In this document: positions 1 through 64,000 of the stretch, in pieces
Position numbering within the stretch: position 1 is the stretch's first letter
How the letters are laid out: each line of letters opens with the position of its first letter
Assembly: GCA_964234715.1 (NCBI GenBank)
Contig: OZ174278.1
Direction: 5' to 3' (one strand)
DNA length: 64,000 nt
Source of the DNA: Podarcis melisellensis
Taxonomy: Eukaryota
Translations under genes and position numbers: made by a program
Notes under the pieces: model-generated
What the model saw: the letters and a program-made list of their open reading frames with translations, nothing else
What the model was told of the DNA's origin: nothing
The model's database searches: none

Positions 1-140
1 GAGAGGAGCTGCTTCCTTTAAAATTTAAGGGGCATCATTTAAGGGACATTTAAGGGACATCCATCAATAAGGGACAGCAGCGGGACATGGCGCTGGAATA
101 AGGGACTGTCCCTTCAAATAAGGGACACTTGACAGCTGTG
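1..140. mobile_element. Right end of a hAT/Tip100-like MITE, truncated by the window edge
   Basis: Repeated taagggac motifs ending in gggacacttgacagctgtg. Confidence 0.45.
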
Positions 141-407
141 GTGCAAACCCAGGCTCATGGTTTGTCTCATGCAAACCACGAGCAAGACTTTTCCCTCTTG
201 TACACTCACAGCTGTTATTTATTAATTAAATTTATATACTGCCCTTCATCCAAGGATCACAGGGCAGTTTACAGTATAAAAACACAAAAATGCCGAACAA
301 TACCCCACCCCAAACTATGTGGCTTCCATAAATTTGCCTATGAGGGAATTTGCCTCCCTCATAGGCTGAAAAAGTTACCCAACTCGGAGTTAGACCCAGA
401 GTTTCTT

Positions 408-560
408 CAGTGTGGTATAATGATTAGAGTTTTGAACTAGGACTTGGGGGACAGCAATTCATGTCCCCACTCAGTTATGAAGCTCATTGGGTGACCTTGG
501 GCCAATCACTTTCCCTGTCTGGCCCACCTCACAGGGTTGTTGTGAAGATGAAAAGGAGAA
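408..560 (+). mobile_element. Old tRNA-derived SINE (Squam3/MIR-like)
   Basis: A-box-like gtgtggtataatg; core gggtgaccttgggccaatcac...cctcacagggttgttgtga. Confidence 0.6.
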
Positions 561-3507
561 CCTAGGTGTATATGTGATATCATGGTGCCCAGCCAAGTGT
601 ATTTTTCTAATTGCAGATGCTGAAAATTTTAAGTGGGTCAAATATTTCTCTCCTTATGATTCCACAATCCTATAAGAATGAGCTCAGGGGAAAGAAAGCA
701 GTCTGTCTCGCTGGACCCTGTTACTTTAAAGAAAATATTGCATGAAGGGAGATGTGTAATCTAGGTCATGGTTTAATGTATTGCAAATAAAAGCAATATG
801 TTCGTTTCTGGGTTCCTTTCTCTTGTCTGCATTCAGATCATCCTATTGAGCGTAGCAGGAAGTAAGAGTAAACTTGGCCAGAAATTTAATGAAAGACATC
901 AGGATTCCTGTCTTAAACTAGCAAGAGTTGAAGGCAGCTCCATACGTCACACAGCTGATGGACGTGTGTACAGATTTTACACTGGTGTTTCTTCCAGCAC
1001 ACACTTGATATGTGGAGGGATATGTCTGTGTACATCTGGCTCTGGCCCAGACTCACCAGATGTGCGTACTTGGGGTTTAAATATATGTGCATGCATGCAT
1101 AGACGTATATTCTACAGTGCAGAACTGGTGTACCTGCAGCATGCTTTTAGAACTTCCCTAACATGTTGAGTTGCGGCAGCATTGAGAACAATGAATTGCT
1201 TTGTAGGCTCAGTACAATTCCGAAGATTTTTATTTTTTAAAAAATTACATAAAATCCACTTTTTGTGGTGTAGATATATTTAGTAGAACTTCTGTGAATG
1301 GTTTGTTTTGTTGGAATTTTATGTATGCAGGGGACGCAATTGTTTGTTCTGTCTTAGACTGGCACCCATTTAAGACTGGCAAGAGCATTTCAGAAGCTTG
1401 AAAGAGAACTCAGGTCCAGACTTCTGTGACGCTGTCTTGTTCATGGCTTCCGCAAATGTGCTCGAGCGTGATTCTTAAAAGCTTGTACAAAAAGTGCTGT
1501 AGCATCTTGGAGAATAACTGGCTTATTGTGGCATGGCTGAGCTTTCATAGGCTACTGCCCACTTCATCAGATGTTTAAGGCAGCTTTTACAGGCCTTTGC
1601 GTAGAAGGGGGAAAGACTTGCACAGCTGAATCAAATGTTACAAAAATACACGGTATTCACAACAAACAGGTTAATCTCCATCTTCGTTCCATTTGTCCTC
1701 TTGGTACTGCAGATTAGCACGGTTCCTCTACTAAACTTTTATTTTACACTGACAAATCTGTCCATTTTGAACAAGGGTACATTCCTCTAAAAAGTCTGCA
1801 AGCTCATTTTTTTAAAAAACAAACAAACCACAGAGTATAGTCCATTTAATATTTGCCTTATGTAATCTGTTGAAATGATTTTGAGACTCATTGCTTAATT
1901 GCTCCACAATTTGGGCAGCCTTTATTAGGAGCAACCAAAATGTCAGAAATAGTGACAAGTCTTCTTTCGGGACAGCAAAAGCTTTATATACCAAAATACC
2001 TGTGTTCTCTTTGATTTGTGTGCACAATACAATCGTGCCAAGCCATATTTGTCATATTTCCTTTGGTCCTCTAGAAACCTTCATAACATGGGTTAACCTT
2101 CCCAGGTGGGCAATTTGCCACACCTGTCTGTACCTCCTGTTTACAGAAATTCCTTCCATTGTTTCCCAGGCCGAGGCCATGTCTGCATGCGCAACCAGTG
2201 AAAAGTGGCTGATCCATTCTGTGCACTTTATACTTCAGGCTGCATCAACTGAAGTCAATAATGTTAACTGGGGTAACTTGGTAATAGTTTTCAGGTTGGC
2301 CTTAGTTTCTCGAAACAATAGGGAACAAAGCTTGTGGGTTTCTTGGCTTCTGGTTTGCTGCTTCTGGTGAGGCATGGCATTGAGCAGTGGGGAATCCTGA
2401 GCAGTGCGCAGCAGCATGCTATTGGTTCATGTGAAACTACAGTATAGTTAAACATTTAACTATGGTTTAATGATGTGCAGACTGGGCTACTGTCTTTTAC
2501 AGTTCCATCCATTTCTGCATAGTTTTCTTGTTATTTTAATGCATGGGTGGCTAACATTTTCCAGCCCTATGGCCACATTGACATCTACCCCTCTGAGGAC
2601 TGTACGCCAACAATGGATGTGGACCATGCATGTACGCGCACACGCATGCACGCTCACTACACATGTGCATTGCCCACATTCGGTGCACACAGAGTCACCG
2701 CACATACACTGCCGAACAACGTGCAAGCAAGCATTTAAATATAACACTCTTGCACACAGGCACACACACAATTACAGTCAGCATTCCCACTCCAGCAGTG
2801 GGGTGTCTCAAAATGCTGCCTTTTGCTTTGCACAGATAATTTGCTGATGGTACATAGAAAAAGACCCTTCTGGCTGCTCTTTAGAAATCCTTGCTCAATG
2901 GCAGCTGGAGAAATTTCTTTATCTCCTGATTTGGTAGATAACGTGCTCTCTTTGCTCTTTAGAGATCTCCATCTACAGAACAGACAAAGCGTTTTAGCGT
3001 TGGATCAGAAGATAAAGCTGCTCAGGGCCGGCAGTCCACTTCCTATAGCTTGGAGGTCTGAATCGGCCAGCCACCTCTCTTAATGTCAATATTTCACCTT
3101 TAGTGTGTATGTATTTGTACCGGAATTAGCATGTGGGAGGCAATCTCTTTTTGAAGATAGCTGTGTAAAATAATGAATTCTAGTAATTCTATAGCTGAGG
3201 GCAGTTCAAGGGCTGTACTGTTAATCCTCTTACTGGAGTAGACTGCAATGGAAGGAGATGCTTCTTTAGTTATAGAAGAGGCTACTTCTCAGAAAATAAA
3301 AAAGTACATGTGAAAATTGATACTTTCATGCTTGCTTGTTTATGATGCATTTAAATGTTTTATTTCTTCCTGTTTTATAGCTGCTTTGGATCTGTTACAG
3401 ATAGACAGGCAGCATAGAAACTCATAAGAACATTTTATTTTTCATTTTTGTTTTGTTTTGGAAAAGCAGGAACCAACGGACGTTATATGGATCATATCTG
3501 AAACATC

Positions 3508-3607
3508 ATGCACCGCCAGTGGCTGCTGTTAGCTGCATGCTTTTGGGTTGTATTCATGTTCATGGTTGCTAGTAAGTTCATCACGCTGACCTTCAAAAAT
3601 CCTGATG
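3508..3607 (+). CDS. CHST10: Carbohydrate sulfotransferase 10 (HNK-1ST), coding exon 1 (type II TM anchor)
   Basis: Translates MHRQWLLLAACFWVVFMFMVASKFITLTFKNPD, matching the CHST10 N-terminus. Likely acceptor ...aagcag at 3469; donor G|gtaagt after 3607 (phase 1). Confidence 0.96.
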
Positions 3608-4711
3608 GTAAGTTCACAGATATTTTTCTTTTTACTGATGCACATTCTGGAACAAAAAGAACACCTGGCAGTGTTAACGTCCAGAGAATTATTTTTATAT
3701 GCTGCTGCTGCTTGTCTTTTCTACAAACATTACAGAATGCATAGTATAAATAATTAGTAAATGAAAATGCTTTCCCTTTAATAACATGCTTTCCCACTTA
3801 TAAATCACATGTTGGAAAAATTACCTGAATTACGCTTGTTGAAGATGCATATTTTCCCATGACTTGCTTTCCTTAAGGTAAACGAATCAAATATGCTGTG
3901 CAGCAATGGAGGTTTGTGCAGCTTAGAAAAAGTTGAAAGAAATAATACAAATCTCCCGAATTTCCATTCCTTTCCCCCTGCCTGCTTTTTTTCATTGTGT
4001 TTGTTGATTTTAGAACAAGTAACAGCTTGTCTACATGAAAGATAGGTATAAAGCAGTATACATCTTCAATGCAACTGTATATCTGCAAAAATAAATAACT
4101 TGTCTAGCTGGCAACCAATATATACCTTTAAAAATTGCCATATCTAAAAAGTTGTCATTTGGCAAGTTGCTACAGAATGAACACTTCGACTCTTCCTTGC
4201 TCCCATTTGCTAACACTGGGCCATGTGATCTTGGGTTGAAGGTTCCAGGTGGTGAGAAGTGGACCCCTTTTTCTGAAATAATAAAAATAAAAATAAATAA
4301 TTTTATGCCGCCCATCTGACTGGGTTTCCCCAGCCACTCTGGGCAGCTTCCAATAAATTAAAACACAGTAAGACATAAAACAATAATTGTGATAATGAGA
4401 GTTAGATGCAAAAGATTTTGTGTGCAACATGAAAATTTATATGGAAAAGTACAAATAGTGTCGTTCTCTATTACGTACAGCATTTACATGTTAATCCCGA
4501 GTAGTGATTTAAATGCTTGGTTTTCAGGGGCATGTTTGCAAGGTATTTTTTGTGCTTTATCCCAAATTGGCCCTGCATTGCTTCTTATTGATTTCTGTCC
4601 TAGGCTGCTTAGTTGAAAAATAACAGCTAGTCTTTTGCTTATCTTAAGTAGCCCAGATGGTATTAAACTGTTAATGAGTTTAAATCCATTTGATGGCACT
4701 GTCTTGTTGTT

Positions 4712-4713
<2 letters not shown>

Positions 4714-4770
<57 letters not shown>
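4714..4770. repeat. (CT)n microsatellite
   Basis: Direct reading. Confidence 0.95.
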
Positions 4771-4774
<4 letters not shown>

Positions 4775-5459
4775 AGGTCTTTAGGCAGAAGTCTTCCATT
4801 GGCAGGGGACATAGTGGTTTTTGTGTGTGGATATGTCATGGTGGCAATTTCTGCATTTTCCCATAATAAGCCATTTAGTGGTGATCAAATTGATAAAGGA
4901 AGTATTATGTACTGCAGTCAAATTTTAGTTGGCTGAAAGAGGAAGATTAGTGCCAGCAAACTATTAGACTCCTTGCGTGACTTTGCTGCATACACTTCAG
5001 TCATCTTCACTTAAGATAGAATTATTGTTGAGGGGAGCTACACATTTTCCATACACTCAACACACAGTGTTCACTTCCATTCAGTTTTTAAGGTAGTTAG
5101 TGAAAAATGACATACAAATGCAAACTGAGACCTGTGGGCATACAAATTTAATAAATAATAATAATAACCTACAATGCATTTGTTTCAACAGGGTCTTACT
5201 CTGAAGTTCTGCTGTTTCCACAAACTTTCTTTTTCCTCCTGGTTTTAATGCATCTCTGTGGGGGTTTTTTTTTGTCTGTTTTGTCTGTAAGTCACGTTGA
5301 GGTTGACTTGGGCAAGATAAAGTGACAAACAAATTTTAAAAATAATTTTTTTTAAAAAAATTAAATTTTAATTTTAAACAAATTTTAATTTTAAACAAAT
5401 TTTAATTTTAAACAAATTTTAAAAATAAAAAAAATTAAATCTACAGCAGAAGTTCCTAG

Positions 5460-5614
5460 NNNNNNNNNNNNNNNNNNNNNNNNNNNNNNNNNNNNNNNNN
5501 NNNNNNNNNNNNNNNNNNNNNNNNNNNNNNNNNNNNNNNNNNNNNNNNNNNNNNNNNNNNNNNNNNNNNNNNNNNNNNNNNNNNNNNNNNNNNNNNNNNN
5601 NNNNNNNNNNNNNN
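5460..5614. other. Assembly gap (155 N) in the CHST10 intron, preceded by a 17-bp AT-rich tandem repeat
   Basis: N run; (ttttaattttaaacaaa) about 3 copies at ~5366-5420. Confidence 0.97.
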
Positions 5615-6009
5615 AATAATTTAATTCTATCAAATATGGCTCAAGGCAAAATTGCATATTATACAGTAAATATGGAAGTAGCCATTTCCTTCTGAATATT
5701 CATGGTGATGAATGCACAGACTCATGCAATGACTTCAGACATGATGGTTGTATGGCATGTGAAGTATTAACCCTTACCCTAAGTAGATTCATGAACAGGG
5801 TTCTCAGACCATAGCTGGGCTTGGTAGTCAGCTATTATCTCTTCTAGACATGGAATATGCCAAAAGTGTTTTAGAGCGCATGCAGAGTGCCTCTCTTATT
5901 GAGCAAGTGCAGCTGCCCACCCTCAAAGCATGTGATAAATGATACCAGAAATTGGTAATAATATATATGTATGCCTTTCTTTCTATTATTCTGTTTTCTT
6001 CTTACCTAG

Positions 6010-6107
6010 TGTATGGTGTCAAGCAAGAGCCGTTAACATTGACAGCTATAACTAAAGTAGAGAAAATTCAAGTGACAAAATCGAAAAGGTTTCCTGGAGA
6101 GATTCAG
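6010..6107 (+). CDS. CHST10: CHST10 coding exon 2 (stem region)
   Basis: Polypyrimidine tract and cctag acceptor; (V)YGVKQEPLTLTAITKVEKIQVTKSKRFPGEIQ; donor cag|gtatgt. 98 nt restores phase 0. Confidence 0.9.
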
Positions 6108-6300
6108 GTATGTGCTGCTAACCCAGAGTAAAAGTTGTATTCTACCAAAATAAGCTTGGTTGGTAGGAAGCTTGAGGCATTTGTAGAATTCCCCTCAGTG
6201 ATGCTAGACTAACCCCATCCCTGAGGGATATGAGCTGAACAATACAATACACAAAATGCACGAACATCCTATATTTTTAATTGTTCTTAATATGGAATTA

Positions 6301-6779
6301 AAAAGCAGAGACAGTACCTTACCAACAAAGGTCCGCATAGTTAAAGCCATGGTTTTCCCAGTAGTGATGTATGGAAGTGAGAGCTGGACCATAAAGAAGG
6401 CTGATCGCCAAAGAATTGATGCTTTTGAATTATGGTGCTGGAGGAGACTCTTGATAGTCCCATGGGCTGCAAGAAGATCAAACCTCTCCATTCTGAGCCC
6501 TGAGTGCTCACTGGAAGGACAGATCGTGAAGCTGAGGCTCCAATACTTTGGCCACCTCATGAGAAGAGAAGACACCCTGTAAAAGACCCTGATGCTGGGA
6601 AAGATGGAGGGCACAAGGAGAAGGGGACGACAGAGGACGAGATGGTTGGACAGTGTTCTCGAAGCTATAAACATGAGTCTGACCAAACTGCGGGAGGCAG
6701 TGGAAGACAGGAGTGCCTGGCGTGCTCTGGTCCATGGGGTCACAAAGAGTCAGACACGACTCAACGACTAAACAACAAA
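6301..6779 (+). mobile_element. BovB/RTE LINE 3' fragment
   Basis: Translates KSRDSTLPTKVRIVKAMVFPVVMYGSESWTIKKA...RIDAFELWCWRRLL (BovB RT C-terminus); ends cgactaaacaacaa; contains an internal stop. Confidence 0.93.
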
Positions 6780-7575
6780 AAATATGGAATTGAAAGCCAT
6801 CACCACAACTTGTCATAGTGAATTCTGTATATCAGTCACACATTGTCTGAAAAAGGACTTTGTATTTTCTGTGCCAGGTATATGACTTACTTTATTTTAT
6901 TTTAATACAATCCCAATATCCTCCTTGTCTATATGGTACTGCAGAGAAGCTATAAGGTTTACTGCTTTTCAGCACAACCTGTAGCAGCTTGTTTGCTGGA
7001 TTCTAAAACCTAAACAGCTTTATCTTACAAGGATTAATCTTTACGCCTGTTCCAACCTTTCTCTTTATTCTGGTAGGAATATTTAGGGCAGAATATATGT
7101 CCTAAATATTCTTAATTTCCTCCCGCATCCACGGAATGGAAATTTAGGAGCCCAATGTAACAATAGGCAAGTATACGCTAACTATTATAATTCTGAAATC
7201 CATTGTGCAATTATATCGTGGATATAATGTGCATAATTTCAAGGAAGACGAGAAGGTGGGATAATTTTTCTATTAAAAGTTGTGTTCCAGTGCTTAGTGC
7301 GTCATAATTTCAGCATGGGGGCAGGGGGCGGGAAAAGGCTTTTCTCCCACTGCAGTATGTATATAGCCTGGCAACCAACACATGGAAAGGTATTGATTTG
7401 TTCTTCTGATGAAGGCAAACTGGAAAGTGTGCTGTGTGCTTAGTGGAAATCTTGTACTTGGGGCCAAGACTGAGTTTTCACAGAGGCTTGCATAATCACA
7501 GTCACTCAGAAAATGAGCAACTTCAGCTGTGCAAATTGTGTCACACACACACACACACACACACCCAGTAGAAGC

Positions 7576-7920
7576 GTAAAGGTAAAGGGACCCTTGACCA
7601 TTAGGTCCAGTCGTGACCGACTCTGGGGTTGTGGCGCTCATCTCGCTTTATTGGCCGAGGTATACAGCTTCCGGGTCATGTGGCCAGCATGACTAAGCCA
7701 CTTCTGGTGAACCAGAGCAGTGCACGGAAACGCCGTTTACCTTCCCACGGGAGTGGTACCTATTATCTACTTGCACTTTGACATGTTTTCGAACTGCTAG
7801 GTTGGCAGGAGCAGGGACCAAGCAACGGGAGCTCACCCCGTCGCAGGGATTCGAACCACCGACCTTCTGATCGGCAAGTCCTAGGCTCTGTGGCTTAACC
7901 CACAGTGCCACCCGTGTCCC
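7576..7920 (-). mobile_element. Sauria SINE
   Basis: Reverse complement begins gggacacgggtggcactgtgggttaa and ends in a (ccttta)n tail; adjacent (CA)n at ~7543-7564. Confidence 0.9.
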
Positions 7921-8100
7921 TTAGTGGAAGCATAGGATGCCACAAATGGGTGTTCTGCATGAGACCAGTCCAGAGTAATTGTGCTGTATATGTCTAATTT
8001 CATGTTCCTTTAAAATGTGAACTGGAAAATAAAATTCTTCCTTGTGCTCTCCTTTCCCCCTCCCCTCCCCCTCCCTCCTCTTCTCCCATTTTATACCAAG

Positions 8101-8335
8101 ACAATAGGTAGAGGTCTATCTGAAGACATTATACATCAACCTTTGGTCCATATGGAAAGGCTTGAGCTACTCAGGAATGTGTGCCAAGATGCATCGCTGA
8201 AAAACCTCACTCACACTACTGTTTCAAAATTCGTTTTGGATCGGATATTTGTATGTGATAAGCACAAGATCCTCTTCTGTCAAACTCCAAAAGTTGGCAA
8301 TACTCAGTGGAAGAAAGTCTTGATTGTTTTAAATG
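8101..8335 (+). CDS. CHST10: CHST10 coding exon 3 (5'-PAPS-binding motif PKVGNTQWK)
   Basis: TIGRGLSEDIIHQPLVHMERLELLRNVC...FCQTPKVGNTQWKKVLIVLN(G); acceptor ccaag, donor g|gtatct. Confidence 0.96.
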
Positions 8336-8837
8336 GTATCTGTTTACTTCTTAAAGCTTCTGACATGTGTGCTTGGTTGGCTAGAGAAAAACCTTTAACT
8401 AGCATAGTATAAAGATAGGATGTTTCTGTCCACTGATTCATTTATTTTTTATTCCAGCATTTCATTCCCTCTTCTTTTATATTCTGTTTTTCAAACACGT
8501 CATTCAAAAATAAAAATCCTGAAGTCTTCCGATACTTACCTTTGCACCACCTGCATAACCTGTACCAAAACCATGGCAATATGGTTGGTGCACTGCTGTG
8601 GTTATTGGGAGCTAATTGCAACCTGAGCTTTAAAATTAAATCTACTGCTGTGCCCAGTGCAGCTTAAGCAAGAGAATCAAACTATTCCAAACATAAGATA
8701 CCATGCCCCCAAAGTTTTAACTAAAGTTTACTGCAATGTCAAATTAGCATTTCAGTTTGACTTCATTTCATTTCAAAAATCTATAGTCCATAGGCATTCC
8801 CAGCTTAGAATAAAGTTACATAGTTATAGAGCTATTA

Positions 8838-9466
8838 CCATACTTTTCCGTGTATAAGACTAGGTTTTTTTACTCAAAAATAATGTTAAAAACGGGGCTC
8901 GTCTTATACACGGGCATTGTATTGTTGGGCCAGGTGACTGGTTGCAGCTGCAAGCTGCAGGCTGTCTGCAGCGATTTGGTGGGTGATTGTTTGCTGTGGC
9001 AAGGGCTGCTGTGGATTGGCTGTCACTGTGGCAATTGGGCTTTTGATTGCCGGCTGCTGTAGACGAGCGGGCAGACGCTTGTGTGGTGTAGCGGTTAAGA
9101 GCGGTAGTCTCGTAATCTGGTGAACCGAGTTCGCGTCTCCGCTCCTCCACATGCAGCTGCTGGGTGACCTTGGGCTAGTCACACTTCTCTGAAGTCTCTC
9201 AGCCCCACTCACCTCACAGAGTGTTTGTTGTGTGGGAGGAAGGGAAAGGAGATTGTGAGCCTCTTTGAGACTCCTTAGGGTAGTGATAAAGCGAGATATC
9301 AAATCCAAACTCCTCCTCTTCTTTTGCGATGCGATCTTTTATGAGCGTTTGCATTCGGATTAGTGAATTTCTGCATTCCTCCCCCCACAAAAGCTCTACA
9401 ACTCTGGGCATTCCCCCCCCCCATTTTCTTAAATTTGAGACCCCTCTTATACACGGAAAAGTATAG
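8838..9466. mobile_element. Tc1/mariner-pogo MITE with TA TSD, interrupted by a nested SINE
   Basis: TIRs ccatacttttccgtgtataaga / tcttatacacggaaaagtatag (1 mismatch), flanked by TA at 8836-37 and 9467-68. Confidence 0.8.
9075..9322 (+). mobile_element. Young tRNA-derived SINE (Squam3-like) nested in the MITE
   Basis: A box tggtgtagcggtt, B box gagttcgcgtc; CpGs retained; ends in a ctc/ctt simple tail. Confidence 0.75.
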
Positions 9467-9543
9467 TAATTTTCTTTTTTTAAAAAAAAAGAAAGAAAGA
9501 AAGGTATCTTTCTAAAAACATGTACTAACTTACTTTTCCCCAG

Positions 9544-9649
9544 GAGCTTTTTCTTCCATTGAGGAGATCCCAGAGAACATTGTGCATGACCATGAGAAGA
9601 ATGGTTTGCCGCGCTTATCTTCCTTCAGTGACTCAGAAATTCAAGAGCG
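9544..9649 (+). CDS. CHST10: CHST10 coding exon 4
   Basis: ttttccccag acceptor; (G)AFSSIEEIPENIVHDHEKNGLPRLSSFSDSEIQE(R); donor cg|gtaggt. Too short for the ORF track. Confidence 0.96.
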
Positions 9650-9867
9650 GTAGGTGATAAACTTTAGCTTAATTTGGTGTCTGAACCAAACAGCTGTCTT
9701 GTTTTGAAAAGCCAAACTTAACCAAATTAAGTGGCGTGTATGAAAAGTAAGCATGCTGAAAGGAGAAGTAACCCATGTTGACCTAAGGCAGAACCTTTTT
9801 TTATGCTAACCAAAAAGTCACATGATAGTGCACATGCTTTTGAGTGATCCAGAATGCTATTAGGCTG

Positions 9868-9990
9868 TAGGGCTGGGCAATATCTGGTTTTCAACATTGT
9901 GATATATCACCAACTAGACTTGAAACCCATTTTGTGATACTGGTTTCAGAACTGGTTTTGGATGATAGATTGATATATCGTCCAACCCAG
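9868..9990. mobile_element. Short hAT-like MITE; a related copy lies at ~16087-16338
   Basis: Ends gggctgggcaatat / atatcgtccaaccc; near-TSD ttaggctg/ttaggcta. The same left end (atatctggttttcaacattgt) recurs at ~16098. Confidence 0.55.
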
Positions 9991-10356
9991 TTAGGCTAGA
10001 TCAGTTTTCTCAAACTTCCAAGTTCATTGATCCCCTTGATGAGCTTATAAAGTTGTCGTCAACCATACCCTAGTGTTCTTAAAATGGCAGTTTTGTAGAG
10101 CAGCAAGGATTCATCCTGAAGAAGTGTGGGTGGATGGTGTTGCTGGCTGATTCTCCATCTCTGGAAATAAAAAAACAAAAAAACTCTGTTTGTAGGCTAA
10201 ACATTTCATTTAGGTAAGACATAAGAGTCAAATGTTGTTCTCAGGGCTGGTTCATTCACACCTGTACATCAATTGATTTCTCATTGCTTGGTAACTTGAA
10301 GAATGCATGGACAGACTTTCGGTGCATATGGCCTCTACCGCTATGCTGTCACATTT

Positions 10357-10736
10357 GTGACATGGGTGGCACTGTGGTCTAAACCACTGAGCCTCTTGAG
10401 CTTGCTGATCGTAAGGTTTGCAGTTTTAATCCGTGCAATGGGGTGAGCTCCTGTTACTTTGTCCCAGCTCCTGCCAACCTAGCAGTTCTAAAGAATACCA
10501 GCGCAAGTAGATAAATAGGTACCGCTGCGGCGGGAAGGTAAACGGTGTTTTTGTGCAACCTGGCTTCTGTCACGGTGTCCTGTTGCACCAGAAACAGTTT
10601 AGTCATACTGGCCACATGACCTGGAAAGCTGTCTGCAGAAAAATACCAGCTCCCTTGGCCTGAAAGCAGAGATGAGCACTGCACCCCATAGTCGAATTCA
10701 ACTGGACTTAACTGTCCAGTGGTCCTTTACCTTTAC
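10357..10736 (+). mobile_element. Sauria SINE (older copy)
   Basis: gggtggcactgtggtctaaaccactgagcc...gtagataaataggtaccgct...cctttacctttac. Confidence 0.88.
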
Positions 10737-10902
10737 TTGCTGTTGCATTCACACATGCAAGTCACCATTTGCTGCTGCAGCCATCAAGTGAGGAACATGC
10801 ATGTGTGGAACTGTGTGGAATTTAGCTGTGAATTTCCAGCAGATAACAAATTCCTAAAATTGCCACGTACAACTTGTTTCCTCTTTTTCTTACCTATTTC
10901 AG

Positions 10903-11440
10903 GCTGAAATTATACTTCAAGTTCCTTATCGTAAGAGATCCGTTCGAGAGGCTTATTTCTGCATTCAAAGACAAGTTTGTCCGCAATCCTCGTTTTGAAC
11001 CTTGGTATAGGCATGAAATTGCTCCCGGCATCATTCGAAAATATAGAAAGAATCGCACTGAGACCAGGGGGCTGCAGTTTGAGGACTTCGTGCGCTACTT
11101 GGGTGATCCAAATCATCGGTGGCTAGATATACAATTTGGAGACCGCATCATTCATTGGGTGACCTACGTGGAACTTTGTGCCCCCTGTGAAATAACATAC
11201 AGTGTAATTGGACATCATGAAACCTTGGAAGAGGATGCACCATACATCTTGAAGGAAGCTGGAATAGACCATCTGGTGTCTTATCCTACTATTCCGCCGG
11301 GGATAACACTGTATAACAAAACTAAGGTGGAACGCTATTTCTCGGGAGTTAGCAAGAGAGACATCCGCCGCCTTTATGCCCGTTTTGAAGGAGATTTTAA
11401 TCTTTTTGGCTACCCAGAGCCAGATTTCCTACTCAACTGA
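10903..11440 (+). CDS. CHST10: CHST10 terminal coding exon (3'-PAPS-binding motif RDPFERLIS)
   Basis: tttcag acceptor; LKLYFKFLIVRDPFERLISAFKDKF...FGYPEPDFLLN*. Spliced CDS is 1077 nt = 358 aa + stop. Confidence 0.97.
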
Positions 11441-14400
11441 CACCTAGGAGCTGTGGATGAATAAGAATAGTTGATTAAAGTGTACAAAATAATATTCTGC
11501 GTAACTGAGATGGTACTGTATCTTTTGTAGGTTTCAGAAACTTGTTCCTTATATCTGTTGGAAGATTTGCTATGTAGGAGCAACTAGGGATTGCAAATCG
11601 CTAGCTACTGAAAATAGTTTTTTAATACATGGCACTGCAATATGTTAAAAGCAAAACTTGTTCAGATAGAAAATGTCAAACGTTCTTCTTTCCCTTAACC
11701 AACAGAGGATGGACCAGTAATCTATAAATGAACTTGAAAGTGATTGCATTTATAAAGAACATTTAAAGAGGGAGGCAGCTTTCTCTAGAGTTCATGGGCT
11801 AAGGACCTGAATATGAAACTTGGATGTCAACCTGGGACCAAACATTGGAAAGCATTTTATAGATGAGGAAAAGACTTCCAGATTCTGATGTCGATCTGAA
11901 GGTCTTTTTTTCTTGGGTTCCTTTGCCATAGCCTTATGATAGCAGTGACTAACCATTCAAGTCAAACAGTCGTGCATTTTTCACTGACAACCTTTGAGGT
12001 CATAGGAGATCAGAAATCTTCTGCAAGTGAACCTACTTGTTAAAAATGTGGGGAAATTTAAAAATGTGATGTTTCTTGTATACACTTGAGTGACTTAGGT
12101 ACCATTACTGCTACCAAGCCTACATGTGTCCCTGACCACATATTCAGTGTGAGCACACAAGCAAACACCTCAGACGTGAAGTTATTCAACAACTTGAGCC
12201 AAAGTCACAGTGTGCCGTGGAGACAGTGCCTTGCACTTTGGCCACAAAGGGGAAATAGCAGTATGTAGATGCACAGAGTCCCTCTTTGGACGAAAGCAGA
12301 GGTTGCATTTGGGTAGAGAGAACAGCAAGATCAGGGGAAACAGCAGAGAAGCTTCAGTGTTGAAGCATTAATAATTACCTGTTACAAAGCCAGGGGAAAG
12401 AGTAATTTCCTGTGATTCACAGTGAGTAGAGAGTTTGGGGTTCTAGATGGATGCCAAGGTTGTTGGGATGATTGACACCCTGGCTCTGAGATAACATGCA
12501 AGCAAGCAGGAAAAAGACTATGATGGGGGACCAAAGACGAAAGGCCTTTGTAGGGTGTGTTGAGTCCCAATTGGTGCAGTACTCAAGCAAGCAATCTGGG
12601 TTCTTCTGGAACCTTCCCAAAACGGCTAAGGGGATATGACACCAGGCTTTAAGATCCTGAAGAAGATAACAAAAATTGAGGAGAGGCAAGGGAACAGGGA
12701 AGAGGAGGCAGGGAAACCAGCAACCCGTTGGAATCTGAACCAATTGAACTGTGTGTCCACTTCGGGACAAGAACTTAAAAGGTTCTGTTTCTTGTGTTTG
12801 CGGGGTTACCTGAATCAAATGGGAAGATTGCAAATCTGGCTGAAAGACTGATATATTTCCAAAACAAGGTGTATTTGCATGAAATGAGAAGAGGCAGGAT
12901 GCTTTTAAGTCCGCTCCCTCCACTCCTCATGGCAGTTAGGGGTAAACTTAGAGGTGTGTGTAAGATTGAATGCCAAGTTTGAAAGTACTGGCTGCAAAAA
13001 TGTTAAACCAAGGTGATGGACCCCTGTCTTAAGAAATGCAGCATGGAGAGTACTTCTTGGAATTGCACTTTAGTTCCCACCTTGGGCTAATGAACAGCCA
13101 AATTGAGCTGCATTGGCTGTGTCCAGCCAGAATGAGGCATTTGTAACCATTCTGGGCCCTTGTTTTCCATGGTAATGAGATGGAGCCTAAGTTGTGTTAG
13201 GGAGGGGAGCTAGTGTACACTTTGTACAATCATTTGTAGAGCAAAGCTGAAGGAGTCAAAAGTGAGGCTGAACACCTTGGTAAAAGATATCTAATGTGCA
13301 TTTTCAGGGTTTGGTAAACGTGCATTTTGCCATTCTTAATTTCATTTATTTTTAAATGGTGCTGGCTATCCTAATGATCGCACAAGCGAACTTATAGAGT
13401 GCTGCCAAAGTAAATTGGATCAATATTCCATTCAAGCCAGGTGTCTCTTGGGACCAATTCTTAATCTTGGAAATACTCATGCGTGCAGTGGGGCAGTGGG
13501 ACTCCCTTAAGATCTCCACTGCATGTGCAACACTAACATAGTATTGTAAGACTTAATGTCCGATATTCATATCCTTGCATTATAAAAAAAGGATGGTAAG
13601 ACTCAGAAATGGATGTTGATGAACATGTGCATATTTTGTCACACTGAGTTATATACACAGAGGTGCACTGGCAGGGGGGTGCACCGCCCCCGGCACCATC
13701 AAGGAGGGGGGTACCATCGCAGCCGCCACCCCTGGACTTGTGCCGTGTGCACCCCCCACCGTGCTGCCCCCGCAGGCAGCAGGCCATGCCCCTGCAGGCG
13801 ACTTGCCACTCCCCCACCTGCTGTCCGCCCCCGGTGCCAGAGCATGCAGTTTTGCCACTGCCCAGGTGCAAGCATGATATTTCCAGAACTGAATGTGTAA
13901 ATTGACCCTTTCAGCAGGCAGATTTGTTGCATCAGAGGGGAGATCCCAAATTCCTAATCTTTCCACAAAAGAGCCCTGTTTTTTTAATATACTTTAGGGT
14001 CCGTCCCCCCCCCCCACTTCCATATGAATAACTGGCAAAATTCACCTGGAATATAAAGAGAAGTTCTGTCTGTGTATATACATGTACTAAAGTTTAATAG
14101 CAAATTTTAAATGTCCAGAACAACAATAATACTTCTGATTTGTGCTTGTGTTGTCATTGTTCATAAGAGGCAACTTTTTCATTTTATTTTTAGGTTCACC
14201 AGCAATAATAATAATAAGAAGAAAAAACTCCTGTTGATCAGCTTTGCTCCACTGTGATGCCAGGAGAAAGGAATAGTTGCATATTAGTTTTCAGTGGGTC
14301 AGAATCTGATTTTGGTCAACACAATTTGGACACTTGACATAAATGTTGAAATCCTGCTATAGTAGTGTCTTAACTTGATTGGCCAGGAGTAGTCAGAATG

Positions 14401-17320
14401 GTGAGAAATTTGAGAAAAACCTCCACGTCTTCTCGTAAGACGTATTTTGTAAACTTGAAGAAGAAAAAAATCAGTGCCAAAATTGCTGCTTCCCATATAT
14501 TCTGTTGCCAGTGGGAATCTTTTAAAGACTTGAGAGCCATTCTATATATTGCACAACGATTGAGATGACAGAGTTCTACACTATATACCACTTCAGACAT
14601 TAGCTGTATTTTTCTTTGTGCCCTTGTATAGTAATAATAATACTCCCTGAAGGGAGCATGTTTGGAGCAGGAGATGGTTTAGTTTCACTTCTTCCTGGTG
14701 ATAGTTTTCTATAGCTGATAGCTGGCTGGGTTTGATGGGAATTGGGAGTCCACAACATCTGGGCTGCCATGTTAGTTCCCTCTGTTGTAATGTGTAGAAT
14801 GGCTCCAGTTTATTGGAGGAGAATTAAGGGCTCTTTCTGACATGGAAATTTCTCCCACAGAGATCTCTCGCCTGTGTAGGAAAACCATAGACACGTTTGT
14901 GTGTGCAGTGGGGATGTACATCTATATTGCCATGTTTGTACGTACATGCAGCTTTCCTACACAGAAGTAATATCCATGCCAGAAAATAATTGCATGTGAA
15001 GCTGCCCTTAGTTACCGTTGATAACAAGAGATATGTCCAAGATGGCAAAGCTTGAAGCGCTCTTGTCATTTTTTGGGGGGTGGGAGTGGGGGGGCACATT
15101 TACAAGATCTTCGGTATACAATAGGTCTTAACTGATGTTTAAAAGATGTAACAGCTCAGTTATTTTTATACGACATGTTAGAAAATAAATTGCAATTCAG
15201 GACTAATGAGCTGATCAAGTTACCTTTCTGCTGAATTAAAATGTAACAATGTGAGAAATGTATAGCAAAATAAGGCCTTAAAGCTAATTCTAATAAAAAA
15301 AGCGAAGATGAAGTCTTTTTTCCCTCATTCTCTCTGTGATCTGATTGCCCAGAATATTATTGGTGTGTCCTTGTGCAATCTTTGTATAGAATCTGGGTGC
15401 ATTGCAAATTCCATGGTAAATATATTTTTTCCCCTTTTGCCGGTGCTTCTTTCTCTAATAAACTCCGTGTATCTTTTGATAGATTCCCATGTAGTGATAG
15501 GCTAAACTTGAATAGATTCTGGTTTCATAAAGTAATTTTGGTGTCTGTTTGATTGTGGTTATTTTCTTCTAGTTTGCAGTTGTTATGTTTGCTCTTATGA
15601 ATTTCTTAGCTTTTTATATACTTATTTATTTATTTGTTTGTTTATTTATCCATCCATCCATCCTATGTTTGGAGTTTTTGTTTTAGGTATTTATTTGGTG
15701 TCCGTTGTTAAAGTGCATGGTCCTTCAGAAGGAAAATGGCATACAACTGACAGTAATGACTGAGGTGCATGATACAAAAAGAACAGTGGTTCAGGTAGGT
15801 CATTGGGCCTTTTGGGCCCACAAATGATATTGGACTACAACTCCCATCATCCACATGCAGCTTAGCTAATGGGAGTTGTAGTCCAATGATATCTTGGCAC
15901 CCAAGATGGAAGAACGCTGATTTAAGTAACATTAAACTCTGGACATAATGGTCTCACAAGGGGGTGGGGGACAGTATTAGGTTATCATGTATATTATTTC
16001 ACTTTTTTTTCACTTGCTTCAAAATATGTTAAGCCCGTTTTGCTGTCTTTGAGGGTCCTCCTGCTCATTCTGCCCTAGTCTCTTGTGGGACTGGGCGATA
16101 TCTGGTTTTCAACATTGTATAGATATGATATATATACATATCACGATGTCTGAAATAAGGGTGGAGCTACTTGGAGGCATTGGCTTGATTCATGGTTTTC
16201 CCCACACTGATTTTTTGCATACCTCACACACATATATCATGATTCACAATATATTTCCAGGTCAAAAATTATGAAACCGCTATCACAATATGGATTTCAA
16301 CAGGATTTTTGATGTTATAGTGATATATCACCCAGCCATAGCCTTTCGCCACAAATTCCTGTCCTGATGGTGCCACTGACTAGGGAAGAGGAAAATAAGC
16401 AAATTTAGGCATTACTCCTTTTTTTGTGGCGTTACATTATGTAATAGCAGGACACAGAACTGGGAGAGGAGGAGCTAATTACGGTAACTCATCTAATGGA
16501 TTTCAAAGTTCTTTTTGCAAGAGCCCCCATTAAATAGTGCATGGTTCTTTAGATACCTTGACAATTTTCATTCTTTTAAACCTATCTCCAGCTTTTAAAA
16601 CTCCTGCCCTGGTACTGGCTGAGCACTGCTTATGGCAGCAATTTCTGGTTCTCGTATGGAAGGCCTAGCAGACTGCCTTCATTGCCTTCTGATGCCTTGC
16701 ATCAAAATATCAAAAGCATGAAAATATAAAAAGCATTTATTGTTGGCATGAAAGACTAGCACAAAAAACAGATTTTCAAAAAGGAAGATGGTGAATTCTG
16801 TTGCCCGTGTGCAACTGTGGTAAATTTCATGTCTTTTTTTCAGTCTATGAGACTGAAAAGTATAGCCAAGTACAACCCTGTTGACTGATTTTAGATCCAG
16901 GCTACACAATAGTGGTTCAGTATTTTTCCCCGTTTAGCAACTTTGCTTTTTGTAGAATGTCCAGGCTTTCAGCATCCTCTGAATAAATTCAGGATTGCTG
17001 ATTCCAAGTACAGTATATGATATCCATTCCCTCCATTGCACTGTTTTGGACGATCACATGAGGGCCCTCTAGTGGCCAAAACATTAATAGTAGACCAGTA
17101 CTGTACTACTGAGCGTCAAAATCCAGTTTGTTTGGTGACAACAAATGCCATTTTAATCCTGTTTTTTTATTTTATTGGATGGTGCCATGCATTAGTCCCA
17201 TAAAGTAAGTTTTTCTCTCAGAGTGCTGCCAGGTTTATGGGGGCAATGGGCAACATGGAATCTTTTAAATCACAGATGGTGTTGCTGGTTACCTCAACTT
17301 TCCATAATTTTTTATTTTAA

Positions 17321-17532
17321 TTTTTACATTTATATCCAACCTTTCCTCCAAGGAACCCAAGGTGGCATACATATTTCTCCTCCCCATTTTATCCTCACAA
17401 CAAACTCGTGAGGTAGGTTGGGCCAAGAGACAGTGACTGGCCTGAGGTCACCCAGTGAACTTCCAAGGTCAAGTGGGGATTTGAACCCTGCTCTGTCAAA
17501 TCTTAGTCCAGCAGTCTAACCACTACACCACT
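17321..17532 (-). mobile_element. tRNA-derived SINE (Squam3-like)
   Basis: Reverse complement starts agtggtgtagtggttagactgctggactaag...gggttcaaatcccc, with a ctgggtgacctc core. Confidence 0.7.
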
Positions 17533-18730
17533 AATGTCATACGAACATCAGCATACTTTACAGGGTTTCTGTAAGAATGCCTGTGGCAATGTATGTGAGG
17601 CGCTGTGAAAATTTAGCAACAGTGAAGACTTAATACAATGATTTTTCTACTAGTATTTTTTCAAGTAGAGGAGCATATTTTAAAATCTCTCAAGCAAAGT
17701 ATCACACTGGTCTGAATGATTCAGGGCACTGCTTAAATTTCAAGGATGTTTAACGATACACTGTTTTTAGTAAACTAAATGTGGATTTCTATCGCCTCAG
17801 CAATAGCAAATATAACACAATATTGGGCAGTGCTCTTGGTGTTGGGTTGAATGACAAAATAATGACTAATTTACACTTTCGTTTTAGCAGCCAAAAAAAC
17901 CTATTTAGTTAACCTCCATTGTTGGCATCCATTTTTGTTTCTCATAGTGGTGTAAGGAGCTTAACAGCTCGAAAACTCATTCCAACAAATCAGCAAGGCT
18001 GTGAAATCTCAAATCTGCCTAGTGCCCGTAGCTCAGTGCCAGCTTGGCCACCTCACTGGGCAATGGCTGAGTGTTGGTTGATTCATCCAAATTAGCTGCC
18101 ATGTCTGTAGGATTTCTTGGACAAGTGAAATGGCTGCTTACGTTCCACCCCTGTGAGTCACATCCAAATTACTGCCTCCTAGATGGGAGAGCTCTGTGTG
18201 TGAGAGATCACGTTTTGGATTTGAAGGAAGTGAAAAGAAAATTCTAAATGACAGGGTCATGCTAAATAAGGCTGCTGCTTTTGCTCAGCTTCTTCCTATG
18301 AGTCATGCTTCAAGAGGGTTCGAAGCAAATAGGCAGTGGAAGCCATGCAGATAAGGGGGGAGGGAATAAATAAAATTAGTTGGCACTCCCTGAACTGAAT
18401 ATTTGAAAGAGAATGCTTTTACAGATACAGGCATTCTTGTCTGGTTGTGTGGGGGCAGAGCAGATGTTCGCATTCCTGGCTCCGTGTCCTTGGCAGATGC
18501 CTTGGTAACACCAGGCTCACCATTTACTTGCACATCGAGCTGTGTGAAAAAACCTGCAAGGTATGAGACAGTTTGTGGGGCAGAGGGTGTTTTAGAAAAG
18601 GTGCTGGCTCACTGTCATAGTGGGTTGGATTTTAATCCTGGACGCTAACTTGCCTCTGTATATTTTAGGCTCAACTCCCCATAATTTCTATCGGATATTT
18701 ATCTGATGATGATGATGAAAGAGGACTATA

Positions 18731-18872
18731 ATAGAATTGTGGAGTTAAAAGGGACTCCGAGGGTCCTCTAATCCAACCCCTCCCCCACATTACAGGAGTA
18801 TGCAAGTGACCCTTATGGGGATTGAACCTTCGCGTTATCAGCACCGCGCTTTAACCGACTGAACTATCCAGA
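18731..18872 (-). mobile_element. tRNA-Ile-headed short retroposon with a CR1 3' tail
   Basis: Reverse complement ggatagttcagtcggttaaagcgcggtgctgataacgcgaaggttcaatcccc (tRNA-Ile-like), then gggttggattagaggaccctcggagtcccttttaactccacaattctat (CR1 tail). Confidence 0.65.
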
Positions 18873-20414
18873 CTGAGATGCAATACTCAATACATCACAC
18901 AGCATTTGCTCCTGAACATGATTCCATCACATATCTGTAGTAATAATCAGGATGATTTTCTTGTTTATAAAATAACAATAATAATAACTTTTTAATTTGT
19001 TTTTTATATCCTGTCCACCTGGCTGGGTTTCCCCAGCCACTCTGAGTGGCTTCCAACAAAATATTAAAAATACAATAAAAACTTCCTTAAAACAGGGCTG
19101 CCTTCAGATGTTTGATTATATCTGTAAGGACAGAATCAGGCATGCAATCTAAGTTAGTGATGGTGAATATAAAACCCAAGGGCTGGCAAGGAGTCAAAAA
19201 GGATAACATCTTGCTTACAGGTCCCAAAACTAAAATGCATTTGGCAGTTGCTTTGCTGCAGGTAATTTTATGATGCCCTTTTTGCTTTCACTGCAAAGGA
19301 TTGTAACTTTTGGTACCTCTTTTCTGATCCTGCGGTCTAGTGCCTATGGAACCGGACATGGATCTTGAAAGCTTGCCTTTAATTACCACCTTGACCATGG
19401 ACTCCCTGTGGAGCCTTGGAAATGTCAGGATTTAGCAAAAATCCTGTGTTAAGTTAATCAACCCAGAGAGCGATCATGGGTATTGTGCTGAGAGTTTGCA
19501 AGGCCCTGTGTTATGCTAATTGATCATTAGGATGGTTATGTGTATTTGGGGCTTTGGTATTCAGGCAATTGGGAGTAAAGTAGGGAGCCAAATCTTGGTG
19601 CATTGGCAGCTGGGGTTTATGGTTAAGCTTTCCATGGAGAGAGATTTCACGGCACTCACATCTCAAGAGGAGCTGTCCTTCATTGGATTCCCAGACATTT
19701 CTGTGCTTATCTTCAACCTCCTTTAGGCTCTCGCCAAGAAATGAGCAGCTCTTAGTTCTCCCCCTTCTTCTCCAACCTCTATAAATTTCAAAAGGACACA
19801 TTTTTCCTGTGTGACATCACACCTCCTGTAACATCCCTCTCCCAACTCTGCTATTTACCCAGACCTCAGGCAGGAGGTCAGTGACTGGCCATTGTCCGTA
19901 ATGACACCTTGACGGCCCTTGTCCCCAGGTGACTTCCTGGTTTAGTCTGCTTGTTAAATCTTAACGTCTGGCATCCTCCCTTCAATACTGCAAATACTAT
20001 CTAAATTCTGCCATTTATTAATTTCTAACATTTCCTAATTCTAGCAGTTACAGGTGGCCTTGCACCCCCAGACTTTTGTTACCCCAGATCTGTAAGAATA
20101 TGCTGAAAGAATAAATTATGTTAAAAGATTTTTGGCTTCCTGGACTCGTCATCTTCAATTATCCAAATTTGAGCTGTTGTTGGGTACAAATTATGATTAC
20201 GCCATCACTCTTGTTCTGTAACCAGCTACAGTAACCTTTTTCAAGATTTACATTCTGAATTGACAAGTCTTTTTTCCAGGTCAACAAAGAAGTGAGAGCT
20301 ATTTTGATCCACCACTAGATGTCCCCAGTAAACAACTCTTAAAACATCTCCAGACCTAGCCAATTCTTTTTACAGTCACATAATAATTTAGTGCTTATGA
20401 GGCAAAATACAGTA

Positions 20415-20655
20415 CAGTGGTACCTCGGGTTAAGTACTTAATTTGTTCCGGAGGTCCATTCTTAACCTGAAGCACCACTTTAACTAATGGGGCCTCCTGC
20501 TGCCACAGCGCCGCTGAAGAATGATTTCTGTTCTCATCCTGAAGCAAAGTTCTTAACCTGAGGTACTATTTCTGGGTTAGCGGAGTCTGTAACCTGAAGC
20601 GTATGTAACCTGAAGCGTATGTAACCTGAAGCGTATGCAACCCGAGGTACCACTG
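20415..20655. mobile_element. Tigger/pogo-like MITE
   Basis: TIRs cagtggtacctcgggtt / aacccgaggtaccactg with TA TSD; internal 16-mer gtaacctgaagcgtat repeated 3 times. Confidence 0.9.
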
Positions 20656-21268
20656 TACGTGATTTAATAGTATATCTTACTACAGGTAACATATGAGCAA
20701 CTACTGTCATTGATAATGATTTGTTATGCACCTTAATAACTGTAACCACGGCAAGTATTTTATTTATAAAAGTACATATGAGGGTGCTTAACTAAAAACA
20801 GCAAGAAGCAATAATTAAAATGACTGGCCAAGCAAAAAAGCTTCAAACAGAGGCATAGGCTCTTCAGCATAAAAAAAAGAAGATTCCTGACAGTGGAAAA
20901 AAAGCAAGGATGTCTGCCAAATCTCTCTTATAAAAGTCTTCCAGACAATACTGGTGCATCTTGGTGTATATAATCAATACTGACTGGTGGTGTAACAGCA
21001 GATGATAGGGAGGGAATTACAGGATCCCTGAAGTCGTCCTAACCCAATTAAAATCAGCCCAGCGGACCATTGTTTCAGTCACTGAGAGCATTACCCATGC
21101 ATAGATATGTAGTACAGTATTAGTCAAAAACTATTATGTTGCTGGACTGCCAATGACTATGGTAACAACCACAAGCACATGAATATGTGCTAAGCTGAAG
21201 CCAATGAAGTTCAACAGTCAAGTTGTTGAGATTCCTGCATGGCCGGGGGTGGGGGGTTGGATTTAGAT

Positions 21269-21371
21269 TAAGGTTACCAGATGTCCCTGGATTTACAAAT
21301 CAGTCCCCATACAAAATCCATTGAAGTTGAAAAGTGACCCCAGATTCATTGAAAAAAATCTGGTAACCTTA
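21269..21371. mobile_element. 103-bp hAT-Tip100-like MITE inserted in a CR1 3' tail (~21228-21410)
   Basis: Perfect 14-bp TIR taaggttaccagat/atctggtaacctta; 8-bp TSD atttagat/acttagat; splits the CR1 motif ttgga-tagatgaccct. Confidence 0.8.
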
Positions 21372-23599
21372 ACTTAGATGACCCTCAGGTTCCTTCCAAC
21401 TCTACAATTCAAGTTAAAGTATATGAAAGCGAGCGAGGCATAAACTATGCTTCTGCTGTTTCACACCATAGCAAAGGCTTAATGTCCATATCACGCCCAG
21501 ATCAATAATGTGGCAAGAAAATTCCTGGGACTGTACCATTTCAGACAGCGGATGGGGAGTGATCACATATATTTCTTGAAATCAAAATATTCCTGTGTAT
21601 GAAAAGTTAGCTTTTCGGCGACAAGACTCCTTGTCCAACTTCCTTGATACGTTAAGTTTTCCATGTGCAAAGGCATTCTTTAAAATGAGGACATACAGTC
21701 CCCCACTCTTAACTCTGTAACTCTTCATTTGTGTGTAAATGAATTGGGATTGAAAGGAATTTCCTGTACTCAGGTTTGTCAGAGCTTTATGCAATTGCAC
21801 ATTTACTCAGTTGTTGTCCCATGGCATTCAGTTTTGCACATTGTTGTTTTGGGTTTACACTTTCGTAAGGGTGTTTATTATTGTAGTTGATGGGTGATTC
21901 AGGCAGTGCTTAAGGGCAGTTATATAGTTATGCTATGGAATTTTATGCCCTGCAGCGCACCAGGAAATGAGGTGGCCGGCACTCATCCTTCACTTCCCCA
22001 ATTCCAATGGAGGCTGGTTCATCCAGGCTCAGTTTGCCCTTAGCCAGCCGCCACCTGCTTATCTCCTTGCTTGCCATCTTCCTCCTACTCCTTAGTCTTG
22101 AGTGTTTGCCCTTCTAGAACTCAACAGGGAGGAAGATGGGAGACAAAATCAGAATTTGTTGGTTCTGCCTGCCATGGGCTCTGGCTTCCCCTATTGTTGG
22201 TCTCCCTGGTGTCCCCTGGGCACCAGCTACCTCTGGAATCAAAGGTCCACTTTTGCTGCTTCAGGAATGGACTGCACTGTATTTATTATCCTATCCCACT
22301 TTTATAACTGGTGAATTGAGGCTCAGATCTCTTTATTAGCAGCAAAGACAGTGGAGCTTGCTTCTGTTAAGGCTACATAAATACACTTGCCTGGGAGTGA
22401 GCAAGTCCTGCTCAATTCAGTGGGGCTTAAAACAGCCGCAGGAGTGTGCTACAAATCTACCGTAATTCATACTAAAGTGCCACCTAATCTCACACTATTA
22501 AGATACTAAAACACAGGTTTCCTGTGTTGTTTTACAGCTCCGAGTGTGCAGATTTGCTTGAGATTTACACAAGAGTCCAAACTGTTCTCCTGTAGAACAA
22601 TTTAATGCAAAATCTACCAGTGCAACTGCAAAGTTAATCCTTTTTCACATTTGACAGAAGCAGGCTATTTAAATGGGCGTGGTGTTGCCTGCAGCTCCTA
22701 GCTTCTGGTTTTTGTCTGCCCCTGTTCCACTACAGCTTCGTTTGCAATATTTGCTCATCCTGCATTACTACGGATGGTGCACTCCAAAAAAACAGCCTTT
22801 GCCAGCCTGAAATCTTCCAGCTGCTTTGGACTATAGCTCCTAGCAGCCCCAAGCAAGCCAACATGGCCCACGCTGGTTGGGGTTGATGGGAATTTCAACA
22901 GAACTTCAGTAACCCCAGGACCATCAGCCCTGCCTCTGGAAACAGAACTTGAAGGTTACCTGTTTTGACCAGGGCTTCACTTGGCCCGTGACTTGGGGCC
23001 TTAAACGTGAGGGAGCAGCTTCAGGTGATCATTTCCCATAAGTTACGGAGGGAGAGAAGCAGCAGCCCAGTAAAACAGGTACCATTTTAGTGTGTCAGGC
23101 AAACGTCAGATCCATTGCAGAGTTCTTGATTTCTAAATAACCGATTCAAACAGATAGCATTTAGCGTGGGTTTTAAAAAAGTGATTCTAGCCATACTGTG
23201 GATAACAAGGGAAGTTATCTGGGTGTGGAGATGAGCTAAGCCTGTCTCACCTGATATGGAAATAGGAACAAGGCTTCGGTTCAAGGTTCCCTTGGTGTAA
23301 GCCCCCACTGGATGCCTCCTTCTGCTCTGACATGCATAGGATTGCACTGTGAGAGGTTCACAGTGGATGATGGATGATGAGACTTTGTCCAGTCATACCT
23401 AGAAGCCGTATGACTTACAACCAGACAGATGAGAGGAGTGGAGGATGGGCTATTATATAAATATACGCGCTTCCCCTCTCTTAACCCTCTTTAGATTTCT
23501 GCTGGCCTCTCCTCGCACGTGAAACTGCGCTGAAAAACACAAACTCGGCCAAAATTACACCCAGCGGTCTGTGAAACTTTACAAAAGGGAGCATCGCAA

Positions 23600-25300
23600 A
23601 TGCGGAGCTGCCGGCTTAAAAATGAGGGTCACGGCCACACGGTTCGCCCTAGTTCTCCTTTGTGGAGAACTGAAAGCCGCCCCTCTCCGCGCAGAACTGT
23701 GGCTGAAGCGAGGAGGAGACGCCGCCAGTTTGGAGAAGAACAGAAAACCAGCCGCGCCGCCGCTTCCCGGAAGCCTGCGAGGCGCTGGCCGGCCTCTCCC
23801 CCGTCACACACACGTGCGCTGCGGGCGGAGCGGCTGTCGGAGGGCATGTGCGCTCGGCTCACCAGGCCGGGGACTGGGGCGGGCGCTCGGCGGGGCGGTG
23901 CTGCCCTCAGCCGGGGAGAAGGAGTTATACAACCGCTCGGCGTTGCATAAGCGCCTGAGCCCGGAATAGTCTCAGCTGCCTGCTGGCGCGCTCCGGGAGC
24001 GAGGCCAGCGCCGCCCTGCTCTCCTCCCCCTGACCCCGACGCGCTCGCTCTCCTCGGGGGACGCCCCAGACGGAGCTGGCGGCGCGCCTTCCCCCCCGCG
24101 CAGCCCTTTCATAACGGCGTCCGTCCCAGCCCTGGCGGCCACCAGGCTCCTTGAACGAGGCGCGGCGGCTGCGAGGGGCCGCCTCTCCGCTTTCCTGCTC
24201 CTCGCGGAGGCGCTGAGCTCGACGATGAAGCCATAGCAGGAGCGCTCGCCGCCACCACCACACCCACCCAGGCAGCCAACCCGGCGAAAATGGAGCTGGG
24301 GGCCGCGCTCGGGCAGCAGGCGCAGCAGCGCGCCCACCACCACCAGGCCCCGTCGGCGGCAGGAGGAGGAGGCGGCGGCGGCGGACCCTGCGCGGAGATG
24401 TTGCAAGTGGCCGAGGAGGCTTTCCGAGGCGGGCAGTTCGCCCTGGCGGCGGAGATCCTGAGCTCGCAGCTGGCGGAGCTGGCGCAGCCCGAGCGGGGCC
24501 TTTGCCTCCGCCAAGGGGACGCGCTGGCCCGCGCGGGGCGCATGGCCGAGGCTCTGGATGCTTACAGCGCCGCCGCCCGGCTGGCCCGCCTGAGGCCCGA
24601 GGAGCTGCGCGAACTGACCGAGAGCTTCGCGCTCAGCCTCCGCGACAAAGAGCTGCGCCTGCCGCCGTGGCCTGGCGGCGGGGCAGCTCCGGAGGGAGAC
24701 GACCCGCTGGCGGACCCGCCTTGCTGCCGACCCCCGGAGCCGCTGGGCTGCCCGGTGTGCCGCCGCCTGCTCTGCGAGCCGGTGACTCTGCACTGCGGGC
24801 ACACCCACTGCAAGCGCTGCGCCCAGAGCGGCGGAGGCGAGTGCGCCCGCTGCGCCGCCCGGCGCCCAGCCTCTGCCGCTGCCCCGGCCGCGCAGCCCCC
24901 CGCCGGTCCCCGCGTCAACGTGGTCCTGGGCAGCCTGCTGGAGAAGTGGTTCCCGGCCGAGAGCAAAGCGCGCCGGCTGGGCGCCGAAGGGGACGCGCTG
25001 AAGGAGAGGCAGGAGCTGGCGGCCGCCCTGGAGAAGTACAACCAGGCCCTGGACCTCGGTGAGTGCTCGCCGTCGCGCACGCCCGACTCCTCCCCACAGA
25101 AGAAAGCTGCCCTGTCGCCTTTGGAAGCAGCAAGGGCAAACACCTTGTCAATATGCTCGGCGACGCTGCGCCACAACCCCGACCTGTGTTGCTTTGGCTC
25201 ACAAGGGGAGAAACAGGCCCAGTTGCGTTCCTGAGCTCCCTCCCTTATGTGGGAAGCGGATTAGGGATTTCCCGACGGGGAGAAAGCGCAGTGTAATGGG
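23600..25300. promoter_or_regulatory. CpG island / promoter and first exon of LONRF2
   Basis: Very GC- and CpG-rich block against a CpG-poor background; GC boxes (ggggcggg), ETS-like ccggaag, E-box cacgtg at 23811. Confidence 0.9.
24290..25058 (+). CDS. LONRF2: LON peptidase N-terminal domain and RING finger 2, exon 1 (TPR, first RING, TPR start)
   Basis: Strong Kozak aaaATGg; ...EEAFRGGQFALAAE...GLCLRQGDALARAGR...CPVC..CGHTHCKRC..CARC...RVNVVLGSLLEKWFP; donor G|gtgagt (phase 1). Downstream of CHST10, as for mammalian LONRF2. Confidence 0.93.
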
Positions 25301-28300
25301 GGCCATTTCCAGGAGTGGGTGTTTCTGCCAACGCTGGGCAGCCAGGCCTTGAGAAGGAATTCGACAATAAGGGGCCCCTTCTCAACACCTGGGTGGAAAG
25401 TGCCTTGTGGCGCTTTCTGCACTGCCTGGTGTTTTTGCAAACTCTATGTGAAGTGTAGAAAGTGGGAGGAAGTGTGTCACTTTCTAAAAAAAGAAACACC
25501 CCCCCCACTAAGCTTGTGCTTCCTGGCACTGTGCAATTGGGGTTCCCAATATTCTGTTGGGAGGCGCCCCCCTCCCAACTGTTGCAGTTTGTGAAGGAGA
25601 ACAGGAATCTGTTCAGTTCTTACAAACTGCTGTGTTGTCGAGCTTGGGCTGTGTGACAGCCCAATGGTGAAATGATTTCTAGGGGTCAGAAGGGTCTGTG
25701 ACATAGGCACAGTTGTGTTTCGGTGTTTGGAGGGCACGTGTATTGGGGAAATAGGCTGTGGGGTGTTGGGTAAAGGGTTAATTTGACTTCTCAAGTTATG
25801 TGGGAAATGAATTCTGTTTAGGTGGGTTCCAGCTGCCTTGCCCATTCAGAAAAAATACCCTGGGTTTTTGTTAACATTGACCAGAAGCAGCCATGGGGTT
25901 TATTAGAATGAGGTGAGGTGTTCTCTTGAGGGCTGGCAGTTATAGCCCCAAGATGCTTCCCAGCTGAAGCCAGGGCAGGGGTGAGAGCAAGTACTGGGAA
26001 TAGTCAACATTGGAACACATATTGTATCTTCTGTGCATTGCTTTGTGGAGAATGTTAAGGGCCTTTGCAACTGCGAGAAATCGAGATTTTCGTCCAGGAG
26101 TTAGAAAAGTTCATGCCCCACATGGTTTTCTCAATCCTGGTGCCTTGTGGCTCAGAGGTTCAAATTAGCTTTCCTTTTCTCTGGAACAACTTAAGCCACT
26201 TAATTTGTATTGGTTTCTGACTTCCATTTGACAGGTCAGGCACCAGTAAGAAAACAGCTTTGTGGGAAATAATTCTAGAGAGTTTAAAAATTGTATAATA
26301 GTGAAAGTTGAAATGTAATTGTAGCCTAGGTATGGCAATGCTTTGTGACATTGTCAACACAGAGGTTTGTGGAGCTTTGAGCATCTTGGAAACTCAGAAA
26401 GCGTGTATGGCGTGCATTGGAAGATACGAGCTAATCCTTCCTCGTCACATACCTTTTCTAAGGCAGCAATACATCTTCATCTACTGCCCTGCCAGTACCC
26501 AGGAGGTACATACTATTTTCACTGCCAGCCTTTTGACTAGCCACAAAAATAGCTGGGAATATATAAGATAACACTTCCTGCTTGGCAGAATCTCTAAAAC
26601 ATGTGTAGTGTGGGTTAAGGTCATTGCCAATCGTCTTTACCCAAACCTTGGGAAATTAATAAATGACTTACTTCTCTTACCTCAGAGACTTCCTTACAAT
26701 TCAGAGCAAAACTTGCAGCAGCTACTGTATCCACAGAACTTACGGATACCCAGTTGGGCACCCTGCAGATTATCTGTGTGTTGTTCATTTGTTCATGGTG
26801 GGAGATGGAGGACTTATTTTTTAAAAAACAAATAATTTACAACGTTCCATTTTCATCTAGAAATTTGTGACAATCCGAGAATTTGAGAATAGATTCTGTG
26901 TAATTTCTGGGAACAGCATCAGAATTGCATAATATTGTTTCCCTGAATACTCATCATCGCAACACAGTGTAAGAGAGTGTGACTTCTCTAAACACATTCG
27001 GAACCTTATACCTAAGATGTTGACATGCTTACTGTAAGACCACCAGAACTGATTGCATAATATAGATGGATTTCAAAACCTTTTTGGTATCTATTTGACT
27101 AAGAAAAGGAAGCCATGTCTACAGAAACATCAAATAGGTGCATTTGGACAGGCAGAGTGAAAGTCTCACTGTTGCCGTTTGTGGTTAAAATTTCAGAAAT
27201 ATGGGTGTGTGTGAATTAATGCATGAATCAGAGAGTCTGGAACACTCTGGAATGCCATGGTTCCAGGTTTGGCTGTGTATGCTTGATGTAGTGTAAATTT
27301 TCACAGGTCATCCTGACCTTTTGAAATGCCAGTAGGGAGGAGTACTGTTGGTTCTCTTCTGAGAGGCTGTTTCAAAGTTTTTGGAGCTGGGCCTTTCTTG
27401 GTGACTTCAATAGGCTGGGAACAGAGCTTGTATATAGGGAAATAGGTTTTTCCTTCCTTTTTCAGTCGTTATTTTGCTATCATTACATGCAACTGTTTAG
27501 ACATAACAAACGAAAACCTTCCCAAGTAGAGCAGGTGTTGGCAACCTTCGGCTCTGCAGATGTTGCTGACCTCTACAGCTCCCATCCTTCTTGACCATTG
27601 TCTGTGCTTACTGGGACCAATAGCCAGAGGCTTCCCATACCTGCAATAATAGAGAGAACCATTGGAGCTGAAATTGTCTTCCTTTTGTCATGTCAAGCAG
27701 CAAAACTACATTTGTTTCATGCCTCATTGTTTCATCGGAAAACATATTCTGATATGAGGAAAGTTTCTGTAATTGTACGTCTCTGCATATTGAATTATCT
27801 CTATATTGTGATACCAAAGTGCCCTCTTTTTAACCCAGTAAAACAAATCAGTGGAATTGATTTACCTAGCTGTGCCTCCTTTGTCATTGTCAACTTAACC
27901 ATGGAGAAGTTCTTTCTCTCGCAAGCGTTAAAGCAATGCTGTATTTTTCAGTTTTGTAATGAGTTGCGGGGTTGTTGTTTTTTAAGAATAAAACTTTTGG
28001 GCTAAATTTTTGAAAAGTACTTGGTTAAAACCTAACACAGATCATTATCCCCAAATAGAATTTCCCCTGGGAAAACTTGATTTCTGTGATCCTTCTTGGG
28101 CCCATCTCAAACTGGAAAGCATTTAGCTCAGGTTTAGGGAGATTTTTAAAAACTCATCTTCTCACTCTCCCAGTGCTTATATGGACAGTGAAACAGTACC
28201 TAAATACTAGCAGTCATAATGCACAATGGGTTGTTAAAGGGTTTTAAAATATTAATACTTAATATTTAAAATATTAAAACTTTAAAATATTGTTTTGCCA

Positions 28301-28821
28301 GAGGATTGATAACACACCTAAGGCTACTTGGATCTGTATTTTTAATATTGAGTGGGGTGTTCAGCACATGAATGCAGCTGAAAGTTTAATTCTGGAACTA
28401 TGCATTTACTTTGAGGCTGCGCTAGAAGTATGGATCCATGACAGCTTTTTTGCTAGAAGTGTTTGTAAAAGTAAGGAAGATACCAGAGCTTGCCAGGGAA
28501 CTGGCTCTGGCAAGGAAAATGCTCACACACCCCTTATTTTCCTGTGTGTAGATCATGTATAGTCTGTAAAATGACTCAACTGTAAAATGACTCAACACAT
28601 TCAAAGTTCGGAAGAGATCATAAAATTATATAAATGTAGAGCTGGAAGGGACCCCAAGGTTCATCTAGTCCATCTGATTCTCTTCCTCAGCTTCCTGCCC
28701 CTCCCTCCCTCCAGAATTTCTTTCTCAAACCTGAGCAAACCCACAGGGGATCCCATCTTCACAGCCTCTTCAGATTTTCCAACTCTCCCTTTCCCTGCAG
28801 AGTGTTGTAAAGGAGCCTTCT

Positions 28822-29212
28822 ACGTTTCCAAGCACAATTCAAAGTGTTGGTGCTGACCTTTAAAGCCCTAAACAGCCTCGGTCCTGTATACCTGAAGGAG
28901 CGTCTCCACCCCCATCGTTCAGCCCGGACACTGAGATCCAGCGCCGAGGGCCTTCTGGCGGTTCCCTCATTGCGAGAAGCCAAGTTACAGGGAACCAGGC
29001 AGAGAGCCTTCTCGGTAGTGGCGCCTGCCCTGTGGAACACCCTCCCTTCAGATGTGAAGGAAATAAGCAGCTATCTTCTCTTTAAAAGACATCTGAAGGC
29101 AGCCCTGTTTTGGGAAGTTTTTAATACTTAATGCTGTATTGTTTTTAACACTTGATTGGAAGCCACCCAGAGTGGCTGGGGAAACTCAGCCAGATGGGCA
29201 GGAAATAAATAA

Positions 29213-29257
<45 letters not shown>
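28822..29257 (+). mobile_element. L2 LINE 3' fragment with (ATT)n tail
   Basis: LTFKALNSLGPVYLKERL...RAFSVVAPALWNTLP...FKRHLK is an L2 ORF2 C-terminus; ends ccagatgggc...aataaat(tat)n. Shorter tail fragments lie at ~4285-4365, ~19005-19110 and ~44275-44320. Confidence 0.85.
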
Positions 29258-29259
<2 letters not shown>

Positions 29260-31790
29260 GCTTCATGGGTAAAGGGGAAGGAAGGCTGCCATCACTTTTT
29301 CATCTTCCTCTCTGGCTGAAGCCCAGACATGCTGGGAGCCTCAATTGCACCCCTCTGGCAGCTTCACCCAGAGGCTTAAACCCTGGCTAGACACCCCACC
29401 CCACCCCTAGCTATGGCTCTGCAGAGACCATCCACAGTAGGAAGGACCACAAAATTGCAGTTGCCTTCCAATAGTCGAGTTCTCCTCTGCGAGTATGTTG
29501 AACAAGCTGTAAATAAGTATTTGCAAAGGGTAAAGAGCGTAAAACAGGAAGTTAGTCACTGGAACTCCAGTGGGGAAAGATGGATTTCAGGGAAGCTGGT
29601 GAGATTTTGACCTCTAACTGAAGTTACGCCTTTCCTAAACATACGTCAGTTAGACAAGGTGAATAAGCTCTCTCTCTCTGTGTTACACAGCATTGCCTAT
29701 CATAAGATTAGAGCTATCTTGTGTACAGAAGGTCAGTGACATACATAAACAACTTCCTACTACACATACATAACCTAGCTGCATCACAGACAACCCTATG
29801 CTTTAAAATGGGCGAGATAGCAGTCTGGTAAATGGAACAAAAAGGAAAACAAAGCCTGGCTTAATCACACTGCATCAAGTTATCAACAGTGAAATGCTTT
29901 ACTGCCTTGCAGTTTATGACTCATCCTGCAGCATTTCTAGAAAAGCCTTTTCCCTGGTCTGTGACGAAAAGAGCCTTATGTAAAATGTGTTGATGTTTCT
30001 ACTCTGAGACAATAGGCAGTCAGAGGCACATTAGAACCATTCCTTCACATTTCTGCGTGGCAAAATGGTGGTTTGATCACTGAAATAACTTGCAGTGGTT
30101 TAAATCAAAGCTGCCAATCTTTGCTGGCTTGTGGGCAACAAACTGCAATATGGAACAAGCCTCAAGACAGCTTGGATAAGCTAACAAGAATCATACATTG
30201 CTTTCCCCCCTTCATTTTGAGGGGCGGGGGGAGCTTTATGTCAGACTATATGCTGGTGGCTAGATCGGGGTTCCACACATTGTGCACAAGCGAAGTGGAG
30301 TGTGTCATCAAGTGTACACTCAACAGGGAGTTGCGGTTGGTCTCAGCTTGCTTGACACGTGTACCTGCACAACACCTCTGTGTTTGCAGAGTTACACCTG
30401 TTATGTTCCCTGCCACCCACCCCATTACAAATTTAAGCGCACACTTAAAACACATTAGGAATATATCTAGAAATGCAATGTAGGACTTGGAAAAGGACCC
30501 AAAATGAAACCTGTATCAGTGTGCAGAAGCGGTGTCATTCTTAATCCTCCTTCTTTGCAAGCTCAGAACACAGGGAGGCCTCTTTAGTTGAAGAATAGTC
30601 CAGTTTCTGGCCTGCTTCAAAATTCACTTAAGGAGTTGGGCCAGCACTCCTTGCAAGCGATGTGGCGTTGCTTTTGTGGTAACACAATTAAGCATTTTGT
30701 GGGGAATTGGAAAACTGCAAGTCTGAGAAAACCAGTGGTGACAGCCCTTTACCAACCAACCAAGTGGTAGTTGATCGCGAGGTGTGTGGCAAACTCTTGG
30801 CTTGCGTTTCTTTGTGAAGTGGGGAGCAGAAGCCTTCCACTTCTACCTTTGGATTTCAAAACAGGCACAGAAGTCTGGAATAAAAGTTTTCCCAGCACTT
30901 GGCAGGAAAATGCAAGCTTGCTTTGGGGTTATATGCACCCTGCATAAGGCCATTTTTATTAGCATTGTACATGCCTGTACAAGCACCATAAGGTCTTTCT
31001 GTTGCAAAAAGATTTAAATACAGCTGGTGATAAGAGGATGTTTACCTCCAAGGATAGTTTATTCTCCTTTTGGGGGGGCGGGTTCTTCTAAGCCATACTC
31101 CTTGTAAGAATTCTGCTCAAATCTTCATCTTAATAGAAACCAATGAGGTTATGAAAGCCCATTCCTGCCTTCAAAGAGAAAAACGTAAAGAGCTGTTAGG
31201 GGAAACCATGCAAGTGTCGTGCTGTTCTGTACTACAGTATTTTAGTTCTTGAGCTCTCGCATCCTATTTGGTGCTGTTTGGACCATCAAGGTGGAGAGAT
31301 CCGGTCCTGGAAATAAGGACAGGGCTTCACAAAAGGATAGGGAAAGGAGTACAAATGAATATTGGGGTGATGATTTGGTTGCACTGATCCTAAATACGCT
31401 CTGTGGAAGCTGAGGTTTTGCAGAGAAGGGGGATTTGTAGGGGGAAGCATTAGCCTGATGGAATAACTTGAATTCAGTTCTGTGTATGACAGGAAACACC
31501 AAGGTGAGAAAGGAGACAAGAGGGTTGGAGTAAGCAAATGAGAAAGTGGAGGTTGTAAAAGAAATCCAGGTAGGGATTGCAGGAAATTGAAGATGATCTT
31601 GGTGCATTGGGGAACAGTGCAAAAACTATAGATAGAGAAAAATCCTCATAGCAACAGAGATTATCTAAGTTGAGGCAACCCTAAATGACTGGCAAGTAGA
31701 GAGAGCTTCAGCAACTAGTTGCATACTGGTTACCAATGTTTGAACGAGTTCTTAAGTGGGATTTAGTAGGGTGACTTAGTAATTCTAGAT

Positions 31791-31999
31791 CAGGGGGTCA
31801 GCAACCTTTTCAGCCGTGGGCTGGTCCACCGTCCCTCAGACCATGTGGTGGGCTGGACTATATTTTGGGGAAAAAACATGAACGAATTCCCAGAGATGCA
31901 TTTTAAATAAAAGCACACATTCTACTCATGTAAAAACACGCGGGCCAGATTGAGAATTGGACCACATCCGGCCTCCGGGCCTTAAGTTTCCTATCCCTA
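31791..31999. mobile_element. hAT-Charlie MITE
   Basis: Perfect 8-bp TSD TTCTAGAT (31783-90, 32000-07), a typical Charlie target; starts cagggggtcagcaac. Confidence 0.8.
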
Positions 32000-34253
32000 T
32001 TCTAGATTGTTCCAGAAGCACCAGCAGATCTTTCTTTCTTTTTCTGTCTTTCTATTTCTTTTCCTGTGTAATTTGTGACAGGCTACTACTGTACAGTGAG
32101 TTATTTATTTTTTTAGAACTCCTCCCAAATGGCATTTCCTTCCAGTATTAACCTATATATGTAATTTTGAGTAATGTGGGGCAGTAAAAAAAAAAAAGAG
32201 AGCCATTTTTATTTTAGAAAAAGAGAACAGAAATGACACCTGATTGAAGGTAGTTCTTAGATGCTGGATTTTAAAACCCAAAATGAATCAAAGAGGGTGG
32301 GGGTGGGGAAATGGTGTAATGAGAGAGAGAAAAAGGACTGAAGCGCAGTATAATGAGGCTTCTCTTCTCCTCCCCCAACAATGCTAGACAACAAAAGAAC
32401 AGGCCCTGCTTTTAGAATTTGAAATAAGATAATGCCAGTTCTGCAGGGACACTCCTGGCATTGTAACTGGCATGATTCACAGAAGTTGTTTGAATGGATA
32501 AATGTACAGTACCAGGATTGCCTGATAGTACAAGGGAAATTGCTGAGTTTTGTTGTTGTTTTTTTAAAAAAGATTATTATTTTTTTGCCCAACTTAAATT
32601 GCTATAAATAGGCCCCCTGCTATTATATTCCTAGATGGCTTTTTGTAGCTTGGACCTGCTATTATATTCCTAGATGGCTTTTTGTAGCTTGGACCTTCAT
32701 TGTGTGTCTCAGCAGGCATTCCTGTGCCGCAGTAGCAAATAACTCTGTTTTCTTAGATTCCAACCCCCCCAACCCAGTTTGGTTTAAGTGTCTCAGTGTG
32801 TGAACTACTTTAGGAGGTGACTTTTGACTGTAACTTTGCTTTTATATTGTTGACACCGTTATTTGAGGTAAGAAGAGCACCAAGTGTAGCTAAGGAACAT
32901 GCAAAACCAAATTTAATTAATACCGCCCGGAAGCTCTGAAATATATTGGACTAAAGGTGCATGTGTAATATAGTCCTTTTCTCTCTTCCTGTGTGTTTTT
33001 GGGGAAATGTGGGAGTAGATTATGCTCTGTTTGGAGCGCTTCCTAAAAATAGTAGTGGAGGTAGACAGGAGAAAATTAGAGGTGCAAGCAAGTGGTTTCT
33101 TTCTTAATGTGAACAAAGAGACATTCAACTCAATGTACTCTTTACTGGATTGCCTTGTCGATTTTCCTCAGATGTTAAAGGTTGAGCTAAAATTGGCCGG
33201 ATGCTGGGTGTTCAGTGCAGGGTGGTGATTCTGCATAAGGTGACTTTCCAATTTCAGCTGTCAGTTCATTTTCCTTCTGACAGTAATAAACATTTCCCTG
33301 CATAGTCGAGCACGGTGATAACCATATGGACGCTGCTATGTTTTCCCCATATAATGACCTTTTTAAAATAAATAAAAAAGGCCAACACAAGCATGTGGTA
33401 CGGTGCAATCTCTGGAGCTCGAAAAACTCTGTTCAGTTTTTTTTAAAGCGGGGGTGGGGGTGGGGAATTGCTGAAATGTTTTGGAAGGTTGAGCTATTGT
33501 AGCTTCATGGCTAAATTTGTGAATTGGAAAGTCCTTACTTGAAATTTCACCTCTGCAATGAATTCACCAGGTGGCAACATTGCAGCTTTCACTCTCAGCC
33601 CCTTTCAGGATGGCAATAGCAAGCCTACCTTGCAGGGCTGTTTTCTGCATGTGTAACAGTTGAAATAACACTATCTAAATTCTGTGCACTAATAGCAAGG
33701 AAGTTATAACCCTAGCTTATTCAGTATTGAACTCTTACGATTTTATGACTACATGCAGAAGTGGGAAGAAGCTATCTCTACCAGCTAATGCCATGCAATT
33801 TTCTCAGCGTTGCATTGTGTTATGTGCCTTAAGTTTAAGTCAACCACTATTGCGCTTTTCTCTCTCTTCTTCTTCTTCCTGAATATGGTCTTTTTCTTCT
33901 TTGGTGTTAACTGCTTGGTTTGCTTCCTACATGTTGCTTCTAAAGCTAGGAACGCACTAAAGCTGCAATCCTACACACACTTTCTTGGAGGTAGAAATAT
34001 ATGGGATAAAGGAATGTAATGTTGGTTTTCTTGAGAAGGTTTTGATCCTTTCAGCTCTTGTTAGCTCTCAGCAACTTCGTGACCTCTTTTAATATGCCCA
34101 TTGCTGGTTTGCACTAAGCTGCCTGCTTCCTGCAGGTCACGTGCAGCTGAATAAACGGTTTATTGCAGCTGTTTGGTAATTAATACAGTTCCAAAAACAA
34201 AACCCCGTGTCAAGCCATTTGGAATAGAGTGTTTCAATTACCCTTGGAAAGAG

Positions 34254-34345
34254 TTGTTGTTGTTGTTGTTGTTTAGTCGTTTAGTCGTGTCCGACTCTTC
34301 GTGACCCCATGGACCAGAGCACGCCAGGCCCTCCTCTCTTCCATG
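34254..34345 (-). mobile_element. BovB/RTE 3' tail fragment with (GTT)n
   Basis: Reverse complement matches the 3' end of the 6301-6779 copy. Confidence 0.8.
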
Positions 34346-35070
34346 ATAAAGCTGGCATGTCCCAGAGATAATGTGCCCATCACTATTGCTGATAGCAGGA
34401 AAAGTTCTGCTACATTTCCACATTGCCTAATTTTTGTCTTCTTCTTTGGTGATCACTTGTTGTCGAGTAAAATTGTCTTCCATGAATATTGTCTTAACAG
34501 TGTGTCCGTAAGGTGACTATCTTTGTAATCCTATATGAACACGTGTTTTAACTAGGTTAGAATGATGGGGAGATTTATGTGACCTTGTGTGGTTTTATTT
34601 CAATCATTTGTTAGTCATGGGAAGGTGGGATATAAATGTGTTAAAATAAATGCTTGGTAATTTTCAGTGATGGCAGGTATCAAAGCCATCAAAGCAAGCA
34701 TGATTCAAAGCAATTTGTTCTACCCAGTGCTTTTTTTCTTAAAAAAAAATATGTTTAGAGGTACTCTCATTTTGACTCAGGAGAATCACCATTTTATAGT
34801 TCAAATCGGGGGAAATAAATACAGTAAATGGACAAAAGTACAAAGATTCATAAAATGTTTAGGGGTATGCGTACCCCTGTGTTCCCCCGGGGGCGGGGGT
34901 AAATTGATTTTACTACTTGGAAGATTCAGAAAACCCTCTAGAGCTACCGCATAATACAAATACTGCTTTTTCCAAAATGGGGATCCCTTAGGATTTTGTT
35001 CCTTAAGCCCAATGCTGCTGGGCAGAGATGAGTCAGTGTTGTTGTTGTTCTCCTTGTTGTTGTTGTTGTT

Positions 35071-35388
35071 TTATTTGTATTCCACCCATCTGACTAGGTT
35101 GTCCCAGCCACTCTGGGCAGCTTCCAACAGATACAAAACATAATAAAACATTACACATTAAAAAAAAAGTCCCTATGCAGGGCTGCCTTCAGATGTCTTC
35201 TAAAAGTCAGATAGTTGCTTATTTCCTTGACATCTGATAGGAGGGTGTTCCACAGGGCGGGCGCCACTACCGTGAAGGCCCTCTGCCTGGTTCCCTGTAA
35301 CCTCACAGTGAGGGAAACCACCAGAAGGCCCTCGGAGCTGGACCTCAGCAGATGGAGATGCTTCTTCAGGTATATAGGGCTGAGGTAC
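35071..35388 (-). mobile_element. L2 LINE 3' fragment
   Basis: Minus-strand translation LQGTRQRAFTVVAPALWNTL..DVKEIS.YL.FRRHLK matches the 28822 copy. Confidence 0.85.
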
Positions 35389-35417
35389 AAGAACTAACCC
35401 CTGGGAACCATTGGTGG

Positions 35418-35620
35418 AGGCAGCATAGTTCAGTGGGTAGAGCACGTGTATTGCATGCAGAATGTTTCAGGTTCAGCCCTTCTGTCGCCAGTTAAAGGAA
35501 TCAGGGAGCAGGGGATAGGAAAGACTCCTCTCCCTATGCCAGCGGAGAGCTGCTGGTAGTCCAAGTAGACAATGCCAGACCGACAGACAAATACTTTGAC
35601 TGGAATTATGCAGCTTCCCA
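35418..35620 (+). mobile_element. Old tRNA-derived SINE (Squam2-like); a minus-strand head fragment lies at ~40505-40585
   Basis: catagttcagtgggtagagca...tgcatgcagaa...ggttca head and ggagagctgct...gtagacaat body. Confidence 0.55.
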
Positions 35621-35817
35621 GCTGAGGTTGATAGTGTGGAGTCTTCTTTTCCAGTAGACAGCCTGTGCCATATGTTCTCACATGTTGTTGGGCCAGACAC
35701 TTCGCTGGCACGCTTCAAAACTGAGGGTTGAAAAAAGCAAATCACTGTGCCACTGCCCTATCGTTGTGAATGGTTTCTGCTGTTTCACGATTGGGGCATG
35801 GATGGAAAATTATATTA

Positions 35818-36045
35818 CAGTGGTACCTCAAGTTGCATATGCTTCAGGTTACAGACTCCGCTAACCCAGAAATAGTGCTTCAGGTTAAGAACTTTGCTTC
35901 AGGATGAGAACAGAAATCGTGCTGAGTGGCGGCGCGGCAGCAGCAGGAGGCCCCATTAACTAAAGTGGTGCTTCAGGTTAAGAATAGTTTCAGGTTAAGA
36001 ACGGACCTCCGGAACGAAATAAGTACTTAACCCGAGGTACCACTG
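35818..36045. mobile_element. Tigger/pogo-like MITE, same family as 20415-20655, opposite orientation
   Basis: ta|cagtggtacctc ... cccgaggtaccactg|ta; the interior is the reverse complement of the 20415 copy. Confidence 0.9.
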
Positions 36046-36539
36046 TATATTCACAGCGTTTTTATTTGGCCATCTCTCCCTTTTCCTCCTTCCTCTTTCC
36101 TTTTCACAACAAAACAGAGCAAGGATAACTGAAAGAGCGTTTTGAGGTGGTTTTTTTGTTTGTTTTCCCTTAAAGAATTGGTTAAAATATAACTCAGAAG
36201 CTGGAAGTGCTTATGTAAGTTTGTTTTTCTTTCCCTAGCTTCCCTTGATAACGTGTATGCAAACATTGTTCACGTGGCAATGAAAAGATGTCCCACATGC
36301 CTTTTGGACTACAGGCATTCACTGACCCAGCAAGCATGTTGTGTCTTTTCCTAGGTCTTAGTTCAGGCTTTCGTAATCTTTTCAGGGTCAGGCCTACAGA
36401 TGCTGTCTTCAGCGCTGCTTGTCCAACTGGCCGGAGCAATCCACTTTGAACAAAATATTTAATTTCTGCTTTAATACAAGGTAGGTTTAGGTAGACAATT
36501 GGGGGTTTGCCTCTTGCTCATTCCTCCTCTGCCTCACAA

Positions 36540-36540
<1 letters not shown>

Positions 36541-36587
<47 letters not shown>
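36541..36587. repeat. (ATA)n microsatellite
   Basis: Direct reading. Confidence 0.95.
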
Positions 36588-36590
<3 letters not shown>

Positions 36591-39500
36591 CCTGCCAGAT
36601 TTCACGTAAAAAAGAAGTGATAATCAGAGCTTAAAATGTTTTGTCATACTGCCTCAACGTGACCGAGGAGCAGATAAATGTGTCTGGTGTTTTAAAACGG
36701 GGTTGATGCAACCTTTAGAAAAAGAACTGATCATCCCACTCCTTTTCAAAAGCATCACATTTGCCATCTCTGAAATCCGCTCTTCCACTGGGTCCACGTG
36801 CACAGAAGAAAGATCATGCAGTGGGAGTTGTGGTTACCTAGAGACTGTCAGTAGCTCTCATCTTTATGAAGCTGTATTGCATTTTTATGTTGGTTTAAAA
36901 TAAAATTGTACGCATATTGGTCAACCGTCATCTGTTAAAGGTAGCTAGGAATGTTACCACTGATTTAAATGGGAAATAGATTCCACAGTCGATGAATCTA
37001 CTACAATAATTAGGTAACGTTTCTATGAAATCTAAGAGTAGTATATCCCAAAGCCTTGACATGACTTCAATGCACCCCAGGTGAGTTTCTTTTATCTTGC
37101 TCACATAGAAGGTTAGCCATTTCCTACTGTACTTTCCATCCTGCCTTAAGTGATAGGCTGTTCTTTCTGGACAGACATGTGCCTTTGTAGAAGCATTTGG
37201 CAGATAAAGAACATGTGTGATGGCTGGCTTTCTAGTTTGCAGCTCCTGGGTATGAACCTGCGCTTCTACTCTTACGTTTCCCTTTGTTTTAGACAGCATT
37301 TATTAGAATTTTTAGCAGTTGATAAATACTGCTGAAAAAACATGGTTGCTTCTGGGACAGCAGAAGGCTAATGTAGGGCAGACAGGAATGGACTATACAG
37401 AATGAACTTAGAGAGCAGCTCTAGAATGACTGTTCTGTTAACAGCATAGGCTGGGTGTGCAACATATAATTAAAAGACTCCTAATGATGCTTTAACCACA
37501 AGTAAACACTGCAGGTGAAGGAAATGCAACTGGCTACCTGATTATATATTACTGAACTATTTATTCTTTCTGGTTGCAAAAGACATTCCATAAGGGGAAG
37601 CTTGGGGCAGAATAGGCCTTCCGGTCGGTGTACTGATTGCCTCTTGATCTCCCTGATGGAGCTTGACAGAACATTGCTGGATTTGTCCCAGGTTGTAGAT
37701 ATGGGGAGACTTTTATCTCCAATTGAGACCTCCTTAACTGGTGACTCTCAACAAACCCAGGAACCCCATGACAAGTGTGGGCTTTGAACAAGGGAATGAA
37801 AGATAGAGTATGGAAAAGGTGTGATGTATGTTTTTAAATTGTTTTTGTTTTGTTTTGTTTTGTTTTATTTAGGGTTAGGGATTGGGTTTTGTTTAGTTTA
37901 GTTTAATGGGTTTAGTTTAATGGGTTTAGGTTGTGTTTTGTATTGTCTATATATTGTATTGTATTGTTTTTATCTCTTTTGTCTTGTCTTTTCTTTTCCT
38001 TTTTTGTAATCTTTAAAAGTAATAAATATTATTTAAAAAAAAAAGACAAGTGTGGGCTTTGTCCCAATATATGTCAGGCAGTTGTGTGTGGGACGGTCGC
38101 ACTCTGGATGAGATTTTTCTGTATTGGGTGAGATGGGATTATCTGGAGTTGGCGAGCCTTTAATTACTCCTTTATCGTAGGTGGATTACTACTTACTACC
38201 TGCTTGAGTGGGGGAAAGCTGATTACTTTTGATCTCTGCTTTTGATATCAGTGGCAGTGATTGTCTTTCTGGAATGTTGAGGAGTGCTAAGAGGTGGCAC
38301 TCGGTTGCAATGTTTCTGTACCTACCTTGCAGGGCAGTTCCTGAAGGTGGTATTTCCATTTCTTGTGGGAGGCAACCCTGTGCAGTTTCTCAAGGTTCTG
38401 CCTGGGCTTCTTAACACCCGAGTGAGACAGCTTCATGGAGTCTTCTAGGGATTTCCTTCTATATCCAGGCTGGCAGGGTCTTCCATGAATAAGATTCATA
38501 ATGAACTGAATAAGGGTGAGAAAACTAAAGTTCAGTCAGATAAGATGGACCTGTTGATGCTGGGTGGTGGGCCTTTTCTTAAATGGGAGTCTCCTTTCAA
38601 TTAAATAAAGAACAAACATAGCGGTGGACCGAGGCTTCAGAATCAGAGTCCTCAGATTCCTCAAATTTTGATTTCCTGTAGTCCTGTAACATGTTCGAAT
38701 AAATTCAACTTGTTTATTCAAAAAATAAAAATAAATAAAAATAAAGAACAAACGTGCACCTTGGGAACCTGTAGCTGTTTCATGATACCCAAATGGCAGC
38801 CATGACCAGTAATGCGTTCTTCCAGCTTTTGAGTAGCACACAGCTGTCTGCATCACATCGACCTAGATACTACACAACTAGATGTTTGGCATGTCCCTGG
38901 TAGCAACACCTCTGGGCTACTGTAACGCAGTGCTCTTCAACCTAGCCTTGAACTACCGGTAGTTTGCAAGCTCCAGCTGATTTGAAGTGTGGCAGCTTTA
39001 CTTCCTTCAGAGGTTGCTGAGCTCATATAAAAGTTATTCTTGCTGGTTCTAATTCTCCCTTTAAAAAATAATGCCCTTGAAAGGTACTTATTGAACTCCT
39101 GGTCCTTCAAAGGACTTGATTCCCTCTTTCCCAGCCTGCTAATAATGGCCTGCCCAGCGAAGGGATCTTTTAATTGAGAGAAGTGTTTTTTCTAGTATGA
39201 GGGAAAGACTATGGGCAAGGCATGGATGTTGCTAATTTCTTTTTTATGCTGGGAATAGTGGGCAGTTGTAGTTCAACCCCTATGATTCCATGGAGGAAAA
39301 GGACACTAGCCTAAGTTTTTGGACTTCTACCATAAAGCGAGCCCTCCATCACCTAGCATTCCCCTGGGTGAGCAGGGTGCAAACAGAATCATGTTGAGAA
39401 AGTTTCCTTGCAGCAGGCTGTGCTCACCTTAATTCTGTCTGTTGTGGTTAAACACCCCTGCTTTGAATTTTTGCCCTATTCCAAGTGTTACGATGATGTC

Positions 39501-40045
39501 ACCTATACTTTTAATTATTTCACTGTAAGCCTCAGTAATGTTTTTTTATTTGCAATCCTGCTATAACAGACAACATTCATTTTTAGTTGCACTTAGATGT
39601 ACCTTGCAGATGCATAAACTGGTATATTTTTTGCAGCTCCCTTTTATAACTCTGAAAATTTGTAGTGGTGGTGAAGATTATTCAATGCTGGCAATATTTT
39701 AGGGATAAATGCAGTACTTTTTTTTAGGCTGAATGCAGTAAAAATGAAATGTTAAATTTACTTCACTCTGTTCTGCATTAATAATTAGTAATACCGTTCC
39801 CTGAATAAGCCTTGCACCAGTTTTATTGGTTCTTAAATCTCCTTTTCTTCTTGCGCTGTAGTAATGGGAATTAAATAGAGTTCTATTTAAAGATGCCCTT
39901 GAAATGTTGTGAAAACATTCCTTACTTATTCTAGAAAGTCACAGTGCAATCATGAATCCCAGTATATTCACTGTATGCTCTATATCAGTAATATCCTATA
40001 CACTGGAGCTAATTCCAGTAAGAGAGAATAAAACTGTCAACCAAT

Positions 40046-40427
40046 TTGTTGTTGTTGTTGTTTAGTTGTGTCCGACTCTTAGTAACCCCATGGACCAGAG
40101 CACGCCAGGCACTCCTGTCTTCCACTGCTTCCTGCAGTTTGGTCAAACTCATGCTGGTAGCTTTGAGAACACTATCCAACCATCTTGTCCTCTGTCGTCC
40201 CCTTCTCCTTGTGCCCTCCATCTTTCCCAACATCAGGGTCTTTTCCAGGGAGTCTTCTCTTCTCATGAGGTGGCCAAAGTATTGGAGCCTCGGCTTCACA
40301 ATCTGTCCTTCCAGTGAGCACTCAGGGCTGATTTCCTTCAGAATGGATAGGTTTGATCTTCTTGCGGTCCATGGGACTCTCAAGAGTCTCCTCCAGCACC
40401 ATAATTCAAAAGCATCAATTCTTTGGC
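40046..40427 (-). mobile_element. BovB/RTE LINE 3' fragment
   Basis: Minus-strand QRIDAFELWCWRRLLRVPWTARRSNLSILKEISPECSLEG...RRRGRQRTRWLD; (CAA)n tail. Confidence 0.93.
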
Positions 40428-42431
40428 AAGCGAAGTCAAACTCACAATAATAGCTGCATGGTTCTATGAACATGCAGAGATCTTCCAGCACCTGTTATGT
40501 GATCCCTTTTAACTGGAGATGCCAGGAATTGAACCTGGGACCTTCCACATGTAAAGCAGATGCTCTCCTACTCAGCTACGATCCCTCCTCAAATAAACTG
40601 AAATCTGTGTTCGATTTTTACTTGGACTACTCCTTTTGCAGAACTAGAGTTTTGTCATTGTTGGTTGGGGGAACCCTGTAATTAGCATGTAGAGATGTGA
40701 TTTTTCTACTCGCCCGCCACCCTGCCCCTTGCAAAACAACAACAACAACAACCCAACAACTTTGCCCAGTTTCCCTCCTTGTGCTGTAAGGGCCCCAGCA
40801 GTCTCCTTTTGCTGCTTCCAGTGTGATTATTTCCTGCAAGCCTGGCATTGCACTCTGCCAGCATATGGGTTTAGGAGCAATCCTTACCCACCCAGGGCAG
40901 AAGCTCTGGCACAGCATTTTGTGAAACGGGCAGGATGTCAGCGTGATCTGTGCAGAATAAAGTGAGGATTCGCTTCAGCCATACTTGAATAGTTTCATGA
41001 ATCGTAACGGCATGAGTGTTCAAGCCCATGGAAGCTCTGGCATATTAGCGTTTAGTTTATGTGTCTGGTTAATGAAAGCCTACCTCTTTGCCGCAAATAG
41101 GTTTCCCCCTGTAACTTTGACAGCAGTTGCTGGTCTGCGCTCATGATTATGGAGAAATCGCCAAAAGGGATGTTGTTCCAATATAACCCTCCCCACTCCA
41201 AAAAAGTTCTTCAAAATCTACACATAATTAATGCTGCCAGTTACTTAACCCATTCTGCAGCACAGTGTAGTTTCCTAGTACCATTTATGCCCGGATCCAA
41301 TCTAGTATCAAACAACGTGGGTCACCTCTCAACCTTTGCTGTTTTGTGGGTGGGATTCAGCTGCACACCTGCAAATTAAATGGATTTTGGCAGTCTTGTA
41401 CAACCAACACGCTTCCAAAAGCCAAAACCTTTCTTTAAGTAAGGAAAGTGATGGGAAGATACACTGGAAAATGTGCGATAAGGGTTGAAATGACGCGACC
41501 TCATACAACCAAACAAATCAGGATGAATGTTCGGACCGAGTTATCTGGAAACAACCTTAAATATATTTCATATGCCGCACACAGCTTGTATCCCATTATG
41601 GTGGCATAATGTGGAGATCAGATAACAATTGAGGCCAAAATAACGCATGGCACAAAGTTGTGTGGATCTTTTGTCCTAGGTGAGAGGCATTGGGAGAAAG
41701 GATGAGCAGATTCTCCCCCATTTGTTCCCTCACTAAACCTAAGGCTTTTTTAAAGCTTGGGGGTGGGGGAAAAGAAAATACATTTAGGGAAAGACTGATG
41801 TAACTGCATATTATACACAGTCTCAGGCTGTTTTAAAACGCTTCCGTTGTGCTTGCACAAACATGTTTTGAATTGTGCTTAAAAATATCTTAAGTGCCCA
41901 TGTCTGTCACGTAGTTAGTCATGGTAAAACACATGTTCCTTGTAAGCTTTGGTAGACTGTGTGTGTGTTCCGTAGGTGATGTTAAAGTACTTGTTGAAAA
42001 CATGCCACACCTTCCTTAAGAGCGATCCTTGTTGAACCAGAATGGTTAAGACTTCCCCAACAACTTAGCCAAATATTTCTTTTCTGATTCACCCTTCATT
42101 GCTATAGATTTCACAGAGGAAAAAATACCCCCCCCCCTTTTTAAAGCATAAACCTTAAGATATCCACTAGCATATGTAGAACATATGTAGAAATGCCTGC
42201 AAAACTGTGGTTCAGAGCATTGGGGACAATGCTGATACAGAGTGTGGAAAGTTCAGCCTGAAATCTTACACCGACCAGGGTGGTTAGTCCAGATGTGATC
42301 CTCCAGATGGCCCTAGCTACCATGGCCAGTGGGATAATGGGATTTGTAGTCCAACAGCATCTGTAGCGTCACTGGTTACCTGCCCTTGCTATACATATTT
42401 ACCTGGCAGTAAGACCTGGCAGTAAGACCTA

Positions 42432-42796
42432 GGGACGCGGGTGGCGCTGTGGGTTAAAGCCTCAGCGCCTAGGGCTTGCCGATCGAAAGGTCGGCGGTTC
42501 GAATCCCCGCGGCGGGGTGCGCTCCCGCTGCTCGGTCCCAGCGCCTGCCAACCTAGCAGTTCGAAAGCACCCTCGGGTGCAAGTAGATAAATAGGGACCG
42601 CTTTCTAGCGGGAAGGTAAACGGCGTTTCCGTGTGCAGCTCTGGCTCGCCAGAGCAGCTATGTCACGCTGGCCACGTGACCCGGAAGTGTCTTCGGACAG
42701 CGCTGGCCCCTGGCCTCTTGAGTGAGATGGGCGCACAACCCCAGAGTCTGGCAAGACTGGCCCGTACGGGCAGGGGTACCTTTACCTTTACCTTTT
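42432..42796 (+). mobile_element. Young full-length Sauria SINE
   Basis: gggacgcgggtggcgctgtgggtt...ggttcgaatccc...(ccttta)n; TSD taagacct at 42423-30 and 42797-804; CpGs intact. Confidence 0.93.
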
Positions 42797-43463
42797 TAAG
42801 ACCTGTTGAACTCAGTGGGACTTAGATTTGAGTACAAATGCATAGGATCGAACCATCAGAGTATTTTACAGAGTGTCTACCGGACGTGTTTGCTAAACGG
42901 CATGAGTACCTGCTAGAAGCATAAATAACTTGACCATCAATGGTGTCATTCAATCTTCCATCTTCATCTGTTCGTACCTGTTGTCTAGCTTTTCATTAGG
43001 AACTGAGATGGTTTAGTCACATGCCTACTTAATTAGTTCCCTTTCAAAACATCTTTGTTCACAAAACTTGAGTACAGTTTCTAAGGACAGACTAAGAGAA
43101 CTGAGCCTGTGGGAGGCAAAGAGGAGCTGTAGACCAGTGTTTCCCAACCGGTGTTCCGCGGCACACTAGTGTGCCGCGAGACGTTGCCTGGTGTGCCGTG
43201 GGAGGGAGGCGGGCGAGTCGTATGTTACGCTTATAGATCTCCCCCTCTATGGTACTGGGGGAGTAAGGAGCGGCAGCAGCGGCGGCGGGAGCAACGGAAG
43301 GAAGCTCTCCGGCAGCTGCCGGAAGCTGGGAAGCGGCGCGGCTGCCGGCGGCGCTTCTAGTAGCTTCCAGACGCGCGGCGAGAGAGCGAGGGCGAGGGGC
43401 GCTCGCCAGCCAGCCAGCCAGCCGGGCAGAGGCAGAAGCGGCGAGTCCTTCAGCGAGGCGCTG

Positions 43464-43543
43464 ATGGCCAAGTGGGGAGAGGGAGATCCGCGCTGGATTG
43501 TGGAGCAGCGCGCGGATGCCACCAACGTCAACAACTGGCACTG
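43464..43543 (+). pseudogene. AHSA1: Captured first coding exon of AHSA1 (activator of Hsp90 ATPase 1) inside the hAT element
   Basis: ATG at 43464 gives MAKWGEGDPRWIVEQRADATNVNNWH(W), the Aha1 N-terminus with the NxNNWHW motif, followed by donor TG|gtgagc. No further AHSA1 exons seen. G-E-G-D-P-R fits AHSA1 better than AHSA2. Confidence 0.9.
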
Positions 43544-44369
43544 GTGAGCGAGGGGGGCAGGAAAGGCAGCGGGAGCTGGGGGGGGCGGAGGAGAAGTGGC
43601 TCGTGTTTGGCAGGGTGGGGATGCAGCTCTTCCCCTGAGGGCTTTGGGGGAATAAGGGCGGCCGTGCTGCCACCGCCACACCCACAGCCACCCACACCCC
43701 CGCGGTTGCGGGGACGCGTGTCTGTTTCTCTCTCCCTGTCTCTTGCCTCTGACCCCTTCGCACGAGATTCTCCACCGCTTATGCGTGTTCGCGCCGGAGT
43801 CACTTTCCTTCGGGTTTGGTGGACCTTACTCTCAAATAAGTGTGGTAAAAGATTACAAGCGCGGGGGGAGATAGAGAAACCTCCCTGGCCTGGTTTAACC
43901 TCCTTTTTAAAAAAAATAACAGCTGGATCTGTAGAAGGGCAGCTAGTGAGAGTTTGGGTGCTTTTTGGCACGGAAAAAGAAATATGATCGCTAGCTACTT
44001 CTTTCAGATCAAGCTGCACTGAAGTGCATGGGAGCTAGGGGCTGGTTAAAACAAACAAAAACGTTGGCAGTCTTTTCTAGGGGCCAGGTGCAGCATCTGG
44101 CAAAGCCAGCAAGTGCCTGCTGAATAAAAGTTTGCAACAGGGAGGCAGCCCCTCCACCTGTATCATAATCTGGTCTGCACAAGCACTCTCCAGAATAGGA
44201 AGCACCTTGTCAATTTTAATGGTGTGTTTGTGCTAACTAGCAATTCTGCCACATACAAATTAATGGCTGATTTGACAGCCAGATGGGTGGGGTATAAATA
44301 ATAAATTATTATTATTATTATATGAACTAGAATAATTTTTGTGTGCTGCTGTAAGAAAGTCATTTTTCT

Positions 44370-44876
44370 ATTGAAATGTTCACACTCACCAAGCAATGGC
44401 AAGGTGTTCACACTGCTGCACTGTGTGAGATAATAGGTAAACATTTAAAAACTCTCGAGGGGCAGTTGTCATTTTATTTCTCTTCAGTCTCCACTGAATG
44501 CCTTGACTGGGTTAGGGACCCTTATAGCTCAGCATCAGTTGGTGGAAAGGACATGACTTTACAGGAGCAGGAGGAACTAACTGAACTGAGACAAAATCGT
44601 GGTTTCAAGCTAAGATTTGCTGATCTACCTTTGGACAGTTTTTGGTTGGAAACTGCCAAGGAATTCCCCCTTCTGGCAAACAAAGCTATTTTGACATTGC
44701 TCCCATTTTCCACTACATATCTCTGTGAGTTGAGCTTTTCAAGCATGATTGCTATAAAAACTAAATACAGAGAGAGACTGAGAGCTGTTGACGAAGAGCT
44801 ACGTGTGTGTCTTTCTTCGATTCCAGCCAGAATATCAGCTTTGTGTTCAGCCAAACAGGCCCAGGTTGCGCACTGA
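44370..44876 (+). pseudogene. 5'-truncated hAT transposase (C-terminal dimerisation region, Buster/Charlie/ZBED5-like)
   Basis: Open frame with DWVRDPY...FW...[40 protein letters not shown]...ELRVCLS...QAQVAH*, typical of Buster-clade transposases; AATAAA immediately after the stop. Confidence 0.92.
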
Positions 44877-46077
44877 ATAAAGTATTTTATAATTTTTCAT
44901 ATTTCTGTTTACTTACTATTTCATAATAAAGTAATTATAAAATACTATCTTTGTGTTTATTTGATTCCTATTAAAGAGTGTTACTTTATATATAGTCAAT
45001 ATAGGCACAGAGTTAATTTTTTAAACATTTTCTAATGGTGGTGTGCCTCGATATTTTTTTCATGAAACAAGTGTGCCTTTGCCCAAAAAAGGTTGGGAAA
45101 CACTGCTGTAGACTTCAAAGTTCTAAGAGAGATATTAATCACATGAGTGGAGTCTTGCTGAAGTAGGTTTAGAGACTTAGCTCTGGTTTTCACCGGTGAC
45201 CTTCTGTTGCTTAATTAAGGAAGCCAATAAAGCCTTGAGTGCTTTTTCTCTATCTTTGAAGGGAAGCAGAGGGGTCTCTGCTTATAGTGAGGTCACTTCC
45301 AGACAAGCTTTGGTACAAGGTTTGTGGGGAGGTTATAAGATATTGGCTGCTTATTGCGCGTTCATCCTAATTTGTTTGCAATGAAGGCTATATAACATTG
45401 AACCAAGCAGTTGCTGTTCCAAACTTTCCAGTTGATTTTGATGCTGATTTTTAGTATATATAAAGAAAACCTTTATCGAAAGAATCCTCCTCCTAAATAT
45501 ATATGCATTGGGAATTTAAATTATATAATTCAGAAATAATAATGTATGAAAAATAATAGTAGACTGATGGCCTCAATCTGGATGAAGGGCCAATAATCAT
45601 TTTAATGATTTTAAAAATAAATACTGTTGCTTCTAAGCCTTCTTGTTTCTGCAGAGGAAGAGTTTGGTCTTCAGGAATTGTGAACCGTGAGCTAATATTA
45701 CCAATTAGTAAGCTTGCCAGCTACTAGAAACTTAAGCCCAAGGGTCATAGTGAAATGGCATGCCAAAGTGTTCTCATGTTTTATAATCCTTACAGAACCT
45801 GATGTCACACTGATCTCGAACTTGCCACATACAGCCCTTTTGAAAGCTGCCTGGCGATTAGCTAGGTAGCTCTAAAAATACAATGCTTTATATATGCAGT
45901 CTTTTAGCAGAGATGTGTGTCTCAACCCTCACATTCTTAAAAAGGAACGAATGCTATTATAAACAAGAGAGAGAGGAACTGATTATGTTTTGATTGTGCC
46001 TGTGTAAAACTAGCAAGATTTAATAATGCTAGACAAAAGTTTCCCTTACATTTTCTCATCTGCTGCTTATATTTCAG

Positions 46078-46196
46078 CTTCCTGTAAATGTTCGTTAATA
46101 GCACAGCGGGCAGAACTTTGTACAGCTATGAAGAATTATCAACAGGCTCTTTATGATGCAGAGGCACTCTGCCGAAATAAACCCCATTGGCCTAAG
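46078..46196 (+). CDS. LONRF2: LONRF2 exon 2 (TPR)
   Basis: tttcag acceptor; (A)SCKCSLIAQRAELCTAMKNYQQALYDAEALCRNKPHWPK; aag|gtacaa. Confidence 0.93.
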
Positions 46197-46345
46197 GTAC
46201 AAGGTTCATAAGCTGCTATGGGGGAGGTGGCAAATGTTTTTGTTTGCCTATGGGTAGCAAATATGAAATAATGAAATGCATGTTTCCCACAATTTTTTTG
46301 AAACTGAAATACATTGAGGTTTTTCTGTGTGTTATGTTCACACAG

Positions 46346-46468
46346 GGTCATTATGTGAAAGCACAAGCTCTTTCTGGATTAGGAAGGATTGAAGAAGCAT
46401 TGAAGGAATTTCTTTATTGTGTTGCCTTAAATCCTGAGTGGAGCTCAATGAAAATGGAAGCTCAGAAG
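46346..46468 (+). CDS. LONRF2: LONRF2 exon 3 (TPR)
   Basis: cacag|GHYVKAQALSGLGRIEEALKEFLYCVALNPEWSSMKMEAQK|gtagga. Confidence 0.94.
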
Positions 46469-47034
46469 GTAGGATAACTGTACCAACTTTGCATGTGGTC
46501 AGTGCAGGGAATAATATATGCAGGTGTGCATTTTGTGTTTTGCTAAAGGCTTCTGATGCACAGTTCTGCTGTTAACAGTGAGATTGTGTGTTAGTCATGG
46601 GTGTGGTTCTCACTGCCATGTTAATCAGCTCATGATAATTAGCAGAGGGATTTATAGCTTGAGTAGCTTGATCATTCCAATGAAACAATAGCCACTGTTG
46701 CTTGTGGATTTGCCTGCTGGTTAAAATAATCATGAAGACTGTGGTTTGCAGCTAATAGCCTTTGAAACCGTATCTAACCTGTGGATGTCCTCCAACTAGC
46801 TTACCAACCAGTGAAGGTCTCACATAGGCCACTACAGCTGCAGCTTTGCAGCTGATCTCTATAGCCCCCCCCCAACCTATAGTTCCTTCATTTCTAGTGT
46901 ATTATACTGTTCTGTCAAAGACCTCTAATCATTCACTTTATCAGACAAAACTATGTGCAGCCTGATTAGCACAGGCATTGGGCACAGCACCAGCACTGCT
47001 AACCAGAAGCTATTTGCAAGCTGGGTTTCTTACC

Positions 47035-47246
47035 CAGGAGATTCCAACTAAACATCAGGAAAAACTTTCTGACAGTAAGAGCTGTTTGACAGTGGAACGG
47101 TCTCCCTCGTAAGGTTGTGCACTCTCCTTCCTTGGAGGTTTTTAAAGCAGAGTTTGGATGGCCATCTCTCAGGGATGCTTTAACTGAGATTCCTGCATTG
47201 CAGAGAATTGGGGTTCCTTCCAGCTTTACAAATTCTGTGATTCTAT
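47035..47246 (+). mobile_element. CR1 LINE 3' fragment
   Basis: aggaaaaactttctgacagtaagagctgtt..cagtggaac...tctccttccttggaggttttt...ccttcca...ttctgtgattctat, the CR1 octamer tail. Confidence 0.85.
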
Positions 47247-47360
47247 CAAAGTCCTGAGAATAGGGTGAGATTGTTTCAGCCCCAAGACCACTCTAACCCG
47301 AGTAACTGCAACAGCATTTCAAAACTTGTTTCTTTCCCCCCTCTTTTTTTCTTTGTTTAG

Positions 47361-47522
47361 ATAATGTGTGAGATGTTTTTCCCAGCATTTGAAAACGTGC
47401 ACGATAATCTAACAACGCCTTTTTGTAATCGGACCTCGTATACAAGGTTGAAACCTGTGTTTCTAAGTAGCATAAACACACAGTCTTCTGGAGAAGATGG
47501 GTCAACTGCAGAGACCTCAAAG
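47361..47522 (+). CDS. LONRF2: LONRF2 exon 4
   Basis: tttag|IMCEMFFPAFENVHDNLTT...GSTAETSK|gtaagg; phase 0-0. Confidence 0.9.
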
Positions 47523-48052
47523 GTAAGGCTTACAACACGTATGCTTCAAAAATGAAAGTTGGGGATCAGAATATCACCTCCCTATCTGACTCTTTATTTA
47601 CTGAGGTTTAGAATACACTGGCAAAGTGATTACACCAGCACTTTGGAGCACAGTGTACAGAAGTTTCTCAGCTTTGGTCCTAGATCAGTAAAAGTCAGTA
47701 ACATGGTAGTTCACAAAGGAAGTGTTTTGCTAATGGGAAGAAAACGAAGTGAAAGAAACTGCCCACAAAAAACCGAAACTGTAAAGTTTTGCAAATTTGA
47801 GGAGTCCCATTTAAAGCATACTGGGGAGACTTGCAGTCTTGAGATACAAGCCAGAGCTCGTCTGTTCCAGTAATTATGTAAATAGAGCCCTGCATGAGCC
47901 ACTGTTCCACTGACTTGGATAATTATCCACTTAGTCCATTTTTATGTAACAGGGGTAGGAGATGATTTATAAGCAGCAGTTGTAAAGGTCATGCAACAGC
48001 GGTCTGTGAAACTGTTCCTGAATTGAAGATGCTGTTGTTGTATCTGTTTCAG

Positions 48053-48275
48053 GAGGCCAGCTTGAAGCTAACTAAAAACCTGTCCCAAGATGCTGATGCA
48101 TATCGAAGTACAGAGTCTTCTGTTTCTCATCATATACTGGACTTCTCTTTTGAAGACAACAAAAAAACTTTGGGAACGGTCCTCTCCAGTCTGCCTGGCG
48201 CAAGCTTAAAAAGAAAGTTTTCTAGTGATGGGGATTTACAGAGCTTGGGCGTCCCTATCAAAATTCCTCGAAAAG
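48053..48275 (+). CDS. LONRF2: LONRF2 exon 5 (linker with basic LKRK/PRK motifs)
   Basis: tttcag|EASLKLTKNL...FEDNKKTLG...SLKRKFSS...KIPRK g|gtgtgt. Confidence 0.88.
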
Positions 48276-48961
48276 GTGTGTTTTTTGAATGAGGATCTCT
48301 CCTTTTCCTTGCTTTGTAAGGAAATTCGCACTACTCTGCTTCTGTGGTTGGTAGGTTATTTTTCATTAAGAGCACCTGGACAATTTTTGCCATGAATACT
48401 GTAAGTTAAAAAGTTAAAAGTTTGTAATATATACACTGTTTAATGTAATAAGAGAATGCTCTTGCTGTAGAAAAAGGGTCACTAACAATCTTTTGGGACC
48501 AGCGGGCAAGTTTTGAATTTTGAGAAACCACATTCACACCTGTGCCATGAAGATGTGGCACAATGGCACATAGCTGCTTCAAAAGCCATCCGGGATAGCA
48601 CATAGCTGTTCTGCAGCAGCTTTCATTTGCTTTTGATGTTTTTCAGCAATTTCAGATATGAAAAATTAATTCATTATCTGTTCCTCCGGAGCTGGCGATA
48701 GCAATTCCAAATGATGTAAACACATGATTTTTCTGATAGGAAAATGGGTGCCTTACGCTGTGCTCTTTCCAATATCTACTTTAGCCTGCCCTTCTCTATA
48801 ATACTCTAAATTCAGTACTCCAGCAAACTCTTTGTGAACTGTTGGTTTAGTTAGTGAAAAAGCTCTTAATGCAGGATGACCTTGAACAATTAAAACTAAT
48901 AATAGGGCCCTTCAGTAAACCTTGCTGATTTTCAATGTGTGTTTTCTCTCTCTTTTTTAAG

Positions 48962-49061
48962 ATGGAGATGCTTCTTGCGAAAATCCCAACTCTCTTCCCT
49001 TAACAGCGATACCCGCAAGCCTTGTGGACGCATCTGATTTTGAGTGTTCCCTTTGCATGAG
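48962..49061 (+). CDS. LONRF2: LONRF2 exon 6 (start of second RING)
   Basis: ttttaag|(D)GDASCENPNSLPLTAIPASLVDASDFECSLCM(R)|gtatta. Confidence 0.92.
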
Positions 49062-50624
49062 GTATTAGCAATAAATGGACTAAATGTTGTTTGGAAAATA
49101 TTGTGTGGCATTTTAAAGGCGGAGGAAAGTGGGAAAGATCCTGTCTTATGCACACTAAGCTATTTAATTCATAATCTATCAATCTATCTACCCATGGAGG
49201 TGAGGAACCACTCATCAGCTGGAGGGCTGGATCTGAAAGTGGTCAACTTTCAGGCCACATTGACAGGATGGCCGACCTGCCAGTCACCCGATGCCATAAA
49301 AACCCCGAGCTCCTGAGTGCATCCTATATCCACTGAAAGCAGCATGACGGTGTAAGGTGCCAAATTCAAGCAGTGCCAAAGATAAAGGATCCGTCTGGAG
49401 TGTGCTGCAGGTTCTCCTGTTGCGACAGGGGATTTACCTTTGGGTGCTGCTCGTATCTGGCACCTTGCCCTGCTGTGCTAATTTTGGCAGGGATCAGGTA
49501 TGCTTGGAAGTGACACGGAACTCCTGAGCGTATTCAGTCCCTGCCGAAAGCAGCACAACAAGGTGCGGTGCCAAAGGAACGTCCTGTGAAATTGGGTGAC
49601 AGGCAGGTGGGGTGTAGCTCAGCTGAAAGGGCCTTGCAGGCCCTGAATGGAGAGAATCGGCGGTCCTCATGCTGATGCCCCCCTATCTTCAGCAAATCAG
49701 CACAACATTTTTTTATAGTGTATTTGTTGATTTGCAGAACTCGTAGGATTGTTCAGGCCAACAATGTGTCCTCAGAGGGCTTTTTTCTTCTTCAGCCTGA
49801 ACTCTCCAGAGCTCAGTTCTGGCACCTCTAAGGTGGGCACCTTTGCCATTATAAGTGAACAAGGGAGGTGTTCCTAGTGAGTTCTGGAACCTCTTTTTCT
49901 AGAAAAATAGCACTGGTCCTCCAGATGATTCTTGACTCTCAGCTCCCCTTCAGCCCTAGCCAGCCGTGCCAGTGGTCATGGAAGTTAGGTGCTGCAGTAC
50001 AAAAACTTCAGGAGGGCATCACATTGATTTCCTGTGGAATATGTGCTCTTTAGCTATTCTCAAACTCTTTTTTAAAAACCGAGCTCTCAGTCATATAGCT
50101 TATGAAATTACTTGCCTCGCCAAAAGTTGTGCAGTTGAATGTACCAGAGAGTGAGTTACTGCCACTGACATTTTGGGAGCAGCATTCAAAATTCATCAGG
50201 CACCAGGTGCGCTTCGCACCTGCCCATTGGCCACTTGCGACCAAGTGAAGATGCCCAGGTGCCAGGATGGTGCCTGACGTCTCCACCATCTGGAGGTGCA
50301 TGTCTGGGGATCCTTGGACCTTGACTCTTTTCACACACTAATACCGCATCCTGTAGAATTCTATCCATTATATTTTATCTGCACCATCAGAATAAATTTC
50401 AGGAACCCAAAAGTCGTATTGAAAACTTTTGAGCCATCTGACCCCAAAATGGTGACTGAACATTCTGTTTTGGTGACTGCAACCCTGGTATAAGGAACAA
50501 TTTGGCGTCTACCTTATATATATGAGTATCTTAGTATCTTAACACTGGAGAGCTGTTATTTGTACCTCATGAAATCACATATGCCTTTATTAACGTATGT
50601 GAAAATTCTGGAGTTGTGCTTTGA

Positions 50625-50843
<219 letters not shown>

Positions 50844-51167
50844 TAATACTTACTGTTAGCAAACCAGGTGCGGGGGGGGGGAGGGGGGCTGGCTTGCAAA
50901 ATAAGGAATTGGTGATGCAGAAGTAGGTGTGTTCCTTTGATAAAGGCCCTCAGGGTATGCAGGAAAACTTTCGGGTGTGGGTGAAATACCCTCCACTCAA
51001 AATTGCAGCAGGACACAAGGCTAGGCATGCTCAAGAGTTGCACAGCTCAGCTTAGTTTTATTTATATTTATTTAATATATTTATGTCCTTTCCCCCCCAA
51101 GTTTGGGAATCAACGTGGCTCGCAACGTTTTTAAAGCATCTTTATAAAATGCAAAGTAATGCAAAGA

Positions 51168-51295
51168 GTGTGGGATTCTTAATCTCCGGGTGGTGGGTTT
51201 GAGCTCCATGTTTTGCAAAACATTCCTGCATTGTAACGGGTTGGACTAGATGATCCTTCAGGTCCCTTCCAACTCTATAAAGTTGTGTGATTCTA
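51168..51295 (+). mobile_element. tRNA-Lys-headed short retroposon with a CR1 3' tail
   Basis: gggattcttaatctccgggtggtgggtttgagctcca (tRNA-Lys CTT-like) joined to attcctgcattg...gggttggactagatgat..cccttccaactct..tgattcta. Confidence 0.6.
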
Positions 51296-52345
51296 AACAG
51301 CTGTGAATAGAAGTTAGGCTGAAAGGAAGCAAGGTGTTTCTTATGTGCTACCCTTCAGCCTAAGCTCCCAGAGCGGATTTGGAGGCCAAAGGAGATCGAG
51401 CTGTACGCTTTCCCCCAAAAATTATTGCAGGGTCTGGAAGGCTTTCCTCTTGGGGGAACAACGAGGTTTTTCATTTGGTATGATGGCAAAGGGAAGGGAG
51501 GAAGCTCATGTACACACTCTTTAGCCCAGACACCGCTGAAGGGATTGGGCTATTGTGGACCTCCTGAGTCTTGGATCCACACACCCAATTCAAGAGAAGG
51601 TGTCAAATATTTCTGGAACTGGCCTCATGAACACTGAGCCTGCAGGGACTTGCCACACTCCTGCTATGTCTGAGCTGGACTCCTCCTGGCTGCAGCTGCT
51701 GCCCACACAGCCAGGAAACGTGGGGGAGGGATTAGTAGAGGAGCAAAACAACAACAACAACCCTCTTTTGGCAAGCTCCCTACCTATTAATGTGAATCTC
51801 ATTTTATAGCTGGGCATCTCAAAGAAGCTTGGCTAGCAAGATGTGAATATACTGAACAGCAGTAGTTAAACATGAATTATTTCCTCCAAGGTCGTTTTTG
51901 ACTACAAAAAAAGGAAAGCTTTACCACAATAATAGAATGGTTCCTGTTCTTTCTTTCTTTTTACAACATCTTCTGCAGATATAGTAATGAGTGCCCCCCC
52001 CCCTAGTTTGCTATCCCAGGTATCTGTCCTGGCTGTTGAAAACCCTTCCCTGCACTATACAGGATTGTGCCATCTTTGTGTATTTTGCACACACTTTTTC
52101 TTCTTCTCTTCAGACTTTAAGGCAAGGATGGCAGCGCCTGGGGCCTACAGATGATGTTGGAAGTCAGACTCCTGTCAGCATATCTAATGACAAGGGATTG
52201 TAGGAGTTGCCATCCAACAACATCTGCAGGCCCCCCACAGTGCTTTTAAAATATGGAAAGGTTTGGCTAACCACACTAACTTCATCACTAGATTCTGCCC
52301 CTAAGCCAGCTTTGTTACTGAGTTCTTGAATGCTTTCATTTTTAG

Positions 52346-52468
<123 letters not shown>

Positions 52469-52778
52469 TAAGCAGCCTTCCTATGAAAGAGAGGAGGGCA
52501 GGGGCGAAGGGGAAAAGCCTGTTACGATGTGTGCCTTGCTCATGATTGTGCTGGCTCATGATTTATTTCCTTCAAGCGCACCACAAGCAGTAGGCCAAGA
52601 ACAAACATGGAGTGCAGGCCTGCTCCAGTTGATTTTAAAACTGTGGATTAATGTTGCATGTGGGTGTGTCACTGATAGAAGGGAGGCCTAGGAAATAGGG
52701 AATAATAATGTCAACACAGCCAAGCTTATTTCATGGCAGGTTTCAGAAAATAGCATTTGGCTGCATGCGCTGATTTAA

Positions 52779-52961
<183 letters not shown>

Positions 52962-53637
52962 TAAGCAAAGGATTTGGAAGCAGACTTGAAAATACTAAAT
53001 TCCTGAAAGAGATGCTGGTGTTACGGAGTGTGTGTGTCTGAACCCACCTGTGTGTCCAGCACTCAGGTGTATTCATACACACACTACCAAGAACTTTTAA
53101 GGATCTATGGCTAGAGTTACGATGTGTGTTCGTTATGAATATGTGTTTATCCATAACCATGTGCCGACAAGAAGTTCTCACCCAAAAGGAATAAAGAAAG
53201 ATTGTTTTATTACATGTGTTGAAAGTGACTTGTCTGTATTACATGCTGCCTCAGATGACAAAACGACAATTCAAGCAGGCGGCAAATCCTGCAGCACATA
53301 CACACCTTGATCTAAAGAGTTAAAGAACTCCTAACTATTCCCCCTCAATAATCTCATGGGGAGTTGCAAAGTACTAAGAAAATCCAGCCATCTGAACGTA
53401 GTCCCTGCATTCTTCTAACACCAATGTTGCAGCCTTTCATCAGTCACAGAATAGGCAACCTTGTTCCACATGCATTGCATCTCTCTGATCACGTATATGC
53501 ACAATTTCTGCAAGAACCTTTTACAGCTTGATTCTAGACATGCTTATACATGGAACTGATGATTCCATATTGAATCAATGAAACACATTCCTTAAGTATG
53601 CTTAGAATTTTTAGGTATACTTAATACACAGAACTAA

Positions 53638-53841
<204 letters not shown>

Positions 53842-54301
53842 TGAGGCTTTTTGTTCTACACTTGCCTTCCAAGTATGCATCCTTTTATTTAATTAACTGC
53901 AAAATAAATTATGTTGGTTTTGGGTCCCCCCACCATTAGACAACCCCATCCTAACCTCTTAATACTAACCTCTCTTCATCTCTTGCCATTTTCTCCTTCT
54001 CTACCAACCATAGAACCTTCTTTCCCCAGTAGTTTAAGCCGTTTCCTTCCTCTCCTCTGCTCTGCATATTGGTCCACTAACATTAGGAAATTTAATATTT
54101 GATTACTTTGAATTGAAACACTATGCTCAACAAGTTTTGAAGAGACAGCATCATACCAAACTTCACAATGACTGGAAGCATATTCCTGGAGATGTTTATA
54201 ACTTTATTGTGTAGCATTCCTAGTTGTACATGCCCTGCACAGCCTGAAAAATATATCGAGTGAGAAAACATGAGTTTATAGCAGCAGCAGTTTGGGGAAA
54301 A

Positions 54302-54663
54302 GGGACGCAGGTGGCGCTGTGGGTTAAAGCCTCAGCGCCTAGGACTTGCCGATCGAAAGGTCGGCGGTTCGAATCCCTGCGGCGGGGTGCGCTCCCGCTG
54401 CTCGGTCCCAGCGCCTGCCAACCTAGCAGTTCGAAAGCACCTCCGGGTGCAAGTAGATAAATAGGGACCGCTTACCAGCGGGAAGGTAAACGCGTTTCTG
54501 TGTGCGGCTCTGGCTCGCCAGAGCAGCGATGTCACGCTGGCCACGTGACCCGGAAGTGTCTCCGGACAGCGCTGGCCCCTGGCCTCTTAAGTGAGATGGG
54601 CGCACAACCCCAGAGTCTGTCAAGACTGGCCCGTACGGGCAGGGGTACCTTTACCTTTACCTT
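54302..54663 (+). mobile_element. Young full-length Sauria SINE, nearly identical to the 42432 copy
   Basis: 12-bp TSD agtttggggaaa at 54289-54300 and 54664-54675; tRNA-like head and (ccttta)n tail. Confidence 0.94.
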
Positions 54664-56031
54664 AGTTTGGGGAAACAAGCAACATGAGAAATGGGAATTT
54701 CACTAAAATTGGTGGTTATAGGTACTGCTAGTAGTATTTAGTGGACAAATGTTAGAACTGGCATTTATAATCTGCCTGTAATTTGTATCATGCCTCTTAA
54801 ATAGTGGTGCTCTGCTTTAGATTGTGATAAGGCATTAGAAAGCTCTATATTGGATCACGCGTTCCTCAAGCATGCTTTGGTCACTGGCACTTAATCCTGT
54901 TAATTTCTGCAACTGGTTTCTCCAGCAGCACAACGTAAAGTTGTTCTCAGATAGAAGGAACAGATGAAGGCATAGAGAATAGGCTATCATTCTGATCTTG
55001 AAGGTTAAAATAACTTGAGCTCTGTGTTGAGTTTTGGAGAGAATACTAGAAATAGATCTCTTATTACATGCAGAGCAAGAGTTAGCAGCAGAAAAAAATC
55101 ATTTGTTCAAATATACTCAAATTACAACTCATTTCGTAAGGGTCTTTTACCAGTTTATTTGCCTAATATCCACTCTGTAAAGAGACTTACCTCCCATCCT
55201 CCACATCAGTCATGGGCATCGGGGAGAATACAGATGACTGTTTAGCAAGTGGCATTTCAAACAGCGTGCATATATATAATCGCTCACTGTTGATTGCCAT
55301 CTTTCCATCCTTCAAAAGGAGGATTGAAAGCTTACCAGACCAGAGGTTGCTAATCTGCAACACGATTGTGTAAATAATTGAAAGCACATACACACATTAT
55401 TCACTGTATCAGAAGGGCACTAATGCAGCACTAAACCATGAGAATAACAAGCTTTGGAAATGCTTGAGGTGACAGGGAGTTGGTTCCTCCCAGAATCTGG
55501 TAGAATTCCACTTTTTAGTTTGCAAATTCCGCTACCTCAAAATATGGCAGAACCTTCTTTTGTATCAAGGGCGCCATTTTGATTCCCATGCGAATGTCTG
55601 GACAAAAGCTTTGCCATAAAACAGTGGCTCGAGAAGTTTCCACGTGAAGCAGATGTGTGTAAAATTGTACGCTTGTGCTTCATGCACTTTGTTGAACTCT
55701 CTACTCTTCACTTTCCATCCTTCCCCTAAGAAGGTTGTCCTTGTGGATGACTGTCCCTTTTAAATACAGTGAAATCCTCTTAAGGCAGAAGCCACATTGA
55801 GTCAAGGAGGTTTGATCTGCCTTAAGAATAGCACCCAAATGCATGAAGGCTATGGGAGAGCTCGCAGACCCATTGCGCTGTTAGAAGCAGTCGCTGAGTT
55901 TAAGGATCTAGGAGGGGAGATAGCAAGTTAGGCTCAGTGGTAAGAGATGGAAGTTTTGACTTTTTAGGTGGCTGCCACAAGGTTCCAGTACAAAGAAATT
56001 GCTTCCCCATGCTAGCAGGCCTTGGGGAATA

Positions 56032-56273
56032 TAGTCATACCTCATGTTGCGTTAGGTTCATGTTGCGTCTTTTCGGCTTGCGAACGCGGCAAACCCAGAA
56101 GTGTCTACTTCTGGGTTTTGCCGTGTGTGTGTGCACAGAAGCTTTCTGCGCGCTATGCGCAGAAGTGTTCTGCGTGCTTCGCACATGCGCAGAAGCGGTG
56201 CTCCAGTTACGGGCTTTTTGGGGTGCGAGCGGCACCCCGGAACAGATCGAGTCTGTAACTAGAGCTACCACTG
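56032..56273. mobile_element. Tigger-like MITE with internal palindromes
   Basis: Degenerate TIRs tagtcatacctc / gagctaccactg|ta; internal inverted repeat ggcaaacccagaagt..acttctgggttttgcc. Confidence 0.6.
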
Positions 56274-57593
56274 TAATGTTCTTCCTTGAATAATTGGGAG
56301 GAGCCACTCATTTCAGTCAGAAAGTTTCTTCTGTATAACTGCTTCTATAAGGTGTGGGTGTCATGCTTCCGTTACGATGGTTTTTGAATTATATTTAGTT
56401 TATTGTATTGTGTTGAGTGGTTTGCTGTTAATCTATTTTTTGGGGGGGGGGTTGCAGATGCCTGTTTTATTGCATTGATTTTAATAATCTGATTTGGAAT
56501 ATTTTTTACTGTTGCTGTTGAAGTATGGTGGAGCTTATTTTTTTTACAGTTGTTTTTAATGTTTCATTCATTTAGGAAAAAATATATACCCTTAATGAAA
56601 TATCTACACACATCAATTAATATAAGGTGATCAATAATACACAGATAAAAACCAACATTTTAAAAACATGCATACATAATAGTGATCTGTGTCTGGATAG
56701 GTTTGCTGAATTAAAAGTTTTAGCTGGCTTCTCAAAAAGTATAGAAACAAGTTCCTGTCTAACATTTAAAATATACATATATATTTGTAACCTATGTTTT
56801 AAATTGTTTTAAAAAACAATTTATATTGGTCTTTAAACAAATACAATTAGCATTAAACACTTATCCAGCAGTACATCTGATGGTGTTCGTTTTATCTATT
56901 GTCTCTAGACATACACTTACACATTCAACATTCAGACGAAAAGTTATCTAAAGCAGTTAGTATAAAAAAACCCAAACGAAATGAACACCTTTACCACCCA
57001 AAGGATCTCTGTTTCGCTTTTGAAGGAGAAAGTTTGTGGCCCTTGTGATTGCAAAGCAAGTGTTGGTGGGTTTTTTACACAAACTTATTGCAGTTTCTGC
57101 CACACACTTAGGGGACAGAATGGGTCTGAGTAGAGCTTTCAGGCAGTACACCTTCTCTAGGCTACACTGTCCTCTGCCCCAGTGCCCATTTTAGCTCAAA
57201 AATCCAGTTACTGTGGCCCAAGTCATTTTGAAAGTGGCTTAACTGTTTAGGCAGCACTTTAGGGCCTTAACCACACTTACCCTTTGCTCCGTTTTTTTCC
57301 AGGCACAGGTCCACACTTTCCTGGTCTGTGTCCAAGTGCTCTTCCCCCCCACCCCGATCTTTACCAGTTAAAACCCACTCTTTAAAGCTGAATCGGAGCA
57401 AACAGCTATTCAGATATTCCCTGGATTGCCTTTTGCTCCAATTCATCTTTCAAGAGTGGGTTTTTGCGGGGGAAATTCTGAAGCAAAAAGGGGGGCACTC
57501 GAAATAAACCCTCATTCATATTATCTGCCTTGTTTTTGTCACGCTGCAAATGAGAGAAACGTGACTTTGAATCCCTTTTTGTGCATTGTGCAG

Positions 57594-57743
57594 GTTGAAG
57601 GGGCAGAGTATGAAGAACTTGTCCGCCTTCATGATTCAGTCTATGATCAAGCTGTCGCCTGGTTTACTTCTCTTAAAGACAACATGAAAGCGCAAATTCT
57701 GAACCACTTTGGGTCCATGCCAGGGAAGGAGCCTGAGCCACAG
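57594..57743 (+). CDS. LONRF2: LONRF2 exon 11
   Basis: tgcag|VEGAEYEELVRLHDSVYDQAVAWFTSLKDNMKAQILNHFGSMPGKEPEPQ|gtaagt. Confidence 0.96.
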
Positions 57744-59015
57744 GTAAGTGCTATACATACCACAAGTCTCCATTCAAAAAGATGTTCATGGATCAGAACG
57801 TCTAAGATCATGGAGTTTTGCAGGGAGGTGGACCAGAGGTTCCTTTCACCCTTCCTCTGAAAGCGTGGGGAAATTCCTGGAGACCAATCCTGCAGACCAA
57901 AGCTTGCTGCTTGAAAGTGTGGAGCAGCAGGGCCCAGGAAATGTGCTGTATAGGGATAGGGTCCATGCAAACCACATCCCTAGGCCCCAACAAAGGAATA
58001 TAAACCTAATAGACATCCAGTGATGACATCCAGTGACGACACATACACACCCCGTCCCTAAAACAACAGCAGAATTCTCAGAGCTGAAATTTGTAAGAAG
58101 TTCAATTTACTAAATTGAGAAAGTGTCAAAGATAGGAGCGTGCGGAGTACGTTTTTCACCAGGGGCCAAGTATGCATTATATGCAAATGTGCCTTAGAAC
58201 CAACCCCCTTTCTTTAAAAAAGAAAAATAACTTTGGGAAGAAGAAATTTGGAATGGAGAGACAGCAGGGGAAGTGCTTAACCCCCACCGCCCACCCCTTG
58301 CCACTGCCAAATTGCTCCCTGACTGCTTTTCCCTCTATGAGGTTCCAGCACACATTTATGAGGCAGTTAGGATGAGAAAACCTGCTACTTCTCTCTGCTC
58401 CAAATACCTCCTCCCAAAACTGTTTTTCTGCCAAAAAAAAAAAGATAAATTAGAGGGGGAATGGCTCTAATTCATGCTGTTGTTCAAGTTGGGGGAAGTG
58501 TTACAGGTAATCCACCGTTAGATTTTTCAAGAGAGAGAGGGAGGGAGAGACTGTCCTTCTGCCCTAAAAATACATATATTGGTAGCTAGTTGCTATACTA
58601 AACTGTGGTCTATGCTCCCTTGCTTCTGGGAGTAAAACAACAACCACCACCTTTAAAAACATCTAGTTAAATATCCGCCACCAATAAATCTTGCACATTT
58701 GGATTACCACCCAGGGAGAATCCATTAAGATGTTAAATCCTCATTTGTGTCATAATTACATTTGGACTTGCTCACATAGACTGATAACTCATTTTAACAG
58801 ACAGACATTGGAGCAAATTTTGTACGGGCTTCAGTTTAGCTTTGTTTCCTTGGTCTGTTTTTGTGCATTAGCCTTTTCTGAGATTATAAACCAATCATTT
58901 TGTGCTAGTACAAGTGAAAGTACAGCCTTATCAGTAACACGGGACTGTTCTATCGAAACAGTTACAGAGATCTTCCTTTGACGATTGCACTTGAGAGACC
59001 ACATAGTGAGTGGTT

Positions 59016-59016
<1 letters not shown>

Positions 59017-59051
<35 letters not shown>
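59017..59051. repeat. (GT)n microsatellite
   Basis: Direct reading. Confidence 0.95.
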
Positions 59052-59052
<1 letters not shown>

Positions 59053-59733
59053 AGAACACACTCTGGAAATTTTAGAAAGGAGCAAATCTGCATGAATGAT
59101 CAGTGTTGTTCTTAGTTCAGCTTTTAGTGCTCAAAACTGCTTAAAGCCAGAATGGAAAAAGCAATTCTCATTAAAGGAAAAATCTCCACCCGTGTTTTTC
59201 TTCCTATTTCATCAACAAAGATTGTGGGATGGCCTCAAGATGTCCATTCCTATAATGCCAACTGTATGATTTCACATGGGCTTTTAACCTAAACATGGTA
59301 GTGGATGACTTAGATGTACATTCAGTCTCTTTAAACAAATACACATTCTCTGTCTCTCTCTTTCTCTCTAACTATCATGATAAACACCAGTATTACAACA
59401 GACCAAAGGTTATTGTCATACCATAGCTTTGTTTGTTCCTATTCTGTGCCAATTATTTTTAGCCAGGTATAATTTTGTCTTAGACAGAGATCAAGCTAGA
59501 AATAGAAATAGTTTCAGAAATGAGAGTGCTCTTTTGGTTTTAGTTTTAACTCCCTGTTATAGTACTGTTTTCTCCAAAAGATGGGTTGGTGAGAGGAATA
59601 GAGGGTCTGTTCTCACTGTCGGTCGCCTGAGGATTTTGCAGAATGCGGTATTTTGGATCACCCTATAAATAGTAAGACATTTTAGTGCAGAGGGTTGTTG
59701 TTTAGATTTTTCTATAAATATTAAGCACGTTAA

Positions 59734-59922
<189 letters not shown>

Positions 59923-61323
59923 CACATCCTCATTTGTGAACAGACACTGAAAACAAATGGTTGTGAATACTCCTAAGTATTCTCAAGAGACCGACGCATT
60001 CTTCCCTTTCAGTGAAACTGATCTGCTCATCTAAGCACTCACAATTTTTTATTTTTTATTTTATTTTTTTGCACACACTCTGCCCAGTAGTTAACCAAGC
60101 ATTCTGTGCCTCTTGTCCTGGAGAAATCTGAGCCTCTTAGAAGTTGCGCCACAATCGCAGCATAGCCGATCACTGCAGGCAACAACTTGGAATCGCTACT
60201 TGCAACCAACTGTCCATTTTATCACGGGGGGGACAACTGAGTCACAAGCCCTGAGATGCCCCTGAAGCCCCATTTTGAATTCTACACAGCAGAACTCGGA
60301 ACAAACAGTGGATTAGAAACTGAAAAGAAACTTTGAAAAACAATTCTTAGAGGTTGCCAGTTGAAGGGAAACCCCCCAAAATATCCTCCAGAGGAAGAAT
60401 GCACAAGACAACAAGTGTTAAATGAACAGGGGGCAGTCTTTTCGTCTGTAGCATATTGACAAAATGATTGATCTGTGAAGCAAAATGTGTTTTCCTGGAC
60501 GTTCGCCTTGCAAGACAGTGTTTGACCAAAAGAGTAGCTGGTGACAGCACTGCGGCTGATCAACCCTCCCTGTCTTTGTAACTTGCATGCTGTGTGTAAT
60601 GGGAAATAGTGTTTCGATGTATGTATAGGATGGTCGGGTTCCCCTAAACCGCCCCCCCCACTTCCTACAAATAGAAAAAAAGAATAACCTCAGGTGACCC
60701 GCGTTACAATATGGAAAAAAGTTACTTATGGATAGCCTGTTGTCAGTGGTTGTGACTTAGATATCGGTACGCATGAGGATCCTGCAGCCTCCCGTGCCGG
60801 ATGGAATTCCCTGTGTGCGCGGGATGCTTTTTTTTGCTGCCATTGGAGCCACTTGAGCATGCTGAGCTTCATTGCTGGATCATGGCCAGCATTTCTAGCA
60901 TATGTACATATATACTTGGTTCAAGCAGTTCTGTGGTAATCTCTCAAAAGGCCGCTGAGATATAGAATTGCCATTTCAAATTACCCTTCCATGCTCATTC
61001 TGCAAGTATAACTCAGAACAGGTAAGAGCCAGTTTCCACCTATATTTTCAACAGCCATGCCAGCCTAACCTGTTATACTGGAACAATGTTTGTTAGCAAA
61101 TTTTTTTTAAAAAACCAAAACGATAATATTATTACTCGTTATGTACCGACCACTGTCTGTGCTTGGAGTCTTGGTCCTCAGTGACAACTTTGAGAGGAGG
61201 CACATACTGAAATCTGTAAAGGCAAATTTCAATGCAAGCTTAAACCAGGTGTTAACCTTCAATTAGTTGTTGGTTCTGTAAATATAGCTGTATTTTGATG
61301 TCTCAGTACGTATTGTTAATAAT

Positions 61324-61354
<31 letters not shown>

Positions 61355-63485
61355 AAAAAAGAGGTCTGTCAGCCTGTTGGAAAGAAATTTTTAGCAGTGA
61401 ACGTGAAGCTGCAAAAGCACTGTTGCAAACTGCTGAACTCTCCAAATTGTAGAAAACAATTGTGTTAACAGCTTGGGAGAAATAACACCGGTTCAAATCT
61501 CGGAATGCCGTGTGAATTGAAGACACAGGTTCACGTGCAAATAAGACAGGAAGGTGAAAATAGTGGCAATACCAAAATATTTCAGAAGTGCCTCCTCCTT
61601 AAATTACAAAGTGTGTTCTCTTTTGACGAAGGTGTGAACACTTGCATGTGAATTCAGGAAGCAATATCATCTAAAAGGTGATTGACTGCATTATCCGTAC
61701 CGTAATTGTAGTCCGAGTGGTATTAGATGATTGGCAGAAGTATCTAGTTGGAAGTTGCCAGTAGCAGTTGCCTAGGAACTGATCAACACACACCCTGAAT
61801 GTACTGTAGTTGCCTCTACCTTGAATTCGCCTTTTGTAGTAAAGTATTGACCTGTGACCACACTTTTAATTGTAAACTGCATAACTTGCAACCAATGATC
61901 TAATAATCTCTACCATAGCCTTCCTGCAAGTTCTGCTACCTTCTACCAGAGCTGTGTTTGTAATTCCTTCAAGAGAGCTAGCATTAAGCTAGAGAAAGGA
62001 CCGTCTTGGTGAATTTTCCCTTCGATCTGCTCCCTGGGTGCTATCATACTTTCCGAAACACATCCGTCTTCCTGTAAACCCCCTGAACATTAGAAGCTTC
62101 CAAGGTATCTAGTAAAAAAAAAAATCCCTTCAAAATGTGCCCTCGTTAATTTTTGGCAGGGAACTTCGACAAACTTCATGATTTTTCACAGTACCTTTGT
62201 GCTTGCTTAAAAGTTGTTTCTTATATTTTCCCTCCTTGTCTTGTTTTCTGTTGATAGCTGAAGTTACCGGCAGTTGAGCATAAACAGGAAACTTATTTTG
62301 TTCTGCTGATTTACTGTTTCAGCACTTTCCATGTTTAAATTCTGTTCTCTACAGCACCGCTGACATTCTTATTTGGTGTTTTGTTTTGGTTGGAGGACTT
62401 TTCTGGCAGAATTCAACATGGTACACTTAGCCCTTGAAATGAAAGGTCAGGTTGTCTGCTCTTTTAATAATCAACGTCTGTCAAGTGAGCAGACGCATTA
62501 ATTGAAAAACATGACGAAAGCCAACATTTAATTTTTTTTTCTCTTAGGCTGATTGGTCTGGCAGCCTAAGAGAAGTGGGGCTTAGGGTATCTATGGTCTG
62601 AAAAGCTTTGCAGAAAAATGATCCAGACATGTTTATTGATTATGATAAGGAGGAGAAGGCATTCCGTTCTCCCCTCTAAACAAACATGCAAAAACCTGTT
62701 TTCCATTATAAGCCTGCTGTCTAAGGCTTCCATATATATAAAAAAATCATTTTGTAAGTGAAATTAAATCTTCTTTAAAAAAAAAATTCACGGATCATAC
62801 CAGTTGTTTGCTTTTGTGGCCTTTTATCTACTGCTTTCGAGATCTCCTTTCTTCTTTTCAGTCACTGAGATTGCTTTGTGACTCCAGTGAGCTGATAATC
62901 AGCAGATTTCTGCTCCTTTGGCTTGTTGCTGTAGTTAATTTCAAAGAGAATCAATGACAGAGGGTGTTCAGAAAGCTGTATGCGTAAGTCATGCAGTGTC
63001 ATACATAGCTGAAGGCCTGGTGTTCGGTAGCGCCTTAATTTTGCAGCTCTGGAATGATTGTATCAACAAAGCACCCACAAAAACCAGATCCTGGAGCTTG
63101 TGACCAGTTTTTTGTGTGTTTTTTTAAAAAAGAAAACGTATTTTATGTAGATAAAACTTGAAACAAAATCCTTATCTGTTTTGAAACTAGTTGAAGAAAT
63201 GTGTGTATGTCTACGTGTGTGTGTGTGTGTGGGTGTATGTGTATATATGTACAAATATAAATTATTAATCGCATTTTTGTACTTGGTTAAAAAGAAGATG
63301 AAAGACAGGTATGTGTTACAACTATGTTTGGCACTTCTTGTTATATGAAACAAAAGCCAAACCCCTTTTTTAAAATAAAAATAAAAAATTGCTGCAATGT
63401 TCATTTCATGTATATTTGGAATATTCATGGGGAAATGTATTTATGTGATATTTGGAATAAATAAATTCTGTTCAAAAGTGTCATC
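59923..63485 (+). other. Probable long LONRF2 3' UTR ending near AATAAA signals
   Basis: AT-rich stretch with no recognisable transposons after the stop; AATAAA cluster near 63373 and at 63456-63465. The end point is inferred. Confidence 0.55.
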
Positions 63486-64000
63486 TGTCCTTTTGCTAAT
63501 TTTTCATCAGGAGTCAACTGTTGTATTATATCCCTTATTGAGAGAACCAGTAGCTCAAGTTATGCATTTCAGGAAATGCTAATAGGTGGTTTAGTGCTAC
63601 ACATGAGCTGCAGGGAGCCCAAAGCAAAGCCCTGGGTTCGAATGCACACACTCTCTCCACCACCTCTGTGGCTGGGAGACACTTAGTTTTCACTTTTTAA
63701 AGAATCCTTTTGTTATGCGTGGCCCAGATTACAGTTTGAAACAAAACCGATCAGTTTCTTTTTTTTAAAAAAAAGCCATCTTCAAACCATGGGTTATGAG
63801 GCTGATGTATTTAATTAAGCAAAGTTTTGTTTCAGACCACTCTATATCTGGTTTGTGCATAACAAGAAGTCATTAAAGGCTGTTACGCATGTTCAATAAC
63901 CTGCATGTTGTTTGAATTCTCCTGAAGCTTTTTGAGTATTTAGTGTTAATCCGCATTTGCAGATTAAAGTCTTCTCTAAGCGCTGACACATGTAGCTTAC

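What the first reader, a model, noticed from the sequence alone, without database searches (positions are those of the whole stretch)
43135..45105. Pack-hAT: a Charlie/Buster DNA transposon carrying a genomic piece of the Hsp90 co-chaperone gene AHSA1
Seen: a bounded 1,971-bp element with perfect 15-bp TIRs and a perfect 8-bp TSD (CTGTAGAC). Its structure is ~120 bp of transposon left end, ~1.1 kb of non-transposon DNA (~43260-44370), then a transposase C-terminal remnant and the right end. The insert holds a CpG-rich leader, the ATG-initiated 80-nt exon MAKWGEGDPRWIVEQRADATNVNNWH(W), a gtgagc donor and intron-like sequence. Known: that peptide is the Aha1/AHSA1 N-terminus, and AHSA1 is not part of the CHST10-LONRF2 locus in mammals. 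Inference: the retained donor and intron indicate DNA-level capture (for example template switching during gap repair), not retroposition. This parallels plant Pack-MULEs; such Pack-TIR elements are rarely documented in vertebrates. Perfect ends, an uninterrupted transposase frame and intact CpGs suggest a young element that may still be mobilisable in trans.
Basis: partly seen in the sequence, partly recalled or inferred. Interest (0 to 1): 0.92.

Follow-up and report, generated by a model that had tools for sequence, protein, structure and literature searches.

The report
hAT transposon carrying AHSA1 5' end
A cut-down "cut-and-paste" hAT transposon in a lizard intron has had its middle replaced by a 1.17-kb genomic copy of the start of the Hsp90 co-chaperone gene AHSA1, a real but already known kind of transposon-mediated gene-fragment duplication.

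Summary
Window 43135-45105 is a 1,971-bp hAT element with perfect 15-bp TIRs and a perfect 8-bp TSD (CTGTAGAC).

- **hAT arms.** Only 69 bp (left) and 735 bp (right) are hAT-derived. The right arm includes the last 166 transposase codons.
- **Independent copies.** Copies with exactly these ends and their own TSDs occur in Podarcis lilfordi, a snake and a spider.
- **Cargo.** The middle (43204-44371) aligns collinearly to the native AHSA1 locus of five lacertid lizards, from -238 to +1317 relative to the ATG. It covers upstream/5'UTR DNA, exon 1, the donor and three pieces of intron 1 joined at short microhomologies.
- **Not the native gene.** No other AHSA1 exon lies in the window.
- **Origin.** In a tree the cargo nests among Podarcis AHSA1 sequences (bootstrap 100).

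This is a DNA-level Pack-hAT. I infer it arose by template switching during gap repair.

Youth, trans-mobilisation and promoter activity remain untested. CpG decay in the cargo argues against a very recent capture.

Pack-hATs are already documented in vertebrates (PMC8277862). Other unchecked notes of this scan report similar first-exon cargos elsewhere in this genome.

The parts
43127..43134 (.). Left copy of the 8-bp target-site duplication, CTGTAGAC
   Evidence: Identical to 45106-45113. It has the central TA seen in the TSDs of the other three copies.
43135..43203 (+). hAT left arm (69 bp): 15-bp TIR at 43135-43149, a 22-bp palindrome at 43157-43178, and GTGTGCC/GGCACAC subterminal repeats at 43160, 43169 and 43191
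   Evidence: 90% identical to the left end of the P. lilfordi copy (L002 5537-5605), 78% to Thamnophis and 81% to the spider copy. Homology ends at 43203/4.
43204..43463 (+). Cargo, part 1: AHSA1 upstream region and 5'UTR (CpG island; CpG observed/expected 1.0 over 43260-43463)
   Evidence: 43213/43223-43511 aligns to native AHSA1 at -238..+48 with 93-96% identity in three Podarcis species. The motif CTTCTAGTAGCTTCCA (43354-43369) also lies in the 5'UTR of a spliced AHSA1 RNA contig of another sauropsid (L010).
43464..43543 (+). Cargo, part 2: AHSA1 exon 1 (ATG plus 80 nt, ends in phase 2), followed by the donor GTGAGC at 43544-43549
   Evidence: The translation is 96-100% identical to residues 1-27 of Aha1_N+AHSA1-domain proteins.
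43544..44371 (+). Cargo, part 3: three collinear pieces of AHSA1 intron 1. Window 43553-44238, 44232-44277 and 44276-44372 correspond to native +89..+780, +1051..+1096 and +1224..+1317.
   Evidence: Local BLAST against L004-L008. The two skipped native segments (about 270 and 130 bp) are present in all five native loci. The joints carry 3-7 bp and 2 bp of microhomology and are not GT-AG.
44371..45105 (+). hAT right arm (735 bp): the last 166 codons of the transposase (44376-44873, stop at 44874-44876), the 3' subterminal region with GTGTGCC repeats (45041, 45071), and the TIR at 45091-45105
   Evidence: 97% nucleotide identity to the P. lilfordi copy, 90% to Thamnophis and 93% to the spider copy. 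Protein identity is 92% to FAM200A-like / ZBED5-like proteins carrying PF27046. Pfam Dimer_Tnp_hAT matches weakly (E=0.034). The breakpoint lies inside the transposase reading frame (...[10 protein letters not shown]...).
45106..45113 (.). Right copy of the 8-bp target-site duplication, CTGTAGAC

Best explanation
SHOWN. 43135-45105 is a non-autonomous, internally deleted member of a Charlie/Buster-type hAT family (FAM200A/ZBED5-like transposase). It sits inside a LONRF-like gene, 18 kb downstream of that gene's exon 1 and on the same strand.

It keeps only 69 bp of the left end and 735 bp of the right end. The rest of the transposon has been replaced by 1,168 bp copied at the DNA level from the 5' end of AHSA1. 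That copy comprises about 240-260 bp upstream of the ATG (5'UTR plus at most about 130 bp further upstream), exon 1, the splice donor and three collinear pieces of intron 1. The source was a Podarcis-lineage AHSA1 gene.

INFERRED mechanism. A longer parent hAT inserted here and made the CTGTAGAC duplication. After excision or a break, the gap was repaired by copying the sister element inward from its ends. The growing strand left the transposon template after 69 bp and re-primed on the open CpG-island 5' end of AHSA1. It skipped forward twice within intron 1 at short microhomologies, then rejoined the transposon 735 bp from its right end at a 2-bp TT overlap. This is synthesis-dependent strand annealing with serial template switches, the 'gap-filling' route of Pack-TIR formation. 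On that route the element is born in place and need not have moved since.

CONSEQUENCE (inferred). The element encodes no AHSA1 function, since only 27 codons are present. It places a CpG island, an ATG exon and a donor in sense orientation inside the host gene. A splice to the next host exon would be out of frame, because the AHSA1 exon ends in phase 2 and the host exon 1 ends in phase 1. Any effect would therefore be as an alternative 5' leader or promoter, or as noise.
For: - Ends: perfect TIRs and TSD.
- Independent copies: the same ends bound copies with their own 8-bp TSDs in P. lilfordi, Thamnophis elegans and Trichonephila clavata.
- Transposase remnant: 92% identical to FAM200A-/ZBED5-like hAT proteins, and it is the C-terminus of a longer open reading frame in the snake copy.
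- Peptide: residues 1-27 of proteins with Aha1_N and AHSA1 domains.
- Cargo: aligns collinearly to the native AHSA1 -238..+1317 in P. lilfordi, P. muralis, P. raffonei, Lacerta agilis and Zootoca vivipara. Each native locus has a Vps16_C-like gene upstream.
- Tree: the cargo sits inside the Podarcis clade with bootstrap 100.
- No other AHSA1 exon in the 64 kb.
- Intron retained, no poly(A) tract, and internal joints at microhomologies that are not GT-AG.
- Subterminal GTGTGCC repeats are retained at both ends.
- Gap filling with microhomology is the documented route for animal Pack-TIRs, most of them hAT-associated (PMC8277862).
Against: - The native AHSA1 of the same genome was not available, so the parent copy is shown only in related species.
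- No second copy and no orthologous empty or cargo-free site could be examined. Birth in place versus arrival by transposition is therefore open.
- Microhomology at the outer junctions is minimal (2 bp on the right, ambiguous on the left). The two internal skips could be later deletions.
- The transcription start is not mapped, so whether a working promoter was captured is unknown.
Confidence: 0.8

Rival explanations
1. Same kind of element, different history. The AHSA1 fragment was captured at another locus, and the loaded element then transposed into this intron, mobilised in trans by an autonomous family member. This is the reader's implied scenario, a multicopy 'transposition-dependent' Pack-TIR.
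For: - Perfect TIRs and TSD, and retained subterminal repeats, so the cis requirements look intact.
- The family was active in lacertids: a P. lilfordi copy is 97% identical in the right arm, with a different cargo.
- The left breakpoints of the two cargo-bearing copies lie within 5 bp of each other, as expected if short derivatives circulate.
- Multicopy Pack-hATs exist in frog and alligator (PMC8277862).
Against: - No second copy with this cargo was found: nothing in the window, and nothing on record for open reading frames spanning either internal junction.
- Only 4 multicopy Pack-TIRs (1.4%) were found in the 100-genome survey.
- No intact autonomous copy was seen. The snake copy's transposase is broken.
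Confidence: 0.3
2. RNA-templated capture. A nascent, unspliced, promoter-proximal AHSA1 transcript, or the R-loop it forms, served as the repair template. The cargo would then start at the transcription start rather than include a promoter.
For: - The cargo begins near the gene's 5' end and runs in the sense direction into intron 1.
- The conserved upstream motif is transcribed in a homologous RNA contig.
- GC skew over 43100-43700 is strongly positive, as in R-loop-prone CpG-island starts.
- Other unchecked notes of this scan describe the same 'start of gene to intron 1' shape for other cargos.
Against: - No poly(A) tract at the 3' junction.
- The end lies about 65 bp past the only AATAAA.
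- The internal skips are microhomology joints, not GT-AG splices.
- The cargo extends at least about 130 bp upstream of the 5' end of the homologous RNA contig.
- DNA template switching explains everything seen.
Confidence: 0.05
3. Assembly artefact: a chimeric join of AHSA1 reads into a hAT copy.
Against: - Both internal junctions lie inside one element bounded by a perfect TSD.
- The cargo differs from every native copy by 4-5%, with its own private substitutions and two internal skips. A mis-join of native reads would not produce that.
- 14 runs from 5 studies hold at least half of the sampled words of the stretch. This does not prove the junctions.
Confidence: 0.03
4. It is the native AHSA1 gene, or a retrocopy or segmental duplicate that merely lies between two transposon fragments.
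For: An ATG exon with an intact donor in a CpG island.
Against: - Only exon 1 is present in the 64 kb.
- Native loci in five lacertids have a different neighbour, a Vps16_C-like gene.
- The intron is retained, so it is not a retrocopy.
- The two flanking hAT pieces are the matched ends of one element with one TSD.
Confidence: 0.02

Closest known systems
Animal Pack-TIRs, especially Pack-hATs (Tan et al. 2021, Nat Commun 12:4280, PMC8277862), e.g. hAT-N8_XT carrying 291 bp of the CAPSL 5'UTR in Xenopus tropicalis
   Same: Host, non-TE DNA lies between the two ends of a TIR transposon. A parental gene is identifiable elsewhere. hAT is the commonest carrier (208 of 370). There is microhomology at the breakpoints. 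The cargo comes from a gene's 5' end.
   Different: The cargo here is longer and is a complete module of upstream/5'UTR DNA, ATG exon, donor and intron. The carrier is a recently active, horizontally spread family rather than an old resident TE. Copy number is unknown. Squamates are not discussed in that paper's main text (no occurrence of lizard, Anolis or reptile).
Plant Pack-MULEs (my own knowledge: Jiang et al. 2004 Nature; Jiang et al. 2011 PNAS, on the bias toward GC-rich 5' ends of genes)
   Same: A TIR element whose interior is replaced by genomic gene fragments, introns included. Possible preference for GC-rich gene starts.
   Different: A different superfamily (Mutator, 9-bp TSD, long TIRs). 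Pack-MULEs are numerous and often multicopy or mosaic. Here only one copy is verified.
Internally deleted Ac/Ds-type hAT derivatives with 'filler DNA' from interrupted gap repair (my own knowledge: Rubin & Levy 1997; Yan et al. 1999)
   Same: The same superfamily and the same inferred mechanism: ends kept, interior lost, foreign DNA at the deletion joint, short microhomologies.
   Different: Filler DNA in Ds is usually tens of bp and often local. Here it is 1.17 kb from an unlinked gene.
Anolis hAT families that incorporate extraneous DNA (Novick et al. 2011, PMC3014272)
   Same: Lizard hAT elements with Charlie/SPIN-like CAGTG...CAACC TIRs and NTCTAGAN-type 8-bp TSDs. Non-autonomous derivatives contain foreign DNA. 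The hATs are thought to have arrived by lateral transfer.
   Different: The foreign DNA reported there is mostly other transposons inside hobo elements. No exon or gene-start capture is mentioned ('exon' occurs 0 times).
Helitron capture of a promoter plus first exon in bats (my own knowledge: Pritham & Feschotte 2007, NUBPL in Helibat)
   Same: A vertebrate DNA transposon carrying a promoter/5'UTR, exon 1 and intron fragment of a housekeeping gene.
   Different: That is a rolling-circle element with a read-through capture mechanism and thousands of copies.

Membership tests
hAT superfamily (non-autonomous element) | 8-bp target-site duplication | tested here: met
   CTGTAGAC on both sides. 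The three other copies also have 8-bp TSDs with a central TA.
hAT superfamily (non-autonomous element) | Short terminal inverted repeats at the exact element boundaries, shared with independent copies in different flanks | tested here: met
   15/15 TIR, unique in the window. Homology to L002, L003 and L009 starts at 43135 and ends at 45105.
hAT superfamily (non-autonomous element) | Transposase with the hAT C-terminal dimerisation region | tested here: inconclusive
   Pfam Dimer_Tnp_hAT gives E=0.034 and 14.4 bits, below the 21.4-bit cut-off. However, the frame is 60-92% identical to proteins that sources name 'HAT C-terminal dimerisation domain-containing', FAM200A-like or ZBED5-like, with precomputed PF27046 FAM200-GTF2IRD2-like hits. 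The local Pfam copy did not reproduce PF27046.
Pack-TIR (as defined in PMC8277862) | Non-TE host sequence flanked on both sides by parts of one TIR transposon | tested here: met
   43204-44371 has no similarity to the other hAT copies and aligns to AHSA1 loci.
Pack-TIR (as defined in PMC8277862) | Parental copy of the captured sequence identifiable elsewhere in the same genome | not testable with these tools
   The parent locus was found in five related lacertid genomes. No tool could search the window's own genome.
Pack-TIR, multicopy / transposition-dependent class | Two or more copies with the same cargo and different TSDs | not testable with these tools
   There is no second copy in the window. 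Exact look-ups of open reading frames spanning the junctions found nothing on record, which does not show absence.
Native AHSA1 gene | The remaining coding exons (Aha1_N and AHSA1 domains) lie downstream of exon 1 | tested here: not met
   tblastn of six Aha1 proteins against the window matches only 43464-43544.
Processed retrocopy | Introns absent, poly(A) tail present | tested here: not met
   The donor and about 830 bp of intron-1 sequence are present. There is no A-tract at 44371.

The most novel reading that the evidence does not exclude
This element may be one instance of a family-wide habit. A horizontally acquired hAT family in lacertid lizards may repeatedly swap its interior for modules of CpG-island upstream DNA, first exon and donor taken from housekeeping genes, and leave or spread them in introns. 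That would be a vertebrate counterpart of Pack-MULEs with a bias toward gene 5' ends, perhaps because R-loop-prone or open gene starts are the preferred ectopic repair templates.

Support so far:
- AHSA1 here, which I verified.
- A different, promoter-like 306-bp cargo in the P. lilfordi copy, with a left breakpoint only 5 bp away.
- Unchecked notes of this scan that name UBE2G1, CDAN1, DCLK2 and ATP6V0A2 first-exon cargos elsewhere in this genome.
Probability: 0.35. Interest if true: 0.8.

Novelty: new member of a known kind. Interest (0 to 1): 0.55.

Why it matters
This is a cleanly resolved case of DNA-level exon and gene-start duplication by a cut-and-paste transposon in a vertebrate. Both breakpoints, the parental locus and the internal template jumps are visible.

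Such elements can seed alternative first exons or promoters, chimeric transcripts and exon shuffling.

On its own it adds one more Pack-hAT to a catalogue of several hundred. It would matter much more if a genome-wide census shows that this one hAT family captures gene 5' ends systematically. That would give a tractable vertebrate system for asking why gap repair picks gene starts as templates, and how often the relocated CpG islands stay active.

Tried and rejected
- **Wrong frame.** My first translation started at 43466, so (protein 2) and 9 were uninformative. The ATG is at 43464.
- **PDB.** A search with the correct 27-aa peptide found nothing. The peptide is too short, and solved Aha1 chains evidently lack or differ in this N-terminus.
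- **118-aa frame.** Searching the frame that runs from the hAT left arm through the 5'UTR into exon 1 gave only exon-level matches. No sister copy or same-species native open reading frame appeared.
- No junction, depth, empty-site or RNA evidence was obtained. From then on no letters of 43512-43550 were sent to any search tool. Comparisons used 43000-43511 and 43551-45250 beside them. Lizard AHSA1 loci were fetched by protein id, not by window letters.
- **k-mer shares.** The shares of 0.52-0.70 in six organisms cannot tell 'element present' from 'near-identical native AHSA1 plus hAT paralogues'. I draw no conclusion from them.
- **Exact look-ups.** Two open reading frames spanning the internal junctions are not on record.
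- **Hairpin idea.** I asked whether a hairpin explains the shared left breakpoint. A 9-bp stem forms, but the 81-nt fold is not unusual (z=-1.1).
- **Cryptic splicing.** I asked whether the two internal skips are spliced-out cryptic introns. The boundaries are not GT-AG.
- **Local Pfam and NCBIfam scans** of the transposase pieces gave nothing.
- **Chimera model.** I built no joined (spliced) AHSA1-exon-1/host-exon-2 model. Only the two exon phases were compared.
- **Literature.** A search for a spider-squamate hAT transfer found nothing relevant.
Full report
**1. The observation**

Reading 43000-45250 and the repeat scan confirm a 1,971-bp unit. CAGTGTTTCCCAACC sits at 43135-43149 and its exact reverse complement at 45091-45105. 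The unit is flanked by CTGTAGAC at 43127-43134 and 45106-45113.

With up to two mismatches allowed, the TIR occurs nowhere else in the 64 kb. Shuffled sequence gives a mean of 0.19 matches.

The ATG is at 43464. My first try used 43466 and was out of frame. The 80-nt exon 43464-43543 reads MAKWGEGDPRWIVEQRADATNVNNWH(W) and is followed by GTGAGC. An unbroken 166-codon frame runs from 44376 to 44876.

G+C is 62-71% over 43100-43800 with positive GC skew, and 26-45% over the rest of the element. CpG observed/expected is 1.0 upstream of the ATG and falls to 0.18 after 43860.

**2. The carrier is a hAT transposon**

The 166-aa frame matches Pfam Dimer_Tnp_hAT only weakly (E=0.034, below the cut-off). 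It is nevertheless 92% identical to 'FAM200A-like' (Thamnophis elegans) and 'ZBED5-like' (Eublepharis macularius) proteins carrying PF27046. It is 60-87% identical to many proteins that sources name 'HAT C-terminal dimerisation domain-containing'.

I fetched the DNA around three of these hits.
- In Podarcis lilfordi (L002) a 1,015-bp element matches our positions 1-69 (90%) and 1330-1971 (97%).
- In Thamnophis (L003) a 5.7-kb decayed element matches 1-69 and 1237-1971 (90%).
- In the spider Trichonephila clavata (L009) a 2.3-kb element matches the left end and all 735 bp of the right arm at 93% nucleotide identity.

Every alignment begins at our first base and ends at our last. Each copy has its own 8-bp duplication with a central TA.

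In the snake copy our frame is the C-terminal part of a longer transposase frame (...[16 protein letters not shown]...). The 'ATG' at 44376 is therefore an internal Met, and the hAT remnant starts at 44371 inside a codon.

The hAT-derived parts are thus 43135-43203 and 44371-45105. GTGTGCC/GGCACAC subterminal repeats cluster at both ends: 5 of the 11 occurrences in the window lie there. The TIR resembles the Charlie/SPIN-like TIRs tabulated for Anolis hATs (PMC3014272).

**3. The cargo is genomic AHSA1**

A 30-aa query covering the peptide was scored against 1.84 billion representative proteins. It found 543 proteins. The full-length ones (339-348 aa) start with this peptide at 96% identity and carry Aha1_N plus AHSA1 domains. 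Sauropsid sequences share the Q at residue 15.

tblastn of six Aha1 proteins against the window matches only 43464-43544, so the rest of the gene is not here.

I then obtained lacertid AHSA1 proteins. That search used residues 40-198 of a bird protein, which avoids the N-terminus. I fetched the native loci of P. lilfordi, P. muralis, P. raffonei, Lacerta agilis and Zootoca vivipara. Each has a Vps16_C-like gene upstream on the opposite strand.

It shows one collinear series in all five species:

| Window | Native position (ATG = +1) |
|---|---|
| 43213/23-43511 | -238..+48 |
| 43553-44238 | +89..+780 |
| 44232-44277 | +1051..+1096 |
| 44276-44372 | +1224..+1317 |

Identity is 93-96% to Podarcis, 87-92% to Lacerta and 81-86% to Zootoca. 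The similarity therefore extends far beyond the peptide, into upstream DNA and about 830 bp of intron. This is the decisive point for DNA-level capture.

The window's own context is a Sulfotransfer_2 exon (CHST10-like, E=7e-43) and a TPR+RING open reading frame (LONRF-like exon 1), both on the + strand.

**4. Junctions**

*Right junction.* The native sequence runs ...TTTCTATT and the transposase sequence resumes at GAAATGTTCAC. Both parents have TT before the joint, a 2-bp microhomology.

*Left junction.* hAT homology ends at ...GTGGGA (43203). Clear AHSA1 homology starts at 43213, with a possibly diverged stretch in between.

*Internal skips.* The two native segments missing from the cargo (about 270 and 130 bp) are present in all five native loci. 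They are bounded by 3-7 bp and 2 bp of shared sequence and are not GT-AG. All jumps are forward and collinear. A single nascent strand switching template repeatedly would give this pattern. Later deletions would too.

**5. Origin and age**

On it the cargo differs from the three Podarcis native copies by 4.2-5.3%. Those copies differ from each other by 3.5-4.7%.

In the ML tree the cargo falls inside the Podarcis clade with bootstrap 100. Its terminal branch (0.024) is like those of the species (0.013-0.024). So the source was a Podarcis-lineage gene.

The window's own native AHSA1 was not available. The capture could therefore be anywhere from recent (if the window species is a fourth lineage) to about as old as the Podarcis radiation.

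One internal clue argues against a very recent event. 6 of the 19 cargo-private substitutions are CpG>TpG/CpA, against 2 of 49 in the native copies (Fisher p=0.005). The relocated island seems to have spent time methylated. The right arm differs by 2.8% from the P. lilfordi paralogue. Perfect ends over 38 bp are compatible with 1-2% divergence.

**6. Mechanism**

The anatomy is ends kept, interior lost, unlinked host DNA at the joint, short microhomologies, intron retained and no poly(A). It is that of hAT deletion derivatives with filler DNA, and of animal Pack-TIRs, for which gap filling with template switching is the documented route (PMC8277862). In that model the derivative is created at the donor site of the parent element and keeps its TSD. 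I therefore favour birth in place (about 0.5) over arrival by transposition (about 0.3). Only other copies or orthologous sites can decide.

An RNA or R-loop template is a minor rival. The conserved motif CTTCTAGTAGCTTCCA lies in the 5'UTR of a spliced AHSA1 RNA contig from another sauropsid. The cargo extends about 130 bp further upstream than that contig. A promoter may or may not have been captured.

**7. Likely effect**

Cargo and host gene are on the same strand. The AHSA1 exon ends in phase 2. The predicted donor of the LONRF-like exon 1 (GACCTCG|GTGAGT at 25058) ends in phase 1. A splice from 43543 to the next host exon would therefore be out of frame. I did not build the joined model. 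Expression could not be tested.

**8. What could not be done**

The run index lists 14 runs from 5 studies holding at least half of the sampled words. A near-identical native gene plus hAT paralogues could give the same figure, so I infer nothing from it.

Exact look-ups of two junction-spanning open reading frames found nothing.

**9. Novelty**

Pack-hATs are known in vertebrates: 208 of the 370 animal Pack-TIRs are hAT-associated, including a 5'UTR capture in frog. Lizard hATs are known to take up extraneous DNA, but exon capture is not mentioned there. This is a new, unusually complete member of a known kind.

The more interesting lead is family-level. The P. lilfordi copy has a different, promoter-like cargo with CCAAT boxes and a left breakpoint 5 bp from ours. 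Several unchecked notes of this scan describe first-exon cargos of other genes elsewhere in this genome.

Noticed in passing
L009 4372-6712 (Trichonephila clavata BMAO01019801.1) compared with window 44371-45105: A spider genome holds a copy of the same hAT family that is 93% identical at the nucleotide level over the whole 735-bp right arm, including the non-coding subterminal region and TIR, and 92% identical to the snake copy over 2.1 kb. Protein hits at 70-79% also come from a bryozoan, a tunicate, another spider and a sea slug. This points to horizontal transposon transfer between arthropods and squamates, or to contamination of the spider assembly, though that protein cluster has 19 member sequences. 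A literature search found no report.
   Followed up: partly
L002 5537-6551 (Podarcis lilfordi OX395141.1): A sister non-autonomous copy (1,015 bp; TSD CCCTAGAA/GACTAGAA, 6 of 8). Its 306-bp interior (5606-5911) is unrelated to AHSA1 and looks like a promoter/5'UTR, with two GATTGG (CCAAT) boxes and a CT-rich start region. Its left breakpoint is 5 bp from the window element's, and its right breakpoint is 93 bp further in. The source gene was not identified.
   Followed up: partly
window 43135-43151 and 45089-45105; L002, L003, L009 ends: Two TIR variants co-vary at both ends of a copy. TTTCCCAACC occurs at both ends of the window element and, with a small difference, of the spider copy. TTTTTCAACC occurs at both ends of the P. 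lilfordi and Thamnophis copies. This suggests subfamilies with matched ends.
   Followed up: no
window 42300-42800: A CpG-rich island (G+C 0.59, CpG observed/expected 0.76) with no convincing open reading frame lies about 330 bp upstream of the insertion, inside the host intron. It could be an orphan island or an alternative promoter. hAT insertion next to it may reflect a preference for open chromatin.
   Followed up: no
L003 2340-3314 and 5317-6825 (Thamnophis elegans CM020098.1): The 5.7-kb snake element is not autonomous. Its transposase frame is split by a stop (214 aa plus 286 aa). An unrelated 324-aa open reading frame, coiled-coil and LINE-ORF1-like by eye, sits inside it.
   Followed up: no
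window 6204-6818 and 40009-40491: Two stretches encode near-identical peptide segments on opposite strands (...RRSNLSILKEISPECSLEGQIVK.RLQYFGHLMRRED...). They are probably fragments of one retrotransposon family.
   Followed up: no
window 43354-43369; L001 84-99; L010 22-37: The motif CTTCTAGTA(G/A)CTTCCA upstream of the AHSA1 ATG is conserved in five lacertids, another squamate contig and a sauropsid RNA contig, where it lies in the 5'UTR. It is therefore transcribed, at least in that species. This bears on the separate note that reads it as a heat-shock-element array.
   Followed up: partly

What the first reader, a model, noticed from the sequence alone, without database searches (positions are those of the whole stretch)
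43260..46196. Transplanted AHSA1 promoter/exon 1 may drive a chimeric, N-terminally truncated LONRF2 transcript
Seen: the captured exon is in sense orientation inside LONRF2 intron 1, keeps a consensus donor (TG|gtgagc, 43544), and the next LONRF2 acceptor is exon 2 at 46078. The donor is phase 2 and exon 2 begins in phase 1. Joining them gives ...NWHC-F-L-stop (TGC TTC CTG TAA), turning the AHSA1 exon into a 29-aa uORF. An in-frame LONRF2 ATG follows at 46128 (gctATGa, MKNYQQAL), with an out-of-frame ATG at 46088 in between. Reinitiation at 46128 would give a LONRF2 lacking the first TPR and RING but keeping RING2 and the Lon-N domain. In-frame fusions are only possible to the phase-2 acceptors (50675, 52802, 53661). 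Inference: the transposon delivered a ready-made promoter plus first exon into a ubiquitin ligase gene. The sequence alone cannot show that it is used.
Basis: inference. Interest (0 to 1): 0.75.

Follow-up and report, generated by a model that had tools for sequence, protein, structure and literature searches.

The report
Transposon-borne first exon inside lizard LONRF2
A small cut-and-paste transposon carrying the start of an Hsp90 co-chaperone gene sits, pointing the right way, in the first intron of a lizard ubiquitin-ligase gene, so a hybrid RNA is possible. Nothing here shows that the RNA is made, and its default form would not encode a fusion protein.

Summary

- **Element:** a 1971-bp non-autonomous hAT element lies at 43135-45105, with perfect 15-bp inverted ends and an 8-bp target duplication. 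It sits in sense in intron 1 of a LONRF2-type gene.
- **Cargo:** its 1167-bp cargo (43204-44370) holds CpG-island-like DNA and an Aha-type first coding exon (ATG 43464, exon end 43543, phase 2) with its splice donor.
- **Frame claims:** Splicing to exon 2 (46078) gives a 29-codon upstream ORF that stops at 46085-87. An out-of-frame ATG abuts that stop. The in-frame ATG at 46128 would give a 460-residue LONRF2 without RING1. Only the acceptors at 50675, 52802 and 53661 are frame-compatible.
- **Not tested:** whether the captured promoter fires. No indexed run on record as RNA holds the stretch.

My reading is that the element is most likely a young intronic passenger that is silent or gives non-productive RNA.

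The design matches the known bat Helitron/NUBPL exon trap. The scan has already noted several hAT carriers of promoters and first exons elsewhere in this genome. I rate it a new member of a known kind, of modest interest unless transcripts are found.

The parts
43127..43134 (.). left copy of the 8-bp target site duplication (CTGTAGAC)
   Evidence: identical to 45106-45113 and directly abutting the terminal repeat
43135..43203 (+). hAT 5' end, including the 15-bp terminal inverted repeat 43135-43149
   Evidence: perfect match on both strands; 69 bp match the 5' ends of hAT copies L001 and L002
43204..43463 (+). captured upstream region and 5' leader of an Aha-type co-chaperone gene; the putative promoter
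   Evidence: GC 0.69, CpG observed/expected 1.01; no match to hAT copies; ETS-like and heat-shock-element-like motifs read by eye; activity not tested
43464..43543 (+). captured first coding exon (26 codons plus 2 bases, phase 2), followed by a GT donor at 43544
   Evidence: a 20-residue N-terminal peptide plus the seven-residue Aha motif, as described for Ahsa1 in PMC11316058
43544..44370 (+). rest of the cargo: presumed start of the source gene's intron 1, GC-rich to about 43870 and AT-rich after
   Evidence: the source locus was not available for comparison
44371..45105 (+). hAT 3' part: remnant transposase C-terminus (ORF 44376-44876), AATAAA at 44876 and 44925, 3' terminal repeat 45091-45105
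   Evidence: 86-90% to L001 and L002 over 735 bp; 92% amino-acid identity to FAM200A-like / ZBED5-like proteins; weak hAT dimerisation hit
44488..44724 (+). hypothetical cryptic exon inside the hAT remnant (acceptor-like site before 44488, donor-like GTGAGT at 44725); 237 nt, open, frame-preserving between LONRF2 exons 1 and 2
   Evidence: inference only, no transcript evidence
45106..45113 (.). right copy of the target site duplication
24290..25058 (+). LONRF2 exon 1 (coding part) in its own CpG island; encodes TPR and RING1; ends in phase 1
46078..46196 (+). LONRF2 exon 2 (phase-1 acceptor); holds the predicted upstream-ORF stop 46085-87, out-of-frame ATG 46088 and in-frame ATG 46128
46346..59922 (+). 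remaining LONRF2 coding exons: 46346-46468, 48053-48275, 48962-49061, 50675-50789, 52346-52467, 52802-52960, 53661-53823, 57594-57743, 59764-59919, then the stop

Best explanation
A young, internally deleted hAT transposon of the FAM200/ZBED5-like (Buster-type) kind has had its middle replaced by about 1.2 kb of host DNA. That DNA comes from the 5' end of an Aha-type Hsp90 co-chaperone gene: 260 bp upstream of the ATG, the first coding exon with its donor, and the start of intron 1. The element sits in LONRF2 intron 1 in the gene's own direction. It has everything a natural exon trap needs on paper.

The most likely state is a neutral intronic passenger. Either the captured CpG-rich fragment is silent, or it gives low-level RNA that does not change the LONRF2 protein. 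The default splice (43543 to 46078) is out of frame. It turns the captured exon into a 29-codon upstream ORF that ends early in exon 2.

Shown: the anatomy, the frames and the hAT identity. Inferred: silence or low output, sensitivity to nonsense-mediated decay, and poor re-initiation.
For: - Real insertion: inverted ends and target duplication.
- Cargo limits and hAT identity.
- Frame arithmetic for the junction and for all LONRF2 exons.
- Translation outlook: the stop of the upstream ORF is 109 nt before the exon 2/3 junction. An out-of-frame ATG directly follows the stop, and the in-frame ATG is only 40 nt further. By established rules of scanning, re-initiation and exon-junction-dependent decay, this predicts little protein.
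- Competing signals: four AATAAA and one ATTAAA, plus strong acceptor-like sites, lie inside the element between the donor and its 3' end. Two more AATAAA and further acceptor-like sites lie between the element and exon 2.
- Sequencing runs: no indexed run on record as RNA holds the stretch. The small runs that hold 0.2-0.28 of its words match the share made up by the multicopy hAT ends, about 26%.
- Precedent: of the many Helitron-borne NUBPL promoter copies in bats, only three gave transcripts that start in the insert (PMC4778049).
Against: - The cargo keeps a full CpG-island signature (observed/expected 0.84 over 667 bp). It also keeps an intact start codon, an intact coding exon and its native donor. 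CpG-dense housekeeping promoters often stay active at new sites.
- Because the insertion looks very young, CpG retention says nothing either way about methylation.
- No read data were seen, so silence is assumed, not shown.
Confidence: 0.6

Rival explanations
1. The captured fragment is an active alternative promoter. Its transcripts splice from 43543 to LONRF2 exon 2 and exist as a detectable hybrid RNA. That RNA is mainly a carrier of the upstream ORF (effectively a new 5' leader, partly degraded) and yields little or no truncated LONRF2.
For: Sense orientation, the native donor, and exon 2 as the next constitutive acceptor. CpG-island composition with ETS-like and heat-shock-element-like motifs. 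The bat HelibatN3 element of the same design traps exons when mobilised, and its bona fide transcripts mostly gain a new 5' leader (PMC4778049).
Against: No transcript evidence. Only 260 bp lie upstream of the ATG, with the native start site unknown. The intragenic position and the transposon context favour silencing. Polyadenylation signals and other acceptors lie in the way.
Confidence: 0.22
2. As above, and ribosomes re-initiate at ATG 46128. This gives a 460-residue LONRF2 that lacks the N-terminal TPR and RING1 but keeps RING2 and the Lon N-terminal domain, with a function of its own.
For: The ATG at 46128 is in frame and has a purine at -3. The downstream exons encode RING2 and the LON substrate-binding domain. 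Short upstream ORFs can permit re-initiation (established knowledge).
Against: Only 40 nt separate the stop from this ATG. An out-of-frame ATG abuts the stop, and its 22-codon ORF overlaps 46128. The transcript should be prone to decay. There is no evidence of expression or of selection.
Confidence: 0.05
3. The element acts on LONRF2 through its own transposase-derived signals rather than through the cargo. LONRF2 exon 1 would splice to the acceptor-like site before 44488. One outcome ends at the transposase stop and AATAAA (44874-44881), giving a RING1-TPR protein fused to a hAT C-terminal fragment. The other leaves again at the donor-like site 44725, giving a 79-codon in-frame cassette.
For: The site before 44488 has 14 of 17 pyrimidines and a CAG. 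It is a phase-1 acceptor like exon 2, and the frame it opens is the open hAT frame. GTGAGT lies at 44725 and AATAAA overlaps the ORF's stop. Capture of transposase exons by host genes through splicing is documented in vertebrates (10.1101/2020.05.07.082677).
Against: The site lies inside a continuous transposase ORF in full-length copies, so it is not a known exon border. One frame in three fits by chance. There is no transcript evidence.
Confidence: 0.08
4. The arrangement is an assembly artefact, or a chance resemblance to an Aha-type gene.
For: No independent read support was seen, because the reads call failed.
Against: Perfect inverted ends with an abutting perfect 8-bp duplication are the signature of a real hAT insertion. 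DNA runs from other samples hold 0.55-0.81 of the stretch's words. The 27-residue reading fits the literature description of the Ahsa1 N-terminus.
Confidence: 0.02

Closest known systems
HelibatN3 Helitrons carrying the NUBPL promoter, first codons and splice donor (vespertilionid bats; PMC4778049, PMC4224331)
   Same: A DNA transposon carries a host promoter region, a few N-terminal codons and a splice donor. In an intron in sense orientation it can splice to the next acceptor and give N-terminally truncated or new-leader transcripts.
   Different: That is a rolling-circle Helitron with thousands of copies, exon trapping shown experimentally, and three native transcripts documented. Here the carrier is a cut-and-paste hAT, one copy was examined, and no transcript was shown.
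Pack-type TIR transposons (Pack-MULEs of rice; PMC5861414)
   Same: A non-autonomous TIR element whose interior is replaced by GC-rich host gene DNA from a gene's 5' end.
   Different: Those are Mutator superfamily elements in plants with 9-11-bp duplications, many of them transcribed. Here the element is hAT superfamily, in a vertebrate, with an 8-bp duplication.
Other hAT carriers of CpG-island promoters and first exons noted by this scan in the same lizard genome (UBE2G1, DCLK2, ATP6V0A2, SIX5 and EIF3B-like cargos)
   Same: Same genome and the same kind of cargo (promoter-like DNA, first exon, donor) in hAT elements. One parallel note (ATP6V0A2 cargo upstream of NOP14) also found no transcript evidence.
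   Different: Different cargo and host site. Those are unchecked AI notes and I did not test them.
Host-transposase fusion genes formed by splicing into intronic DNA transposons (10.1101/2020.05.07.082677)
   Same: An intronic hAT in sense orientation, with an open transposase-derived frame compatible with the upstream host exon.
   Different: Known fusions mostly use the DNA-binding domains of transposases and are expressed and conserved. Here only a C-terminal remnant is left, and use is purely hypothetical.
Horizontally transferred and cargo-bearing hAT families of Anolis carolinensis (PMC3014272)
   Same: Young 2-3-kb hAT families in a lizard, and non-autonomous copies that incorporate extraneous DNA.
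   Different: The extraneous DNA described there is other transposon fragments. Capture of a host promoter or exon is not mentioned in that text.

Membership tests
hAT superfamily DNA transposon (non-autonomous) | Short terminal inverted repeats flanked by an 8-bp target site duplication | tested here: met
   15/15 inverted ends; 8/8 duplication abutting both ends
hAT superfamily DNA transposon (non-autonomous) | Sequence relationship to hAT transposase-bearing elements; no complete transposase of its own | tested here: met
   The ends match copies L001 and L002. The 166-residue remnant is 92% identical to FAM200A-like / ZBED5-like proteins, with a weak Dimer_Tnp_hAT hit at E 0.034, below the Pfam cut-off. 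There is no N-terminal transposase part.
Pack-type (gene-fragment-carrying) transposon | Interior made of host gene DNA rather than transposon DNA | tested here: inconclusive
   43204-44370 has no match in hAT copies, and the exon fits the Ahsa1 N-terminus as described in PMC11316058. The source locus was not available. The AHSA1 versus AHSA2 question and the origin of 43871-44370 are open.
Pack-type (gene-fragment-carrying) transposon | Mobilised with its cargo (further copies with the same cargo elsewhere) | not tested
   The reads call failed. Exact-protein look-ups found nothing.
Transposon-borne promoter / exon trap (HelibatN3-NUBPL type) | Cargo holds first exon and functional-looking donor, in sense inside a host intron | tested here: met
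   exon 43464-43543, GT at 43544, same strand as LONRF2, between exons 1 and 2
Transposon-borne promoter / exon trap (HelibatN3-NUBPL type) | Transcripts start in the insert and splice to downstream host exons | not testable with these tools
No holder on record as RNA.
LONRF2 (LON peptidase N-terminal domain and RING finger protein 2) | TPR, RING, RING and LON N-terminal (substrate-binding) domains in this order | tested here: met
   Pfam hits per exon. The frame-consistent 733-codon model was checked by arithmetic.
LONRF2 (LON peptidase N-terminal domain and RING finger protein 2) | Orthology to LONRF2 rather than LONRF1 or LONRF3 | tested here: inconclusive
   The only gene-named hit to exon 1 is a turtle protein called LON peptidase N-terminal domain and ring finger 2 (73% identity). 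No tree or synteny test was done.

The most novel reading that the evidence does not exclude
The captured co-chaperone promoter is active, possibly stress-inducible, at this site. It drives a lineage-specific LONRF2 isoform that lacks RING1. This would be one visible case of a lizard hAT family acting as a natural exon-trap vector, scattering housekeeping promoters and first exons into other genes.
Probability: 0.07. Interest if true: 0.6.

Novelty: new member of a known kind. Interest (0 to 1): 0.3.

Why it matters
If the captured promoter fires, this would be a vertebrate cut-and-paste transposon rewiring a ubiquitin-ligase gene with a ready-made housekeeping promoter and first exon. Until now that mechanism has been documented mainly for bat Helitrons and plant Pack-MULEs. 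As it stands, the locus is a clean, well-delimited example of the raw material for such rewiring, and an easy RT-PCR target. It is not evidence that rewiring happened. The predicted default product, an RNA carrying an upstream ORF and prone to decay, argues against a protein-level effect.

Tried and rejected
1. **Read laying, the decisive test.** This also ruled out searching the captured exon's peptide against solved structures or protein databases.
2. **Exact-protein look-ups.** Look-ups of the hAT remnant ORF and of the 69-residue ORF across the 5' hAT/cargo junction found nothing on record.
3. **Scan findings by sequence.** A search with the cargo's intron part came back blank, which means nothing.
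4. **Word search with LONRF2 exon 1.** It gave only relatives at 80% identity or less (one hit reached 85%, but over only 35% of the query) and no spliced transcripts. Hit P0130 proved to be a frame-shifted genomic reading, so I ran no further search on it.
5. **A faulty query of mine.** The second query was one base out of frame (43465 instead of 43464). Its empty result is void.
6. I did not build or search a joined spliced model; exons were handled one by one and phases were checked by arithmetic. The costly representative search was not used, because no claim here rests on absence of relatives.
Full report
**What is there**

Reading 42800-46400 shows a transposon with perfect 15-bp inverted ends, CAGTGTTTCCCAACC at 43135-43149 and its complement at 45091-45105. 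These are the only exact matches in the window. Identical 8-bp copies of CTGTAGAC abut it at 43127-34 and 45106-13. An 8-bp duplication with short inverted ends is the hAT signature.

The element's 166-residue ORF (44376-44876) is 92% identical to proteins named FAM200A-like or ZBED5-like in a garter snake and a gecko. It gives a weak hAT dimerisation hit, below the Pfam cut-off.

I fetched the snake and gecko loci and compared them locally, leaving out 43512-43550. The results were:
- 43135-43203 matches their 5' ends.
- 44371-45105 matches their 3' parts at 86-90%.
- The 1167 bp in between (43204-44370) match nothing there.

So the element is an internally deleted hAT whose interior was replaced by foreign DNA. 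The cargo lies in the same direction as the transposase gene, and both point the same way as LONRF2.

**The cargo**

- 43204-43870 is CpG-island-like: GC 0.65 and CpG observed/expected 0.84, rising to 1.01 in the 260 bp before the ATG.
- The rest, 43871-44370, is AT-rich and CpG-poor.
- The ORF listing and the sequence place an ATG at 43464. After it come 20 codons, then a seven-residue motif, then a break after two bases of a codon (exon end 43543), followed by GT at 43544.

This layout, a conserved 20-residue N-terminal peptide directly followed by the family's signature motif, is what PMC11316058 describes for metazoan Ahsa1. From memory, marked as such, the human AHSA1 N-terminus differs at one of these 27 residues, and the paralogue AHSA2 is similar. 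I therefore call the exon Aha-type. AHSA1 itself is likely but was not tested.

Because the donor and intron-like sequence are present, the capture was of genomic DNA, not of an mRNA copy.

**The host gene**

Ten further coding exons follow exon 1 on the + strand, located by open frames, splice signals and Pfam hits.

- Exon lengths sum to 2199 nt, or 733 codons, and the phases agree at every junction. I checked this by arithmetic only.
- Exon 1 holds TPR and RING1. Later exons hold RING2 and the LON substrate-binding domain.
- The only gene-named hit to exon 1 is a turtle protein called LON peptidase N-terminal domain and ring finger 2.

| Claim | Result |
|---|---|
| End of LONRF2 exon 1 | 25058, phase 1 |
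| Exon 2 acceptor | 46078, phase 1 |
| Captured donor | phase 2 |
| Hybrid junction | three codons, then a stop at 46085-87, making a 29-codon upstream ORF |
| ATG 46088 | abuts the stop, out of frame; opens a 22-codon ORF that overlaps the next ATG |
| ATG 46128 | in frame, purine at -3; would give 460 residues lacking the exon-1 TPR and RING1 |
| Frame-compatible acceptors | only 50675, 52802 and 53661 |

Use of any of those three acceptors would need four to seven constitutive exons to be skipped. The first would also cut RING2 in half. All this confirms the observation.

**What could not be tested**

Everything hinges on whether RNA starts in the cargo.

- The run search listed no holder on record as RNA.
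- The small runs labelled 'RNA?' hold 0.2-0.28 of the sampled words. That is about the share of the stretch made up by the multicopy hAT ends (26%), so they probably hold other copies of the transposon family rather than this locus. This is an inference.
- Larger runs of three other organism labels hold 0.55-0.81. This argues that the stretch is real DNA.

**Most likely mechanism, and its limits**

On paper this is an exon trap of the same design as the bat HelibatN3 Helitron. That element carries the NUBPL promoter, six codons and a donor, and it traps downstream exons when mobilised. Yet only three native transcripts were found to start in such inserts (PMC4778049).

Three considerations lower the odds of a protein effect here:
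1. Only 260 bp precede the ATG, and the native start site is unknown. 'Ready-made promoter' is therefore plausible (ETS-like and heat-shock-element-like motifs, CpG density) but not shown.
2. The default product is out of frame. Its stop lies 109 nt before the next exon junction, which by the usual rule exposes it to nonsense-mediated decay. Re-initiation 40 nt downstream, past an abutting out-of-frame ATG, should be inefficient.
3. Competing signals lie between the donor and exon 2. Inside the element are four AATAAA and one ATTAAA, including the transposase's own signal overlapping its stop codon at 44876, and strong acceptor-like sites, notably before 44488. Two more AATAAA and further acceptor-like sites lie between the element and exon 2.

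CpG retention cannot be read as evidence of an unmethylated state. The perfect ends and duplication show the insertion is very young, and the transposon's own 5' end is equally CpG-rich.

My estimates are as follows.

| Outcome | Probability |
|---|---|
| Silent or negligible passenger | about 0.6 |
| Detectable but non-productive hybrid RNA | about 0.2 |
| Effects through the element's own splice or polyadenylation signals | about 0.1 |
| Functional truncated LONRF2 | about 0.05 |

**A side reading**

The acceptor-like site before 44488 is phase 1, like exon 2, and opens the still-open hAT frame. LONRF2 exon 1 could therefore in principle read into the transposase remnant. It could also include a 237-nt frame-keeping cassette (44488-44724) if the GTGAGT at 44725 is used. 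This is the route by which host-transposase fusions arise (10.1101/2020.05.07.082677). Here it is purely hypothetical.

**Context and novelty**

Earlier unchecked notes of this scan describe several hAT elements in this same lizard genome that carry CpG-island promoters and first exons of other genes. They include one parallel case in which no hybrid transcript was found. Plant Pack-MULEs likewise duplicate GC-rich sequences and insert preferentially at gene 5' ends (PMC5861414). Lizard hAT families are known to take up extraneous DNA (PMC3014272).

The present locus is thus a new member of a known kind. It is well delimited and easy to test, but it has no evidence of use.

Noticed in passing
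window 44376-44876; proteins P0001-P0026: The remnant hAT transposase C-terminus is 92% identical at the protein level to sequences annotated in a snake, a gecko and also a spider (Trichonephila clavata). It is 70-80% identical to sequences from a bryozoan, a tunicate, a sea slug and fishes. This spread suggests a horizontally transferred hAT family, or contamination in some assemblies.
   Followed up: partly
L002:3574-6134: The gecko copy is about 2.56 kb between matching ends and carries two adjacent ORFs (338 and 281 residues, FAM200-ZBED5 RNase-like and FAM200-GTF2IRD2-like). It may be a near-complete autonomous relative of the window's element, with one frame break.
   Followed up: no
window 42420-42790: A CpG-rich tRNA-derived SINE-like sequence lies about 350 bp upstream of the hAT insertion. 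It explains the raised GC and CpG of the left flank (CpG observed/expected 0.62 over 42135-43134).
   Followed up: partly
window 40009-40491 (- strand): A 160-residue ORF that looks, from memory, like the C-terminal part of a LINE (BovB/RTE-like) ORF2, inside LONRF2 intron 1.
   Followed up: no
It encodes the first cysteine pair of RING2. Without it the gene model is out of frame.
   Followed up: yes
window 43290-43375: ETS-like (CCGGAAG) and imperfect heat-shock-element-like (TTC..G.A..TTC..GA) motifs in the captured upstream region, as another first-stage note says. They fit a stress-responsive housekeeping promoter, but I only read them by eye.
   Followed up: partly
window 5460-5614: The only run of N in the window (155 bases).
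   Followed up: no
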